Origin: Eubacteriales Family XIII. Incertae Sedis bacterium | GTDB lineage: Bacteria > Bacillota > Clostridia > Peptostreptococcales > Anaerovoracaceae | Assembly (NCBI GenBank): GCA_031269205.1 | Contig: JAISZM010000163.1 | Location: 1-47,885, forward strand | Length of the DNA stretch: 47,885 nucleotides | Reading direction: 5' to 3' | Shown here: one piece after another, positions 1-47,885 of the stretch | How the letters are laid out: every line of letters begins with the position of its first letter | Position numbering within the stretch: the first letter of the stretch is position 1 | Made by a program: the position numbers and the translations under genes | The notes under the pieces: model-generated | Told to the model about the DNA's origin: nothing | What the model saw: the letters and a program-made list of their open reading frames with translations, nothing else | Databases searched by the model: none

Positions 1-344
1 CGCTCCCTGTCCTGCGGCACCTCGCCGTCGAACTCCTCGAGTAGCTTTCGCGCGAGATTTATGATGTTCGCGGACTTCGTGCGATACATGCCTATCGTGC
101 GTATGACGTTCTCCACGTCCTCCCGGCGCGCGCCTGCGAGAGCGGCCGCGTCGGGCCAGCGCCGAAACAGCTCGGGGCTGACCTTGTTCACGCTCACGTC
201 CGTCGTCTGCGCTGACAGCACGACGGCCACGAGCAGCTGGAACACGTTCACGTGGTCGAGCGCGCACTCCGCCTCGGGATAGGCGGCCGCGAGCGCGTCG
301 AGCACGCGGATCATCTTCGGCTTTGTCAGGGTATCTCGCTTCAT
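1..344 (-). CDS. nth: Endonuclease III (HhH-GPD DNA glycosylase), 5' part only; the gene continues beyond the window start
   Basis: Manual reverse-strand translation from the ATG (complement of 342-344) gives MKRDTLTKPKMIRVLDALAAAYPEAECALDHVNVFQLLVAVVLSAQTTDVSVNKVSPELF... The LSAQTTD..VNKV motif is typical of Nth. It is absent from the ORF track because there is no stop inside the window. Confidence 0.85.
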   Translation of the reverse strand, partial: MKRDTLTKPKMIRVLDALAAAYPEAECALDHVNVFQLLVAVVLSAQTTDVSVNKVSPELFRRWPDAAALAGARREDVENVIRTIGMYRTKSANIINLARKLLEEFDGEVPQDRE

Positions 345-528
345 ACCCGTTATTATACCTCGAAAACTTCCAGCGCTTATATCTGCCTGGTAAAAACGCG
401 GGATAAGCCAGGCTCTCGATTCCCTGCTGTTCGCTGTAGGGGTAAGAGGCTTCAGGGAATTGAACCCCATCGCCCTCCCTGCTTTCCATCGTATATGGTA
501 TACTTGAGGGCAAGGAGAGATAATTAAA

Positions 529-2277
529 ATGCCAAACGAAACACTTGATTTCCATAACGACCCCGAGGCGCGTGAAGCTTACCGCCATACGGCGTCGCAC
601 ATCATGGCGCAGGCCGTGAAGCGGCTATGGCCGGACGCGAAGCTCGCGATAGGCCCCGCGATCGAGGACGGGTTCTACTACGATTTCGACCTTGAACACA
701 AGCTCACGGAGGAGGATTTCAGAGCCATCGAGAAGGAAATAAAAAAAATTCTCAAGGCCAATTACCCGCTCGAACGCCGCGAGCTTTCGCGCGAGGACGC
801 GCTGAAGTGGGCGGACGACAGCGGCGAACCTTACAAGCGCGAACTCATTGAGGCGCTGCCGGAGGGCGAAGCGATTTCTTTCTATGAGCAGGGGGAGTTC
901 ACGGATCTCTGCCGCGGGCCGCACCTTGCGTTCACGGGGCAGGTGAAAGCCGAAAAACTCATGAGTGTGGCCGGTTCCTATTGGCGCGGCGACTCGAACA
1001 ACAAGATGCTTCAGCGCATTTACGGCACAGCGTGGCCGAGCCGCGAGGAACTCGACGCGTACATCGCCCGCATAGAGGAAGCGAAAAAGCGCGACCATCG
1101 CAGAATAGGTAAGGAGATGGGGCTTTTCATCCTCCACGAGGACGGACCGGGCTTCCCGTTCTTCCTCCCGAACGGCATGATAATAAGGAATGAACTCGAG
1201 CGGTTCTGGCGCGATGAGCACGCGAAGCGCGGCTACGCGGAGATCAGGACGCCGCTCATCCTGAACGAGGAACTGTGGCACACGTCGGGGCACTGGGATC
1301 ATTACAAGGAGAACATGTACTTCACGAAAATCGATGAAGCGGACTATGCGATCAAGCCGATGAACTGCCCCGGCGCCATGCTCGTATACGCGAACCGGAT
1401 GTACAGTTACCGCGACCTGCCCGTCAGGTTCGCCGAGCTTGGCCAGGTGCACCGCCACGAGATGTCGGGCGTACTGCACGGCCTCATGCGTGTGCGCACG
1501 TTCACGCAGGACGACGGCCACATCTTCATGCTGCCGGAGCAGACGGAGGATGAGATCATCAGGGTCATCGAGTTCACGGACTATATATACAAGCTCTTCG
1601 GCTTCGACTACCGCGTCGAGATATCGACGAAGCCCGAGGATTCGATGGGTTCAGAAGAGGACTGGGACAGGGCGACGGCCGCCCTCGTATCCGCGGCCGA
1701 GAAGAAGGGTGTGGAGTACGTCGTCAACGAGGGCGACGGCGCCTTCTACGGACCGAAGATAGACTTTCACCTGAGGGACAGCATAGGGCGCACGTGGCAG
1801 TGCGGCACGATACAGCTCGACTTCCAGATGCCCGGGCGCTTCGGCGTTACCTACGTCGGCGCGGACGGAAACAGGCACGTCCCCTACCTCATACATCGCG
1901 CCATCTTTGGCAGCATAGAGCGTTTCATAGGCATACTGACCGAGCACTTCGCGGGCAAATTCCCGCTGTGGCTCGCGCCCGTGCAGCTAAAGGTACTCAC
2001 GGTCACGGAACAGTACAATCCGTTTGCCGGGAACCTCGCGAAGAGATTTGAGGACGCGGGCCTGCGCGTGAAGGTCGACGGCCGCAACGAGAAGATAGGC
2101 TACAAGATCAGGGAGGCGCGTAACGCACGTGACTCGTACATCGTCGTCGTTGGCGAGAAGGAGGCGAACGGCGCCGTGTTGCCCGTGCGCTCATCGAAGG
2201 AAGGCGAGCTTGGCGAGTTCACGACGGACGCGCTCATAGCCAAGCTCACTGCGGAGGTGGCTAGCAAGGCGGTGTAG
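529..2277 (+). CDS. thrS: Threonine--tRNA ligase (class II), short form without the N-terminal TGS domain
   Basis: 582 aa ORF. It starts at the editing-domain motif HTASHIMAQAV and has class II core motifs (HRRIGKEMGLF, RTPLI..WHTSGHWDHY, FTQDDGHIF). GGAGAG lies 8 nt upstream of the ATG. Confidence 0.97.
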   Translation: MPNETLDFHNDPEAREAYRHTASHIMAQAVKRLWPDAKLAIGPAIEDGFYYDFDLEHKLTEEDFRAIEKEIKKILKANYPLERRELSREDALKWADDSGEPYKRELIEALPEGEAISFYEQGEFTDLCRGPHLAFTGQVKAEKLMSVAGSYWRGDSNNKMLQRIYGTAWPSREELDAYIARIEEAKKRDHRRIGKEMGLFILHEDGPGFPFFLPNGMIIRNELERFWRDEHAKRGYAEIRTPLILNEELWHTSGHWDHYKENMYFTKIDEADYAIKPMNCPGAMLVYANRMYSYRDLPVRFAELGQVHRHEMSGVLHGLMRVRTFTQDDGHIFMLPEQTEDEIIRVIEFTDYIYKLFGFDYRVEISTKPEDSMGSEEDWDRATAALVSAAEKKGVEYVVNEGDGAFYGPKIDFHLRDSIGRTWQCGTIQLDFQMPGRFGVTYVGADGNRHVPYLIHRAIFGSIERFIGILTEHFAGKFPLWLAPVQLKVLTVTEQYNPFAGNLAKRFEDAGLRVKVDGRNEKIGYKIREARNARDSYIVVVGEKEANGAVLPVRSSKEGELGEFTTDALIAKLTAEVASKAV

Positions 2278-2323
2278 CCCGGCGGCCGGGGAGACATGAG
2301 ATCTTTGATAACAAGGAGTTACG

Positions 2324-3391
2324 ATGAACACATTATTTAGTTGGCGGAGCAATAAATTCAGGCTGCGCGTGGTCGCCGCCGCGGTTCTTCTTATCGCGAC
2401 GCTCGCGTTCACAACGGGATGCGCGGGCGCGCCCACCACCGTCAACGACGCCCCGCCCGATAAGAGTTTCATCGCGCGCGTCTCCATCGTCGGCGAGATA
2501 TCGGACGTCAGCGACCAATACGCATCGTCGAACGACTCGTATCACCACGACTGGACGAATAAAACCATAGACGAGCTGATAAAGAACAAGCGCAACAAGG
2601 GTCTTCTGCTCTATGTCGACTCGCCGGGTGGCAACGTCTACGAGAGCGATGAGCTTTACCTGAAAATCATGGAGTACAAGGAAGAGACGAAACGCCCCGT
2701 CTACGTATACATGGGTCCCCTCGCCGCGTCGGGCGCGTATTACATCTCCGCTGGAGCGGACAAGATATATGCGAACCGCAACACCTGGACAGGCTCGATA
2801 GGCGTCATATCAGGCACGTATTTCGACGTGTCGGGCTTTCTGAAGAAGCACGGCATCACGGCCACCGACGTCACCTCTGGCGAGAACAAGGGCATGGGCA
2901 ACTACTTCGCGCCGATGACGGACGAGCAGCGCGCCATCATTCAGAGCCTCGTCGACGAGGCCTACGAGCAGTTCACCTCCATAGTCGCCGAGGGTCGCGG
3001 CATGGATGCGGAGGCGGTGAAGAAGGTCGCAGACGGTCGCATCTACACGGCGAAGCAGGCCAAAGCCGGCGGGCTGATAGACGACGTACTCACGGAGAAG
3101 GAGGCCGCCCGCGCCATCAAAAAAGAGATGGGCGATGATAACCTGAGCGTGAGCGATATACGCTTCGTCCCCGCAGACGACCTCTTCGGGCTGACCGGCG
3201 CCGACCCCTTCTCGCTACTTGGCTTCAGCCTAGGCTCGCTGTTCGGACTTACTCCGGACGAAGGGCTGTCCGGCGCGAGCGGCGCGCGGGCGGCGGATGA
3301 TTCGGAACCGAAGGAAGGCGACGTCAGCCGCGTCCTCGACCTCGCGACCAAGGGCGACCGCATCCCTCTGAAATATCTGTACGAGGGATGA
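2324..3391 (+). CDS. sppA: Signal peptide peptidase SppA (S49 family, 36K type) with an N-terminal membrane anchor
   Basis: 355 aa. Hydrophobic N-terminus. Motifs LLYVDSPGG and GPLAASGAYYISAGADKIYANRNTWTGSIGV are typical of S49. AAGGAG SD. Confidence 0.9.
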   Translation: MNTLFSWRSNKFRLRVVAAAVLLIATLAFTTGCAGAPTTVNDAPPDKSFIARVSIVGEISDVSDQYASSNDSYHHDWTNKTIDELIKNKRNKGLLLYVDSPGGNVYESDELYLKIMEYKEETKRPVYVYMGPLAASGAYYISAGADKIYANRNTWTGSIGVISGTYFDVSGFLKKHGITATDVTSGENKGMGNYFAPMTDEQRAIIQSLVDEAYEQFTSIVAEGRGMDAEAVKKVADGRIYTAKQAKAGGLIDDVLTEKEAARAIKKEMGDDNLSVSDIRFVPADDLFGLTGADPFSLLGFSLGSLFGLTPDEGLSGASGARAADDSEPKEGDVSRVLDLATKGDRIPLKYLYEG

Positions 3392-4455
3392 TAGCAATAA
3401 AAGTCATAGGCGTATTCATCATCGTCCTCATCGGCTTTCTCGCGTGTAAGGTCGGGTGGCTTCCCATAAAATCGGCCGCTTACCTCTCAAGAATCGTCCT
3501 GTTCATCGCCTGCCCGTGCGTCCTGTTCCTCGCCATCGCGCGGCAGGAATATTCGCTCGAGAGCCTTTACACGATGCTGACGCTCATGGCCGTGTCCGTC
3601 GTTCTCTACGTGCTCTCGTACGTGATAGGCTTCGCTTTCTGTCGCCTGTTCCGCGTGCCGCGCGCGGACACTGGCATGTATGTGAACTTCTGCGCGACGC
3701 CGAACAACGGCTTCATCGGCATCCCCGTCGCGCTCGCCGTATTAGGTCAACCTGTACTGTTCATTATCGCCCTGCTGAACATGATGCAAGCGTTCTTCCT
3801 GTACTCGTATGGCACGTATCTGCTGCGGTCGCGTTCCGGTAATAAGGACGGTGGCAGAGCCGCGCCCACAAGCGTCGCCACCGCGTCCGTCCAGGATGCC
3901 GATACCGCCGAAAGCGGGGATGTCGGTAACATAGCTTTCGCGGAAGACGCGCCTGCCAATCGCGCGGGAAGCCTGAAACAACTCCTCAAAGATTTCTTCC
4001 TACCGCCCGTGATCGGCTGCCTCGCCGGCGTGGCGTTCTTCCTCCTTCGCATACCAGTACCCGAGGCTGTGGCCGACGTCCTTGAATCCGTCGGAGCCAC
4101 GATGACGCCGCTCTGCATGATATTCATAGGGATACAACTGACCGAGAGCAGCCCGCGCAGGCTTTTCGCGAACAAACGGCTGCTTGCCGTGTCGATACTT
4201 CGCCTCATCGTCATCCCCGCCCTGTTCTTCGTCATCCTCCTGCCCTTGTATCTCATCGGCGTTCCGATGAGCATAGACTCGCTTCTTCTCAGCGCAATAC
4301 TCATCAACTTCATGACGCCCATAGGCGCGGCTCTGCCTCCGCTCGCAGAGATTTACGGCGGCAGCGTCAAACTTGCGTCAGAAGGCGTCTTCCTGTCGAC
4401 GCTCATCTCCATGTTCACGATCCCCATCATCTGCATTTTTCTCGGTATGCTATGA
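3388..4455 (+). CDS. AEC (auxin efflux carrier) family membrane transporter
   Basis: 355 aa. Two blocks of about 5 hydrophobic segments are separated by a hydrophilic loop. The N-terminus MIAIKVIGVFIIVLIGF is typical of AEC proteins. The start overlaps the sppA stop (ATGA). Confidence 0.85.
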   Translation: MIAIKVIGVFIIVLIGFLACKVGWLPIKSAAYLSRIVLFIACPCVLFLAIARQEYSLESLYTMLTLMAVSVVLYVLSYVIGFAFCRLFRVPRADTGMYVNFCATPNNGFIGIPVALAVLGQPVLFIIALLNMMQAFFLYSYGTYLLRSRSGNKDGGRAAPTSVATASVQDADTAESGDVGNIAFAEDAPANRAGSLKQLLKDFFLPPVIGCLAGVAFFLLRIPVPEAVADVLESVGATMTPLCMIFIGIQLTESSPRRLFANKRLLAVSILRLIVIPALFFVILLPLYLIGVPMSIDSLLLSAILINFMTPIGAALPPLAEIYGGSVKLASEGVFLSTLISMFTIPIICIFLGML

Positions 4456-4740
4456 ACGGAGCGCTGTAGGGGGGTGTCATGAGTGTCAATCGTAAGTACA
4501 AGGACAGTTTGTTCACAGATTATCTCGGCTCTCGGTTCCCTGCTGTTCGCTGCCGGGGTAACGATACGCTCGAGAACGTGCTGTACGGCGGCCAGCAGAA
4601 CGACATCTCGTTTCACATATATCAGTCATTTCCTTGCGCATAACAGCGTGTACCATGTACAATCAATGAGAGCGTGAATAGGTCGGCAAAGAAAGGGATT
4701 GCGCGGCAGCCTTGATTGAGCGTTTGCGCCGCCGCGCGGC

Positions 4741-5883
4741 ATGGTTCAGAGTGTGAAGAATATAAAACATAAGATACATGTAGTAATCGGCACCCGCCCG
4801 GAGGCTATTAAGATGGCTCCGCTCATTAAGGAACTCGAACGCCGCCCTGAGCAGTTTGAAGCGTCGGTCGTTGCAACCGGGCAGCATAGGGAAATGCTCG
4901 CCCAAGTACTCGATTCATTTGAGATCATTCCTGCGCATGATCTCGACATCATGCGGCACGGCCAGACGCTTGCGGACATCACCACCCGGGTGCTGAACGG
5001 AATGACTGAGTTGCTTCGCTTGGAGAGACCCTCCGCTGTCCTTGTCCACGGAGATACGACCACGGCCATGGCGGCCGCCATGGCGGCTTTTTACGAAGAG
5101 ATTCCCATCGGCCATGTGGAGGCGGGTCTTCGGACCTACAACACGAGGGAGCCTTTCCCCGAGGAATTCAACCGACAGTGCATCGGTTCGATGGCTTCAT
5201 ATCACTTCGCGCCTACGGCACTCGCAGAGAAAAACTTGCTTGACGAGCACAAAGACCCCGACCGTATCATCGTGACGGGAAACACCGCGATTGACGCCCT
5301 CGCGCTCACGCTCCATGACGCCTATTCAACGCCGGATTTGGATTGGGTATGCGATGATCGTCTGATTCTCGTGACATGCCACAGGCGTGAGAATCTAGGT
5401 GAAAATATGCGGGCGATATTTACAGCGCTTCGTCGCATAGTCACGGATTATCCGGACACAAAGGTGATATACCCCGTACATTTAAATCCGAGAATACAGC
5501 AAAAAGCAAAGGACATACTTGGGGATTCTGACCGCGTCAGGTTGATTGACCCTCTGGCCGTGATTGACTTCCACAACTATATGAACCGCGCCTATCTGAT
5601 CCTCACCGACAGCGGCGGCGTACAGGAAGAAGCTCCGAGCATGGGCAAGCCCGTGCTTGTCGCCCGCAACGTGACGGAAAGGCCGGAAGGCGTGGACGCC
5701 GGCACGCTCAAGATAGCCGGCGTGGCAGAAGAGGGGGTCTACGCATCGATAGCGGAACTGCTCGACGATAGCGCGCTCTACGAAAGGATGGCAGGCGCCA
5801 AGAATCCGTACGGCGACGGCCATGCGAGCGAACGCATCGCGGATTTTTTGTGGAAAACTCTCTCTATTACATGCTCGGGATGA
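4741..5883 (+). CDS. wecB: UDP-N-acetylglucosamine 2-epimerase (non-hydrolysing)
   Basis: 380 aa with VIGTRPEAIKMAPL, GQHREML, HVEAGLRTYN..PFPEE.NR and TDSGGVQEEAPSMGKP. There is no obvious SD. The ATG lies inside a 30-nt dispersed repeat, so the start is uncertain (an alternative GTG lies 12 nt downstream). Confidence 0.9.
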   Translation: MVQSVKNIKHKIHVVIGTRPEAIKMAPLIKELERRPEQFEASVVATGQHREMLAQVLDSFEIIPAHDLDIMRHGQTLADITTRVLNGMTELLRLERPSAVLVHGDTTTAMAAAMAAFYEEIPIGHVEAGLRTYNTREPFPEEFNRQCIGSMASYHFAPTALAEKNLLDEHKDPDRIIVTGNTAIDALALTLHDAYSTPDLDWVCDDRLILVTCHRRENLGENMRAIFTALRRIVTDYPDTKVIYPVHLNPRIQQKAKDILGDSDRVRLIDPLAVIDFHNYMNRAYLILTDSGGVQEEAPSMGKPVLVARNVTERPEGVDAGTLKIAGVAEEGVYASIAELLDDSALYERMAGAKNPYGDGHASERIADFLWKTLSITCSG

Positions 5884-5906
5884 GTGGAAGAAAGAAGCCC
5901 ATGCGC

Positions 5907-7106
5907 TCATCGCGCCGTTTGCTGCCAGCGCCAGGAATCGATACACATTTCGTCGATGCCGCGCCGCGCTTTGAAGCCGAGTTCTTTTTCGGCGAGACTG
6001 GTATCGGCGTAGACGGTCGCGAGATCGCCGGGGCGGCGGGGATATGCGGCTTTCGACAATTCCTTGCCACAGGCCCGCTCGAAAGCAGCAATGATCTCTT
6101 TCACGCTGGTTCCTTTGCCCGTTCCAATGTTGAATGCCCGGACATTCAAATCCTTCAGGCGCCGCTCTTTTTCATCTGTCGCGCTTGAGTTTTCAGTCAG
6201 AGACGCAACGCTGCAGGCATCCTTCTCCGTGATTTCCTTTTTATTATCCCGGTCTATCATTCTCCGCAGATATTCCATCGCAACCAGGTGGCCTTCCGCG
6301 AGATCCATCACATGGATGTAATCACGCACCCCGGAGCCATCGGGGGTATCGTAATCGTCGCCAAATATTCGTATTTCGGGGAGATCGCCGGCGGCGACTT
6401 TGGCTACGTATGGTAATAGGTTGTTCGGAATTCCCTGAGGTTCCTCACCGATCAATCCACTCTCGTGCGCGCCTATAGGATTGAAATATCTGAGCATGAT
6501 CACGCGCCACGCATGATCGACGGCGCCCATGTCCGTGAGTATGCGCTCTATTATGACCTTTGTCCAGCCGTATGGATTCGTAGCGCCGAGGGGATAATTT
6601 TCATAGTAGGGTACGGGGTTATCCTGCCTATACACGGTCGCGGATGAGCTAAAAATCAGGTTTTTCACATCAGAGGCGTTCATGGCTTTTAGCAGATTGA
6701 TGGTTCCCGTCAAATTATTATCGTAGTATTCCAGTGGTTTTTCGACGGATTCGCCGACGGACTTGATTCCGGCGAAATGAATGACGGCGTCGAAATCATA
6801 TTTGTTGAAAACCGTTGCTACGGCCGCTTCGTCCGTCAGGTCGACCTCTTCACAGATACAGGATCTGTCGGTTATTTTCTCTATGCGGGCAGGTACGTCT
6901 CGTTTGCTGTTTGAGAAGTTGTCAAGCAGTACGACATCGTAACCTCTGTCCAAGAGTACGACGGCGGTGTGGCTTCCTATGAATCCGGCGCCACCGGTCA
7001 AAAGTATTGTTTTATTATCAGAGCGGCTTGCATCGCGATTGGCCATAAGTAAGTCGGTGACGTTGTCGTCAATACTCCTCTCCGGAATCGTACGGTTCTC
7101 TATCAA
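5907..7106 (-). CDS. galE: UDP-glucose 4-epimerase with an internal insertion of about 35-40 aa
   Basis: 399 aa with ILLTGGAGFIGSH Rossmann motif, SSSATVY, NPYGWTK (YxxxK) and RYFNP. The ORF-track start is a TTG without an SD. The true start may be the ATG at M21 (about 7046). Confidence 0.88.
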   Translation of the reverse strand: MIENRTIPERSIDDNVTDLLMANRDASRSDNKTILLTGGAGFIGSHTAVVLLDRGYDVVLLDNFSNSKRDVPARIEKITDRSCICEEVDLTDEAAVATVFNKYDFDAVIHFAGIKSVGESVEKPLEYYDNNLTGTINLLKAMNASDVKNLIFSSSATVYRQDNPVPYYENYPLGATNPYGWTKVIIERILTDMGAVDHAWRVIMLRYFNPIGAHESGLIGEEPQGIPNNLLPYVAKVAAGDLPEIRIFGDDYDTPDGSGVRDYIHVMDLAEGHLVAMEYLRRMIDRDNKKEITEKDACSVASLTENSSATDEKERRLKDLNVRAFNIGTGKGTSVKEIIAAFERACGKELSKAAYPRRPGDLATVYADTSLAEKELGFKARRGIDEMCIDSWRWQQTAR

Positions 7107-7366
7107 TTAATATGTATCATATCATCATTCGATACGCCTTACAATCTGATCCCTTGTCCATTTTGGCTTCCTCACGTACCCTAAAGTACGCTCCGGTGAG
7201 CCAAAGCTTTGTATTAGACTCGGCTACGCCTCGCAGCTATCGCCCTCAGAACCCGATCTGAACAAAACTAGCGCGGCAACTGAATAGTTTCGATTTAACC
7301 ACCAAACAGTGACAAGAAATTTATAACCGATGTAAAGCCCCTGTAACCGCGGCGCGGCCGCGAAGA

Positions 7367-7372
7367 TATAAT
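7367..7372 (+). promoter_or_regulatory. Candidate -10 box (TATAAT) for dapA, giving a structured leader of about 115 nt
   Basis: Perfect TATAAT in the 384-nt galE/dapA divergent region. The -35 is weak. The downstream leader contains the hairpin GTGACAGG-CGAA-CCTGTGAC. Confidence 0.3.
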
Positions 7373-7490
7373 ATGATATAAGGTGAGCAAGCGCGCTGTG
7401 ACAGGCGAACCTGTGACCGCTCGCGAGGTAGCATGAACGACGAAGGCGAAAACTTTTCACACGTAGCTGATAGCGAGAAATGAGGCAAAA

Positions 7491-8378
7491 ATGGCGATAT
7501 TCAAAGGCTCGGGCGTCGCGGCCGTAACCCCCTTCAAGGGTGGCAAGGTCGATTTTGAGCGTTACGGCGGACTGCTCGATTGGTTCGTGGAGGCAGGCTC
7601 GGACGCCATCATCAGTTGCGGAACGACGGGCGAGGTCTCGACGCTGACGCAGGCTGAGCAGATCGAAACGATACGCTTCGCCGTGGAGCGCGTGGCCGGG
7701 CGAGTCCCGCTCATCGCGGGCGCGGGCAACAACGAAACGGCCGTAGCCGTGAGCAACAGCGAACTCGCGCAGAAGGCGGGCGCGGACGCGTTGCTCGTCG
7801 TCACGCCGTACTACAACAAGGCGTCGCGACGCGGACTCATCGAACACTTCGGGACGGTCGCGGCGTCCACGGATCTGCCCGTCATTCTGTACTCGGTCGC
7901 CTCGCGCACGGGAGTGAACATCGCGCCCGACGTTTGCGAGGAACTCGCGGAGATCCCGAACATAGCCGGGATCAAGGAGGCGAGCGGTGACATCTCGCAG
8001 ATTGCGGAGATCGCGCGCGTCACGCGAGGCAAGGGTTTCGACATATGGTCGGGCAACGACGACATGATCGTGCCGCTCATGTCGCTCGGCGGCGTGGGCG
8101 TCATATCGACCGTGGCCAACATCATCCCGAAGGAGACGCACGATATGTGCGCGGCGTGGTTCGACGGCGACTTCGCGAAGGCGCGCGATCTGCAGTTGTG
8201 GATGAATCCGCTCGTAAACGCCGTATTCATGGAGGTCAATCCGATCCCGATCAAAGCCGCTCTCCACCTCATGGGAAAGGTCCTCTACGAATACCGTCTG
8301 CCGATGTGCCCGATGGAGGACGGCAACTTTGAAAAACTGCGGACGCTGATGGAGGGTTATGGGCTGATTCTCCCGTGA
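7491..8378 (+). CDS. dapA: 4-hydroxy-tetrahydrodipicolinate synthase
   Basis: 295 aa with AVTPF, CGTTGE, TPYYNK and GIKEASGD (Schiff-base lysine region). GAGG SD. Confidence 0.95.
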   Translation: MAIFKGSGVAAVTPFKGGKVDFERYGGLLDWFVEAGSDAIISCGTTGEVSTLTQAEQIETIRFAVERVAGRVPLIAGAGNNETAVAVSNSELAQKAGADALLVVTPYYNKASRRGLIEHFGTVAASTDLPVILYSVASRTGVNIAPDVCEELAEIPNIAGIKEASGDISQIAEIARVTRGKGFDIWSGNDDMIVPLMSLGGVGVISTVANIIPKETHDMCAAWFDGDFAKARDLQLWMNPLVNAVFMEVNPIPIKAALHLMGKVLYEYRLPMCPMEDGNFEKLRTLMEGYGLILP

Positions 8379-8497
8379 TTTTAGGAGTATGTTAAGATAG
8401 TAGGGCAATAATGACGCTGCGGTGATAGCGCCGTATGGGGAAGGATTTGAATGTGAAAAACTTTTCACACGCCGCGTTAGCGGAAATGAGGCAAAAT

Positions 8498-10579
8498 ATG
8501 AATGAAGGAAATGAAAACTCTCGCCTTGACGACAGAAAGACGCGTTGGTTTCGCGGCCGGGCAGTCCGCGTCTTTGCGCTGACGGCCGCGCTCATAGCGA
8601 CTCTCGTTATCGCGCCGGAGTATTCGCTCCTTCATCCCTTGCAGGCGCACGCAGCCCCCGCATTCATGGCGACGGCGGGTAAGCCGAGCCTTTCGACCAT
8701 CTACGTCACAAAGGGAACATCGATCATGATCAAAGGACGCTACCTTGCGAAGGGCGACAAGGTAAAGTCGTATACGTCCTCGAAGAAATCCGTAGCCACG
8801 ATCAGCGAGAAGGGCAAGCTCAAGGCGAGGAAAGCCGGCAAGACCACGGTCACGCTAAAAACGAAAAAGGGCAAGAAGGACACGATCAAAGTGGTCGTCG
8901 TGCAGAAGGCCGTTCCTGCAAAATCCGTGACGATAACCAAGTCGAAGTCGATCAACGTGAAGCAGGTCGCGCGTCTGACCGTCAAGACCAAACCTACCAA
9001 ATCCACCTCCACCGTCAGGTGGAGTTCCTCGGACAAGAGTATCGCGACCGTCAATGCGGCAGGTTACATCACTGGCAAGAAGGTTGGGAAGGTCACGATC
9101 ACGATGAAAACATCGTCGGGGAAAAAGGCGACGTGCAAACTGACGGTCAAGGATCCGGTGACGATCTCGGCGAAGAGCGCGAGCGTGCGCGTCGACAGAC
9201 CGGGACGGCTGAAGCTCACGGCGACGGCGCCGAGCGGGATCATCATCTGGTCCAGTTCGGACGAATCTATCGCTACGGTCAAGGACGGCGTCGTGATCCC
9301 GGGAAAGGTGGGCGCGGTCGATATCATAGCGACGTCAAAGGCGAGCGGTACGACGGCCAAGTGCCGTGTTACGGTCGTTCCGCACATTGCGGCCGAGGGG
9401 ATCAGCGTTTCCCCTTCGGAGAAGGCGATAAAATCGGGTAAAACGACGACGCTGAAGGCGACCCTTGTGTCGTCCGTCGACGGCCAGGAATCCAACGACG
9501 ACATCACGTGGTCGAGTTCAAACACGAAAGTCGCAAAGGTGAGCGATACGGGGGTCGTCACGGGCGCCAACTACGGGGTTGCAAAGATCACGGTCGCGGC
9601 GGAGAGCGGGCCGACGGCTGTGGCGGAGATAACCGTGAGTACGGTCAAAGCCAATGATAGCAAGGTCGTCGTCACCCCGGGCATGAAATACAAGACCCGG
9701 TTCACGTTTTATGGCTCATCGAAGGGCGTCACGTATTCGTCGAGCAACAAGAGCATCGCTACCGTGACGTCGTCCGGCGAGGTTCAGGCGAACCTGCGCG
9801 ACAAGAAGACCGGCAAGGCGAAGGAGGGTACGGTCACCATCACGGCAAAGGTGAAGTCGGGTGAAAAAGCTACGATGAAGGTCGTCGTCAGGGACGAGCC
9901 GACCATCGTCGACGTCTCCAAATGGCAGGGCAACATAGACTGGGCCACGGCTTCAAAGTCGATAGATCTCGCGATACTGCGCGTCATCTACGGGACGGAC
10001 GTCTCCATCGAGGGTAAATACACGAGCTACTCGAACAGCTGCAAGAAGTACGATGTGCCTTTCGGCGTCTACGCCTACGTCAGGTACAAGTCGAAGTCGG
10101 CCGCCGAAAACGAGGCGACGAAATTCTACAATCAGGCCGTTTCGGGGGGGCGCGAGCCGCTGTTCTTCGTCGTCGACGCCGAGGATTCGTACATAACGCG
10201 CGCGAACACCGAGGCGTACATAGCCAAACTGCGCAGTCTCGCGAAAGAGGACGGCATAGAGAGACTGAAGATAGGCGTATACGTGGGACACCATCTGTAC
10301 ACGAAGATGAACCTAAATCTCGTGACGGATCTTGATAACGCGAAGACTCCGGATTTCGTCTGGATACCGCGCTACAACACGAACATAGGGGCGCGCACCT
10401 CGACCATGTCCGAGCCCGATTACCCCTGCGATATCTGGCAGTATTCGAGCACGGGCGGCATCCCCGGCATCAGCGGCAACGTCGACATGAACACACTGAC
10501 CGACACGGACGGCGACTGGCTCACGGAAAAATCCACGTTCGATTTCAAATGGCTCATCGCCGGATCGGAAGCGAAATGA
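8498..10579 (+). CDS. Secreted or anchored cell-wall hydrolase: N-terminal TM/signal segment, about five Big_2 (bacterial Ig-like) repeats, C-terminal GH25 muramidase domain
   Basis: The ORF track starts at 8435. I prefer the ATG at 8498 because GAGG lies 8 nt upstream and the leader matches the dapA leader. Repeated ...SSS(D/N)KSIATV..G.VT.K..G.V.I motifs mark the Big_2 repeats. The C-terminus IVDVSKWQGNIDW...FGVYAY...FFVVDAE matches GH25. Confidence 0.85.
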   Translation: MNEGNENSRLDDRKTRWFRGRAVRVFALTAALIATLVIAPEYSLLHPLQAHAAPAFMATAGKPSLSTIYVTKGTSIMIKGRYLAKGDKVKSYTSSKKSVATISEKGKLKARKAGKTTVTLKTKKGKKDTIKVVVVQKAVPAKSVTITKSKSINVKQVARLTVKTKPTKSTSTVRWSSSDKSIATVNAAGYITGKKVGKVTITMKTSSGKKATCKLTVKDPVTISAKSASVRVDRPGRLKLTATAPSGIIIWSSSDESIATVKDGVVIPGKVGAVDIIATSKASGTTAKCRVTVVPHIAAEGISVSPSEKAIKSGKTTTLKATLVSSVDGQESNDDITWSSSNTKVAKVSDTGVVTGANYGVAKITVAAESGPTAVAEITVSTVKANDSKVVVTPGMKYKTRFTFYGSSKGVTYSSSNKSIATVTSSGEVQANLRDKKTGKAKEGTVTITAKVKSGEKATMKVVVRDEPTIVDVSKWQGNIDWATASKSIDLAILRVIYGTDVSIEGKYTSYSNSCKKYDVPFGVYAYVRYKSKSAAENEATKFYNQAVSGGREPLFFVVDAEDSYITRANTEAYIAKLRSLAKEDGIERLKIGVYVGHHLYTKMNLNLVTDLDNAKTPDFVWIPRYNTNIGARTSTMSEPDYPCDIWQYSSTGGIPGISGNVDMNTLTDTDGDWLTEKSTFDFKWLIAGSEAK

Positions 10580-11907
10580 GCGCGCCGGATGTGAACACCG
10601 CAGCCGTGGAAGATGGGCGACCCGCGTCCGGCGCGTCCGCGGCATCTGAGGGAGGGCAGTGCCTCGCGGGACTGAACGCCGCGACCGCGGAGGAGCGTCT
10701 TGCGGCCTTGCGCGAGCTAGCGTCGTCTGAGGTGGCCGACGGGGCGTCGGCGCCGCCCGCTTCAGGCTACGTCAACAATCACATCCATACGATATACAGT
10801 TTCTCACCCTATTCGCCGACGAAGGCCGTATGGCTGTCGCGCGCCTCGGGACTCAACGTCTCGGGCATAGTCGATCACGACTCCGTAGCGGGCGTACGCG
10901 AGTACCGCGAGGCGGGACGAACGCTCGGCTTTCCTACGACGGCGGGGTTTGAACTGCGCTCCGACCACACGGGAACCGCGCTCGGTTCGAGGCGTACGAA
11001 CAATCCCGATCAGGAGGGCGTCTCGTACATGACATTCCACGGTCTGCGCGACTCAGCCATAGACGCCGTAGCGGAGTTTCTGCGGCCCGTGTCCGCGGCT
11101 CGCGGCGAGCGCAACCGCGCCATGTGCGCGCGGCTCGCGGACATCTCCGGGTTATCGCTGGACTACGACGCCGATGTGTTGCCGCTGTCCCGGTCAGCGG
11201 AAGGAGGCGCGGTCACGGAGCGCCATCTTCTCTGCGCGCTCTCGCTCACGGCGATACGGCAGTACGGCGGCGCGCTGTTCGATTTTTTCGTCGACCGTCT
11301 GTTGTTTGGTCCCTCGGACAGAGACAGATTAAAAAAATCGTGGGAGACATCGGCTTATAACGGGAGCGCCCGCGCGGCGGGAGCGCCCGGCGCCTCCTGT
11401 CCCTACGGCGACGACTTCTTCCTCTACGATCTGATCGGCGTGCTGAAGGCCAGTCTCGTAGAGAGCTTCTACCTACCCGCGGGTCCGGTCGAGTGTCCTC
11501 CGCTACCCACCCTCGTCGAGTTCGCCGTCGCCCACGACATCATCATCACCTACCCCTACCTCGGCGACGTGACGAATTCGGTCACGGGCGACAAGAAGGC
11601 TCAGGAGTTTGAGGACGGTTATCTGAGCGAGCTGTTCGGAATACTGCATGGACTCGGCGTCGGCGCGATTTCGTACATGCCCGCGCGCAACAGCAGGGAA
11701 CAGATAGAGCGCGTTAGGACGCTCGCGGATCGGTACGGTATGCTGCAGATCAGCGGCGAGGACGTCAACTCTCCGAGACAGCCTTTTATATCGGAGGCGA
11801 GCAAGGATCCATGGTTCGCAAACCTGCGCGAAACCACATGGAAACTCGTCGAGCACGAGAAGGGTGAGATAAACATGCTCCACATGATGAAAGGGAGGGC
11901 AAAATGA
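10576..11907 (+). CDS. PHP-domain (polymerase/histidinol-phosphatase-like) metal-dependent phosphoesterase with an Ala-rich N-terminal extension
   Basis: NNHIHTIYSFSPYSP...SGIVDHDS is the PHP His-x-His start motif. The ATG at 10576 overlaps the upstream stop (ATGA). The ORF track starts 27 nt earlier. Confidence 0.7.
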   Translation: MSAPDVNTAAVEDGRPASGASAASEGGQCLAGLNAATAEERLAALRELASSEVADGASAPPASGYVNNHIHTIYSFSPYSPTKAVWLSRASGLNVSGIVDHDSVAGVREYREAGRTLGFPTTAGFELRSDHTGTALGSRRTNNPDQEGVSYMTFHGLRDSAIDAVAEFLRPVSAARGERNRAMCARLADISGLSLDYDADVLPLSRSAEGGAVTERHLLCALSLTAIRQYGGALFDFFVDRLLFGPSDRDRLKKSWETSAYNGSARAAGAPGASCPYGDDFFLYDLIGVLKASLVESFYLPAGPVECPPLPTLVEFAVAHDIIITYPYLGDVTNSVTGDKKAQEFEDGYLSELFGILHGLGVGAISYMPARNSREQIERVRTLADRYGMLQISGEDVNSPRQPFISEASKDPWFANLRETTWKLVEHEKGEINMLHMMKGRAK

Positions 11908-13127
11908 ATTTCAGAGGACTCATCGCGATGTCGCGCAGATACGGCGCGGACAAGGACTATGTCCTTGAGGGAGGCGGCAACACCTCGCACAAAGAGGGTG
12001 GCGTCATGGCCGTCAAGGCCTCGGGAAACGCGCTCGGCGGCATAGGCGAAGAGGGCTTCGTCCTGATGGATACGGCCAAGCTCCGCGCGATGACAAAAGC
12101 CGACTACCCCGAAGCCGACGACGAGCGTGAGGCTTGCGCGATCAAGGATATGATGGCCGCGCGCGTCGAAGGGCAGGGCGAGAAACGCCCGAGCGTAGAG
12201 TGCATTCTACACGGCCTGTTTGAGCAGGACTACGTGTTGCACGTCCACCCGGCGCTCATCAACGGCCTGACCTGCGCGGCGGGCGGCGCCGAAGCGGCGG
12301 CGGAACTTTTTTCGGACATGCACGAGGAACTTCTGTGGATGCCGCTGACGAAGCCGGGCTTCATACTCAGCAAAGCCTGCGCCGACGCCTTCGAAACGCA
12401 CGAGAGGAAGTACGGCGTCTGTCCCAAGGCGTTGCTTCTGCAGAACCACGGCGTATTCGTCGCGGAAAGCTCGACCGCGGAGATAGATGAAATCATGGCG
12501 GATATCGTCGGCCGCGTCAGGTCGCGGATAGAGCGTGAACCCGATTTTACAAAAGGGGCTCGCAAAGCGTTTCCGCCCGTCGGAGTCGGAAGCGGAGTCG
12601 GAAGCGACGCGCCGGCGCCGGGGTTCGCGCCTGACGAAGCTGCCGCAAAGTCCATCCCCGATAGCGCGACGCAAATCGCAGCAGCCCTCATCGACTCCTA
12701 TGCGGAGGACGCCGGGGCATACGCCGTCTTTGTCACGAACGCGGAACTGGCCCGCCTGACGGCCTCAAAGGACGCCGCCGCACCCCTCATGCGCCCCTTC
12801 ACCCCCGACCACATAGTATACGACAAAGCCTATCCTCTGTGGCTGGGCCGCGACGATCACGCCGCAAGCGTCGCCGCCGCTTTCCGCGCCTTCACCGACG
12901 CCCACGCCTTCAAACCCAAGGTGGCGCTCGTTGAAGGCTTAGGCGCCTTTGCCCTCGGACTCTCCGAGCACGAAGCGCAGGCCGCCGCCGATCTGCTCGT
13001 AGACGCCGTGAAGATATCGGTATACAGCGAGTCCTTTGGCGGCCCGTCGCCGTTGCCGGACGACTTCACCGCATTCATATCAAACTGGGAAATAGAGTCC
13101 TACCGCCAAAAGCGCTCATTCGGCTGA
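11904..13127 (+). CDS. Class II aldolase/adducin-domain protein. It resembles the aldolase half of the bifunctional rhamnulose-1-phosphate aldolase/lactaldehyde dehydrogenase RhaEW (YuxG type) and has no SDR half.
   Basis: 407 aa with GGGNTSHK...VKASG, HGVFV and FTPDHIVY motifs. ATGA overlap with the PHP gene. It lies next to the rha genes. Confidence 0.7.
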   Translation: MNFRGLIAMSRRYGADKDYVLEGGGNTSHKEGGVMAVKASGNALGGIGEEGFVLMDTAKLRAMTKADYPEADDEREACAIKDMMAARVEGQGEKRPSVECILHGLFEQDYVLHVHPALINGLTCAAGGAEAAAELFSDMHEELLWMPLTKPGFILSKACADAFETHERKYGVCPKALLLQNHGVFVAESSTAEIDEIMADIVGRVRSRIEREPDFTKGARKAFPPVGVGSGVGSDAPAPGFAPDEAAAKSIPDSATQIAAALIDSYAEDAGAYAVFVTNAELARLTASKDAAAPLMRPFTPDHIVYDKAYPLWLGRDDHAASVAAAFRAFTDAHAFKPKVALVEGLGAFALGLSEHEAQAAADLLVDAVKISVYSESFGGPSPLPDDFTAFISNWEIESYRQKRSFG

Positions 13128-14093
13128 ATGCCGCTCCCGGTATCCTCGCGGCGTCATGCCCTGGCGCCTCTTAAATACGCGGTAAAAGTAGCTCGTGTTC
13201 TCGTAGCCGACGGCCGGTATGATCTCCTCGACCGGCGTCTTCGTCTCGCGCAGCAGGAACTCCGCCTGCGCCATCCTCCGGTTCAGCAGTATCTCCTTGA
13301 ACGACCTACCCATCTGCCTGCTTATCATGCGACTCAGCTGATACAGCGGCAGCCGCGCGCGTTCCGCGTATTCGCTGAGCGACGCCTCCGTGTAGTTGTC
13401 CTCGATATACCGCAGCACATCCATCACCACCGTATGCTCGTAGCCCGCGCTGTCCGCCGGCACGTGGCTCAGCTTATCCGTATTGTTTAAAAGATGTTGG
13501 AATAACAATCCCATCGTGCTTTGGTTGATGCTGTTCTGATAGTTCTCCTTGTTTGTCAGAGACCAGATGAGATTCTCCGCGAGGTTCTTGACCGTCAGCA
13601 CGTCTCCCGTACGGAAGTGCAGATAGCTCACGCCCGATCCGTTCGCCGTCATGGATCCCGCGATGAAATTCCCGAGAAGGTTCTCGCCCTCCATCGTCGG
13701 AAGAGCCTTGTCGAAGAACTTGGGAAGGATGATGAAATTGACGGCTATGTCGCCCTCGTCGGCTGGGAGTATCTCGTGTGCCGCGCCGCGCGAGATGAAG
13801 AGGAATTCCCCCGGCTTCAGCGTGACGCGGTGTTCCCCCTCGACGATATGGGTCGTCGTACCGCTGTACATATAGACGATTTCCACATAATTGTGCGTAT
13901 GAGAGGGGAAGTGAATAAATCTCGTATGAGTGCGCACGACGATGAGCGAACCCGGCGGCAACAGTTTACGCGCGTTCACGACGAAGCCCGACTCCGTGGA
14001 GTATATGTCCCTGGACACCTCGACCGATCCGTCCAATATCGCGCGTTCCTCGTCGGATATCTTCATCAATTTTCTCAACAGTTTCTGTTCCAT
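13116..14093 (-). CDS. AraC-family transcriptional regulator (cupin sensor plus two HTH), likely the regulator of the rha locus
   Basis: 325 aa. The N-terminal cupin region has HTHNYVEI...GAAHEI. The C-terminal AraC HTH has ...GYENTSYFYRVFKRRQGMTPRGYR. It is divergent from rhaB. Confidence 0.85.
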   Translation of the reverse strand: MEQKLLRKLMKISDEERAILDGSVEVSRDIYSTESGFVVNARKLLPPGSLIVVRTHTRFIHFPSHTHNYVEIVYMYSGTTTHIVEGEHRVTLKPGEFLFISRGAAHEILPADEGDIAVNFIILPKFFDKALPTMEGENLLGNFIAGSMTANGSGVSYLHFRTGDVLTVKNLAENLIWSLTNKENYQNSINQSTMGLLFQHLLNNTDKLSHVPADSAGYEHTVVMDVLRYIEDNYTEASLSEYAERARLPLYQLSRMISRQMGRSFKEILLNRRMAQAEFLLRETKTPVEEIIPAVGYENTSYFYRVFKRRQGMTPRGYRERHSAE

Positions 14094-14160
14094 CGGAGGG
14101 CGTTTTCCTTTCGCTCCTATGATACCACATCCACAACGTTATGCAAATAAGGACGGTAAA

Positions 14161-14216
14161 CTTGCAAACGATGACATTACGCACGGACGCGGGCGTGCAT
14201 ATAATATGTTTGCAAG
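14161..14216 (+). promoter_or_regulatory. rhaB promoter region: a perfect 9-bp inverted repeat CTTGCAAAC...GTTTGCAAG bracketing a TATAAT box (14200-14205)
   Basis: Read directly from the sequence. The -35 is poor (TTACGC), as expected for an activator-dependent promoter. Confidence 0.35.
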
Positions 14217-14254
14217 TATGCGGAGAAGGCGGCGAGCGGGCCGCTGTGGAGGAG

Positions 14255-15688
14255 ATGCCAAAATATTATCTGGCAGTTGATATCGGCGCTTCCGGAGGCA
14301 GGCATTATGCGGGCCATCTGGAAGGAAACGCTTTGAGAATCGATGAGATACACCGTTTTGCCAACGGCCCGGAACACGATGGACAGAGCCTCGTATGGGA
14401 TTCCGAAGGCATATTCGATGAGATACTCACGGGCATGAAAAAATGCCGCGAGGCGGGCGTCGTTCCCGTCAGCGTCGGTGTGGACGCCTGGGGAGTCGAT
14501 TACGCGCTTCTCGACAAAGACATGAAAAGGATAGGCAAGAGCTACGCTTACAGGGACAGACGCACCGTGGGGATGGACGCGAGGTTCGACGAGACCATGG
14601 CTCCTGGGGAACTCTACGGGCGTACGGGCATACAGCGTATTCCTATCAACACACTCTATCAGCTCATGGCGCACATGGACAGGGAGCCGGGCGATTTTGA
14701 TATCGCGAGGCGTCTGCTCATGCTGCCGGACTATTTTCATTTCCTCCTCGCCGGGGAGATGTGCTCTGAGTACACTGACGCCACCACGACCGGACTCGTC
14801 AACGCTTTGACGAAGGACTGGGACGACGCGGTGATGTCCGCTGCGGGAATACCGAGGCTTTTGTTCAACGAGCTGCATCTTCCCGGCACACGATTGGGTA
14901 AGTTGAGAAGAGATATCGCGGACGAGATTGGATTCTCCTGCGACGTCGTGTTGCCGTGTACGCACGACACGGCGTCCGCCGTCGCGGCCTTGCCCGACGC
15001 GCGGGCGGACGGGAAGAACGGTCCGCTCTATGTCAGCTCGGGTACGTGGTCCCTGTTCGGGTGCGAGAGCGACGAACCCCAGCTATCCGAAAAGAGCCGC
15101 GTGATGAATCTGACAAACGAAGGCGGGTACGGTTACCGCTACTGTCTTCTGAAAAACATCATGGGATTGTGGATGATACAGTCGGTGAGGCGCGAGATTG
15201 CTCCCGGCATGAGTTTTGACGAGATCGCCGCCGCTGCCTCCGCGGCTGTCATAGACGGGAATGTCGACTGCGAAGACGCGGCGTTTCTGTCGCCTGACAG
15301 CATGTGCGGAGCCATAAGGGATTGGCGCTGCGAGAGAGGACTCCGTGAACCCGAAGGTGTAGGCGAGACGGCGGCCGTGATATACGCGGGCCTCGCCGAT
15401 TCCTACGCGGCGAACGCCACGGGGCTTGCGGACGTCACGGGCAGGCAGTTTGAGGATATCTACATCATAGGGGGCGGGTCGAAGGATGATTATTTGAATG
15501 GACTCACCGCCCGGGGGACGGGCATGACCGTACACGCCGGTCCGGCCGAGGCGGCGGCTATAGGCAATATCCTCGTCCAGATGATCTCCGACGGCGAGTT
15601 CAGTGATTTGAGCGAGGCGAGAAGGTGCGTAGCGGATTCGTTTGAGATCAAGAGGTACGAAGGAGGGGACGCCGATGCGGCCAACTGA
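14255..15688 (+). CDS. rhaB: Rhamnulokinase (FGGY family)
   Basis: YLAVDIGASGGR N-terminal motif, FGGY C-terminal GGGSKD. The ORF track starts at 14141. I prefer the ATG at 14255 (MPKYYLAVDIG), but the start is ambiguous because the SD spacing is short. Confidence 0.88.
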   Translation: MPKYYLAVDIGASGGRHYAGHLEGNALRIDEIHRFANGPEHDGQSLVWDSEGIFDEILTGMKKCREAGVVPVSVGVDAWGVDYALLDKDMKRIGKSYAYRDRRTVGMDARFDETMAPGELYGRTGIQRIPINTLYQLMAHMDREPGDFDIARRLLMLPDYFHFLLAGEMCSEYTDATTTGLVNALTKDWDDAVMSAAGIPRLLFNELHLPGTRLGKLRRDIADEIGFSCDVVLPCTHDTASAVAALPDARADGKNGPLYVSSGTWSLFGCESDEPQLSEKSRVMNLTNEGGYGYRYCLLKNIMGLWMIQSVRREIAPGMSFDEIAAAASAAVIDGNVDCEDAAFLSPDSMCGAIRDWRCERGLREPEGVGETAAVIYAGLADSYAANATGLADVTGRQFEDIYIIGGGSKDDYLNGLTARGTGMTVHAGPAEAAAIGNILVQMISDGEFSDLSEARRCVADSFEIKRYEGGDADAAN

Positions 15689-16949
15689 CATGAGCGCGAA
15701 GATACAGGCGAACTACGAAATGGCCAAAGAAGCCTACTCCGCCGCGGGCGTCGACGTGGACAAGGCCGTGGAGACCCTCGGGGATTACCGCATATCCATG
15801 CACTGCTGGCAGGGTGACGACGTCATGGGCTTCGACCACGACGGTCCGCTGACGGGCGGCATCCAAACGACGGGCGACTATCCGGGCAGGGCGAGGACAC
15901 CCGATGAACTCATGTCCGATCTCGACAAGGCGTACAGCCTTATAGGCGGCAGACACCGACTGAATTTGCACGCGAGTTACGCGATTTTCAAGAACGGTTT
16001 TCACGACCGTGACGCGTTAGAGCCTTCCGACTTCTCTGCGTGGGTGGATTACGCGAAGGATCGCGACCTCGGACTCGATTTCAACCCGACATATTTTTCG
16101 CACGAAAAGGCGCGGCAGTACACGATGTCTGACCCGGATCCCGCCATCCGCGATTTTTGGGTGGAACACAGCAAGGCGTGTGTCAGGATAGCGCGGTATT
16201 TCACCGAGAGCCTTGACTCACACTGCCTGCTGAACGTGTGGATACCCGACGGCGCCAAGGACATCCCCGCGGACAGGCTCGGCCCGCGCGAGCGCTTCGC
16301 CGAGTCAATGGACCGGATGTTGGCCGAGCCGCACGACAGAGACAAGGTGTACGTCTCGATCGAGTCGAAGGTATTCGGGATCGGTATGGAATCCTATACC
16401 GTGGGTTCCGCCGAGTTCGGATTATGCTACGCCGCGTCGCGCGGCATACTGCCGCTCATGGACAATGGCCACTACCACCCGACGGAGTCCGTCGCTGACA
16501 AAATATCGTCAGCCCTGTTGATCTTTGATAAAATAGCACTGCACGTCACGCGTCCCGTCCGCTGGGACAGCGACCACGTGGTTCGCTATGACGACGAGAC
16601 GCGCGAGATAGCGAAGGAGATCGTGACGTGCGGAAGGGACAGGATACTCCTCGGCACGGACTGGTTCGACGCGAGCATCAACCGCGTCGCGGCGTGGGTC
16701 GTCGGTATGCGAAACTTCCAAAAGGCGTTGCTGTCGGCTCTGCTGACGCCAAGAGAGGAACACAAGCGTCTGCAGGACGAAGGCAGGTATACGGAATTGT
16801 TCATGAAGCAGGAGGAGTTGAAGACATTGCCTTTCGGCGCGGTATGGGATATGTTCTGCGAACGCTCGGGCGTACCCACCCGTGACGCTTGGTACAACGA
16901 GGTAGTCGCGTACGAGCGGGATGTATTGTCAAAGAGGGACGCAACATGA
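15675..16949 (+). CDS. rhaA: L-rhamnose isomerase
   Basis: ANYEMAKEAYSAAGVDVDKAVE...ISMHCWQGDDV matches the RhaA N-terminus. AGGAGG lies 8 nt before the ATG at 15675. Confidence 0.92.
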   Translation: MRPTDMSAKIQANYEMAKEAYSAAGVDVDKAVETLGDYRISMHCWQGDDVMGFDHDGPLTGGIQTTGDYPGRARTPDELMSDLDKAYSLIGGRHRLNLHASYAIFKNGFHDRDALEPSDFSAWVDYAKDRDLGLDFNPTYFSHEKARQYTMSDPDPAIRDFWVEHSKACVRIARYFTESLDSHCLLNVWIPDGAKDIPADRLGPRERFAESMDRMLAEPHDRDKVYVSIESKVFGIGMESYTVGSAEFGLCYAASRGILPLMDNGHYHPTESVADKISSALLIFDKIALHVTRPVRWDSDHVVRYDDETREIAKEIVTCGRDRILLGTDWFDASINRVAAWVVGMRNFQKALLSALLTPREEHKRLQDEGRYTELFMKQEELKTLPFGAVWDMFCERSGVPTRDAWYNEVVAYERDVLSKRDAT

Positions 16950-17278
16950 GAAAATATCTATGCGTGATCGAGGTCAAGGCTGAATGCCGCGACGATTATA
17001 TCGCTCTTCACAAGGCGCCGTGGCGCGAGATGCTCGAGGCGATCAGAGACGCGGGCTACGTCAATGAGGCCATCTGGTACTACAAGAACCAGAGCATCAT
17101 CTACCTCGAGTGCCCGGACGATACGACGCATGAGGAATGCGACGCGCGGCTCAGAGCCTCGGATGTCTGCAAGCGATGGGATGTGACGGTCTGCCCGTGG
17201 CTCGCGGCCGATCCCGTCATGGCGCCGAAGATATTCGACCTGAGCCAACAGCTCGGCGAAGGGCTGAAAGAAGATTGA
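16946..17278 (+). CDS. rhaM: L-rhamnose mutarotase
   Basis: About 110 aa from the ATG that overlaps the rhaA stop (ATGA). YIALHKAPWREMLEAIRDAGYVNEAIWY is typical of the RhaM/RhaU family. Confidence 0.85.
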   Translation: MRKYLCVIEVKAECRDDYIALHKAPWREMLEAIRDAGYVNEAIWYYKNQSIIYLECPDDTTHEECDARLRASDVCKRWDVTVCPWLAADPVMAPKIFDLSQQLGEGLKED

Positions 17279-17298
17279 GCCTGTCGCGGGAGACAGGC
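17279..17298 (+). terminator. Hairpin GCCTGTC-GCGGGA-GACAGGC directly after rhaM, with a weak T-rich tail
   Basis: 7-bp perfect GC-rich stem seen in the sequence. No clean U-tract. Confidence 0.35.
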
Positions 17299-17374
17299 CA
17301 TGTTATTGGTTCATTGATAGGAAACGTCAATGGTGGCGCGGCGCCCAAACGGCGCAGATGTTGTGGAGGAGTAA

Positions 17375-18526
17375 TTGAACAGTAGAGAAAGGGTTCTGAG
17401 AGCTTTCAGGGTGAAGGAGGGAATGCCGGATCGCATACCCGTCCAGTTCGATTTGTGCAGGTCTTTACAGGATCATTTTGCGGACGAACTCGGCCTCGAG
17501 TCAAAGTACACGAACAACCTGTTCGAGGACGTGACCTACAGGATCAGCGGCAACGAGATCAGGCTCGCCCTCGGGAGCGAGGTCGTCGTCGTCGGCGCTT
17601 CGGAGAGTGCGTCGTTCACGCCGGAGCGGTTCGACGACGGCACGTGGCTGAACGAATACAAGATGCGAATGAGGCAGGGCGACATATACGTGGAGGTCAC
17701 GGAGTACCCGCTCGCGAGCGCGCGGACGCGCGCCGACATAGACGCTTACGAGTGGCCCGACGCGGGCGATCCGTCGCGTTACACGGACGCCGAGGAACTC
17801 ATCGCAAAGTACGGGAACGACTACTTTATCATCGGCGACATCGAGGTCACGATACTCTCGCTCGCGCAGCAGCTCGTGGGCATGGAGAAGCTGCTTATGG
17901 ACATGGCGCTCGAAGAGGAGTACGTCCCGTACCTGTTCGAAAAATGCGAGGCGTTCCAGACGAAGGTCGGACTTGAACTGGTGAAACGCGGCGTCGACGC
18001 GGTATGGGTCGGGGACGACTTCGGCTCCCAACAAAGTCTCCTGTTCTCGCCAGATATGTTCAGGCGCCTGTTGAAAGAACATTACACGCGCCAGGTGCGG
18101 ACACTGAAGGCCGCCAAGAAAACGCTGATTGAGGACGCGCGGCATAGACCTGATCAGCGTGTCCATGAGTCTGAACTCGTCATGATACTGCATTCCGACG
18201 GAGCGGTGAAGATGCTGCTTGACGATATCAAGGACATCGGTTTCGACGTGTTCAATCCCGTACAGCCCGGTGTGCCCGGTCATTCTCCGCGCGAGATCGA
18301 GGACGAGTATGGCGACAAGTTCGCGTTCTGGGGCGGCATCGACCAACAGTACCTGATGCCGAACGGCTCGGACGAGGAACTCGAGGCCGACATCAAGGGA
18401 AAATGCGAAACGCTGGGGGAGGGCGGCGGCTACATGATTGCGCCCGCCCACATCATACAGTCTGACGTTTCGCCGGAGCGAGTGAAGTTTTTCATAGAGA
18501 TGTGCAGAAAGCACGGAGAATACTGA
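17375..18526 (+). CDS. Uroporphyrinogen decarboxylase (URO-D)/MtaA-family methyltransferase-like protein (URO-D1)
   Basis: 383 aa. TTG start 5 nt after GGAGGAG. N-terminus RERVLRAFRVKEGMPDRIPVQFD and the ...ILHSDGAV..., FNPVQP, GGGYMIAPAH blocks are typical of the family. The stop overlaps the ABC ATPase start (TGATG). Confidence 0.75.
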   Translation: MNSRERVLRAFRVKEGMPDRIPVQFDLCRSLQDHFADELGLESKYTNNLFEDVTYRISGNEIRLALGSEVVVVGASESASFTPERFDDGTWLNEYKMRMRQGDIYVEVTEYPLASARTRADIDAYEWPDAGDPSRYTDAEELIAKYGNDYFIIGDIEVTILSLAQQLVGMEKLLMDMALEEEYVPYLFEKCEAFQTKVGLELVKRGVDAVWVGDDFGSQQSLLFSPDMFRRLLKEHYTRQVRTLKAAKKTLIEDARHRPDQRVHESELVMILHSDGAVKMLLDDIKDIGFDVFNPVQPGVPGHSPREIEDEYGDKFAFWGGIDQQYLMPNGSDEELEADIKGKCETLGEGGGYMIAPAHIIQSDVSPERVKFFIEMCRKHGEY

Positions 18527-20022
18527 TGGAAGAGGTGCTCAGGCTCAAAAACATAGTCAAGACGTTCCCAGGGGTACTCGCGCTCGACGATATGAATTTC
18601 GACCTGAGGAAGGGGGAGATTCACGCCATATGCGGCGAGAACGGAGCGGGCAAATCCACGCTCATGAAGATAGTCACAGGCGTCTACAAACAGGACTCGG
18701 GGGAGATACTTTTGGGCGGCGAACCCGTCGTGTTCGAAGATCCGAACGAGGCTTTCGCGAAGGGCGTCGCGATCATCTATCAGGAGACGAGCCTCTTTGA
18801 GGAGATGACGATACTCGAGAACATCTTCCTCGGCCACGAATACGTGAAGAAGGTTGGTCCGCTCACCGTCATCGACTACGCGGGGATGAGGAAGGAGGCG
18901 CTTGAAATATTCAAGGTCATGGACATCGACCTCGATCTCGACGAGCGCGCGAAGAATCTCGGCATGGCGAGCAAGCAGATGGTGGAAATAGCGAAGGCGC
19001 TGTCGCACCACAGCAAGATATTCATTCTTGACGAGCCGACCGCGTCGCTGACGCAGCGCGAGGTGGAGGCTCTGTTCAATATCGTGCGCTCGCTCAGGGA
19101 TCAGGGTGTCGCGATAGCCTACATCAGCCACCGGCTCGAAGAGATATTCGAGCTCTGCGACCGCGTCACGGTCATCCGTGACGGCAAATACATTTCGACG
19201 AAGGACGTCACGACTACAAACAAGGATGAACTCGTCGCCGACATGGTCGGACGCAGCATGGACAATTATTACCCGAAGGCCGACGTGGAGATAGGCGGCG
19301 AACTGATAAGGGTGGAGCGCCTGAATCAGGAAGGCGTACTGAGCGATATCAATTTTCATATCAACAAGGGTGAGATCGTGGGCTTCGCGGGACTTGCCGG
19401 GGCGGGACGCACGGAACTCGCGCTCGCGCTCTGCGGTTTTACGAAGATAGCTTCCGGGGATATCTACATAGAGGGTCGCAAGGCGAGGATACGCAATTAC
19501 CGCGATGCGATGAACGCCGGTTTCGTGTACGTCTCGGAGGATCGCGGCAAGTTCGGCCTCGTCATAGAGATGAGCGTGAAGGAGAATATCACCATGCCTC
19601 AACTGCGCAACGTGAGCAGAGGCGTCTTTCTCGACAACGAGAAGGAACTCGCGCTCGCGGGACGCTTTATCGAGGAGTTCGACATCAGATGCCCGGAGCC
19701 GGATTTCCTGACAGAGAATCTGTCCGGCGGCAATCAGCAGAAGGTGTCCGTGTCGAAGGCCATCGCCATCGCTCCGAAGCTGCTCTTTCTCGACGAGCCG
19801 ACACGCGGCGTCGATGTCGGGTCGAAGGCCGAGATACATGGCATAGTCAGCGCGTTGGCTCAGCGCGGCGCGACGATATTCATGATAAGTTCCGAGATGC
19901 CCGAGCTCATCGGCATGTGCGACCGCATATATATCATGAAGAATGGCACGATAGCGGGCGAGGTGAGCAGGGCTGAGGCGACGCAGGAGAAAATCCTGAA
20001 GGTCGCGTTGCACATGGACTGA
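18526..20022 (+). CDS. Sugar ABC transporter ATP-binding protein (two fused ABC domains, RhaT/RbsA-like)
   Basis: Two Walker A motifs (GENGAGKST, GLAGAGRTE), two signature motifs (MASKQMVEI / LSGGNQQKV) and two Walker B motifs (ILDEPT, LFLDEPT). Confidence 0.92.
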   Translation: MEEVLRLKNIVKTFPGVLALDDMNFDLRKGEIHAICGENGAGKSTLMKIVTGVYKQDSGEILLGGEPVVFEDPNEAFAKGVAIIYQETSLFEEMTILENIFLGHEYVKKVGPLTVIDYAGMRKEALEIFKVMDIDLDLDERAKNLGMASKQMVEIAKALSHHSKIFILDEPTASLTQREVEALFNIVRSLRDQGVAIAYISHRLEEIFELCDRVTVIRDGKYISTKDVTTTNKDELVADMVGRSMDNYYPKADVEIGGELIRVERLNQEGVLSDINFHINKGEIVGFAGLAGAGRTELALALCGFTKIASGDIYIEGRKARIRNYRDAMNAGFVYVSEDRGKFGLVIEMSVKENITMPQLRNVSRGVFLDNEKELALAGRFIEEFDIRCPEPDFLTENLSGGNQQKVSVSKAIAIAPKLLFLDEPTRGVDVGSKAEIHGIVSALAQRGATIFMISSEMPELIGMCDRIYIMKNGTIAGEVSRAEATQEKILKVALHMD

Positions 20023-20037
20023 CGGGAGGTTTTTGGC

Positions 20038-21084
20038 ATGGAGCAAACGTCTCTGAGACAGGCCCCTGACGGCAAGGGGAAATTCAAGAAAATGCTCACG
20101 ACGGAGTTCTATCTCCTCGTGTTTCTCGTCGCCATCCTCGTGATGATGAGGATTGCGGCGCCGGACTTTTACTCGCTGAACACGATCATGACCGTGCTTA
20201 ACTATTTCAGCTATCTGCTAATAGCGGCCATCGGCATGAACCTCATCATCATCACGTCGAATATCGATGTCGCGGCTGGCGCTATCATGTCCGTTGTGGC
20301 CATTGTCATCGCCTTTGTCGGTAAGACGGGCGCGCCGTTGCCTGTGTTCATGGCCGTGGGCATGGTGGTGGGTCTGGTTCTCTCGTGGGTGAACGGGCTT
20401 TTCATCACGAAGCTGAAGATACCGGCCATCGTCGCGACGCTCGCGACGACGCAGCTTTTCGTCGGGGCGTTGCCTCTGGTTGTCGAGGGTTCCATCTATG
20501 ACCTGCCCGCGAGTTTCACCTGGCTCGCGTTCCGCGCGAAACTCTTCGGGGCGCTGCCCGCGAGCGTCGTGTTCGCCGCGGTCATAACCGTCGGGTTCAT
20601 GCTCTTCATGCGCTACTCGAGATTTTCAAAAAAACTTTACGCGGTCGGCAACAACAAGTACGCCGCGACTTTGACGGGCATCAACGTGAACAAGGTGATG
20701 ATACTTGCCTTCGTCATAGCGGGTCCGCTCTACGGCATAGCGGGTACGATCATCGCGACGGGCGGGCAGCGCGTCACGACCACGATGGCGAACGGGTTCG
20801 AGATGACGCTCATAGCGGCCGTCGTGCTCGGCGGCACCAGCATCGCGGGCGGCAGCGGAAAGATCATAGGGACCGTGCTCGGGGCTTTCATCCTGTCGCT
20901 TATCACCCCTGCGATGAACTACATCGGCATGAGTTCCGACTGGTCGGACGCGGTCATGGGCGGCATCATACTGCTCGCTGTCGTCGTCGCGTCGATCAGC
21001 ACGCTTACGAAGAAAAAGAAGACGATTGTTGTTCCGGACGCGGTCGTGTCCGCGTCGGCGTCATCGTCGGGGGAGGTGAAGTAG
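20038..21084 (+). CDS. Sugar ABC transporter permease (RbsC/RhaP-like)
   Basis: 348 aa polytopic membrane protein with ...IDVAAGAIM... and LGGTSIAGGSGKI motifs typical of the RbsC family. Confidence 0.88.
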   Translation: MEQTSLRQAPDGKGKFKKMLTTEFYLLVFLVAILVMMRIAAPDFYSLNTIMTVLNYFSYLLIAAIGMNLIIITSNIDVAAGAIMSVVAIVIAFVGKTGAPLPVFMAVGMVVGLVLSWVNGLFITKLKIPAIVATLATTQLFVGALPLVVEGSIYDLPASFTWLAFRAKLFGALPASVVFAAVITVGFMLFMRYSRFSKKLYAVGNNKYAATLTGINVNKVMILAFVIAGPLYGIAGTIIATGGQRVTTTMANGFEMTLIAAVVLGGTSIAGGSGKIIGTVLGAFILSLITPAMNYIGMSSDWSDAVMGGIILLAVVVASISTLTKKKKTIVVPDAVVSASASSSGEVK

Positions 21085-21085
21085 C

Positions 21086-22120
21086 ATGGCAGACGGCATG
21101 GAAACACTCGCGACGCCAAAGGTGAAAAAGAGGTTCGGCGTAAACTTCAATATCGCGCTCATCCTCATACTCATCGCGCTCATTGCTGTCATCGGGACGG
21201 TCAACCCGACCTTTGTGACGTACAATTACCTGATGGCGGTCGTAGTGAAGAACATCATGGAGATCGGTCTCATGGCGCTGCCGATGACGCTCATCGTCAT
21301 CACGGCGGGCATCGATCTGTCCGTCGGATCGATCATGATATTCTCGGCTATCGCGGGAGGCATGGCTGCCGCGTCCATGGGCGACGGCATGGGAGTGATC
21401 GTCACTCTGCTGGTGGGCGCGGGCTGCGGACTCGTGAACGGACTCGTCATAGTGAAACTGAAAATCAACGCGCTCATAACGACGCTCGCGACATTTTTTC
21501 TGTTCCGCGGAATAGCGAAGGGCATCACTCACGGCGACAGCGTGTACTCGTACGACTTCACGACGTTCGCCGGCAACACGGACATAAAGGGCGTACCCCT
21601 CGTCCTCATCGTATTCATCGCCGCCGCGATCATCTTCACCTTGCTGTTGTCGAAGACGGGATTCGGGCGCAGTCTCTACGCGCTCGGGATGAACGAGAAC
21701 GCGACGAGGTATTCCGGTATCAACGCGGACAGGACGCTGATCATCATCTACATCATCTCGGGCGTCGTCTGCGCGATCGCGGCCTTCTTCTATCTCGGTC
21801 GCTTCACGAGCGTCAAGTTCGACGTGGCGAACAGCATGAACCTGAAGGTGGTTACGGTCATCGTACTCGGCGGCACAAGCATCCTTGGCGGCGTCGGCGA
21901 TATGAGGGGGACGATCATCGCCATCTTCATTATAGCCGTGTTGAACAGCGGCCTCACCGTCATGGACATACCCATCGATGTGCAGACGATCATACAGGGT
22001 ACGGTTCTCATCATATCGCTCATCGTGTATTCGATACTCGGCGAGCGCGCGAAGAAGCGCCGCGTCATAGAGGTGAGCAAGGAGGACGAGCCGAGGCTCG
22101 TCGACAAGGCTCCGGCCTGA
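21086..22120 (+). CDS. Sugar ABC transporter permease (RbsC/RhaQ-like)
   Basis: 344 aa paralog of the previous gene (GIDLSVGSIM, LGGTSILGGVGDM). Confidence 0.88.
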   Translation: MADGMETLATPKVKKRFGVNFNIALILILIALIAVIGTVNPTFVTYNYLMAVVVKNIMEIGLMALPMTLIVITAGIDLSVGSIMIFSAIAGGMAAASMGDGMGVIVTLLVGAGCGLVNGLVIVKLKINALITTLATFFLFRGIAKGITHGDSVYSYDFTTFAGNTDIKGVPLVLIVFIAAAIIFTLLLSKTGFGRSLYALGMNENATRYSGINADRTLIIIYIISGVVCAIAAFFYLGRFTSVKFDVANSMNLKVVTVIVLGGTSILGGVGDMRGTIIAIFIIAVLNSGLTVMDIPIDVQTIIQGTVLIISLIVYSILGERAKKRRVIEVSKEDEPRLVDKAPA

Positions 22121-22259
22121 TGTATCTTTTACGGCTCGCGGCCAGCGGTCTGTCGCAGAAGACACCTTGCCGCGCCGCGCGCCGTTTGAAGATAGGATAG
22201 GAAGGAAGTTATTGGAGAAGTTATAGAGGTAAAAGGTAGTTAAGTAAAAGGAGGAAGAC

Positions 22260-23432
22260 ATGATAAGGAAGAAGAGATTTACATTGGTATTGGTTATCGC
22301 TCTCGCGGTTGTGGTCGCTTTCGCGTTCGGCGCGTGCGGTGGCGGAGAACAGCCGGCCGAAGAGCCTCCGGCCGACACCCCAACCGAGGAACCCCCGGTG
22401 GAAACAGAGACGGAATCGGACGACGTGGAGCCGGCGGCGGTCAAGGTGACAATCGCGATGTTGCCGAAGTTCAAAGGTGAGAACTACTTCGATGCTGTCA
22501 AAGTAGGCGCTGAGGAAGCGGTTGCGGAACTGGTGGGCGAAGGCGCCGACGTGGAACTGCTCTACGATGGCCCTCCGCAGAACGACGCGACAAACCAGAA
22601 TCAGGTCAACATCCTCGAGGGATGGATCGCTCAGGGCGTGAACGCGATACTCGTATCGCCGAACGATCCGACGGCCATCGCTCCCACGCTGAAGAAGGCG
22701 ATGGAAGGCGGCATCAAGGTGCTGACGTTTGACGCGGACGCCGATCCCGACGCGCGCGACCTGTTCATCAATCAGGGTTCCTACGACGCCATCGGCAGCG
22801 GCATGGTCAAGGCCGTCGCGAGCAAGCTGACGGAGAAGGGCTACGGCCCGGACAAGACGGCCAATCTCGGCATCGTGTCGTCAGCCAAGACGGACGCCAA
22901 CCAGAACGCGTGGCTCGACGCAATCAAGGCGCTCATAGCGACCGACGAGTATAGCTGGCTGAAGATCGCGAACGAGGAGACGGACGTCTACTATCCGGGT
23001 CCGGACGAGACCGAGACGCAGAAGCAGTCGGGTACGCTGATCTCGAGGATGGGCGACGGCGCCGACCAGATCCAAGCGGCCATCGGCCTGACCTCCATGG
23101 CGACGCCGGCGCTCGGCGCGCAGTACGAGTCCGCGGCTTCCAAGCCGGATGCGACGAAGGTCACGATGACGGGCCTCGCCACACCGAACGCCCTGAAGGA
23201 TTACATCAAGAACGACGCTAATCCGCTTGACACGGGCGTCCTCTGGAACTGCATGGATCTCGGCTATCTGTCTGTTGAGGCCGCGTATCAGTACGCGTCC
23301 GGAACGATAACGCCGGAGTCGACCACGATGACGACTTCGCGCCTCGGAGAGAGAGAAATCGCCGACAAGGTCATCCTGCTCGGAGATGCGCTCATCTTCG
23401 ATAAGGCCAACATCGACGAGTTCAACTATTGA
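22260..23432 (+). CDS. Lipoprotein sugar-binding protein of the ABC transporter (Peripla_BP_4 / RhaS-like)
   Basis: Signal peptide with lipobox AFGAC, an acidic Pro/Glu-rich linker, then a PBP type I fold (KVTIAMLPKFKGENYFDAV...). Strong AAGGAGG SD after a 139-nt purine-rich spacer. Confidence 0.8.
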   Translation: MIRKKRFTLVLVIALAVVVAFAFGACGGGEQPAEEPPADTPTEEPPVETETESDDVEPAAVKVTIAMLPKFKGENYFDAVKVGAEEAVAELVGEGADVELLYDGPPQNDATNQNQVNILEGWIAQGVNAILVSPNDPTAIAPTLKKAMEGGIKVLTFDADADPDARDLFINQGSYDAIGSGMVKAVASKLTEKGYGPDKTANLGIVSSAKTDANQNAWLDAIKALIATDEYSWLKIANEETDVYYPGPDETETQKQSGTLISRMGDGADQIQAAIGLTSMATPALGAQYESAASKPDATKVTMTGLATPNALKDYIKNDANPLDTGVLWNCMDLGYLSVEAAYQYASGTITPESTTMTTSRLGEREIADKVILLGDALIFDKANIDEFNY

Positions 23433-23472
23433 CGGAGGAGCCGGTTCGGCAGGATCGGTTTATCCGCTCATC

Positions 23473-23501
23473 GAAGGGCGCCCGTAAACAGGGCGCTCTT
23501 C
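23473..23501 (+). terminator. Hairpin GAAGGGCGCCC-GTAAACA-GGGCGCTCTTC downstream of the SBP gene
   Basis: 11-bp stem with one mismatch. No U-tract. Confidence 0.35.
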
Positions 23502-23561
23502 AGTATAGTGTATCCGGCATGGACGACGACCTGGCGGTGGAAGTCCGCTCCTCCTCGATTT

Positions 23562-23579
23562 TTCGTACAATCCGTACTA
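23562..23579 (+). promoter_or_regulatory. Copy A of the shared 18-nt element TTCGTACAATCCGTACTA, upstream of the URO-D2/corrinoid protein operon
   Basis: Identical 18-mer on the minus strand at 35727-35744, upstream of cooC/acsA. There is a partial copy at 41534-41552. All three have the same orientation relative to the downstream genes. Confidence 0.5.
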
Positions 23580-23639
23580 AAAAGTTCGACATAAATCGCT
23601 CCAAACGTCCGATTGAAAGCGCGTGGCATGGATTGTTTT

Positions 23640-23650
23640 TGTGATAAAAT
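23640..23650 (+). promoter_or_regulatory. Extended -10 promoter element TGTGATAAAAT upstream of URO-D2
   Basis: TRTGn + TAAAAT geometry. The same 11-mer recurs at 47260-47270. Confidence 0.35.
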
Positions 23651-23694
23651 CGATAACAGCCTATAGTAGTCTTTGGTGTTTAAGGAGGTGAGTT

Positions 23695-24954
23695 ATGGCG
23701 AATATGCAGGAATTGTATGACGCAAGACTGAAGAGGGTCGCGGACGCGGTTCAGCTTATCGAACCTGATCGGGTGCCGATCGTGCCGGTATTTCAGGCTT
23801 TCCCGGTGTATTACGCGAGGGAAAAGACGAATGTGCAGTATACCATCAAGGATCTGTTGGAAGACTGGAACAAGACCGCCGACGTCTATGACGTCTTCTA
23901 CGAGCATTTTAAACCGGATCTCGGTTGGGATCCGATCTTGTTTTTTCCGACTCCGTATATGGAGAGTAGCGGCATCACTTGGTTCAGGTGGCCGGGCAAG
24001 CATTTCGACGATACCATGACGATGTACCAGTACATCGAAGGCGACTATATGAAGGCCGACGAGTATGTCGAAGCGACGCGTGACCTGACGAAATTCATGA
24101 TGAACAAATGGATACCGCGCAGTTTCGCGAATCTGCAGGGCATGGCGAAGATCGACTTCCGCAACGCGATGTGGTTCGGCCATATGGGCGAGTTTGCCGC
24201 CTTCTCCGACCCGGAGGTCATCGAGACGTTCGAGACGCTCGTCAAGACGGGAAAGGTGCTGCTTGACTGGTTCACCTTCCTCGGCGGGTATCAGGCGCGC
24301 ATGAAGGAGAAGTTTGGCATTCCGCCGCTCTACGCGAGTTTTGCCTACGCGCCTTTCGACATGATAGGCGACAGTATGCGCGGCACGACCGAGATACTCA
24401 TGGATATGTACGACCGTCCGGACGAACTCCTCGCTATGCTCGACGTCGTGACGGACAACGCGATAGCGGACACGATAGCGGGTAGCCAAGGCAAGGCTGT
24501 CCCCTACGTCTATTGGTGGCTGCACAAAGGCGTCGACGATTTTATGTCGAACAAGCAGTTCGAGAAATTCTATTGGCCCTCGCTGCGCAAACATATACTG
24601 GGCGTCATTGACGCGGGCTTCACTCCCGTGATCTACGTCGAGGGCGCGTACAACAACCGTCTCGAATACCTGAAGGAAATCCCTCCGAAGAAGGCAGTCT
24701 TCAACTTTGAGTACACCGACATGGCCACTGCGAAGAAGGTGCTCGGCGGGCACTCGTGCATCGCCGGCAACGTGAAGGCATTCACGCTCAGCTACGGCTC
24801 GAAGGAGGACACGGTCAACGAGGTCAAGCGACTCATCGACACCTGCGCGCCCGGAGGCGGATACATCCTCGATACAGGGACGATGGTCGACGACGCGAAA
24901 GTCGAGAATATCGAGGCGATGTTTGAAACGGTAGAAACTTACGGCAGAAGATAG
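23695..24954 (+). CDS. URO-D-family protein (URO-D2), candidate substrate:corrinoid methyltransferase (MT-I)
   Basis: 419 aa. AAGGAGG SD. N-terminus ...RLKRVADAVQLIEPDRVPIVP and C-terminus ...GGGYILDTG are typical of the URO-D/MtaA superfamily. A corrinoid protein gene follows. Confidence 0.7.
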   Translation: MANMQELYDARLKRVADAVQLIEPDRVPIVPVFQAFPVYYAREKTNVQYTIKDLLEDWNKTADVYDVFYEHFKPDLGWDPILFFPTPYMESSGITWFRWPGKHFDDTMTMYQYIEGDYMKADEYVEATRDLTKFMMNKWIPRSFANLQGMAKIDFRNAMWFGHMGEFAAFSDPEVIETFETLVKTGKVLLDWFTFLGGYQARMKEKFGIPPLYASFAYAPFDMIGDSMRGTTEILMDMYDRPDELLAMLDVVTDNAIADTIAGSQGKAVPYVYWWLHKGVDDFMSNKQFEKFYWPSLRKHILGVIDAGFTPVIYVEGAYNNRLEYLKEIPPKKAVFNFEYTDMATAKKVLGGHSCIAGNVKAFTLSYGSKEDTVNEVKRLIDTCAPGGGYILDTGTMVDDAKVENIEAMFETVETYGRR

Positions 24955-25105
24955 GGCGCGGTCGGTTGCGCGGCGCGCAACGGGGAGTTCCCCTCGCCGC
25001 TCTGTTATCTGTTATATGGTATAGCCAGAGAGTGTCTGTCAGGCGCGTTGAAGCGTAAGGCGTGACAGAGACAACCTTTATGAGGCAAGAAGGGAGAAGG
25101 ACAGC

Positions 25106-25735
25106 ATGGATTTTCAGGAACTTATCGAATCGGTGAAGAAGGGCGACGCGAACACTGTGGCCACCTTGGTGCAACAGGGTCTGGACGAAAATGTGGATCC
25201 GCAGAGCATCCTCGACGATGGTCTGCTTAAGGCGATGAACGAGATTGGCGTGAAGTTCAAGAACAACGAGGTCTTTGTCCCCGAAGTTCTTATCGCGGCG
25301 CGCGCGCTGAACGCGGGTACGGCGGTGCTCAAGGAGAACAAGGTCGGCGATAACTCCAATTCGGCCGGCAAGGTTATCATCGCGACCGTCTCGGGCGATC
25401 TGCACGATATAGGCAAGAATCTCGTGAAAATGATGATGGAGAGCGTGGGCTTCGAAGTCATAGACCTCGGTGTGGACGTGACCGCGGACAAGATCGTAGA
25501 GGCTGTTAAGAGCAGCAACGCTGACATCGTGGCTCTGTCCGCGCTTCTGACTACGACGATGGCGTACCAGCGCACGGTCGTTGAGGCACTGAAGGAAGCC
25601 GGCGTACGCGACAAAGTGAAGGTCATGATAGGTGGCGCGCCCACGACACAGGCGTTTTGCGACGACATAGGGGCTGACGGGTATACGGCCGACGCGCCGA
25701 GCGCGGCCGACAAGGCGCGCGAACTGCTCGCGTGA
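25106..25735 (+). CDS. Corrinoid (B12-binding) protein, MtaC/MtbC/O-demethylase CP type
   Basis: 209 aa. N-terminal helical B12-binding_2 domain followed by a Rossmann B12 domain with a DxHxxG motif (SGDLHDIGKN) and ...ALSALLTTTM.... Confidence 0.88.
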   Translation: MDFQELIESVKKGDANTVATLVQQGLDENVDPQSILDDGLLKAMNEIGVKFKNNEVFVPEVLIAARALNAGTAVLKENKVGDNSNSAGKVIIATVSGDLHDIGKNLVKMMMESVGFEVIDLGVDVTADKIVEAVKSSNADIVALSALLTTTMAYQRTVVEALKEAGVRDKVKVMIGGAPTTQAFCDDIGADGYTADAPSAADKARELLA

Positions 25736-25754
25736 TTCTCGCGCGAGCGCGGCG

Positions 25755-26558
25755 TTACGGTTGCCCGATATCCCCGTTGCGGAATGCCGTCAGGTAGTTC
25801 ATGCTGTAGTTGTCCTTGCCGAGCAGAGCTTCGGTGGCGAATATGGCCGCGCGCATATCCTCGGCGGTCGGATCTATGATTGCGCTGTCCATGCCGGTGG
25901 ACATAGCCAGCGTCAGGAACACCCTGTTGATTGATCTGCGGTAGGGCAATCCGTAGCTGATATTGCTCAGTCCGGATGTGATGTGTACGTCGGGATACCT
26001 TTCTTTGATGATACGCACCGCGTCGCCGAAGCTCGCGAACGCGTCGCTCGTCGTCGCGAGCGTCGTGACGAGCGGATCGATAAAGAGGCGCTCCTGCGCA
26101 ATTCCCATCGCCGCGGCCTTCTCTATGATGTCGCCGGCAATCGTCGCTTTGATTTCCGGGTCGGTCGGTATGCCGTTCTCGTCGTCGCACGTGAGAGCTA
26201 CGACACTCCACTCCGTGTCCGCTATCACGGGGAAGAGTTTCTCGCATTTGTCGCCCTCGCCGGAAACCGAGTTGATGAGTCCGGGTTTTTTCGCGAGGGG
26301 AATCATGTCGATGATGGTCGATACGTCCGAACTGTCGATCGACAGGGGAGTATCGGTCGTTTCCTGAATGATCCCGATCAGCCATTCCAGCGTCTCGTGT
26401 TCGATCCCCGGATCGGTACCCGCGCATACGTCTATGTAGGCGGAGCCGTACTTCGACTGCTTTTCCGCAAGTTCCCTGATGAAGCCGTCGTCCTTATCCT
26501 CGATCGCTTTGAGGGTAGACGGAATAAAGCCGTTGATTTTTTCGCCGATAATTATCAT
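25755..26558 (-). CDS. Pterin-binding methyltransferase (MtrH/AcsE-like), candidate methyl-corrinoid:tetrahydrofolate methyltransferase (MT-II)
   Basis: The ORF track extends to 26756. I prefer the ATG at 26558 (MIIIGEKINGF...), which sits 7 nt after GGAGGA. Blocks IDVCAG, SIDSS, INSVSGE and GLSNISYGLP are typical of the pterin-binding DHPS-like fold. Confidence 0.75.
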   Translation of the reverse strand: MIIIGEKINGFIPSTLKAIEDKDDGFIRELAEKQSKYGSAYIDVCAGTDPGIEHETLEWLIGIIQETTDTPLSIDSSDVSTIIDMIPLAKKPGLINSVSGEGDKCEKLFPVIADTEWSVVALTCDDENGIPTDPEIKATIAGDIIEKAAAMGIAQERLFIDPLVTTLATTSDAFASFGDAVRIIKERYPDVHITSGLSNISYGLPYRRSINRVFLTLAMSTGMDSAIIDPTAEDMRAAIFATEALLGKDNYSMNYLTAFRNGDIGQP

Positions 26559-26638
26559 GGTAATTCCTCCGTTCCTTTCATGTGGTTTGCGCTGTTCCCG
26601 GGCAGTCTTTGGATACGGCGCGACTTTGGTGAACCCGC

Positions 26639-27424
26639 CTAGATATCCAGGTACGAGTCCGCGTACAGCGAACGATTCATTATTATCTCCGCTGTCTTGA
26701 TCGTGCCCATGAGACGCTTGTCGTTCGGGTTCAGTATGGCCGATGTCAGGCCACACTCGATGGCCATAGCCGTCAGTACGCTATCCACTATCGGACGCAC
26801 TTCCTTCGGCATACCGTTGGACGCGTTCGAGAGTCCGGCCGTCGAGTTGAGTCCCATGTCGGAGAGTTGCCTGATGAACTGGAGGTACTCGACCTGTTTT
26901 TCCTGCATTCCCTTGATCACAAGCGTGAGCGGATCAAACCAGAGATCGCTGGGTTCCATGCCGAGTTCCATAGCGTGCTCGAGCATCTCCTGACAGTATT
27001 GCATACGTTCGTCATTATCGCGCGGTACGCCCTGCTTGGAACAGAGAGCGATGGCTATCGCGTCGTTTGCGGCCGCAAGATCGATATAGTCGAGTCTGTC
27101 GCCGGCGTCCGCGGAGTTGACGATGGGCTTGCCCTTTGTGCGGTCGTAGACGGAGATGCCGGCTTCGATCGCCTTTCGGTTGGCCGTGTCGAGCGCGAGC
27201 GGTACGTTGTCGAGGTTCTCCTGCAACAGTTTGACGCCCCATTTCATGATGTCCTCGCCGTCCCTTTCGGCGGGGCCGATGTTGAGATCCAGATACGTGG
27301 CGCCCGAATCAAGCTGCTCTTTCCCGCGCGCGAGCAGAGGCTCCGGGTCGCGGTTTGCGAGCGCTTCCCTGATGACGGGCGAGATACAGTGTATCCGCTC
27401 GCCTATGATAATAAATTTGTCCAT
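26639..27424 (-). CDS. acsE: Methyltetrahydrofolate:corrinoid/iron-sulfur protein methyltransferase
   Basis: 261 aa with IIGERIHC..., LDLNIGP, LDTAN, NSA and GLSNASNGMP. Its position directly downstream of acsC/acsD supports the call. Confidence 0.85.
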   Translation of the reverse strand: MDKFIIIGERIHCISPVIREALANRDPEPLLARGKEQLDSGATYLDLNIGPAERDGEDIMKWGVKLLQENLDNVPLALDTANRKAIEAGISVYDRTKGKPIVNSADAGDRLDYIDLAAANDAIAIALCSKQGVPRDNDERMQYCQEMLEHAMELGMEPSDLWFDPLTLVIKGMQEKQVEYLQFIRQLSDMGLNSTAGLSNASNGMPKEVRPIVDSVLTAMAIECGLTSAILNPNDKRLMGTIKTAEIIMNRSLYADSYLDI

Positions 27425-27520
27425 AAATAGATCCCTCCGTTCATCCTTCCTTGAACCATGCCGCGCGGCGGCGCCAACGCTTCATGAAACCTTTTATCTA
27501 TCCGTTCTACGCTTCCCACC

Positions 27521-28855
27521 CTACGCCGCTTTAAACTCTTTCAGGAATTTCACGAGCGAAACCGCCTCGTTCGGCGCCACGACAATTTTCCAGCCCGGAA
27601 GGCTTTCCTCAAGCTCACCCTTTAGGACGGCGACCTTGCCCGGGATGAGTAGGTTTCGGTTCTTGATCTTCGATTCGATATCCTCTTCCTTGATGAACTT
27701 TGCGATGGAACCGGCCGAGAGTTTGCCCGCGGCCCACGCCGTCAGCACGGAATAACCGCCCGCGTCAGGTATGAGCAGGTTGACGGGTACGCCGGCGCGC
27801 TCGATCTCGCCCGAGACGATGAAGTACGTCAGCGCGAAGTCCACGGTCAGCGCGCAGAGGGAGTTTTCATCCGCGCCGTTGATGGGATATATGCCCACCT
27901 CGACCGTCATCGGCTTCTGGGGGTCGGTGAAGATGTTCTGCCGCAGACCGTAGAGGGGCAGAGCTTGGGCGTAGCTCATGCCGTCCATGACGATGATGCT
28001 CCCGTATTTGAGAATAAAGACGGAAGCGAGTGCGGTCTGCATACGGGCGTCACCGGGCGCGAGCGCGCTGACGTTGACTATCGAGGGGTAACCGAAACTG
28101 TGGTCGCCCGATTTCAGAGCGGCGCGCCTGATCTGCACGGCGTTCGCGAAGGCGTCCTTGACAGAGATAGCTCCGACGTCCAGCACGATATCCTTGACAC
28201 CCGCCTTCTCCACCTCCCGCACCGTGTCATACAGGGCGTCGAGATTGTCCGCCGTCACGCCGAGCGCTACGCCGTATTCCAGCGCGAGCGCCGCGAAAGT
28301 CTCATGATTGGACGGATTCGCGCCGTTCAGCAGGGGTTTCCCATCGGAGGTCGCCGCGAGCGCTTCCTTCGCCGCGTCCGCGTCTGTCGTCGCGAGCACG
28401 AGCGTCCTGCCCGCTGCCGAAACCTTTTTCGCCGCTTCGGCAAACGCCGCCTTGTCGCCGGAATATTCAAGATAGATGAGTTCCACGCACATACGCTCGC
28501 CGATGCGCTCATAATCTATCTTGCACGCGTGGGCTATGGTGGTATCCGCGGCGTCGGGAGCGGTACTGATCGCGAACAGGGGCTTGGATACGAACGTCTT
28601 GTCGTGGCGGAAGAGAACCGTCTCTCCTCCGAGGGCGTACTCCTCGTCTCTCGCGCCTATCCTGAACGATTTCATCGGTGGGGCGGTCGCTTCACCGAGA
28701 GCGTCGAGCGCTTCGGCCGACATATGCGGACATTTCTCTATCTGCACCGTACCCTGTGCGACCTTCATCGCGAAGGCCATACAGGTCGGCTGACCGCAGT
28801 CCTTGCAGTTTGTCTTTGGGGTGAGTTTGAAAATGTCTATTCCTTTTAGCGCCAT
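27521..28855 (-). CDS. acsC: Corrinoid iron-sulfur protein, large subunit
   Basis: 444 aa. N-terminal 4Fe-4S motif CKDCGQPTCMAFAMK....C. AAGGAGG SD. Confidence 0.9.
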   Translation of the reverse strand: MALKGIDIFKLTPKTNCKDCGQPTCMAFAMKVAQGTVQIEKCPHMSAEALDALGEATAPPMKSFRIGARDEEYALGGETVLFRHDKTFVSKPLFAISTAPDAADTTIAHACKIDYERIGERMCVELIYLEYSGDKAAFAEAAKKVSAAGRTLVLATTDADAAKEALAATSDGKPLLNGANPSNHETFAALALEYGVALGVTADNLDALYDTVREVEKAGVKDIVLDVGAISVKDAFANAVQIRRAALKSGDHSFGYPSIVNVSALAPGDARMQTALASVFILKYGSIIVMDGMSYAQALPLYGLRQNIFTDPQKPMTVEVGIYPINGADENSLCALTVDFALTYFIVSGEIERAGVPVNLLIPDAGGYSVLTAWAAGKLSAGSIAKFIKEEDIESKIKNRNLLIPGKVAVLKGELEESLPGWKIVVAPNEAVSLVKFLKEFKAA

Positions 28856-28882
28856 CTTTGGCCCTCCTTCTCTCAGATAGAG

Positions 28883-29833
28883 CTACGCGAGCGCGGCGAC
28901 CATATCCGCTATCGTTTTGACCGAAGCCGGATGCCTGAGTATGACCGCATCCGTACCGGCCGCGAGCGCGGCGGCGGCCGTCGATATCTCCATTTCGATA
29001 CCGCGCTCCTCACGCGGACCCCATTCCGGGAAATCGTCTTCGGAGACGACCGCTTCCTTGACGGCCCACGCGTCTTCCGCGACGGACGTGATGGACGGCA
29101 TCTGTAACGCGTCGTCGTTCTGCGATAGAGCGGCGAGCTTGACACGCTCTATCGTCGAAGATATGTATTCGAACCCGTAACCGGCCGCGGCCGCACCGAG
29201 GTTCATCACGTAGCTTCCGGGCTTTATGCCCATCTGCGCGATGAGTACGTTCAGTTGCTTCGCGAGATTGATATCGACAGAGGATTCGGCGCCGATCTTC
29301 TGGCCGTAGGCTGTGACGGCCGCGACCGCGATTCCCTTGTAGTTCTCCTCCTTCGCCGAGAGCAAAAGAACGTTCATCCCTTGTAATGCCTCGGCGACCT
29401 TGGGTATCAGTTCCTGATCCTTGTCCACATTGCCCGTTCCCTGTATCACTACCGGCTTGCCGCCGGCGGCAAGAGCCACGGCCACTTCCTTCGCGAGCGC
29501 GGCGGCGTCCTCAGATGTCGCGTTATCGCCGTTCGGGTCAGCGCTTTCGAGCACGAGACTCACGAAATCCGCGCCCGGCGCGGTACACGCCCTCGACGCG
29601 ATGTCCGACAAACTCTCAGCTCCGCTATAGAAAGCGCTGAGTTCCGGCAGACTGCGATCAGGACCTTTGTCGGAAATCTCTATGCCGACTAACGCCCGGT
29701 GTTTCGCCTGAGCGTCGAAATTGTACAACGGCAGAGTGTTCGCGCCGCCGAAAACGACGGACGCCCCTTCCGTTCCGAATTCGACTTCGGTGATGCTGGC
29801 GCCGAATACCTGTGGTTCTCGTTTGAAGGTCAT
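28883..29833 (-). CDS. acsD: Corrinoid iron-sulfur protein, small subunit
   Basis: I prefer the ATG at 29833 (MTFKREPQVF...), which sits 9 nt after AAGGAG. The ORF track extends to 29875. TIM-barrel-like sequence and acsC/acsB context. Confidence 0.88.
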   Translation of the reverse strand: MTFKREPQVFGASITEVEFGTEGASVVFGGANTLPLYNFDAQAKHRALVGIEISDKGPDRSLPELSAFYSGAESLSDIASRACTAPGADFVSLVLESADPNGDNATSEDAAALAKEVAVALAAGGKPVVIQGTGNVDKDQELIPKVAEALQGMNVLLLSAKEENYKGIAVAAVTAYGQKIGAESSVDINLAKQLNVLIAQMGIKPGSYVMNLGAAAAGYGFEYISSTIERVKLAALSQNDDALQMPSITSVAEDAWAVKEAVVSEDDFPEWGPREERGIEMEISTAAAALAAGTDAVILRHPASVKTIADMVAALA

Positions 29834-29920
29834 GCGATTTATTCTCCTTTTTGTGTTTGCCTGCTCTTTCCGCACCCGGCGACTGAGCAGGGCAGCGGAA
29901 CAATTATCTACCGGATATCC

Positions 29921-32050
29921 TCAAAACATCGGATCCATGCCGAGCGCGGGATGACCCTTTTCCGCAAGGAACTCCATGAGCGCCTCCGGGTCTTCAGCGA
30001 CGGTTTCGTCCCCGATCATGTCGGAAAAATTGTCTATATCGTACAGCTCCTTTGCTGTGACGTTCAGCTTTGACGCGACGAGATCCTTCAGCGCTTTCGG
30101 CATCCACACGATGCGCAATGAGCCGCCCTCGGCTTTCATGAACTTCTTTGAAGCGATGAAGTGTTTGCCGTGGCCCATGAACCCCGGCGTCTGCACGCCG
30201 CCGCCCGTCATCGAAGCCATCTCCGGGAACGTCATGCCGAGCGGCGTCACGCCGATGTGCTCCCTGTTGACGATGACGACGCCGTTAGAGAAGGGCTCTA
30301 TGCCGCAGATACATTCGAAGCAGCCGCAGCTCGTCATCGGATCCACCATGATTGAATACAGCGAAACGCTCTCGAGGTTGCCGTGCGACGAGGCGAACAC
30401 ATTCTCGTTAACGTCCTCCCAGATGCCGATCTCGGGATCGACCACGCGTTCCCGCGTAACGACCTGACACGGACCCTGCGGGTTCAGCCTGTTCGTCGCC
30501 TTCGCGTCGAGCCATGATACCGCGCCACAGAGACCGAGTCTTTCGGGCGTGACGATGCAGACGTGTGACGGCGAGAACGACTGACAGAGTATGCAGTTGT
30601 AAAAGACGTCGACGCTCTCGTCCGTCAGCGACAACAGGCGCGCGTCTCTTGTGTCGTAGACCGCGTTCGCCTCGGCGCGCAACGTCTTCAGATCTTCCGG
30701 TCTCGTGTATATCTTCACGGAACACTTGTCGACGACCGATTCATACTCACTCATGATCTTCGCGTAGAGTATCTCTCCGATGTGTTTGAGGCGGAACCCG
30801 GCGTCGAAGGCTGTTTTGCTGATGCGGATACGTATGATGTCGCGCTGGCCGGTGTGCATGATGCCCTCGGCGCAGTTGATGAAGTTGTGAAAGTTGCGCT
30901 CAAACACGGGTTCAAAATCCTTCACCATGTTCTTCCCCGCGACATCCGCGATGATGCCGACGCCGAGCCGTTCCCCTTCGGGGGTTTCGTCGATGTCCGG
31001 GCCGATGATCTCGATAGCGTGATCCTCGATTTCGTGAGCCTCGGCCATGCGAACGAGTTCGAAGGAATCGAAGCGCGAGCCGTCGTAGTCGATGCGCATG
31101 TCGGCCTTGCGGACGATCTCACCCTCGAATGCGCTCGAGAAGGCGACGGGGATGTCCACGTTCGTGATCTTCAGTTTGATATCGCGCGCCTCGAGCGATG
31201 TCTCTATGAAATCCGGGGTCGTCTTTTGTATGATGAGGCTTTTCGGAACGGCCCACATGTCCTCCTCGTCGTTCGTTATGACGGGAAAGCCCATGGCGAT
31301 AGCGCCGCCTCCGCACGCGACGACAATGTCGCTGACCGGTTCGTACACGTTCACGAAAGCGTGGATGCGCCAGAAGGTGTATTCGTCCAGTTCGTATCTG
31401 TCTCCCGGCTGTACGGCGCCGAATATCATGGCCGCCCTGTTGACGAACGAGATGATATGGGCCACCTGCCATATGTCCGGCCCGACGGCGACCACGCGCA
31501 CGGGGAATCCCATGTTCAGGTCAAGCCGCCGGGCCTGCTCTATGATTTCGCCAAGGAGGAAGACGAATATCCCGCGGGTCTGATATCCCTTTATGATATC
31601 AACGGCTTCCTCGTCGGACGGCGCTCTGCCGTAGATGACGACAAAACCGGGTATGTCGTTCGTGACGAGAGGTACGCCTAGCTCCCTCACCTCCGCATCG
31701 GACAGATGCCCGTGGTAGTTCCCTTCGTAGGGATCGGCGCTCTTGGCGTACTTGCACGCCTCTATGGTTTCGGCGGCCATGAATGTGCCGAAGCCCGTGC
31801 GGAATACGGCGCTCAGATTTTGCTCGCGTACGCGCCATGTCTTGGCTTCTTCAAAGGCGTCCTTCAGTTCGCTGATCGTCGTGACCTGCCTCTTCGTGTA
31901 GGACAGGTAATTGGCGAGATGGTAGGCCGTGTTCGGCATACTGAGCGGCGTGTTTTCGCCGAGCTTAGCGACCGCGTCCTCGATGGCTTTCTCCGCGAGC
32001 GCGTACATCTCATCCGCTCCGTCAAATACTCTGTCAAACAGTTTCTTCAT
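29921..32050 (-). CDS. acsB: Acetyl-CoA synthase (A-cluster subunit)
   Basis: 709 aa. Contains the A-cluster cysteine region ...CILCQSFSPSHVCIVTPERLGLCGA... and ...TSCGCFEC.... Confidence 0.95.
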   Translation of the reverse strand: MKKLFDRVFDGADEMYALAEKAIEDAVAKLGENTPLSMPNTAYHLANYLSYTKRQVTTISELKDAFEEAKTWRVREQNLSAVFRTGFGTFMAAETIEACKYAKSADPYEGNYHGHLSDAEVRELGVPLVTNDIPGFVVIYGRAPSDEEAVDIIKGYQTRGIFVFLLGEIIEQARRLDLNMGFPVRVVAVGPDIWQVAHIISFVNRAAMIFGAVQPGDRYELDEYTFWRIHAFVNVYEPVSDIVVACGGGAIAMGFPVITNDEEDMWAVPKSLIIQKTTPDFIETSLEARDIKLKITNVDIPVAFSSAFEGEIVRKADMRIDYDGSRFDSFELVRMAEAHEIEDHAIEIIGPDIDETPEGERLGVGIIADVAGKNMVKDFEPVFERNFHNFINCAEGIMHTGQRDIIRIRISKTAFDAGFRLKHIGEILYAKIMSEYESVVDKCSVKIYTRPEDLKTLRAEANAVYDTRDARLLSLTDESVDVFYNCILCQSFSPSHVCIVTPERLGLCGAVSWLDAKATNRLNPQGPCQVVTRERVVDPEIGIWEDVNENVFASSHGNLESVSLYSIMVDPMTSCGCFECICGIEPFSNGVVIVNREHIGVTPLGMTFPEMASMTGGGVQTPGFMGHGKHFIASKKFMKAEGGSLRIVWMPKALKDLVASKLNVTAKELYDIDNFSDMIGDETVAEDPEALMEFLAEKGHPALGMDPMF

Positions 32051-32084
32051 TATCCTACCCGTTCTTCTGTCAGAGGTAATTTCC

Positions 32085-32852
32085 TCATGACTCTATGCGC
32101 TCTTTTATAATATTGACTTCTTTCGCAAAGAGGCCGTCGGATGCGAGTGGCGATCCGCCCGCCTTGTCCGCCTCGACGACGCCGCCGCTGTAGCTGATAA
32201 ACCCGAGCAGATCCTCTTGCGGTACGCGCCCTGATATAAAAGCTCTGTCCGCGTCGTCAGTGACCTTGTTGCCGACGACGCTCACCCTTCTCACGCCGAG
32301 GTCGGTCGCGAGGGCGCGTATGCGCTCGTACGTCTGTATGCTGCGCGCGCCCGGTTCGACGACGGCGATGAACCGATCGACCATGCCCGCCGTGCCTCTG
32401 CCGAGATGTTCGATGCCGGCTTCCATATCCATGACGATCACATCGTCCGATTTCAACACGAGGTGAGAGACGACCCTCTTCAACATCACGTGTTCGGGAC
32501 AGACGCAACCGCCCCCTCCTGTCTCCACCGTTCCCATTACCAGAAGTTTTACCCCGTTCTTCTCGACCGCGAACCTGTCAGGGATGTCGTCAACCCTCGG
32601 ATTGATCTTGAAAAACTTCCCGTAATTTTCCCTGTCCGCGCCCGTGCGTTCCGCGATGAGACCGGACATATCCGCTATCGGCGTAATGTCCGCGACTTCG
32701 TCCTCAGTGAGACCGAGGGCGAGGCCGAGGTTTGCGTCGGGGTCGGCGTCCACGGCGAGTACGCGCCAGCCGTCCGCGGCGTACAACCGCGCCAGCGACG
32801 CCGCGAGCGTCGTCTTGCCTACTCCTCCTTTGCCGGTGACCGCTATCTTCAT
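32085..32852 (-). CDS. cooC: CooC/AcsF-type nickel-insertion ATPase (copy 1)
   Basis: I prefer the start MKIAVTGKGGVGKTT (P-loop). CxC nickel motif GGGCVCPEH. The ORF-track start at 32936 would overlap acsA. Confidence 0.9.
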   Translation of the reverse strand: MKIAVTGKGGVGKTTLAASLARLYAADGWRVLAVDADPDANLGLALGLTEDEVADITPIADMSGLIAERTGADRENYGKFFKINPRVDDIPDRFAVEKNGVKLLVMGTVETGGGGCVCPEHVMLKRVVSHLVLKSDDVIVMDMEAGIEHLGRGTAGMVDRFIAVVEPGARSIQTYERIRALATDLGVRRVSVVGNKVTDDADRAFISGRVPQEDLLGFISYSGGVVEADKAGGSPLASDGLFAKEVNIIKERIES

Positions 32853-32904
32853 GGATCGCTTTTCCTGTCGCGCGTCGTCGCGCTTCGCCTCTCTTTTCAA
32901 ATGT

Positions 32905-34827
32905 TTATATATCCAGCAGCTTGCGCTTCGCCTCAATCCCCTCGATGATCGCCTTCACGAGTTCGTCGGGATCCGTGTTTATCGTGTAGCCCGCGCCGCT
33001 TATCTCGCGCGTACCTTCAGTTATGAGCTGTATCATCTGCTCAGAGCCGTGTACCTGCGGCTGTATGCCCAGGTATACGTCGAGTCCCGTCGCGACCACG
33101 TAGTTCGCTATCGCGACGGCCTTCTCGCTCATCCATTCGGGCGCGCAGCCGACGACCGGTATCTTCGTGATATCCACGTCCCAGTCCTTCGCTATGCCCG
33201 TCGCGAGCAGCATCATGCGGCTGATATCGACGCAGGCGCCCATATGCAGGATCGGCGGTATTCCGACGAGGGTGCAGACCCTCTTCAGACCGTCGCCGCA
33301 CAGTTCCTTGGCTTCCTTGCTCATGAGTCCGGCCTTCGCCGCGGCCTGCGCGGCGCAGCCCGTCGTCACGACGAGGATGTCGTGTTCCATGAGCGTCCTC
33401 ATGATGTCTATATGCGAAAAGTCGGGGCGCACCTTCGGATTGTTGCAACCCACCATCGCGACGGCGCCCCTGAGGACGCCCGCCCTGATCGCGTCTATAG
33501 CCGGCTTGTACGAACCGCGTTCTTCCTTCTCTCCGTTGACGGTGAGAACCCCATGACTGTTCGTCACGCCGTCGAGTTCAAGGATGATCTGCTCACACGG
33601 ATAGCCGACCGCGGCTGCCTCCTTGTGCTCCGGGATGAAGACCTTCTTCGAATCCCTGTTCGCGAAGTTGTCTATCGCCTCTGCCACGAGTGTCTTCGCC
33701 TGTTCGAACGCCGTCTCCGTTTCAAACTTCACGTACTTCGAGCCGGGGATGCGCGCGATGGGGGACGAGGTGACGAATATCGTATGGAAGCAGTCGGTCA
33801 ACGGGCCGAGCGCCGGGAATATGCACTGGACGTCGACGCACATCATCTCGATCGCGCCCGTCAGAACCGCATTCTCCTGTTGCAGAAAGTTTCCGACCAT
33901 GCGCACGCCATGGCGCATTGCGACCTCGTTGGCAGTGCAACACAGACCAGCCATGTTGATGCCCTTCGCGCCTTTTTCCCTCGCGTAGTCCTGCATCTCT
34001 TTCGTCTCGGAGGCGAGGACCATCATCTCTGAAAACGCCGGATCGTGGCCATGTACGACGATGTTCACCATGTCGTTCTCGAGGACGCCGAGGTTGCCCT
34101 CGGTCGCGCGCGCTGTCGGCGTACCGAACAGTATGTCGGAGAAGTCTGTGCCGATCATGCTGCCGCCCCACCCGTCGGCCATGCCGACGCGCAGGCTCTG
34201 TCTGACGAGGGTGGGCGCGTCCGCCGTATTGCCCATGTGGGTCATGTGCAGGGATGTGCAGACCTCGCGGTCTATCGCGCGCGGCTCTATCTCCTGATCC
34301 GCCCAGACCTTCTGCCGTTCGTCCGTAGCGCGCTTCAGGCAGTCGAGCGTACCGAACGGCTTGCCGAACTCGTTCAGCCCGTGCAGGGCTACGTCGTGCG
34401 CTACATCGTAGAGGTCGCGTCCCTCCGACTCTATGCCCCACTCGGCGGCTATTCGCATGAGCTTGGCCTCGTCGCGTATGTTGAACTGGCTATCCGGATT
34501 TGATTTCAGAAGCGCGTGGGCCATCTCGCGCGCGTGGTCGGAGTGGGACGCCGATCCCGCCGCCGCCATACGCAGGTAATGTCTGCCGGCGATAGCGTGC
34601 GCGTCCGCGCCGCAGATGCCGCGATCAGCCTTTGGCGTGACGCGGCACGGCCCCATGGAACAGATGCGGCAGCAGATGCCCTGCTCGCCGAATTTGCACT
34701 GGGGCTGTTGCTGCTCCTTGCGTTTTTGCCACGTTTCGGCTCCCGCCTCGTCGGCCAATTCACAGAGCCTGACCGTGTCGGCCTCCATCTGCTCCACTGT
34801 TGTAAAATTCAATTCTTCTTTTCTCAA
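32905..34827 (-). CDS. acsA: Anaerobic carbon monoxide dehydrogenase catalytic subunit
   Basis: 640 aa. N-terminal cysteine clusters CKFGEQGICCRICSMGPCR...GICGA. TTG start 7 nt after AGGAG. Confidence 0.95.
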   Translation of the reverse strand: MRKEELNFTTVEQMEADTVRLCELADEAGAETWQKRKEQQQPQCKFGEQGICCRICSMGPCRVTPKADRGICGADAHAIAGRHYLRMAAAGSASHSDHAREMAHALLKSNPDSQFNIRDEAKLMRIAAEWGIESEGRDLYDVAHDVALHGLNEFGKPFGTLDCLKRATDERQKVWADQEIEPRAIDREVCTSLHMTHMGNTADAPTLVRQSLRVGMADGWGGSMIGTDFSDILFGTPTARATEGNLGVLENDMVNIVVHGHDPAFSEMMVLASETKEMQDYAREKGAKGINMAGLCCTANEVAMRHGVRMVGNFLQQENAVLTGAIEMMCVDVQCIFPALGPLTDCFHTIFVTSSPIARIPGSKYVKFETETAFEQAKTLVAEAIDNFANRDSKKVFIPEHKEAAAVGYPCEQIILELDGVTNSHGVLTVNGEKEERGSYKPAIDAIRAGVLRGAVAMVGCNNPKVRPDFSHIDIMRTLMEHDILVVTTGCAAQAAAKAGLMSKEAKELCGDGLKRVCTLVGIPPILHMGACVDISRMMLLATGIAKDWDVDITKIPVVGCAPEWMSEKAVAIANYVVATGLDVYLGIQPQVHGSEQMIQLITEGTREISGAGYTINTDPDELVKAIIEGIEAKRKLLDI

Positions 34828-34837
34828 AACGTTGCTC

Positions 34838-35659
34838 CTATAGTATTCGTTCCACTATCTCTTCGAACGCCTTGCGCGCCAGCGCGTCTGGCGGCAGCGT
34901 CGCGGTCGGTCTGCCGTCTGAGTCGTATTCGTACACGAGCGGATCGGACGGCACGACCCCCGCGAGCGCGAGTCCCTGCTTCGTTATCTCCTCGGCGATG
35001 CCTTTGCCCAAATCGTAGACGCGGCCGCCCGCCTCGTATGCGACGTCGTCGCCTTTCCCCGCCGCCGGCGCCTTGTTCACTATAAAATCTATGGACTGCG
35101 GCGTCAGTCCCAGCTCACGCGTCAGTTCCTGTATCCTTCCGGCGGCCTGAACTCCCCTGCGAGAGCAGTCGGACACGATGAGTATTCGGTCGACCCGCGG
35201 CAGTACGCCGCGGCTCAGATGCTCCATGCCCGCCTCGTTGTCCACAACGAGATAGCGGTAATTGTTCGCGTAGCGGGCGATATGGCTCTGCAACAGGCCG
35301 TTCACAAAGCAGTAACAGCCCTTGCCCTGCGTGCGACCCATGATGAGCAGATCGTAGTCGTCCTCCTCGGTGATGGCTGTCTGGAAACGCGAATCGAGCC
35401 ATTCCTGCTTGGACATGCCGGGCGGGATGGGGGTGTTTTCGTCCATGTCCGCGCCGTTGATCGTGTCGCGCAGTTCCGCGAGCGAGGGTTCCGCCTCGAC
35501 GCCGAGCACGTCCGCGAGGTTCGCGTTAGCGTCCGCGTCTACCGCAAGGATCGGCGTCAGCCCCTTCCGGGCGAGCCATCCTATGAGAAAACCTGAGAGG
35601 GTGGTCTTCCCGGTACCGCCTTTACCTGTCACCGCGATAATTTCCGTCATGTTTTTCAC
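34838..35659 (-). CDS. cooC: CooC/AcsF-type nickel-insertion ATPase (copy 2)
   Basis: P-loop AVTGKGGTGKTT and CxC motif GKGCYCF. The ORF-track start is a GTG at 35659. An ATG three codons later (35650) is the alternative. There is no SD. Confidence 0.85.
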   Translation of the reverse strand: MKNMTEIIAVTGKGGTGKTTLSGFLIGWLARKGLTPILAVDADANANLADVLGVEAEPSLAELRDTINGADMDENTPIPPGMSKQEWLDSRFQTAITEEDDYDLLIMGRTQGKGCYCFVNGLLQSHIARYANNYRYLVVDNEAGMEHLSRGVLPRVDRILIVSDCSRRGVQAAGRIQELTRELGLTPQSIDFIVNKAPAAGKGDDVAYEAGGRVYDLGKGIAEEITKQGLALAGVVPSDPLVYEYDSDGRPTATLPPDALARKAFEEIVERIL

Positions 35660-35665
35660 ACTTAT

Positions 35666-35694
35666 ATTCTAGAGAATGCTAAAGAGACTTGCAA
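35666..35694 (-). promoter_or_regulatory. Sigma-70-like promoter TTGCAA-17 nt-TAGAAT directly upstream of cooC copy 2
   Basis: Read on the minus strand. The -10 ends 6 nt before the GTG at 35659, which implies a leaderless or very short-leader transcript. Confidence 0.45.
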
Positions 35695-35726
35695 TCAGGC
35701 GGATTCACGGTTTTTCGGCCATCCTA

Positions 35727-35750
35727 TAGTACGGATTGTACGAAGGGATT
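35727..35750 (-). promoter_or_regulatory. Copy B of the shared element (AATCCCTTCGTACAATCCGTACTA), upstream of the cooC-acsA promoter
   Basis: 18/18 identity with 23562-23579. The 5' extension AATCCCT(T)CGTACA is shared with 41534-41552. Confidence 0.5.
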
Positions 35751-35795
35751 CCCCCGCGCTGAATAATTTCGATAAGCGACGAACCGCTCGACGCG

Positions 35796-35987
35796 TTATC
35801 GCGCGTCCGCGTCTATCGTTATCACGTTCTTCACGAGGTCGATGTTCGTGATGCCTCCGCGGACGGTTACGTCGTTGCCGATGATGTCCGTAAGGACGAT
35901 CTGATCGCCGTTCACCCTGACGCCCGTCACGTACTCCGCGAGCGCCGCGTTCGGGTTTTTCACTTCATAGACTGTTGACAGACACAT
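35796..35987 (-). CDS. cooT: CooT-family small nickel-binding CODH maturation protein
   Basis: 63 aa starting Met-Cys (MCLSTVYEV...), with CooT-like size and beta-rich pattern. Located in the CODH/cooC context. Confidence 0.65.
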   Translation of the reverse strand: MCLSTVYEVKNPNAALAEYVTGVRVNGDQIVLTDIIGNDVTVRGGITNIDLVKNVITIDADAR

Positions 35988-36056
35988 AGATTTTGCCTCA
36001 TTTCCGCTGCGCCCCCATCCGTTTGCGGCGGGACGGGGATCCTGGGTTATCCTCGA

Positions 36057-36356
36057 TTACCGCTCTTCGAGCAGCTTGATGGCATGTTCGATTTGATCCG
36101 CGGCGGCCTCGATGTTTTTGACCCCGCCCTCTATCAGGCTGGTTATCCTGTCATCGTTGGGACGCTCTATCGCGCCGATCAGACCGTGAAGCTCACGCGC
36201 GTGTTCCCTGTTGTGATCCTTCATGTAGGTCAGGACGGCCTTGAGTCTGGGCTTGTCCATGGCGGACGCGTCGCCGGGTTTCGAGTCCTCGAGTCCATGG
36301 CTGTGCGCGCTTCCCTTCCCGCCTCCATGCGAGTGGTCGTGTTTGCCGTCGTGCAT
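36057..36356 (-). CDS. Small His-rich protein (HDGKHDHSHGGGKGSAHSHG head plus helical body), putative metal (Ni) handling protein
   Basis: 99 aa. The start lies 1 nt after the pucR stop. 7 His in the first 21 residues, plus a ...YMKDHNREHARELH... helix. I cannot assign a characterised family. Confidence 0.55.
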   Translation of the reverse strand: MHDGKHDHSHGGGKGSAHSHGLEDSKPGDASAMDKPRLKAVLTYMKDHNREHARELHGLIGAIERPNDDRITSLIEGGVKNIEAAADQIEHAIKLLEER

Positions 36357-36357
36357 G

Positions 36358-37902
36358 TTATTTTCCCTCCTGTTCGATGAGTTCGAGCGACAGCAACAGA
36401 TACCATCTGTCGCTGAGCTTGTTGAAGTCGAGTCCCGTGATGGCCTGTATGCGCTCGATGCGATATATGAACGTGCTGCGCGCGACGAAGATATCCTTCG
36501 CGGCTTTGACCGAGTGCAGGTCGTTTTTCAGAAAGACGGACAAGGTGTGGTAAAACTCGGTTTGGTGCTCTTCGTCATAGGCTTTGAGCTGCAGCAGTTC
36601 GGGGGCGCAGACCATGGACACGGGCAACTTCTCCGTGCATATCTCAAGGAGATACTGCCTCACGACATCGCGGAATCTGCACAGGTGGTCGTACTTCTTC
36701 ACCTTTGACCTGAGCCTGTTCGCTATGCCGGCCTGCTCGTAATAGAGCAGTATCTGCTCAAAGCCCGTGAATACGTCGCTTTTGCCCGCCGTCAGGTTGT
36801 TGTCCCGCAGGAAATCAGCCATGGCGACGTCTATGGGTACGTCGCCGCCGCCGCGCGTCGTGAGGTTGAACACGGCGATGATGCTGTCGTCGTGTTCAAA
36901 CACGCATTGCTCGTCAAACAGATCCGCTATGCGCGTCGTCATGAAGCCGAGCGTACGGTCGTTCTTTTCGTGCAGCGTGGTGAATACCCGGTATATCACG
37001 AACTCGTCGTCGGCTTTCCAGCCGAAGCTCGCCATCTGTTCCTTGATGTATTCGTGGCTGTTTATCTCTCCCGAAAGAATGTTCGCCATAAAGCCCGTCA
37101 TGTTGAGCGCCACCGACGAGCCGCCCGTGACGAGTCCCAGAGCGAGCCGGATGTAATCCGCCAGGTGTTCGAGCAGGGCGCTTTCATATGGTTCTATCTC
37201 GTGGGTGAGTTCAAGCAGCATGAGACGGTACTTGAACTTTCCGCGCCTGAACAGGTTGACGCTTATCCCCAGCATACCGTTCGCGCGCATGTACATCACT
37301 TTGCCTGATACCGTGCCCAACACCGTCTTGTCCTTTTCCGACTTCATCAGGAAAGGAAGTTTTTCGTCGTTCAGCAGAGGCATGATCGCGGGTTCGTTCG
37401 CATAGTCCGACGCCACAGCCGCTACCTTGAAATTGATGTCGTGGAGTATGAGCGGGTTGCCGAAGATACGTCCCCCCACATCAACCAGCGTTTGTATATC
37501 CGAATTTGATGTGAGAACGCGATGAAGTTCGGCGTCCCAATAGTCGTATTTCGTGAAGATGTCCTGAATGGAGCCGTGTATTTTGGATATGGACGACTTT
37601 CCTCTGATCAGAGATACCGACTCGAATATCCTGGCGAGCGGAACCACCGCTTCGGTGTCTTTCGTGATCGCGACGGCGGGGATGGTTTCGCCGTCCATCC
37701 GCGAGCCGTACTCGCGCGCGAGCGTCTCGGCCGTATGTTTCGCGTCTTTATCGACGATCCAGACGCGTCCGGCTCCGGGCTGCATACCCGCGCGCAGAAA
37801 CATGACGTTCTCAAGCGAGAGTCTGTATGAAACCTCGCCCGGCGTTTGGATGTCGTACATTTCGCCCAACTCTTTATACAGTATCCCCACGCTGATCTTC
37901 AT
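36358..37902 (-). CDS. PucR-family transcriptional regulator (C-terminal HTH_30)
   Basis: 514 aa. C-terminus ...VKAAKDIFVARSTFIYRIERIQAITGLDF... is the PucR HTH. It is the first gene of the minus-strand unit. Confidence 0.8.
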   Translation of the reverse strand: MKISVGILYKELGEMYDIQTPGEVSYRLSLENVMFLRAGMQPGAGRVWIVDKDAKHTAETLAREYGSRMDGETIPAVAITKDTEAVVPLARIFESVSLIRGKSSISKIHGSIQDIFTKYDYWDAELHRVLTSNSDIQTLVDVGGRIFGNPLILHDINFKVAAVASDYANEPAIMPLLNDEKLPFLMKSEKDKTVLGTVSGKVMYMRANGMLGISVNLFRRGKFKYRLMLLELTHEIEPYESALLEHLADYIRLALGLVTGGSSVALNMTGFMANILSGEINSHEYIKEQMASFGWKADDEFVIYRVFTTLHEKNDRTLGFMTTRIADLFDEQCVFEHDDSIIAVFNLTTRGGGDVPIDVAMADFLRDNNLTAGKSDVFTGFEQILLYYEQAGIANRLRSKVKKYDHLCRFRDVVRQYLLEICTEKLPVSMVCAPELLQLKAYDEEHQTEFYHTLSVFLKNDLHSVKAAKDIFVARSTFIYRIERIQAITGLDFNKLSDRWYLLLSLELIEQEGK

Positions 37903-37909
37903 GTAATAT

Positions 37910-37918
37910 AGTATATCA
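37910..37918 (-). promoter_or_regulatory. Extended -10 (TGaTATACT) 7 nt upstream of the pucR-family ATG
   Basis: Read on the minus strand as cgTGaTATACTatattacATG. No SD is present. Confidence 0.35.
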
Positions 37919-38015
37919 CGAGTGGCGACCTCTAAAAACGATATGTTTGGTAGAATTGTGAGGTAGAATGTGGTTCACAGTCACAGTTCACAAAACGGAA
38001 TTTCCGAAACGAAGA

Positions 38016-38040
38016 CCGGCAGAGTAGCCGGGGGGTTTTT
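38016..38040 (+). terminator. Terminator-like hairpin CCGGC-AGAGTA-GCCGG followed by GGGGTTTTT, inside the leader of the activator gene
   Basis: 5-bp GC stem plus T5, oriented on the plus strand. It lies downstream of a TGgTAGAAT extended -10 (37948-37956). Confidence 0.3.
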
Positions 38041-38157
38041 GAGGTTCTCCGGAACCGCGCCTCGCGTGTTATACTATTGAACGGAACGGGAAACGGGTTT
38101 CGTGGCACTGCTCTGCAAGCTGAACCGCGCGTTGAATTGACGGAGTGAAGAGGATAG

Positions 38158-39699
38158 GTGAAGCGGAAAATGCGTGAATCGGAAAGAGAACGCAAGCTGG
38201 TATTCAAGACGGCCGACGGGGCTGACTTTGCGATAACCGCGCGCGTGGGAACGAACTTGCTCGCGGCCGCGCGCGGCGCGGGGGTAGCCATAGACGCGCC
38301 CTGCGGCGGCGCCGGCGCCTGCGGCAAGTGCCGCGTGAAGCTGTCGTCGGGGGAAGTGGAGTCCATATGCGGCAGACACATCTCCGACGACGATTTTGCC
38401 GCGGGCTACCGACTCGCGTGTGAGAGCGCCATTCTGTCGGACGCCGAAATATCAGTACCCGAGTCGGCGCTCGCGTGGCAATCGCGCATACGGGTGGACG
38501 AAACAGACGGCTCAGGCGCCAGCGCGACGACGGAGCGCGTCAAAAGGGCGTTCGCGGCCGGCGGATTTCATCGTGACACGGACGTGTGGTGTGTCCGGGC
38601 AAAGCTCGGCGCGCCGAGCCTTGACGACGCGCAAGCCGACAGGGAGAGACTGCTCTCCGCGATAGATGCCGATGACATTTCGCTGTACGCCCTGCGCAAA
38701 CTGCCGCAGGCATTGAGGGAAAACGATTTTTCGATCTACTGCCTGGTTCGCGGCGCGGCCGGGCAATCCTCTGACGGCGGCGCGCCCGGATCGAGGACAG
38801 TTATCGACGTGAGCGCGCGGCCGATACGGCTCGTCGCCGTCGCCGTGGACATAGGCACGACGACGGTGTCGGCGCTGCTGGTTGATCTCGCGACGGGGGA
38901 GATACTGTCCGCCGGCAGCGCGGGAAACGGACAGATACGCTACGGCGCCGACGTGATAAACAGGCTCATAGAAGGCGCTAAGCCCGGGGGCGCTGAGAGA
39001 TTGCGCGAGGCCATCGCGGATGATTGCGTCGCGCCGCTCATACGGGATATCTGCGCGGCCGCGCGTGTCAACGGCGGAGACAAAGACGCTTGCGCTATAG
39101 AACCGGCCGAGGTAGCGCGTGTTTCGATCGCGGGCAATACGACTATGATGCACCTGTTGCTCGGCGTCTTCGGCGACAATATTAGGATGGAGCCGTATGT
39201 TCCCGCTTTCTTCGCGCTCGGGACGCTCCGGGGCGCGGATATCGGTTTCGGCGTCAACCCTGACGCGGGAGTGACCGTATGTCCTTCCGTCGGAAGTTAC
39301 GTCGGCGGCGACATCACGGCGGGAGTCCTATCGTCAGGAATATACAAGAGGAAGGAAAACGCGCTGTTCATAGACCTGGGTACGAACGGTGAGATCGTGC
39401 TAGCCGGCGACGGCTTCCTCATGTCGTGCGCCTGTTCCGCGGGGCCGGCGTTTGAGGGCGGGAATATGAGCTGCGGCATGAGAGCCACGGACGGCGCCGT
39501 CGATGCCGTCGCCATAGACGAGGAAAACATGAAGCCGTCGCTTTCGGTCGTCGGGGATATTCCCCCGGTCGGCATATGCGGTTCCGGACTCATCGACGTC
39601 GTCAGCGAGCTTTTCCGCTGTGGGATCATCGACGCGCGCGGTAAGTTTATCCGCTCCGGCAAGCTCGTGAAGGAAGACGGTTGGGGAGGCAAATATTAG
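38158..39699 (+). CDS. RACo-type reductive activator of corrinoid proteins (2Fe-2S ferredoxin domain plus ASKHA ATPase), N-terminal 513 codons ending at an in-frame TAG
   Basis: GTG start after GAGGA. Plant-type ferredoxin motif CGGAGACGKCRV. ASKHA phosphate motifs VAVDIGTTTV and FIDLGTNGE. Confidence 0.8.
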   Translation: MKRKMRESERERKLVFKTADGADFAITARVGTNLLAAARGAGVAIDAPCGGAGACGKCRVKLSSGEVESICGRHISDDDFAAGYRLACESAILSDAEISVPESALAWQSRIRVDETDGSGASATTERVKRAFAAGGFHRDTDVWCVRAKLGAPSLDDAQADRERLLSAIDADDISLYALRKLPQALRENDFSIYCLVRGAAGQSSDGGAPGSRTVIDVSARPIRLVAVAVDIGTTTVSALLVDLATGEILSAGSAGNGQIRYGADVINRLIEGAKPGGAERLREAIADDCVAPLIRDICAAARVNGGDKDACAIEPAEVARVSIAGNTTMMHLLLGVFGDNIRMEPYVPAFFALGTLRGADIGFGVNPDAGVTVCPSVGSYVGGDITAGVLSSGIYKRKENALFIDLGTNGEIVLAGDGFLMSCACSAGPAFEGGNMSCGMRATDGAVDAVAIDEENMKPSLSVVGDIPPVGICGSGLIDVVSELFRCGIIDARGKFIRSGKLVKEDGWGGKY

Positions 39700-39702
39700 A
39701 TC

Positions 39703-40155
39703 GTGGCGGCGGATCCGATGGATGGCGTGGGCCGGGAAGTCGTCGTCACCGAGGCCGACATCGACAACTTCATCAGGGCCAAAGGCTCGGTGTTTTCGGC
39801 CATACGAGTCATGCTTGAACTCGCCGGGATGGACGTGGACGATCTGGGGCGCGTCTATATCGCCGGAGGCATCGGCGGCGCCATAGACAAGGCGAGCGCC
39901 GTGCGCATCGGTATGCTGCCCGCTCTGCCCGAAGAGCGGTATGACTATATCGGCAACACCTCACTGATGGGGGCGTACGCCGCGCTGCTGTCGGCGGAGG
40001 CGCGGGCGGAGCTTTCCGAAATACAAGGAAGCATGACGTACTTGGAACTATCCGCGCATCCGGGCTACATGGACGAATTCATCGCCGCGTGCTTCCTGCC
40101 GCATACTGACGCGTCGCTGTTCGACGGCGGCGGGAAGGTTCGGGAGCGACAATGA
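39703..40155 (+). CDS. C-terminal 150 codons of the same RACo-type activator (same reading frame, separated only by TAG-ATC)
   Basis: VVVTEADIDNFIRAKGSVFSAI...RVYIAGGIGGAID...IGNTSLMGA is the second ASKHA lobe. 38158 and 39703 are in the same frame. Confidence 0.8.
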   Translation: MAADPMDGVGREVVVTEADIDNFIRAKGSVFSAIRVMLELAGMDVDDLGRVYIAGGIGGAIDKASAVRIGMLPALPEERYDYIGNTSLMGAYAALLSAEARAELSEIQGSMTYLELSAHPGYMDEFIAACFLPHTDASLFDGGGKVRERQ

Positions 40156-40191
40156 AGTGACGCGAAGGTGAGGGCGTGTGAGGTTGAAGCT

Positions 40192-40845
40192 ATGGCGATG
40201 AAGAGAGATAGTACGACACAGCCCGAGTACGGGTTCGGGCGTATCACCGACAAACCTCTGGAGCACTACTCCAGGGTGTTCGCGTCGCTCGATCCCTTGG
40301 ATATCGCGGAACGTACGCGCGTGCCGTACGATGCGGAGCGTCGCGAGTTCACGATCACCCTCATGGGCGTGAGGTACGCGGTCGGCTGGCCCGGCGCGGA
40401 GATCGGGATCGACGACCCTTACGCACGCATCCTCATGCTCAGATATCTCGAAGAGGGTCGATACATAGAACCCACGGGCAGATACGTCGCTTACCATGAA
40501 CTGCCGTGGGGTGATGTCTATGTTTCGAACTTTCGGGGGCGCGTCATCAGGCGCTTCCTCAGTGAGTTCGGGCGTGACCTCGACGCCTTAAAAAAAATTA
40601 TAGAAGGGGCGTCCGGCCTCGGCGCCGAGCCGGAGGAGAAATGCGATCTGGGGTACAGGTTCGATTTCATGAACGGGTTGCCCATGAAGATACTCGTATG
40701 GGAGGGCGACGACGAGTTCCCGGCTTCAGCGCAGATGCTTTACGACAAAGCCGTGGCGTTCGCCTATACGGCGGAGGACATCGCGGTCGCGGGCGACATA
40801 TTGATAAGCCGTCTGAAAGATATGCGCGAAAATGCGATGATGTGA
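40192..40845 (+). CDS. DUF3786-family protein
   Basis: The pattern ...F.I.LMGV.Y.V.WP...ILMLRYLEEG...Y.ELPWG..Y...F..R......F...LVWEGDDEFPASAQMLYD matches my memory of DUF3786. I prefer the ATG at 40192 (GAGGT SD). The ORF track starts at the GTG at 40168. Confidence 0.65.
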   Translation: MAMKRDSTTQPEYGFGRITDKPLEHYSRVFASLDPLDIAERTRVPYDAERREFTITLMGVRYAVGWPGAEIGIDDPYARILMLRYLEEGRYIEPTGRYVAYHELPWGDVYVSNFRGRVIRRFLSEFGRDLDALKKIIEGASGLGAEPEEKCDLGYRFDFMNGLPMKILVWEGDDEFPASAQMLYDKAVAFAYTAEDIAVAGDILISRLKDMRENAMM

Positions 40846-40875
40846 TAAAATACAAAAGGTTGATGAAAGTCGCAT

Positions 40876-41532
40876 GTGGATGGAACGGATTCTAAGAGAA
40901 TGACTACGGATATCATCATGAAGGGATTTCTTGATCTTTCGGAAACTGAGGTTATCGAAGAAGTCAAGGCGCTGGTGGAAACCGGAATCCCTACGGAAGA
41001 GATACTTCGTAAATGCCAGGACGGTATTACGGCCGTTGGCGACGCCTTCGGTGAGGGGAGGATGTTTGTTTCGGATCTCATGGTCTCGGCCGCCATCTTC
41101 AAGAAGGCCGTCGGTCTCATCATGCCCGACGCGCGTATGCTTGCGGGCGACAAGGGCAAAGTCGTCATCGGAACAGTCAAGGAGGACGTACACAACATCG
41201 GAAAGGACCTCACGTCCAACCTGCTCAGGTTTGCCGGATACGAGGTCATAGACATCGGCGTGGACTGCTCTCCGGAGGAATTTGTCAAGGCCGTCAGGAA
41301 GAGCGGCGCGAAGATAGTCGCGATGTCGTGTCTTCTTACCTCGAGCTATCCCTTCATCATAAAGACGATAGAGGCTCTGAAAGCGGCGGGACTCAGAAGA
41401 CGCGTGAAGATCATTGTCGGCGGCGCGCCGCTCGACGAGAAAGCCGCCGATTACTGCGGCGCCGACGCTTACGGAGCCAACGCGCGGTCGGCGGTCTTGT
41501 TTGCAAAAAATATCTATAAGCGATCCCCGTAA
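40876..41532 (+). CDS. Second corrinoid (B12-binding) protein
   Basis: DxHxxG motif (KEDVHNIGKD), ...MSCLLTSS... and GGAPL. The start is uncertain: GTG 40876, ATG 40900 or ATG 40918. Confidence 0.85.
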   Translation: MDGTDSKRMTTDIIMKGFLDLSETEVIEEVKALVETGIPTEEILRKCQDGITAVGDAFGEGRMFVSDLMVSAAIFKKAVGLIMPDARMLAGDKGKVVIGTVKEDVHNIGKDLTSNLLRFAGYEVIDIGVDCSPEEFVKAVRKSGAKIVAMSCLLTSSYPFIIKTIEALKAAGLRRRVKIIVGGAPLDEKAADYCGADAYGANARSAVLFAKNIYKRSP

Positions 41533-41533
41533 A

Positions 41534-41552
41534 TCCCTCGTACATTTTGTAT
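41534..41552 (+). promoter_or_regulatory. Copy C (degenerate) of the shared element: TCCCTCGTACATTTTGTAT, followed by a TAAAAT -10 candidate (41575-41580)
   Basis: Shares AATCCCT-CGTACA with copy B. It lies upstream of the orphan SBP gene in the same orientation. Confidence 0.35.
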
Positions 41553-41742
41553 GAAGTTTTTTCACTCTTTCGGATAAAATGTTCGGTAGTAATATCTTCG
41601 CGTGCGAGTGTACGATGTGCATATGAATCATTGGTCGCTCCTTTGCGGAGATGCCGGCGATATATCCTTACCGGAACTCCTTGCGATCCATGGTCGATTG
41701 TCTGTTGAGAGGAAGAAGAAGGGAAAAGAAGGAGGATAGAAC

Positions 41743-42999
41743 ATGAAGAGGAAGAAGACGCTGCTTTTAGTGCTCTGCGTCGCTTTGACGCTATTATGGG
41801 GCATGATGGCGACGGCGTGCAGCCAGTCGCAGGACACGCCCGCGGAAGAGGCACCCGCGGAAGAGACACCTGCGGAAGAGACGCCCGCTGAGGAGACCCC
41901 GCCCGCCGAGGAAACGGACACGGCGGACTCGGGCACGAAGAATATAGGCATATATGCCGACGCGAACGGCGTCTACTACGATCAGCTGGCCAATGTCTTT
42001 ATAGCCGCTGGCGAGCAGGATCCCGAATGCGACTGGAAGGTCGAGTACAAGCTTGGACAGGGTACCGCTGAGGATCAGATATCGGCCGTGGAGAACTTCA
42101 TAACGGCCGGCTATGACGCGATGATCATCATCCAGAACAATCCGGACACGACGGCGGAGTGCCTCGAAAAAGCGGCCGCGGCGGGTATCCCGTACTTTGG
42201 CGCGTGCCACTATTTCGGACAGCTCGACAACGCCAGCCTGTCGGCCGGGTCGACCAATTACAACTTTATCGAAGCCGGAAAGATGGCGGGTGAGGACGCT
42301 CTGGCTCACGGCGTGACCAAGGTCGTCATGATCGAGGGCGTGCTCGGACAGGGTTCCGCTTCGGATCAGTCGCTCGGCTTCGTACAAGCCTACGAGGATG
42401 CCGGCAAGAGCCTCGGCGAAAAGGAGGACGGCAGCAAGTGGACGGCTGAGGAGATAGCCACCGAAAAACCCGGCGCGGATCTGATCAAGGGCAGCCCTGA
42501 CCTGGTGATCGTGCAGTGGGCGTCCGGCGAATGGGTCTCTGAGCCTTCACAGGCGGCCATGGCGAACGCCATTACGGCGCTCGGTCAGGATGGCTGGGAC
42601 GGCGCTTACGTACACAACAACGCCATGATGGAAGGCGCGATGATGGCTGTGTCTGACGCGGGGCTTTCGACCGATGAGTATTGGCTCGGCAGCTGCAACG
42701 GACGCGACATCAGCTGGCAGTGGGTCAAGGACAAGAAGATCACGATGGACGTCAACCAGCCCGCCAACATGGAAGGCTGCCTGCTCTATCAAATGGTCAA
42801 GGCGTATTTCAAGGGCGAGGACTACCGGAAGCACGTGCATCCGTACCTGACCCCGTACAATCAGGAGAATATCGCCGATCTCGAAGCGTCACTCGTCCCC
42901 TGCGACAACGCCGATGATTTCATGGCCGGCATGAACGCGAATACGTTTGTGTGGGATATCAACGACCCCAAGTTCAAGGATATCGAGGGCAACTACTGA
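41743..42999 (+). CDS. Orphan lipoprotein sugar-binding protein (periplasmic binding protein type I, RbsB-like) with no adjacent permease or ATPase
   Basis: Lipobox MATAC, a (T/A)PAEE x4-5 linker, then ...IGIYADANG...ENFITAGYDAMIIIQN.... AAGGAGG SD. Confidence 0.75.
   Translation: MKRKKTLLLVLCVALTLLWGMMATACSQSQDTPAEEAPAEETPAEETPAEETPPAEETDTADSGTKNIGIYADANGVYYDQLANVFIAAGEQDPECDWKVEYKLGQGTAEDQISAVENFITAGYDAMIIIQNNPDTTAECLEKAAAAGIPYFGACHYFGQLDNASLSAGSTNYNFIEAGKMAGEDALAHGVTKVVMIEGVLGQGSASDQSLGFVQAYEDAGKSLGEKEDGSKWTAEEIATEKPGADLIKGSPDLVIVQWASGEWVSEPSQAAMANAITALGQDGWDGAYVHNNAMMEGAMMAVSDAGLSTDEYWLGSCNGRDISWQWVKDKKITMDVNQPANMEGCLLYQMVKAYFKGEDYRKHVHPYLTPYNQENIADLEASLVPCDNADDFMAGMNANTFVWDINDPKFKDIEGNY
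41836..41913 (+). repeat. 15-bp tandem repeat (acgcccgcggaagag-like, 4-5 units) encoding the PAEE(T/A) linker of the SBP
   Basis: Units at 41836, 41851, 41866, 41881 and 41896, read directly from the sequence. Confidence 0.9.
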
Positions 43000-43067
43000 C
43001 CGTAACTATCTGAGTCGTCATGTGCCGCGCAATATTTAGTTGGCGGAGCAATTAACAGCATCAGCAG

Positions 43068-43097
43068 AGGAGGGCCGCGCGTACGCGTGGCCTTCCT
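43068..43097 (+). terminator. Strong GC-rich hairpin (AGGAGGGCCGCGCG / CGCGTGGCCTTCCT) after the orphan SBP gene
   Basis: About 13-14 bp stem including two G-U pairs. No clean U-tract. Confidence 0.45.
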
Positions 43098-43151
43098 CCT
43101 GTTCGGTGTGTCGCGCCGCGTTGCGGTCGCTATAATATGGTAGTATAGATC

Positions 43152-43934
43152 GTGTGGAATAATGAGGTTGGATTGAAGGATCAGGGCGACCCGCCGGGGA
43201 ATGGACAAGGGTTCGGTAGAGGAATGACGCTGTACGCTGGGGAAACAGAAAAAGAAAAAATATGTGTACTCGCGTGTAGGACGCTCAGTCCGGAACTCGA
43301 GCTTGTGATGAAGGCGGCCGAGTCGACGCTGCCCGTGTACTATGTCGATTCGGGGAAGCACCTATGCTCCGACCGGTTGCGCGAGTCGATACAGGAGGGG
43401 ATCGACGTGATGCCGTCCGAGTACGGTACGGTGCTGCTGCTGTTCGGGTTTTGCGGCAACGCGATGGTCGGCGTCAAATCCGGCGCGCGCCAGCTCGTAC
43501 TGCCGAAGTCGGCCGACTGCATCCCCATATTTCTAGGCTCGCAGGAGGAGCGCAACAGATACGGGACTCGACGGTACTTTTTTACCGAGGGCTATCTCAG
43601 AGCCGAAGCCAATCCTGCGGCCGACTACGCGCATCTCGTCGAAAAGTACGGAGAGGAAAACGCGCGCAAGGTCATGCGGGAGATGCTCAATCACTACGAG
43701 AACCTGTCTGTCGTGGATACGGGAGCCTTCGACGTCGCCTCTGTCGAGTCCGCGATAGCGGGGCTCTCCGCGATAACGGAGATACCCGTGGACGTGCTGC
43801 CCGGCGACCTCCGGTTGATACGTATGCTGGTGACCGGCGACTGGCCGCCCGGCGAATTCTTCGTGTTCGATCCCGGTACGGAAATAACGCTCGGCGACTC
43901 GCTCAGTTTTCAGTCGATTTCGCAGGTGGGGTGA
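43152..43934 (+). CDS. DUF1638-family protein
   Basis: ...ICVLACRTLSPELE...LLLFGFCGNAMVGV...LVLPKSADCIPIFLGS...YFFTEGYL...DWPPGEFFVFDPG matches my memory of DUF1638. The start is uncertain (GTG 43152, TTG 43173 or ATG 43224). A TATAAT lies at about 43131. Confidence 0.65.
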   Translation: MWNNEVGLKDQGDPPGNGQGFGRGMTLYAGETEKEKICVLACRTLSPELELVMKAAESTLPVYYVDSGKHLCSDRLRESIQEGIDVMPSEYGTVLLLFGFCGNAMVGVKSGARQLVLPKSADCIPIFLGSQEERNRYGTRRYFFTEGYLRAEANPAADYAHLVEKYGEENARKVMREMLNHYENLSVVDTGAFDVASVESAIAGLSAITEIPVDVLPGDLRLIRMLVTGDWPPGEFFVFDPGTEITLGDSLSFQSISQVG

Positions 43935-44015
43935 AAGCGCTGCGGCAGAGAGGGTTTCGTCGAGGCTTCCCGTCGCTTCTGCCGTGTACACGTCCGCCGT
44001 CGTTCCCTCGATCGC

Positions 44016-44044
44016 TTGAAATGCGGATGGTTCAAATATATAAT
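44016..44044 (+). promoter_or_regulatory. Sigma-70-like promoter TTGAAA-17 nt-TATAAT upstream of metY
   Basis: Both hexamers and the spacing were read directly from the sequence. Confidence 0.5.
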
Positions 44045-44101
44045 TATGTCCTATATAGCAATTCATAGAGGCGATGGGACGCGGTAAAAGTGGAGGAGAT
44101 A

Positions 44102-45478
44102 ATGGGGTACAAAGCGTTTGGCGACAGGGATTTGGGTTTCACCACGCGGCAGCTGCACGCGGGCTACAACCCCGGGCAGCACAATATGGCGAAGGCCGTG
44201 CCGATTTACCAGAACGCGGCGTTTCAGTTCAACGATTTCGATCGTTGCGGCCGACTTTTCGCGTATGAGGAGGACGGGTATTCCTACGGGCGTTATTCGA
44301 ATCCGACGACAGAGGCGCTCGAGCGTCGCGTGGAGTCGCTTGAAGGCTGCGACACCGCTGGCGCTATTCGCGGGCAGGGCGACGGTGCGGACAGCTCGTC
44401 GTACGACGACTTCGTTCAGCCGGGCTACTCGGGACCCGTCGTCGCCATGGCCTCGGGTATGGCGGCGGTCTCCGGAACCATGCTGAATCTCGCGGCGGCC
44501 GGCGACAATATAGTCGCCGCGCCAACCCTCTACGGCGGGGACATGACGCTGTTGACAAAGATACTGCCCCAGTACGGTATACAGGGCAAGTTCTCGGAGG
44601 ATCCGACGGATCCGGCGTCCTTTGAGGCGATGATAGACGAGGGGACAAAGGCCGTCTTTGTCGAGTGCCTGAGCAATCCCAACTCGTATATCGTGGATTT
44701 TGAGTCCATTGCCGAGATCGCGCACGCGCACGGTGTACCGCTCGTCGTGGACAACACCTTCGCGACGCCGTATCTCTTTCGCCCGTTCGAGCACGGAGCC
44801 GACATAGTTATCTACTCGGCGACGAAATATCTGGCGGGGCACGGGATATTGGTCGGCGGTCTCGCCGTCGAAAAAGGCGGCTTCGACTGGCTCTCGGGCG
44901 GACGTTACCCCTGGTTCGAGAAGTTTTACGAAGAGAATAAAATTTCAATTTCGGAGGACAAACTCCGCAACTACCTTTTCTCGATGCGCCTTCGCATGAC
45001 CTACCTCTGCGACCTCGGTGCGTACATGAGTCCGCAGACCGCGTTCTACATCCTGCAGGGGATGGAAACGCTGTCGCTGCGCATGGAGCGGCACGTCGAA
45101 AACGCACTTAAGGTCGCTCGATTCCTCGAAGCGCACCTGAACGTGAAGTCGGTGTCATATCCCGGATTGCCGACCGATCCCGGTCACGCACTCGCGAAAA
45201 AATACTTCCCGAGGGGAGCGGGCGCCATAGTCTCCTTCCGTGTCAGCGGCGGGATAGAGGCGGCGAAAAGGGTGATTTCGCGTTGCGAACTCTTCGACTT
45301 CATGGTGAATGTCGGCGACGTGAAATCGCTGATAGTCCACCCCGCGACATCGACGCACTTCGGACAGTCCGATGAGCGCAAGCTCGCCGCAGGCGTGTAT
45401 GAAGATACGATTCGTCTATCCGTCGGCATCGAGGACGCCGAGGATCTGATAGACGACCTCGCGCACGCGCTGGATTGA
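44102..45478 (+). CDS. metY: O-acetylhomoserine sulfhydrylase / aminocarboxypropyltransferase (Cys/Met PLP family) with an insertion of about 27-29 aa
   Basis: TRQLHAG, PIYQN, YGRYSNPT, ASGMAA, NTFATPY and SATKYLAGHG (PLP lysine). The ATG at 44102 sits 5 nt after GGAGG. Confidence 0.9.
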   Translation: MGYKAFGDRDLGFTTRQLHAGYNPGQHNMAKAVPIYQNAAFQFNDFDRCGRLFAYEEDGYSYGRYSNPTTEALERRVESLEGCDTAGAIRGQGDGADSSSYDDFVQPGYSGPVVAMASGMAAVSGTMLNLAAAGDNIVAAPTLYGGDMTLLTKILPQYGIQGKFSEDPTDPASFEAMIDEGTKAVFVECLSNPNSYIVDFESIAEIAHAHGVPLVVDNTFATPYLFRPFEHGADIVIYSATKYLAGHGILVGGLAVEKGGFDWLSGGRYPWFEKFYEENKISISEDKLRNYLFSMRLRMTYLCDLGAYMSPQTAFYILQGMETLSLRMERHVENALKVARFLEAHLNVKSVSYPGLPTDPGHALAKKYFPRGAGAIVSFRVSGGIEAAKRVISRCELFDFMVNVGDVKSLIVHPATSTHFGQSDERKLAAGVYEDTIRLSVGIEDAEDLIDDLAHALD

Positions 45479-45480
45479 GC

Positions 45481-46677
45481 ATGGATGTGGCGGACAACGG
45501 ATTTGATTTTGACAGGATCGTTGAAAGGCGGAGAACCGACTCTCTGAAATACGACGGCGCCTCCTTGCAGGGGAAGCCCGAGGGGCTGCTTCCTCTGTGG
45601 GTCGCCGATATGGATTTCAAGACGGCCGACCCCGTCGCGGCCGCGCTCATCCGCCTCGCGGATCACGGCATATTCGGATACCCCGCCCCGGGAGCTTCCT
45701 ATTACGATTCGGTTCGCGCGTGGTGGCGCGAACGGCACGGTTACGAGTTCGACGCGCGCGCTGTGGTGGCTCTGTCCGGCGTCGTGTTCGCGCTCGCTCA
45801 GGCAGTACGCGCTTTTACGGAACCGGGCGACGCCATACTCATACAGCGGCCCGTCTACTACCCGTTTACGGACGTCATAGAGAATAACGGGCGCAAGCTC
45901 GTGAACTCCCCGCTGGTTCTTGGCGAGGACGGACGTTACCGAGTCGACTTTGATGATTTTGAGAGGAAGCTCTCGGAGAGCAGGGCAAAATTGTTCATCC
46001 TGTGCAGCCCCCACAATCCCGTAGGTCGAGTGTGGACGATGGACGAACTCGAGCGTATGGGAGATATCTGTCTCGCCTATGACTGCCTCGTCGTTTCCGA
46101 CGAAATTCACGCGGATTTCGTGTACCAAAAGTCGCCCGCTTCTCGCCGACATACGGTGTTCTCCACCATAAAGGAAAGCTTTCGCGGAAACAGCGTCGTC
46201 TGCACGTCGCCGAGCAAATCGTTTAACCTCGCGGGCCTGCAGATATCGAACATCATCATAGAAGACCCCGCCCTGTGGCGCCGTTACCGCAAGGAACTAA
46301 ACGCATCAGGCTACAGCCAGCCGAACATCATGGGATTCGCGGCCTGCCGCGCCGCGTACGATGAGGGCGGGCCGTGGTTCGATGAACTCATGACATACCT
46401 TTCGGGCAACCTCGACCTGCTGCGTTCGCGACTGAGCGTCCTGCCCGGCGTCCGTCTCATCGAACCCGAAGGCACCTATCTTCCGTGGCTCGATTTCCGC
46501 GGCGCTGGGCTGAATCATGATGAAGTGAACCGGCTTCTCATAGACAAAGCCGGGGTCTGGCTCGACGAGGGAACGATGTTCGGACCCGAAGGCGTCGGCT
46601 TCCAGCGCGTCAACATCGCCTGCCCGTGCGCAATTCTCGCGGACGCCCTTGACCGCATAGAAGCGGCTATGATATAA
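45481..46677 (+). CDS. PatB/MalY-type PLP-dependent C-S lyase (cystathionine beta-lyase-like aminotransferase class I/II)
   Basis: FDFDRIVERRRTDSLKYD...LPLWVADMDF, SPHNPVGRVW and SPSKSFNLAG (PLP lysine). The ORF track starts at the TTG at 45475. Confidence 0.85.
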   Translation: MDVADNGFDFDRIVERRRTDSLKYDGASLQGKPEGLLPLWVADMDFKTADPVAAALIRLADHGIFGYPAPGASYYDSVRAWWRERHGYEFDARAVVALSGVVFALAQAVRAFTEPGDAILIQRPVYYPFTDVIENNGRKLVNSPLVLGEDGRYRVDFDDFERKLSESRAKLFILCSPHNPVGRVWTMDELERMGDICLAYDCLVVSDEIHADFVYQKSPASRRHTVFSTIKESFRGNSVVCTSPSKSFNLAGLQISNIIIEDPALWRRYRKELNASGYSQPNIMGFAACRAAYDEGGPWFDELMTYLSGNLDLLRSRLSVLPGVRLIEPEGTYLPWLDFRGAGLNHDEVNRLLIDKAGVWLDEGTMFGPEGVGFQRVNIACPCAILADALDRIEAAMI

Positions 46678-46764
46678 TGACTCCCGCTGTCGCGTCCGGT
46701 CCACTGGCGACTTACAAGAAGCCGCCAAGAACGTCAACGTGATGAACTATACGAGGATAAGAAG

Positions 46765-47109
46765 ATGAATATACTGGAAGCGGTAACACAGAATTATTTG
46801 AGGGACGACGTACCCGAGATCAGGGTAGGCGATACCGTCAAGGTGCATATCAGGATCGTTGAGGGTTCGCGCGAGCGCATCCAGGTGTTTGAGGGCTATG
46901 TTCTCAAGAAGCAGGGCGGCGGCATCGGCGAGACGTTCACGGTGCGTCGCGTTGCGTCGGGCGTCGGCGTCGAAAAGACCTTCGCCGTTCATTCCCCGAA
47001 GATTGACCGGATAGAGGTCGTCAAGCATGGCTTCGTGCGCAGAGCCAAACTGAACTATATGCGCAAGCGCACCGGCAAATCCGCAAAGATGCGCGCTGAA
47101 AAGGAATAA
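46765..47109 (+). CDS. rplS: 50S ribosomal protein L19
   Basis: 114 aa with ...[28 protein letters not shown]...FTVRR...GVEKTF..HSP.I. Confidence 0.97.
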
Positions 47110-47234
47110 ACCGCCACGAGCCGGCCGTCGAAAACCACTCCGACAATCAGAGGCTGGCGGAGCGACAGGTGGATTGCAACGACGTGTTTTCACGTGGCGG
47201 TGAGTTGGCCGTCCTACGCGACGACGAGTTACGG

Positions 47235-47257
47235 GCGGTTTTACAGACCGCTTTTTT
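47235..47257 (+). terminator. Intrinsic terminator-like hairpin GCGGT-TTTACAG-ACCGC followed by TTTTTT after rplS
   Basis: 5-bp stem plus T6, read directly from the sequence. Confidence 0.45.
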
Positions 47258-47259
47258 CA

Positions 47260-47270
47260 TGTGATAAAAT
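47260..47270 (+). promoter_or_regulatory. Extended -10 element TGTGATAAAAT, 6 nt upstream of the rbgA ATG
   Basis: The same 11-mer occurs at 23640-23650. There is no SD before the ATG at 47277. Confidence 0.35.
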
Positions 47271-47276
47271 TGGCGT

Positions 47277-47885
47277 ATGACAGAGAATATCAACTGGTAT
47301 CCGGGACATATGAAGAAGACGCGGGAGCTCATCGCGGCGAACCTGCGTCTCGTCGGCGCCGTCGTTGAGGTCTGCGACGCACGCATTCCTGTGTCGAGCC
47401 GCAACCCGATAGTGGATGAACTCATCGGAAGGAAGCCGCGTGTCCTCGTGTTCAACAAGGCGGATCTGGCTGACGAAACCGCGACGAAGGAGTGGCTCGC
47501 GCTGTACGGAAGCGGTAGGGACACAGAGAAGGCGCTTGCCTCCGCGCGCGGCGCGAAAGCCGGCGGCAGGGTCTTCGCCGTCGCCATGAACAGCGTGACG
47601 GGCGACGGGATCAAAAAACTGCTCGCCGCGCTTGAACGTACCGGAATCGCGCGCGGCGACCATTCCCCGAAGGAAGGAGCGACGCCGAAGGGCTCGCCGC
47701 GCTTCATGGTCGTCGGCGTGCCAAACTCCGGCAAGTCGTCCCTCATCAATAGACTGACGGGGCGGAAGGCGACGAGGACGGGCGACCGACCCGGCGTTAC
47801 GAGGGGCAAGCAATGGCTGACGCTTGCGGGCGGTATGCAGCTGCTCGACACGCCCGGCATACTGTGGCCGAAGTTCGAGGATCCG
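47277..47885 (+). CDS. rbgA: Ribosome biogenesis GTPase A (YlqF/RbgA), 5' part; the gene runs off the window end
   Basis: Manual translation gives MTENINWYPGHMKKTRELIAANLRLVGAVVEVCDARIPVSSRNP...VFNKADLAD...VVGVPNSGKSSLINRL (circularly permuted GTPase order). It is absent from the ORF track because there is no stop inside the window. Confidence 0.85.
   Translation, partial: MTENINWYPGHMKKTRELIAANLRLVGAVVEVCDARIPVSSRNPIVDELIGRKPRVLVFNKADLADETATKEWLALYGSGRDTEKALASARGAKAGGRVFAVAMNSVTGDGIKKLLAALERTGIARGDHSPKEGATPKGSPRFMVVGVPNSGKSSLINRLTGRKATRTGDRPGVTRGKQWLTLAGGMQLLDTPGILWPKFEDP

Follow-up and report, generated by a model that had tools for sequence, protein, structure and literature searches.

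Do the corrinoid methyl-transfer genes that lie between a rhamnose locus and the acs operon of a Eubacteriales Family XIII. Incertae Sedis bacterium belong to the rhamnose pathway, and on what substrate would they act? We analysed 47,885 nucleotides of contig JAISZM010000163.1 (the window), in which a first-pass annotation had seen a single system demethylating an imported methyl-rhamnose or methyl-fucose. Every feature it had named was present where it had been placed. We found that the described genes are two separable modules side by side, not a single wired unit. Aldolase, AraC, RhaB, RhaA, RhaM, URO-D1 and a RhaSTPQ-like transporter make up a rhamnose regulon, Module A (11904-23432), and Module B (23695-26558) is predicted to be a three-component corrinoid methyltransferase of URO-D2, corrinoid protein and MT-II. 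The best explanation of the whole, a rhamnose regulon plus a separate corrinoid demethylase for an imported O-methylated carbohydrate, has in our estimate an even chance of being right.

The rhamnose module and URO-D1

The features of Module A are as follows.
11904-13127, plus strand: class II aldolase, RhaD-like, resembling the aldolase half of RhaEW-type enzymes (Pfam Aldolase_II)
13116-14093, minus strand: AraC-family regulator of the rhamnose module (Pfam HTH_18, AraC_binding, Cupin_2)
14141-15688, plus strand: rhaB (Pfam FGGY_N/C)
15642-16949, plus strand: rhaA (Pfam RhaA, 577 bits)
16889-17278, plus strand: rhaM (Pfam rhaM)
17279-17298, plus strand: hairpin directly 3' of the rhaM stop (8-bp stem, weak T tract)
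17375-18526, plus strand: URO-D1, URO-D/MtaA superfamily (Pfam URO-D, 78 bits)
18526-23432, plus strand: RhaSTPQ-like CUT2 ABC transporter (Pfam domains, synteny)
18526-20022, plus strand: fused two-domain ABC ATPase, its ATG start overlapping the URO-D1 stop
20038-21084, plus strand: BPD_transp_2 permease 1 (Pfam)
21086-22120, plus strand: BPD_transp_2 permease 2 (Pfam)
22260-23432, plus strand: SBP1, lipoprotein (Peripla_BP_4, N-terminal AFAFGAC lipobox motif)

Module A would import L-rhamnose through the RhaSTPQ-like transporter and catabolise it by RhaM, RhaA, RhaB and the aldolase. Comparison of the aldolase with NCBIfam RhaD_aldol-ADH gave a match in the N-terminal part (E 1e-28), and the gene is conserved together with the rha genes in the related loci L001 and L002, where the AraC regulator is 80-83% and the ABC transporter 82-89% identical. 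The best matches of SBP1 were rhamnose-binding proteins (4kvf, E 3e-38), and its score against TIGR02637 RhaS was 192 bits, under the equivalog cutoff of 342. The hairpin reported to follow rhaB-rhaA-rhaM was confirmed; given its weak T tract, it may be a partial terminator or serve in processing.

URO-D1 starts with TTG, just downstream of GGAGGAG, and its N-terminus, MNSRERVL, agrees with the family. As already noticed in the first pass, its TGA overlaps the ATPase ATG (TGATG at 18524-18528), indicating translational coupling. A 17-aa insertion is specific to the window's copy. The HSDG described earlier at the zinc motif was found, within ILHSDG, but alignment to MtaA 4ay7 puts Asp275, not Ser274, at the zinc-cysteine position, and most family members read HCDG. 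His273-x-Asp275...His359 occupy the zinc-ligand positions of MtaA (His-x-Cys...Cys), and all three positions hold invariant potential metal ligands across the family, suggesting a probable His/Asp/His metal site. Foldseek comparison of the structural model gave Methanosarcina mazei MtaA (4ay8) as top match (E 1.2e-13), and the score against the MtaA family model was 59 bits, far under the cutoff of 235.

The URO-D1 family is 60-85% conserved and spread over six phyla. It is rhamnose-associated in Bacteroidota, Verrucomicrobiota, Planctomycetota and Clostridia, and in the first three it lies inside rhamnosidase clusters. Among the 80 loci surveyed, across 80 genomes, its commonest neighbours were the rhamnosidases GH106 (22 loci) and GH78 (10) and RhaM (18), and a corrinoid protein lay within 10 kb in only one. 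At one Bacteroidales locus (L067), an ortholog is strung together with GH106, a homocysteine-methyltransferase domain, a corrinoid protein and an MtaA-like gene. We read URO-D1 as a conserved accessory enzyme of the rhamnose pathway with a URO-D/MtaA fold; dependence on a corrinoid protein, and with it the earlier assignment to a corrinoid toolkit, was not supported.

The corrinoid methyltransferase genes beside acs

Downstream of SBP1, the following features were identified.
23473-23667, plus strand: intergenic control region between SBP1 and URO-D2 (hairpin, promoter-like hexamers, ribosome-binding site)
23695-24954, plus strand: URO-D2, candidate substrate:corrinoid methyltransferase (MT-I) of the CdmB/MtvB/OdmB/MtoB branch, UroD superfamily
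25106-25735, plus strand: corrinoid protein (CP; B12-binding_2 and B12-binding domains)
25755-26558, minus strand: MT-II, putative methylcorrinoid:tetrahydrofolate methyltransferase, pterin-binding (NCBIfam PRK07535, PDB matches)
26639-35659, minus strand: CODH/ACS operon (acsE, acsC, acsD, acsB, cooC, acsA, cooC)
26639-27424, minus strand: acsE (NCBIfam CODH_ACS_meth, 485 bits)
27521-28855, minus strand: acsC
28883-29875, minus strand: acsD
29921-32050, minus strand: acsB
32085-32936, minus strand: cooC (first listed)
32905-34827, minus strand: acsA
34838-35659, minus strand: cooC (second listed)
38158-40155, plus strand: RACo-type reductive activator (end-to-end alignment to RACo 3zyy, E 8e-129)
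40168-40845, plus strand: DUF3786 protein, directly after RACo
41743-42999, plus strand: SBP2, predicted orphan CUT2-type carbohydrate-binding lipoprotein
43152-43934, plus strand: DUF1638 protein, adjoining SBP2

The 262-nt gap between the SBP1 stop (23432) and URO-D2, recorded in the first pass, contains a GC-rich hairpin (23473-23501), promoter-like hexamers (23623-23667) and then a ribosome-binding site, so that URO-D2 and CP appear to form their own transcription unit from a promoter-like site after the hairpin. Among related rha/ABC blocks with sequence beyond SBP1, the nearest is that of L002 (URO-D1 80% identical); there an unrelated RicinB/NlpC-P60 gene comes next, and neither URO-D2, CP nor acs adjoins the block. 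The proposed wiring to deoxyhexose uptake was not supported by either observation, nor by the SBPs linked to MT-I elsewhere.

The nearest solved relative of URO-D2 is CdmB (PDB 9rui; E 4e-30, 29% identity over 247 residues), whose family includes the MT-I enzymes MtvB, OdmB, VdmB and MtoB (PMC13222342). The metal-site residues of URO-D1 and MtaA are missing from URO-D2, and a zinc motif was not seen in its sequence. We class URO-D2 as an MT-I of the CdmB/MtvB clade. CP carries the reported DxHxxG motif (GDLHDIGK) and was best matched by the MtgC and pyl_corrinoid models (198-219 bits). The MT-II gene, convergent with that of CP and 80 nt downstream of acsE, starts with ATG preceded by GGAGG. 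It had been described as an extra MtrH/AcsE-like methyltransferase; it is a pterin-binding enzyme (PRK07535, 319 bits, over the cutoff of 259), but nearest to the Desulfitobacterium hafniense O-demethylase MT-II (4o0q/4o1e/4o1f, E 6e-91), with AcsE-type MeTr at E about 1e-37 and MtrH at E 0.003. By sequence, URO-D2, CP and this extra enzyme make up a canonical MT-I/CP/MT-II set beside acs.

The RACo gene is present, but an in-frame TAG (39697-39699) interrupts it, and quite apart from this the activator may belong to the CoFeSP of acs; the claim that all four parts of a demethylase are present was not supported. In the window, URO-D2 and CP lie outside any transporter operon, SBP2 is 17 kb distant, and a GFO/isomerase cassette is absent.

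Neighbourhoods of URO-D2 relatives and the candidate substrate

Relatives of URO-D2 were found in no fewer than six kinds of operon layout, where their partners are CUT2 sugar-type ABC transporters, LacI, SBP2-like binding proteins, GFO/IDH/MocA dehydrogenases and genes resembling sugar isomerases. CUT2 ABC parts lay within 5 kb in 13 of the 26 informative loci (MT-I at least 60% identical), and the other half had no ABC genes nearby. At L090, L098, L099, L109, L110 and L158, a permease gene ends 29-80 nt upstream of MT-I on the same strand. Other orders were LacI, SBP2-like, MT-I, MT-I, ABC ATPase, permease, SBP2-like (L087); MT-I, CP, SBP2-like (56% identical to SBP2), MtaA-type MT-II (L085); CP, CP, MT-I, SBP2-like (76%), GFO/IDH/MocA (L088); and, in a single string, MT-I, CP, AP_endonuc_2, Zn-ADH, a 395-aa protein, AP_endonuc_2, ABC ATPase, permease, SBP (L151). 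In L171/L172 a cassette of this last type (54-73% identity) stands after SBP2-family SBPs, in operons without a called MT-I or CP gene. The survey's gene calls came from a crude ORF picker, which missed some genes in GC-rich DNA. Several homologs are solitary (as in L086) or have CP as sole companion. The ABC-linked MT-I proteins are mutually 51-89% identical and therefore represent independent occurrences. These results show that genes for sugar-type transport and catabolism are recurrent neighbours of the MT-I clade, and the URO-D/ABC linkage pointed out in the first pass thus recurs through URO-D2. SBP2 relatives, not SBP1 relatives, adjoin the MT-I/CP genes elsewhere, and none of the MT-I-linked SBPs surveyed was RhaS-like. 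All of the top 50 matches to the SBP2 model (pLDDT 88.7) were SBPs for monosaccharides or polyols.

Because of this recurrence, it is plausible that a methylated carbohydrate is imported and demethylated in a corrinoid-dependent way; the first-pass idea survives in this general form, but its tie to rhamnose and to URO-D1 was not supported. The methyl donor of Module B may be an O-methylated carbohydrate (sugar, sugar acid, polyol or cyclitol), of which methyl-rhamnose is one minor candidate. An SBP2-type lipoprotein would bind this donor extracellularly, and a CUT2 ABC transporter would bring it into the cell. URO-D2 would transfer the donor's methyl group to the Co(I) corrinoid protein and MT-II would pass it to tetrahydrofolate, from which AcsE, CoFeSP and ACS, encoded next door, would carry it into acetyl-CoA; corrinoid oxidised to Co(II) would be reactivated by the RACo-type enzyme. 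The demethylated product would enter GFO/IDH/MocA, isomerase and kinase-type catabolism. If true, this is a reaction not yet known for the corrinoid methyltransferase class. Alkoxides leave far less readily than phenolates, and since URO-D2 also lacks the metal-site residues, it is hard to see how it would activate an alkyl methyl ether. The stop in RACo, the loci without ABC genes and the position of URO-D2-CP outside a transporter operon likewise count against a carbohydrate. Characterised members of the clade use phenyl methyl ethers or haloalkanes, none a carbohydrate, according to PMC13222342 and PMC3727330.

Somewhat unlikely, in our view, is an ordinary aromatic O-demethylase, in which URO-D2, CP and MT-II act on lignin-derived phenyl methyl ethers like the MtvB, OdmB and Dhaf systems and the sugar genes are coincidental or serve other uptake, for example of phenolic glycosides. 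Methoxylated aromatics are the substrate of all characterised O-demethylase MT-I relatives (PMC13222342; PMC3727330), and the kinship of MT-II, the separate transcription unit, the lost rha adjacency in L002 and the homologs alone or flanked by CP only all fit this explanation. Against it, 29% identity means that specificity is not transferable, same-strand, short-gap placement in CUT2 operons is not what a free aromatic substrate would lead one to expect, and SBP2-type proteins resemble monosaccharide or polyol binders.

The original proposal is improbable: methyl-rhamnose or methyl-fucose would enter through the RhaSTPQ-like transporter, be demethylated onto CP by URO-D1 and/or URO-D2, and yield methyl-THF through MT-II and a sugar for the Rha pathway. 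The genes are all contiguous, URO-D1 is coupled to the ATPase and rhamnose-associated wherever found, an ether oxygen could be activated at its O/N-ligated metal site, and the L067 string fits; the corrinoid-free URO-D1 loci, its low MtaA score, the L002 block and the lack of RhaS-like SBPs beside MT-I in the survey speak against it. A small non-carbohydrate donor (methanol, halomethane, methylated thiol or amine derivative), with the transporter links as co-regulated separate functions, is very improbable: chloromethane is the substrate of CdmB and the CP models are of MtgC and pyl_corrinoid types, yet volatile donors need no binding-protein-dependent importer, and domain and family annotation found no MttB-, MtaB- or MtgB-type gene within the window.

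Comparison with known systems

Like RhaSTPQ with RhaBAM, Module A has a rhamnose-type SBP, two permeases and a fused ATPase in synteny with rhaB, rhaA, rhaM, aldolase and AraC; it differs in the translationally coupled URO-D-family gene between rhaM and the ATPase, and in SBP1 falling under the RhaS cutoff. URO-D1 shares its predicted fold with the methylcobamide:CoM methyltransferases MtaA/MtbA, but has His-x-Asp...His in place of His-x-Cys...Cys and is without a corrinoid-protein partner in 79 of 80 loci.

The O-demethylases of acetogens and Desulfitobacterium (MtvABC, OdmABD, VdmB, Dhaf) likewise combine a UroD-superfamily MT-I, a small DxHxxG corrinoid protein and a pterin-binding MT-II, and a RACo-family activator and methyl-THF delivery to the Wood-Ljungdahl pathway are common to both, here as read from the genes. 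The window differs in the distance of its MT-I from the nearest solved member, in the in-frame stop of its activator gene, and in an MT-I clade found within CUT2 sugar-type ABC and catabolic operons, not with aromatic-substrate genes. The chloromethane system CdmBCA of Acetobacterium dehalogenans (PMC13222342) resembles Module B in its MT-I/CP logic, and just as the URO-D2 sequence showed no zinc motif, the CdmB crystal structure showed no metal. Its MT-II, CdmA, is MtaA/MtqA-like and of the UroD family, whereas the window has a pterin-binding MT-II; the hydrophobic tunnels of CdmB admit haloalkanes, which would need no SBP-dependent import.

The literature search found no characterised corrinoid-dependent carbohydrate demethylase, in agreement with the first-pass annotation, and a single carbohydrate demethylase, the P450 6-O-methyl-D-galactose demethylase of marine Bacteroidota (PMC6292453). 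It too removes an O-methyl group from a carbohydrate and enables its catabolism, but is oxygen-dependent and oxidative, releases formaldehyde and is unrelated in fold and cofactor, whereas the system in the window would be anaerobic and conserve the methyl group as methyl-THF.

Gene map and corrinoid methyltransferase genes

The window was mapped by ORF calling with Pfam and NCBIfam scans, and every gene and element named in the first-pass annotation was found in the map.

Mapped features of the window
14141-15688, rhaB
15642-16949, rhaA
16889-17278, rhaM
17279-17298, hairpin 3' of rhaM
17375-18526, URO-D1, with a TTG start behind GGAGGAG and an N-terminus that agrees with its family
18524-18528, TGATG, the ATG of the fused-domain ABC ATPase gene overlapping the TGA of URO-D1
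Downstream of the ATPase gene, two BPD_transp_2 permease genes, then SBP1 (22260-23432), with an N-terminal AFAFGAC lipobox motif
23695-24954, URO-D2, 262 nt past SBP1; the corrinoid-protein (CP) gene (25106-25735) comes next
25755-26558, minus strand, second pterin-binding gene (MT-II), convergent with URO-D2-CP and 80 nt past acsE
26639-27424, acsE; the acs operon extends to 35659

Judged by its components, module B (23695-26558; URO-D2, CP and MT-II) appears to be a canonical corrinoid METHYLTRANSFERASE, with the predicted composition of the three-component O-demethylase family. The single solved relative of URO-D2 was CdmB of Acetobacterium dehalogenans (9rui; E 4e-30, 29% identity over 247 residues), and tested by this match URO-D2 fits an MT-I of the MtvB/OdmB/CdmB branch of the UroD superfamily. 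The branch contains, besides CdmB, the O-demethylase MT-I enzymes MtvB, OdmB, VdmB and MtoB, and also several clades with unknown substrates (PMC13222342). URO-D2 did not score as HemE (hemE equivalog 25 bits versus a cutoff of 303), and its Pfam URO-D match covered the C-terminal part only. CP contained the Pfam domains B12-binding_2 (four-helix cap) and B12-binding (Rossmann), with GDLHDIGK as the DxHxxG motif, and matched the structures 1y80 (E 1e-62) and 4jgi, the O-demethylase corrinoid protein of D. hafniense (E 1e-35). The first-pass annotation had placed an extra, MtrH/AcsE-like methyltransferase at the end of the acs operon. A pterin-binding methyltransferase is indeed located there, but it is of the O-demethylase MT-II type: it exceeded the cutoff of NCBIfam PRK07535 (319 bits, cutoff 259) and matched the D. 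hafniense O-demethylase MT-II (4o0q/4o1e/4o1f) with E 6e-91, versus only ~1e-37 for AcsE-type MeTr.

Because a GC-rich hairpin past the SBP1 stop (23473-23501), promoter-like hexamers (23623-23667) and then a strong ribosome-binding site lie before URO-D2, URO-D2-CP is predicted to be a separate transcription unit; MT-II may be transcribed together with acs. The spacer between URO-D2 and CP (24955-25105) was 151 nt long, with GC-rich inverted repeats, and had no Rfam match; in homologs the spacer was 13-66 nt. Across the whole window, no cobalamin riboswitch or other known RNA was detected by Rfam at gathering thresholds. By the established mechanism, MT-I would pass the methyl group of the substrate to Co(I)-CP, MT-II would pass it from CH3-Co(III)-CP to THF, and the methyl would travel onward via AcsE, CoFeSP and ACS.

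The RACo-type reductive activator was present as annotated (38158-40155) and aligned end to end with 3zyy, but its gene is split by an in-frame TAG (39697-39699) in a variable loop. Among 37 inspected ORF segments of the window, 9 end with TAG as an ordinary stop, so recoding is a less likely explanation of this codon than a nonsense mutation or an error of assembly; the use of TAG as a stop and its position in a variable loop left a pyrrolysine reading unsupported. RACo adjoins acs and may serve CoFeSP as its client instead of the CP of module B. The surrounding cluster (38158-43934) comprises RACo, DUF3786, a gap of ~900 nt, SBP2 (a second, orphan CUT2-type lipoprotein, 41743-42999) and DUF1638, with no permease gene adjoining. 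We take the accessory genes around SBP2 to be typical neighbours of corrinoid methyltransferases.

Sugar-type transporters beside URO-D2 relatives and the possible substrate of module B

URO-D2 homologs (1368 proteins at E <1e-5) were mostly from Family XIII, other Clostridia and spirochaete MAGs, and a metagenome scan yielded 80 further loci. Loci were taken as informative if their MT-I had 60% identity or more and the flanking DNA sufficed (n=26). The first-pass annotation had proposed a neighbourhood survey, and this survey revealed recurrent linkage of URO-D2 relatives to CUT2 ABC genes: CUT2-type ABC components were found <5 kb from MT-I in 13 of the 26 informative loci, and in six of these 13 a same-strand permease gene ended 29-80 nt ahead of MT-I. 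Roughly estimated, and not computed as a control, the chance of finding a gene picked at random in such a genome <5 kb from CUT2 genes is only a few percent, versus the ~50% observed. The MT-I proteins of the ABC-linked loci were 51-89% identical among themselves, so the loci were considered independent, and they displayed at least six distinct architectures.

Architectures of MT-I and transporter genes (L numbers, loci of URO-D2-type MT-I or SBP2 relatives)
SBP, ABC, permease, MT-I: L090, L148 and others
LacI, SBP, MT-I, MT-I, ABC, permease, SBP: L087
MT-I, CP, SBP, MtaA-type MT-II: L085
CP, CP, MT-I, SBP, GFO/IDH/MocA: L088
SBP-ABC-permease divergent from MT-I: L092, L113
MT-I, CP, AP_endonuc_2, Zn-ADH, unknown-395, AP_endonuc_2, ABC, permease, SBP: L151

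The SBPs of L085, L087 and L088 showed 53-76% identity to SBP2 of the window. Other members of the SBP2 family (60-61% identical) were found in operons with the L151 catabolic cassette downstream, in which gene calling gave neither MT-I nor CP. Occurrence of the cassette with and without MT-I and CP is the pattern expected of a methylated derivative versus its parent carbohydrate. Inside the SBP2-linked carbohydrate catabolic cassette there was also a conserved protein of ~400 aa (L151 5682-6869; L171 13085-14311; L172 6040-7257; L089 17279-18472), whose copies were 33-82% identical to one another. It was considered as a hidden URO-D relative and rejected, as it had no similarity to URO-D2 and no Pfam/NCBIfam match.

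In structure searches with the SBP2 model (pLDDT 88.7), the top 50 matches were all monosaccharide/polyol binding proteins, and the nearest were binders of various furanoses, pyranoses and polyols. Pinitol or methyl-inositol as the ligand is speculation; the GFO/IDH/MocA and IolE-like matches that bear on this idea were weak and below cutoffs. The names of the relatives (Clostridiales Family XIII, Treponema, Spirochaetaceae MAGs) and the few JGI samples dominating the metagenome matches, which we presume to be termite-gut data sets, suggest as habitat a gut community that degrades lignocellulose.

The evidence best supports demethylation by module B of an imported methyl ether of carbohydrate type, with delivery of the methyl to the adjacent ACS; we infer the substrate class from the observed parts of the module, their order and their comparative linkage. 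Candidate substrates of the URO-D2 clade would be methylated sugars, uronic acids or cyclitols of plant cell walls, with CUT2 ABC systems as their importers and the methyl kept as methyl-THF for acetogenesis. The carbohydrate reading has several weak points. No member of the MT-I clade has been characterised on a carbohydrate methyl ether, alkoxide is a chemically demanding leaving group, the URO-D2 sequence contains no metal motif, module B of the window is outside any transporter operon, and the RACo gene carries an in-frame stop. The main rival, that module B is an ordinary aromatic O-demethylase, appears less likely; the genomic context of the MT-I clade points away from aromatic (phenyl methyl ether) substrates. 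The rhamnose-specific wiring of the corrinoid system proposed in the first pass is improbable: no likeness to SBP1 was found among the MT-I-linked SBPs, and a CP homolog was encoded <10 kb from URO-D1 in a single one of 80 loci (L067).

The URO-D1 family in rhamnose loci

URO-D1 and URO-D2 are remote relatives, aligning over the C-terminal half only (hhalign probability 93%, 19% identity). The family of URO-D1 consists of ~367-aa proteins sharing 60-85% identity in no fewer than six phyla, with hosts in the Clostridia (Family XIII, Christensenella, Faecalicatena), Bacteroidota (Prolixibacteraceae, Alistipes), Verrucomicrobiota, Planctomycetota, Latescibacterota and Calditrichota. In species-representative genomes, 325 matching stretches coding for a relative were found, and neighbour genes were clustered across 80 loci (L001-L080). 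The most recurrent partners were GH106 alpha-L-rhamnosidase (22 loci), RhaM (18), GH78 rhamnosidase (10), AraC (9) and sulfatases (8). On one Bacteroidota chromosome, for example, the URO-D1 relative was located amid GH106, GH78 and sulfatase genes, and in one Clostridia genome AraC neighboured a string of AraA/FucI-like isomerase, SBP, ABC ATPase, permease, URO-D1 and RhaM genes. The whole window synteny, from ORF 10549 through SBP1, recurred in two Family XIII MAGs only (L001 and L002); in L002, SBP1 was followed by an unrelated RicinB/NlpC-P60 gene on the opposite strand. Two long ORFs of the window had no Pfam match, 7224-8468 (414 aa) and 10549-11907 (452 aa). The latter was 75-77% conserved upstream of the aldolase gene in L001 and L002, and because of this conservation it is probably a member of the rhamnose regulon.

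The first-pass annotation had reported HSDG at the zinc motif of URO-D1. HSDG is present, but alignment with MtaA places Asp275, not Ser274, at the zinc-cysteine position. His273-x-Asp275...His359 thus occupies the zinc-ligand positions of MtaA (His-x-Cys...Cys), and it was invariant in 14 family members. Directly before the ILHSDG strand, URO-D1 has a 17-residue insertion (within KTLIEDARHRPDQRVHESE; residues ~246-268, window ~18110-18170), which was missing from 13 other aligned family members. URO-D1 had no hemE equivalog match, and Pfam URO-D covered its C-terminal part only. Its AlphaFold model (pLDDT 82) matched MtaA and HemE structures equally (E ~1e-13), and the fold was discarded as arbiter between methyltransferase and decarboxylase. 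We concluded that URO-D1 is an enzyme of the rhamnose pathway and probably contains a metal site.

The window URO-D1 is 6.6 kb from the CP gene and in a separate transcription unit, and nothing in the 80-locus neighbourhoods, the sequence or the model pointed to dependence on a corrinoid protein as a rule. The exceptional L067 (3900-17150, a Bacteroidales MAG) contains a 2032-aa ORF, 2 nt further on a URO-D1 ortholog, and GH106 (two ORFs), followed downstream by a MetH-like homocysteine-methyltransferase domain, a corrinoid protein and an MtaA-like URO-D. This string could be a split methionine-synthase-like module, and because of this exception a methyl-transfer role for URO-D1 retains a small probability.

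Christensenella tenuis (L003 10001-18236) encodes an SDR, glycerate kinase, FAH-family hydrolase, RhaM, AraC, URO-D1 and three URO-D paralogs, the latter interspersed with LacI regulators and a RhaI-like isomerase; no corrinoid protein was found there. Three to four divergent URO-D paralogs, with no nearby CP, were present in sugar-catabolic regions of L003 and of L025, L026 and L028 (Alistipes). URO-D-fold enzymes in sugar metabolism may represent a wider, unexplored theme.

Implications and comparison with known systems

We tentatively propose, at somewhat less than an even chance, that the URO-D2 clade comprises the first corrinoid-dependent aliphatic (carbohydrate) methyl-ether O-demethylases and that URO-D1 represents a family of rhamnose-pathway metalloenzymes that spans phyla and derives from the MtaA fold. 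To our knowledge, anaerobic O-demethylation is thought to be restricted to aryl methyl ethers, and we know of no anaerobic demethylase for carbohydrate methyl ethers of plants or algae. Such ethers include 4-O-methyl-glucuronate of xylan, methylated pectin sugars and methyl-inositols. If true, the proposal would add a methyl source for acetogenesis via the Wood-Ljungdahl pathway in lignocellulose-degrading communities, bring alkoxide leaving groups within the reach of Co(I) chemistry and provide MT-I within CUT2 operons as testable gene markers. Biochemical confirmation of a carbohydrate substrate would notably widen anaerobic methyl-group metabolism. URO-D1 matters independently, as a highly conserved enzyme in rhamnose loci of at least six phyla.

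The literature searched contained nothing on a URO-D family with rhamnosidase, RhaM or rhamnose loci, and within that scope the URO-D1 family appears undescribed. The same searches connected no corrinoid methyltransferase with a methylated sugar or cyclitol, and gave nothing on demethylation of pinitol, methyl-rhamnose or 4-O-methyl-glucuronate. The sole carbohydrate demethylase retrieved was an aerobic P450 for 6-O-methyl-galactose (PMC6292453).

Compared with MtaA, MtbA and CmuA, URO-D1 misses three defining features of the MtaA type: score, zinc ligands and corrinoid-protein partner. It scored below thresholds (TIGR01463, 58.8 versus 235.4 bits; MtaA_Meth, 33 versus 400), has His-x-Asp...His instead of the thiol-activating zinc site His-x-Cys...Cys, and is without a nearby cognate corrinoid protein in all but one of the 80 loci. 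The window transporter resembles RhaSTPQ in architecture (SBP, two permeases, fused ATPase) and in its synteny with rha genes. SBP1 scored 192 bits against the RhaS model TIGR02637, below the cutoff of 342, and its best PDB matches were rhamnose-binding proteins (4kvf, 5bq3).

Follow-up and report, generated by a model that had tools for sequence, protein, structure and literature searches.

Within the window, by which we mean the whole 47,885-nucleotide stretch of DNA analysed, positions 38158-43934 hold five open reading frames on the same strand, each with a strong Pfam match in a profile scan, and their products are those named by an earlier, sequence-only reading of this DNA: a RACo-type activator, a DUF3786 protein, a corrinoid protein, a substrate-binding lipoprotein (SBP) and a DUF1638 protein. 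The first gene (38158-40155, plus strand) encodes a RACo/RamA-type ATP-dependent reductive activator of corrinoid proteins, in whose joined translation a [2Fe-2S] ferredoxin domain (Fer2, E = 1.5e-12), a linker (RACo_linker, 6e-9), a middle domain (Raco_middle, 1e-43) and an ASKHA ATPase domain (RACo_C_ter, 4e-93) follow each other from N to C terminus, the frame being broken by one TAG. The DUF3786 gene (40168-40845, plus strand; Pfam 2.5e-46; likely start ATG 40192, giving 217 aa) lies 12-36 nt behind it and is followed, after 30 nt, by the gene for a small His-on corrinoid (cobamide) methyl-carrier protein with a DVHNIG motif (40876-41532, plus strand; Pfam B12-binding_2 and B12-binding); the close spacing claimed for these three genes is thus real. 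The closest solved structures to the carrier are 1Y80, the MttC chain 7XCN_M, 4JGI and the B12 domain of MetH, and it scores below the cut-offs of the NCBIfam MtbC, MtgC, MtaC and MetH models. A CUT2-family (Peripla_BP_4) SBP gene (41743-42999, plus strand; Pfam 2.9e-26) and the DUF1638 gene (43152-43934, plus strand; Pfam 1.1e-35; likely start ATG 43224, giving 236 aa) complete the module. The SBP begins with ..LLWGMMATAC/SQ and a PAEE-rich linker, and the lipobox claimed for it holds as a lipoprotein-like signal judged by eye only. As had also been stated, the Pfam scan finds no permease, ATPase or recognisable MT-I or MT-II gene inside 38158-43934.

Upstream, on the minus strand, lies an acs operon (26639-35659; CooC, CODH, CooC, AcsB, AcsD, AcsC and AcsE by Pfam, with NCBIfam CODH_ACS_meth at 485 bits), a neighbourhood common to the related loci L001-L004. 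At its end is a second pterin-binding methyltransferase gene (25755-26756, minus strand; Pfam Pterin_bind), which scores 319 bits against NCBIfam NF005719, above the 259-bit cut-off. A URO-D/MtaA-family methyltransferase gene (23695-24954) and the gene for a first corrinoid protein (25106-25735), 38% identical to that of the module, occupy 23695-25735 on the plus strand (Pfam, NCBIfam), and a second URO-D/MtaA-family gene (17375-18526, plus strand; Pfam URO-D 6.9e-22), below the cut-off of NCBIfam mtaA_cmuA, heads the genes of a RhaS-type ABC transporter. The methyltransferases thought to be missing thus have candidates in the same window, 12-20 kb upstream of the module (17375, 23695, 25755) and next to the acs operon. 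In the relative L166, orthologues of the 23695 URO-D protein (86% identity), the 25106 corrinoid protein (81%), the module corrinoid protein (64.5%) and the SBP (76%) are all adjacent, and we read the first two as putative functional partners of the last two. Given this synteny in one relative and their proximity, the upstream URO-D and pterin-binding genes are candidates for the MT-I and MT-II of the module corrinoid protein, the 25755 product being the one that could serve the small corrinoid proteins as MT-II (methyl-corrinoid:THF).

The gene order RACo > DUF3786 > corrinoid protein > DUF1638 is found in L001/L006 and L172, and the five-gene order with the SBP gene in the window, L002 and L165; as the L165 copy is not beside acs genes, conservation of the unit does not depend on that neighbourhood. 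Of the 75 genome loci whose upstream sequence is long enough, 61 have RACo directly upstream of DUF3786, a pair that is usually part of a CODH/ACS (acs) operon, and the surroundings of DUF3786 include acs genes in 50 of 80 loci but a corrinoid protein in only 3 and DUF1638 in 2. For DUF1638, the 41 metagenome loci that span 5 kb or more include 21, only about half, in which a RACo, corrinoid-protein, URO-D or pterin-binding gene is a neighbour; in 10, RACo adjoins DUF1638 directly on the same strand, stop and start often overlapping. The association of both families with corrinoid genes, which had been suggested before, is therefore borne out and is strong. L003 has the order DUF1638 > RACo > RACo > DUF3786 > acs, with URO-D, corrinoid-protein and pterin-binding genes alongside, which makes one activator per DUF, and L086 has URO-D > corrinoid protein > pterin-binding > DUF1638, which puts DUF1638 in the slot of an activating enzyme.

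The SBP gene occupies the same position in L002 and L165 (80-81% identity) but is missing from L001/L006 and L172, in which the corrinoid-protein gene is directly followed by that for DUF1638 (1-nt overlap or 51-nt gap); with three relatives carrying it and three lacking it, it is an optional insertion between these two genes. It may then be asked whether the SBP is an unrelated passenger of a sugar/polyol uptake regulon, with no functional link to its neighbours. Besides the absences, this would fit the gene's own strong ribosome-binding site and flanking gaps (210 nt and 152-224 nt), the homologues at 54-61% identity that belong to typical ATPase-permease-SBP operons alongside genes for polyol/inositol-type enzymes, and the 66%-identical paralogue in L170, a lone orphan amid unrelated genes. 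We nevertheless regard it as unlikely, if worth serious consideration: all four contexts of the clade of at least 76% identity adjoin corrinoid genes, in L002, L165 and the window at one shared position, and in L166 in another arrangement, where the SBP lies beside two corrinoid proteins, the URO-D methyltransferase gene and a GFO/IDH/MocA dehydrogenase. The L166 grouping, together with the distant homologues in polyol/inositol-type catabolic clusters, lends partial support to the link between methyl-corrinoid chemistry and carbohydrates that had been proposed, and a methylated-carbohydrate substrate would be possible for the module, since relatives of its SBP sit in such clusters. The suggestion that the SBP docks on the permeases at 20038-22120 fares worse, as this transporter has its own RhaS-like SBP, to which the module SBP is unrelated beyond the fold (E = 0.05), and the window's permeases are only 24-28% identical to those adjoining homologues of the module SBP elsewhere. 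The protein shares the Peripla_BP_4 fold of the CUT2 binders (YtfQ, RbsB, XylF, inositol/polyol), with weak similarity to YtfQ and related solved SBPs; unlike them, it is flanked by corrinoid genes instead of a permease and ATPase, and it receives no equivalog assignment.

Promoter-like and hairpin signals of their own had been ascribed to the SBP and DUF1638 genes, but when 37800-44200 was scanned with sigma-70 and terminator consensus patterns, neither gene proved to be preceded by a promoter-like site. The scanned stretch holds 2 promoter-like sites where chance would give 2.9, and its 8 hairpins (4.7 ± 2.1 expected) do not clearly exceed chance; a bare TATAAT at 43133-43138 has no -35 element, and metY is preceded by the one strong promoter-like site (11/12, 44016-44044). 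A PucR-type transcription regulator (36358-37902, minus strand; Pfam HTH_30 and GGDEF_2) is divergent from the activator gene, in the same position in L001, L002, L005 and L006 and also nearby in L172, and probably regulates the module, the acs operon or both.

Directly downstream of the module lie an O-acetylhomoserine sulfhydrylase gene (metY, 44090-45478) and the gene for a PatB-family C-S lyase (patB, 45475-46677), and with these the corrinoid protein, DUF1638 and RACo could supply the B12 carrier and reactivation functions of a cobalamin-dependent methionine synthase divided into separate proteins. The precedent comes from Phaeobacter inhibens, where a B12-binding gene (PGA1_c13350) is followed by DUF1638 (PGA1_c13340), and where DUF1638 and the Fer2+DUF4445 RamA-like protein (PGA1_c15200), which share a phylogenetic profile, are both needed for methionine synthesis by a three-part MetH (PMC5764234). 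This genetic evidence tied the pair and the activator to corrinoid reactivation (Price 2018, PMC5764234), so the earlier statement that DUF1638 has no assigned function is out of date; in Ruegeria pomeroyi, the RamA-like activator and DUF1638 are induced together with MtgBCD (PMC12478193). By eye, moreover, a homocysteine-methyltransferase-like ORF adjoins DUF1638 in L163. For the window we still find a methionine synthase improbable: none of its 37 main ORFs has a homocysteine-binding (S-methyl_trans) domain, metY has its own strong promoter-like site, and the metY/patB neighbourhood is not conserved, the site being taken by an opposite-strand enoyl-CoA hydratase gene in L001, L165 and L172 and by unrelated genes in L002. 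The module thus shares with P. inhibens and R. pomeroyi the B12-binding protein > DUF1638 pair and the Fer2+DUF4445 activator (PMC5764234, PMC12478193), but it belongs to an anaerobic Clostridium with a Wood-Ljungdahl cluster rather than an aerobic alphaproteobacterium, has the activator in the same operon, DUF3786 present and an SBP inside the pair, and its window lacks MttB/MtgB-type as well as homocysteine-binding genes.

The sequence-only reading had also offered DUF3786 and/or DUF1638 as the missing catalytic parts, that is, as a new MT-I or MT-II in a self-contained corrinoid system whose SBP delivers a sugar-like substrate. Room for this is left by the lack of a recognisable methyltransferase gene in the module and by the AF2 models of the two proteins (pLDDT 93.5 for DUF3786 and 92 for DUF1638), neither with a structural homologue: searches of the PDB gave no match for DUF1638 and neither a fold nor a sequence match for DUF3786. 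DUF1638 has invariant H46, C77, D98 and C99 and a near-invariant C18, and conservation and residue positions in the predicted secondary structure point to a probable metal/redox site. Its invariant His and Cys could in principle form a Zn site, such as that used by MtaA, MetE and MetH-type methyltransferases. A catalytic role is nonetheless highly improbable. DUF3786 has no conserved Cys or His and is overwhelmingly a gene of acs operons, placed behind RACo and away from small corrinoid proteins and SBPs; in L086 and L003, DUF1638 shares an operon with genes of both the MT-I-like and the MT-II-like kind; P. inhibens, which has all three catalytic modules of MetH, needs DUF1638 all the same (PMC5764234); and three relatives do without the SBP.

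The activator was correctly recognised as a RACo, but an in-frame amber TAG in its ASKHA domain (39697-39699, plus strand), seen on translation and alignment to relatives, went unnoticed. The Pfam ASKHA-domain match (residues 400-656) continues straight across it, and the 150 codons 3' of it carry an IAGGIGG motif, which we take, from ASKHA folds, to have an ATPase role. Compared with intact homologues of 660-762 aa in L001, L002 and L165 (63-77% identity), the part after the TAG is 74-77% identical and the N-terminal part 63-71%, so the sequence beyond the stop has not decayed. The codon aligns to a variable position, Y/Y/M/F (TAC in L165 and L003, ATG in L001, TTT in L002), and is a single base change from TAC; the activator of this genome may be inactive, split or mis-assembled. 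That the TAG encodes pyrrolysine, used in methylamine methyltransferases, or is read through by programme in a recoded activator is barely credible: the codon sits in a corrinoid-methyltransferase context and the sequence behind it is fully conserved in frame, but the site varies in the intact homologues, which never have TAG at it, a single base separates the codon from the TAC of the closest relatives, 9 of the window's 37 ORFs end in TAG, which makes it an ordinary stop here, and Pfam scans find no pyl or MttB-type genes in the window. In domain order (Fer2, linker, middle, ASKHA) the protein matches RACo of Carboxydothermus hydrogenoformans, acsV, O-demethylase activating enzymes and RamA of methanogens, and like RACo/acsV it accompanies an acs operon, the A. 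woodii acs cluster containing acsV plus two hypothetical ORFs (PMC3315566). Unlike RACo/acsV, its gene is broken by the TAG and heads an operon with a small corrinoid protein, SBP and DUF1638, rather than lying inside the acs operon.

Taken together, the earlier observations are partly confirmed and their interpretation partly supported. Our preferred reading, to which we give a probability of roughly 60%, is that a larger supercluster for methyl transfer and the Wood-Ljungdahl pathway (~17.4-43.9 kb) has its activation and carrier module in this region, composed of two joined conserved gene pairs, RACo > DUF3786 and corrinoid protein > DUF1638, and one insertion, the DUFs being accessory and not the missing MT-I/MT-II. 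As in three- or four-component O-demethylase and methylotrophic systems (MT-I, corrinoid protein, MT-II, activating enzyme), the window has a corrinoid protein, an activator and URO-D/MtaA-family and pterin-binding methyltransferase candidates, and a compact version, with URO-D, corrinoid-protein and pterin-binding genes adjoining DUF1638-RACo, is seen in L003. In contrast to those systems, the window scatters its components across ~26 kb, with the acs operon and RhaS-type ABC transporter genes lying among them, contains two SBPs as well as two corrinoid proteins, and reaches no NCBIfam equivalog cut-off.

On the supercluster reading, the host would be an uncultured acetogen-like Clostridium, kin to termite-gut "Family XIII" MAGs. 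Its RACo would use the [2Fe-2S] domain and ATP, as established for the family, to re-reduce inactive Co(II) corrinoid proteins to Co(I), corrinoid reduction by activating enzymes being ATP-dependent (PMC6739815); the RACo-DUF3786 pair probably acts chiefly on the neighbouring AcsCD corrinoid iron-sulfur protein, and the small corrinoid proteins are probably clients too. DUF3786 would be a non-catalytic-looking companion of this step, possibly connected to folate. In the second pair, the His-on corrinoid protein would shuttle methyl groups from the upstream URO-D-type methyltransferases (17375, 23695) to the pterin-binding methyltransferase at 25755 and so into the acs pathway, while DUF1638 would be a reactivation-linked accessory protein, its Cys3-His-Asp constellation probably being a metal or redox site that helps the activator or assists in loading the corrinoid protein. 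The SBP gene was inserted inside this pair in one sublineage, and its product probably binds a polyol- or sugar-like compound outside the cell for an ABC importer whose genes lie elsewhere. As conserved companions of the reactivator, DUF3786 and DUF1638 look, from the genomic evidence, like accessory factors of corrinoid activation.

The five same-strand genes that the sequence-only reading described at 38158–43934 are borne out by the ORF listing and the Pfam scans; that description was largely right, but it missed an in-frame TAG in the activator gene and overstated the private regulatory signals. Where it had credited the SBP and DUF1638 genes with promoters and hairpins of their own, a promoter and terminator consensus scan finds nothing above chance, and the only strong promoter-like site, an 11/12 sigma-70-like match at 44016–44044, lies 5' of metY. 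Rfam searches detected no cobalamin, SAM or other riboswitch in the whole window or in 37800–44200, and no SAM or T-box leader before metY.

According to the gene map, the module lies at the far end of a methyl-transfer and Wood–Ljungdahl block of roughly 26 kb. Pfam and NCBIfam scans identify a rhamnose-type catabolic set (11904–16949; class II aldolase, AraC regulator, rhamnulokinase and RhaA), a URO-D/MtaA-family methyltransferase at 17375, the ATPase, two permeases and RhaS-like SBP of an ABC transporter (18502–23432), a second URO-D-family gene at 23695 and a first corrinoid protein at 25106; on the opposite strand, 25755–35659 encodes a pterin-binding methyltransferase, AcsE, AcsC, AcsD, AcsB, CooC, CODH and another CooC. 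A PucR-type regulator gene (36358–37902) is divergent from the activator gene, and metY, a PatB-family C–S lyase gene and rplS lie downstream of DUF1638. The two URO-D/MtaA genes and the first corrinoid protein are interleaved with the rhamnose-type locus and the RhaS-like transporter across 11904–25735, a gene content that suggests a methylated deoxy-sugar or similar compound as the substrate of a demethylation. Between CooC and PucR, the reverse strand at 35796–36356 holds a CooT-like small ORF (MCLSTVYEV...) and a His-rich protein of 99 aa (MHDGKHDHSHGGGKGSAHSHG...), the latter standing where L001 and L002, two of the nearest relatives of the unit, have the DUF8180 gene; both are probably nickel-handling accessories of CODH/ACS. 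The acs operon itself ends in two tandem pterin-binding methyltransferase genes (25755–27424, reverse strand), one an AcsE equivalog (485 bits) and the other a more generic methyl-THF:corrinoid methyltransferase, which exceeds the cut-off of NF005719 and, in its longest ORF, shares about 118 nt with acsE. This generic protein is a likely MT-II, the methyltransferase that would unload the small corrinoid proteins.

The activator (38158–40155, forward strand) is of the RACo type, with Pfam matches to Fer2, RACo_linker, Raco_middle and RACo_C_ter (best E 4e-93). Fer2 covers residues 19–91 (E 1.5e-12), and the translation contains the four-Cys [2Fe-2S] ligand pattern C..CGGAGACGKC...LAC; PF17650, PF17651 and PF14574 (linker, middle and C-terminal ASKHA) all exceed their gathering cut-offs, and the protein carries the motifs DIGTTT, DLGTNGE and IAGGIGG. 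Passages in PMC6739815 and PMC5764234, the latter citing Ferguson 2009, describe RACo, the activating enzymes of O-demethylases and RamA as using ATP and an Fe–S cluster to reduce the Co(II) of client corrinoid proteins to Co(I). The frame is broken by a TAG at 39697–39699, through which the Pfam ASKHA match continues; the homologues in L001, L002 and L165 have intact frames. In an alignment with intact homologues of 660, 675, 762 and 640 aa, the column is variable, with TAC (Tyr) in L165 and L003, ATG in L001 and TTT in L002, and the TAG of the window is therefore one base away from the TAC of its closest relatives. The 150 codons 3' of the TAG, which include IAGGIGG, are 74–77% identical to the relatives, against 63–71% for the 5' part. 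The simplest readings are that a nonsense mutation arose recently, that strains differ at this base or the assembly is in error, or that a split is tolerated. With a GGAGG 13 nt 5' of a GTG at 39703, just after the TAG, an activator made in two pieces is conceivable, and a naturally split RamA-like protein is mentioned by Price et al. (PMC5764234). Pyrrolysine decoding is very unlikely given the mixture of codons at this variable position; TAG is the stop of 9 of the 37 window ORFs, and no pyl genes are found in the window.

The nearest homologues of DUF3786, DUF1638 and the SBP (57–81% identity) belong to metagenomes and to MAGs that carry the label Clostridiales Family XIII, the isolate names of the MAGs suggesting a termite-gut origin. 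In L001 and L006, acs, CooT, DUF8180 and PucR run in one direction and RACo, DUF3786, the corrinoid protein and DUF1638 diverge from them, with no SBP and with a 1-nt overlap between the last two genes; L172 has the same four genes in the same order, likewise without the SBP and with a 51-nt gap. The neighbourhood of L002 is window-like, its SBP standing between the corrinoid protein and DUF1638, and L165 has the same five genes as the window, not beside acs. The core unit is one of four genes, and the SBP is an insertion in one sublineage. The arrangement differs again in two loci from Gracilibacteraceae (L003 and L004), where URO-D, a corrinoid protein and a pterin-binding gene on one strand are followed on the other by DUF1638, RACo, RACo, DUF3786, CooC, CODH, CooC, AcsB, AcsD, AcsC and AcsE. 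The two RACo genes in tandem (encoding 597 and 640 aa; L003 5540–10630, also in L004) stand between DUF1638 and DUF3786 at the head of the acs operon, and by position it looks as if each DUF were paired with its own activator.

The DUF3786 gene (40168–40845, forward strand; database start ATG 40192, 217 aa) matches PF12654 at 2.5e-46, scoring 157.9 bits against a gathering cut-off of 27. The window protein has the conserved motifs LPWG..Y, GR..R, W.GDDEFP..Q and AED; P67, L86, P105, W106, G107, Y110, R117, R121, G127, D173, E175, F176, P177, Q181 and E195 are invariant, and the alignment contains no conserved Cys or His. Nearly all of the 2960 cluster representatives of the family (E <= 0.001) are stand-alone proteins of about 200 aa. 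Rare fusions exist (P0348, P0394), one with an ACT domain and one joining a LacI-type regulator (HTH and Peripla_BP_3) to two copies of DUF3786; either gene calling has produced artefacts here, or the fusions may point to the binding of a ligand. AF2 gives a confident model (pLDDT 93.5). Foldseek returned no significant fold match in the PDB for the models of either DUF (best matches E 0.02–0.06, TM <= 0.35), profile searches with the two alignments gave no sequence match there, and hhalign shows the two families to be unrelated to each other. A full-text literature search found no functional paper on DUF3786.

Scanning one genome per species and annotating the neighbourhoods by phmmer with the window proteins as queries, we obtained 80 loci; among the 75 whose upstream sequence spans 1.5 kb or more, 61 have RACo immediately 5' on the same strand, as does the window. 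Genes of the acs operon are near DUF3786 in 50 of the 80 loci, a small corrinoid protein in only 3 and DUF1638 in 2. In Blautia, Fusicatenibacter and other Lachnospiraceae the genes typically run CODH-CooC-AcsB-AcsD-AcsC-AcsE-RACo-DUF3786, and in Treponema primitia and its relatives RACo-DUF3786 precedes CODH and the genes that follow it. The acs cluster of Acetobacterium woodii, with acsV and two hypothetical ORFs (PMC3315566), of which Orf1 may be DUF3786, fits this pattern. Of the catalytic or accessory roles that the sequence-only reading offered for the DUFs, the catalytic one is probably wrong, considering that DUF3786 resides mostly in acs loci behind RACo and so seldom near a corrinoid protein. 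A further neighbour, found 3' on the same strand in 29 of the 80 loci (L020, L039–L042, L044, L045, L047, L048, L050–L055, L057, L060–L064, L068, L069, L073, L074, L077 and L081–L083), several of which have neither RACo nor acs genes, encodes an ECF S component; two representatives score above the threshold of TIGR04518, a model of the folate family, and this neighbourhood hints at a link between DUF3786 and folate. Our conclusion is that DUF3786 acts as an accessory at the junction between RACo, AcsE and CFeSP (the AcsCD corrinoid iron–sulfur protein), possibly folate-related, and not the methyltransferase of a separate system.

DUF1638 (43152–43934, forward strand; likely start ATG 43224, 236 aa) matches PF07796 at 1.1e-35, with 123.3 bits against a 27-bit gathering cut-off. 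H46, C77 (in FGFCGN), D98 and C99 are invariant in the alignment and C18 nearly so; in the confident AF2 model (pLDDT 92), the conserved Cys, His and Asp residues come after strands 12–18, 38–41, 67–73 and 90–94. Cofactor sites of alpha/beta folds usually lie at strand ends of this kind, and the position of the residues just past the strands thus makes a metal or redox site possible. A resemblance to Asp/Glu racemases in Foldseek is weak and not significant.

Of 80 metagenome loci with DUF1638, 41 span at least 5 kb, and 21 of these have RACo, a corrinoid protein, URO-D or a pterin-binding gene as a neighbour; RACo is directly beside DUF1638 on the same strand in 10 metagenome loci, the stop codon of one gene often overlapping the start of the next. 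Together with the RACo genes 5' of DUF3786, these counts uphold the proposed association of the two DUFs with corrinoid genes. One locus (L086) has the order URO-D, corrinoid protein, pterin-binding protein, DUF1638, and O-demethylase operons usually carry the activating enzyme in the slot that DUF1638 holds there. [quoted passage not shown] In Ruegeria pomeroyi, RamA and DUF1638 are induced along with the MtgBCD glycine-betaine system (PMC12478193). The P. inhibens-like combination of a RamA-like activator and a B12-binding protein with DUF1638 occurs in the window, L001, L002, L165 and L172; PF02574, the homocysteine-binding module of a split MetH, is absent from the 37 main ORFs of the window. 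Beyond DUF1638, metY (O-acetylhomoserine sulfhydrylase) and the PatB-family lyase lie, with the promoter-like site before them, within 44016–46677, an adjacency that recalls the methionine link of DUF1638 and is not conserved in the relatives.

The small corrinoid protein of the module (40876–41532, forward strand; PF02607 and PF02310) has the cap, the Rossmann-type domain and the DxHxxG motif, here DVHNIG. Its nearest solved structures are 1Y80, the MttC chain 7XCN_M, 4JGI and the B12 domains of MetH, and it falls below every substrate-specific NCBIfam cut-off (MtbC 138 against 350 bits, MtgC 130 against 370, MtaC 80 against 420, MetH 114 against 1011); its identity to the corrinoid protein at 25106 is 38%. 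His-on corrinoid proteins alternate between Co(I) and CH3-Co(III), carrying methyl groups from MT-I, which loads them, to MT-II. Neither methyltransferase is encoded inside the module; the candidates in the window are at 17375, 23695 and 25755, and in L166 the orthologous set is adjacent.

The SBP (41743–42999, forward strand) is a Peripla_BP_4 protein of the CUT2 type (PF13407, 93 bits), weakly similar to YtfQ and other solved sugar and polyol binders. Read by eye from the translation, its N-terminus has a lipobox-like ATAC followed by a PAEE-rich linker; at 41830–41920 this linker forms a short acidic tandem repeat (PAEEAPAEETPAEETPAEETPPAEET), and the RhaS-like SBP has a similar Pro/Glu-rich linker. 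The SBP was correctly described as lacking a cognate permease and ATPase, none being adjacent. Its suggested docking on the permeases at 20038–22120 finds no support, since the upstream transporter has an RhaS-like SBP of its own to which the module SBP is not paralogous (E 0.05), and the permeases beside SBP homologues elsewhere are only 24–28% identical to those of the window and not orthologues. Four such homologues (L167, L168, L169 and L171; 54–61% identity) belong to ATPase-permease-SBP operons that also encode several AP_endonuc_2 proteins together with GFO/IDH/MocA, Zn-ADH, PfkB, mannitol dehydrogenase and FBP-aldolase, by annotation an inositol/polyol-like catabolic signature. A paralogue with 66% identity (L170, 7001–8209) stands alone, as an orphan flanked by Mur-ligase and purine-biosynthesis genes, and orphans of this family seem common in these termite-gut Clostridia. 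In the clade with at least 76% identity (window, L002, L165 and L166), all four members adjoin corrinoid genes. The order in L166 is a corrinoid protein (81% identical to that at 25106), another (64.5% to that of the module), URO-D (86% to 23695), SBP (76%) and GFO/IDH/MocA, and these side-by-side orthologues tie the corrinoid protein and SBP of the module to the upstream URO-D methyltransferase. The link between methyl-corrinoid chemistry and carbohydrates that the sequence-only reading drew thereby gains real but indirect support.

Set upon the gene content, synteny and conservation established here, a working scheme can be sketched. RACo would serve AcsCD, the two small corrinoid proteins, or all of these; the URO-D proteins would load methyl groups, and the pterin-binding protein at 25755 would unload them to THF for AcsE. 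DUF3786 would assist at the RACo/CFeSP/folate junction and DUF1638, through a putative Cys/His site, in activating or loading the small corrinoid protein, and the SBP may deliver a compound resembling a polyol or sugar, possibly O-methylated, to an importer whose genes lie elsewhere. We give a chance of roughly 20% to the module being part of an undescribed demethylation pathway for methylated carbohydrates. In its boldest and rather doubtful form, the SBP clade, the corrinoid protein of the module and the URO-D protein at 23695 would make up an uptake-coupled corrinoid O-demethylase for O-methylated cyclitols and sugars from wood, passing the methyl group straight into the adjacent Wood–Ljungdahl machinery, with DUF1638 and DUF3786 as unrecognised, obligatory corrinoid-activation factors of new folds. 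Candidate substrates would be pinitol-type methyl-inositols, methyl-rhamnose and 4-O-methyl-glucuronate; the literature searched yielded no corrinoid methyltransferase for methyl ethers of aliphatic sugars or cyclitols, and no paper linking such enzymes to pinitol or methylated sugars.

Parts of this picture have precedents: the RACo-DUF3786 pair in acs clusters is already present, unremarked, in many sequenced genomes, and the association of DUF1638 with RamA-like activators is already published. New here are the fusion of both pairs in a single operon, the SBP insertion with its link to URO-D methyltransferases, and the association of DUF3786 with FolT-type components. DUF3786 and DUF1638 are widespread and tied tightly to the enzymes that sustain B12-dependent methyl transfer and acetyl-CoA synthesis, and knowledge of their functions would supply a missing piece in the biochemistry behind acetogenesis, methylotrophy and B12-dependent methionine synthesis; an operon containing both, with one activator and one client protein, offers a handy system for reconstitution. 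That a polyol- or sugar-type SBP recurs alongside genes for corrinoid methyltransferases in bacteria of the termite gut suggests methylated plant carbohydrates as a possible, unrecognised source of methyl groups for gut acetogenesis.
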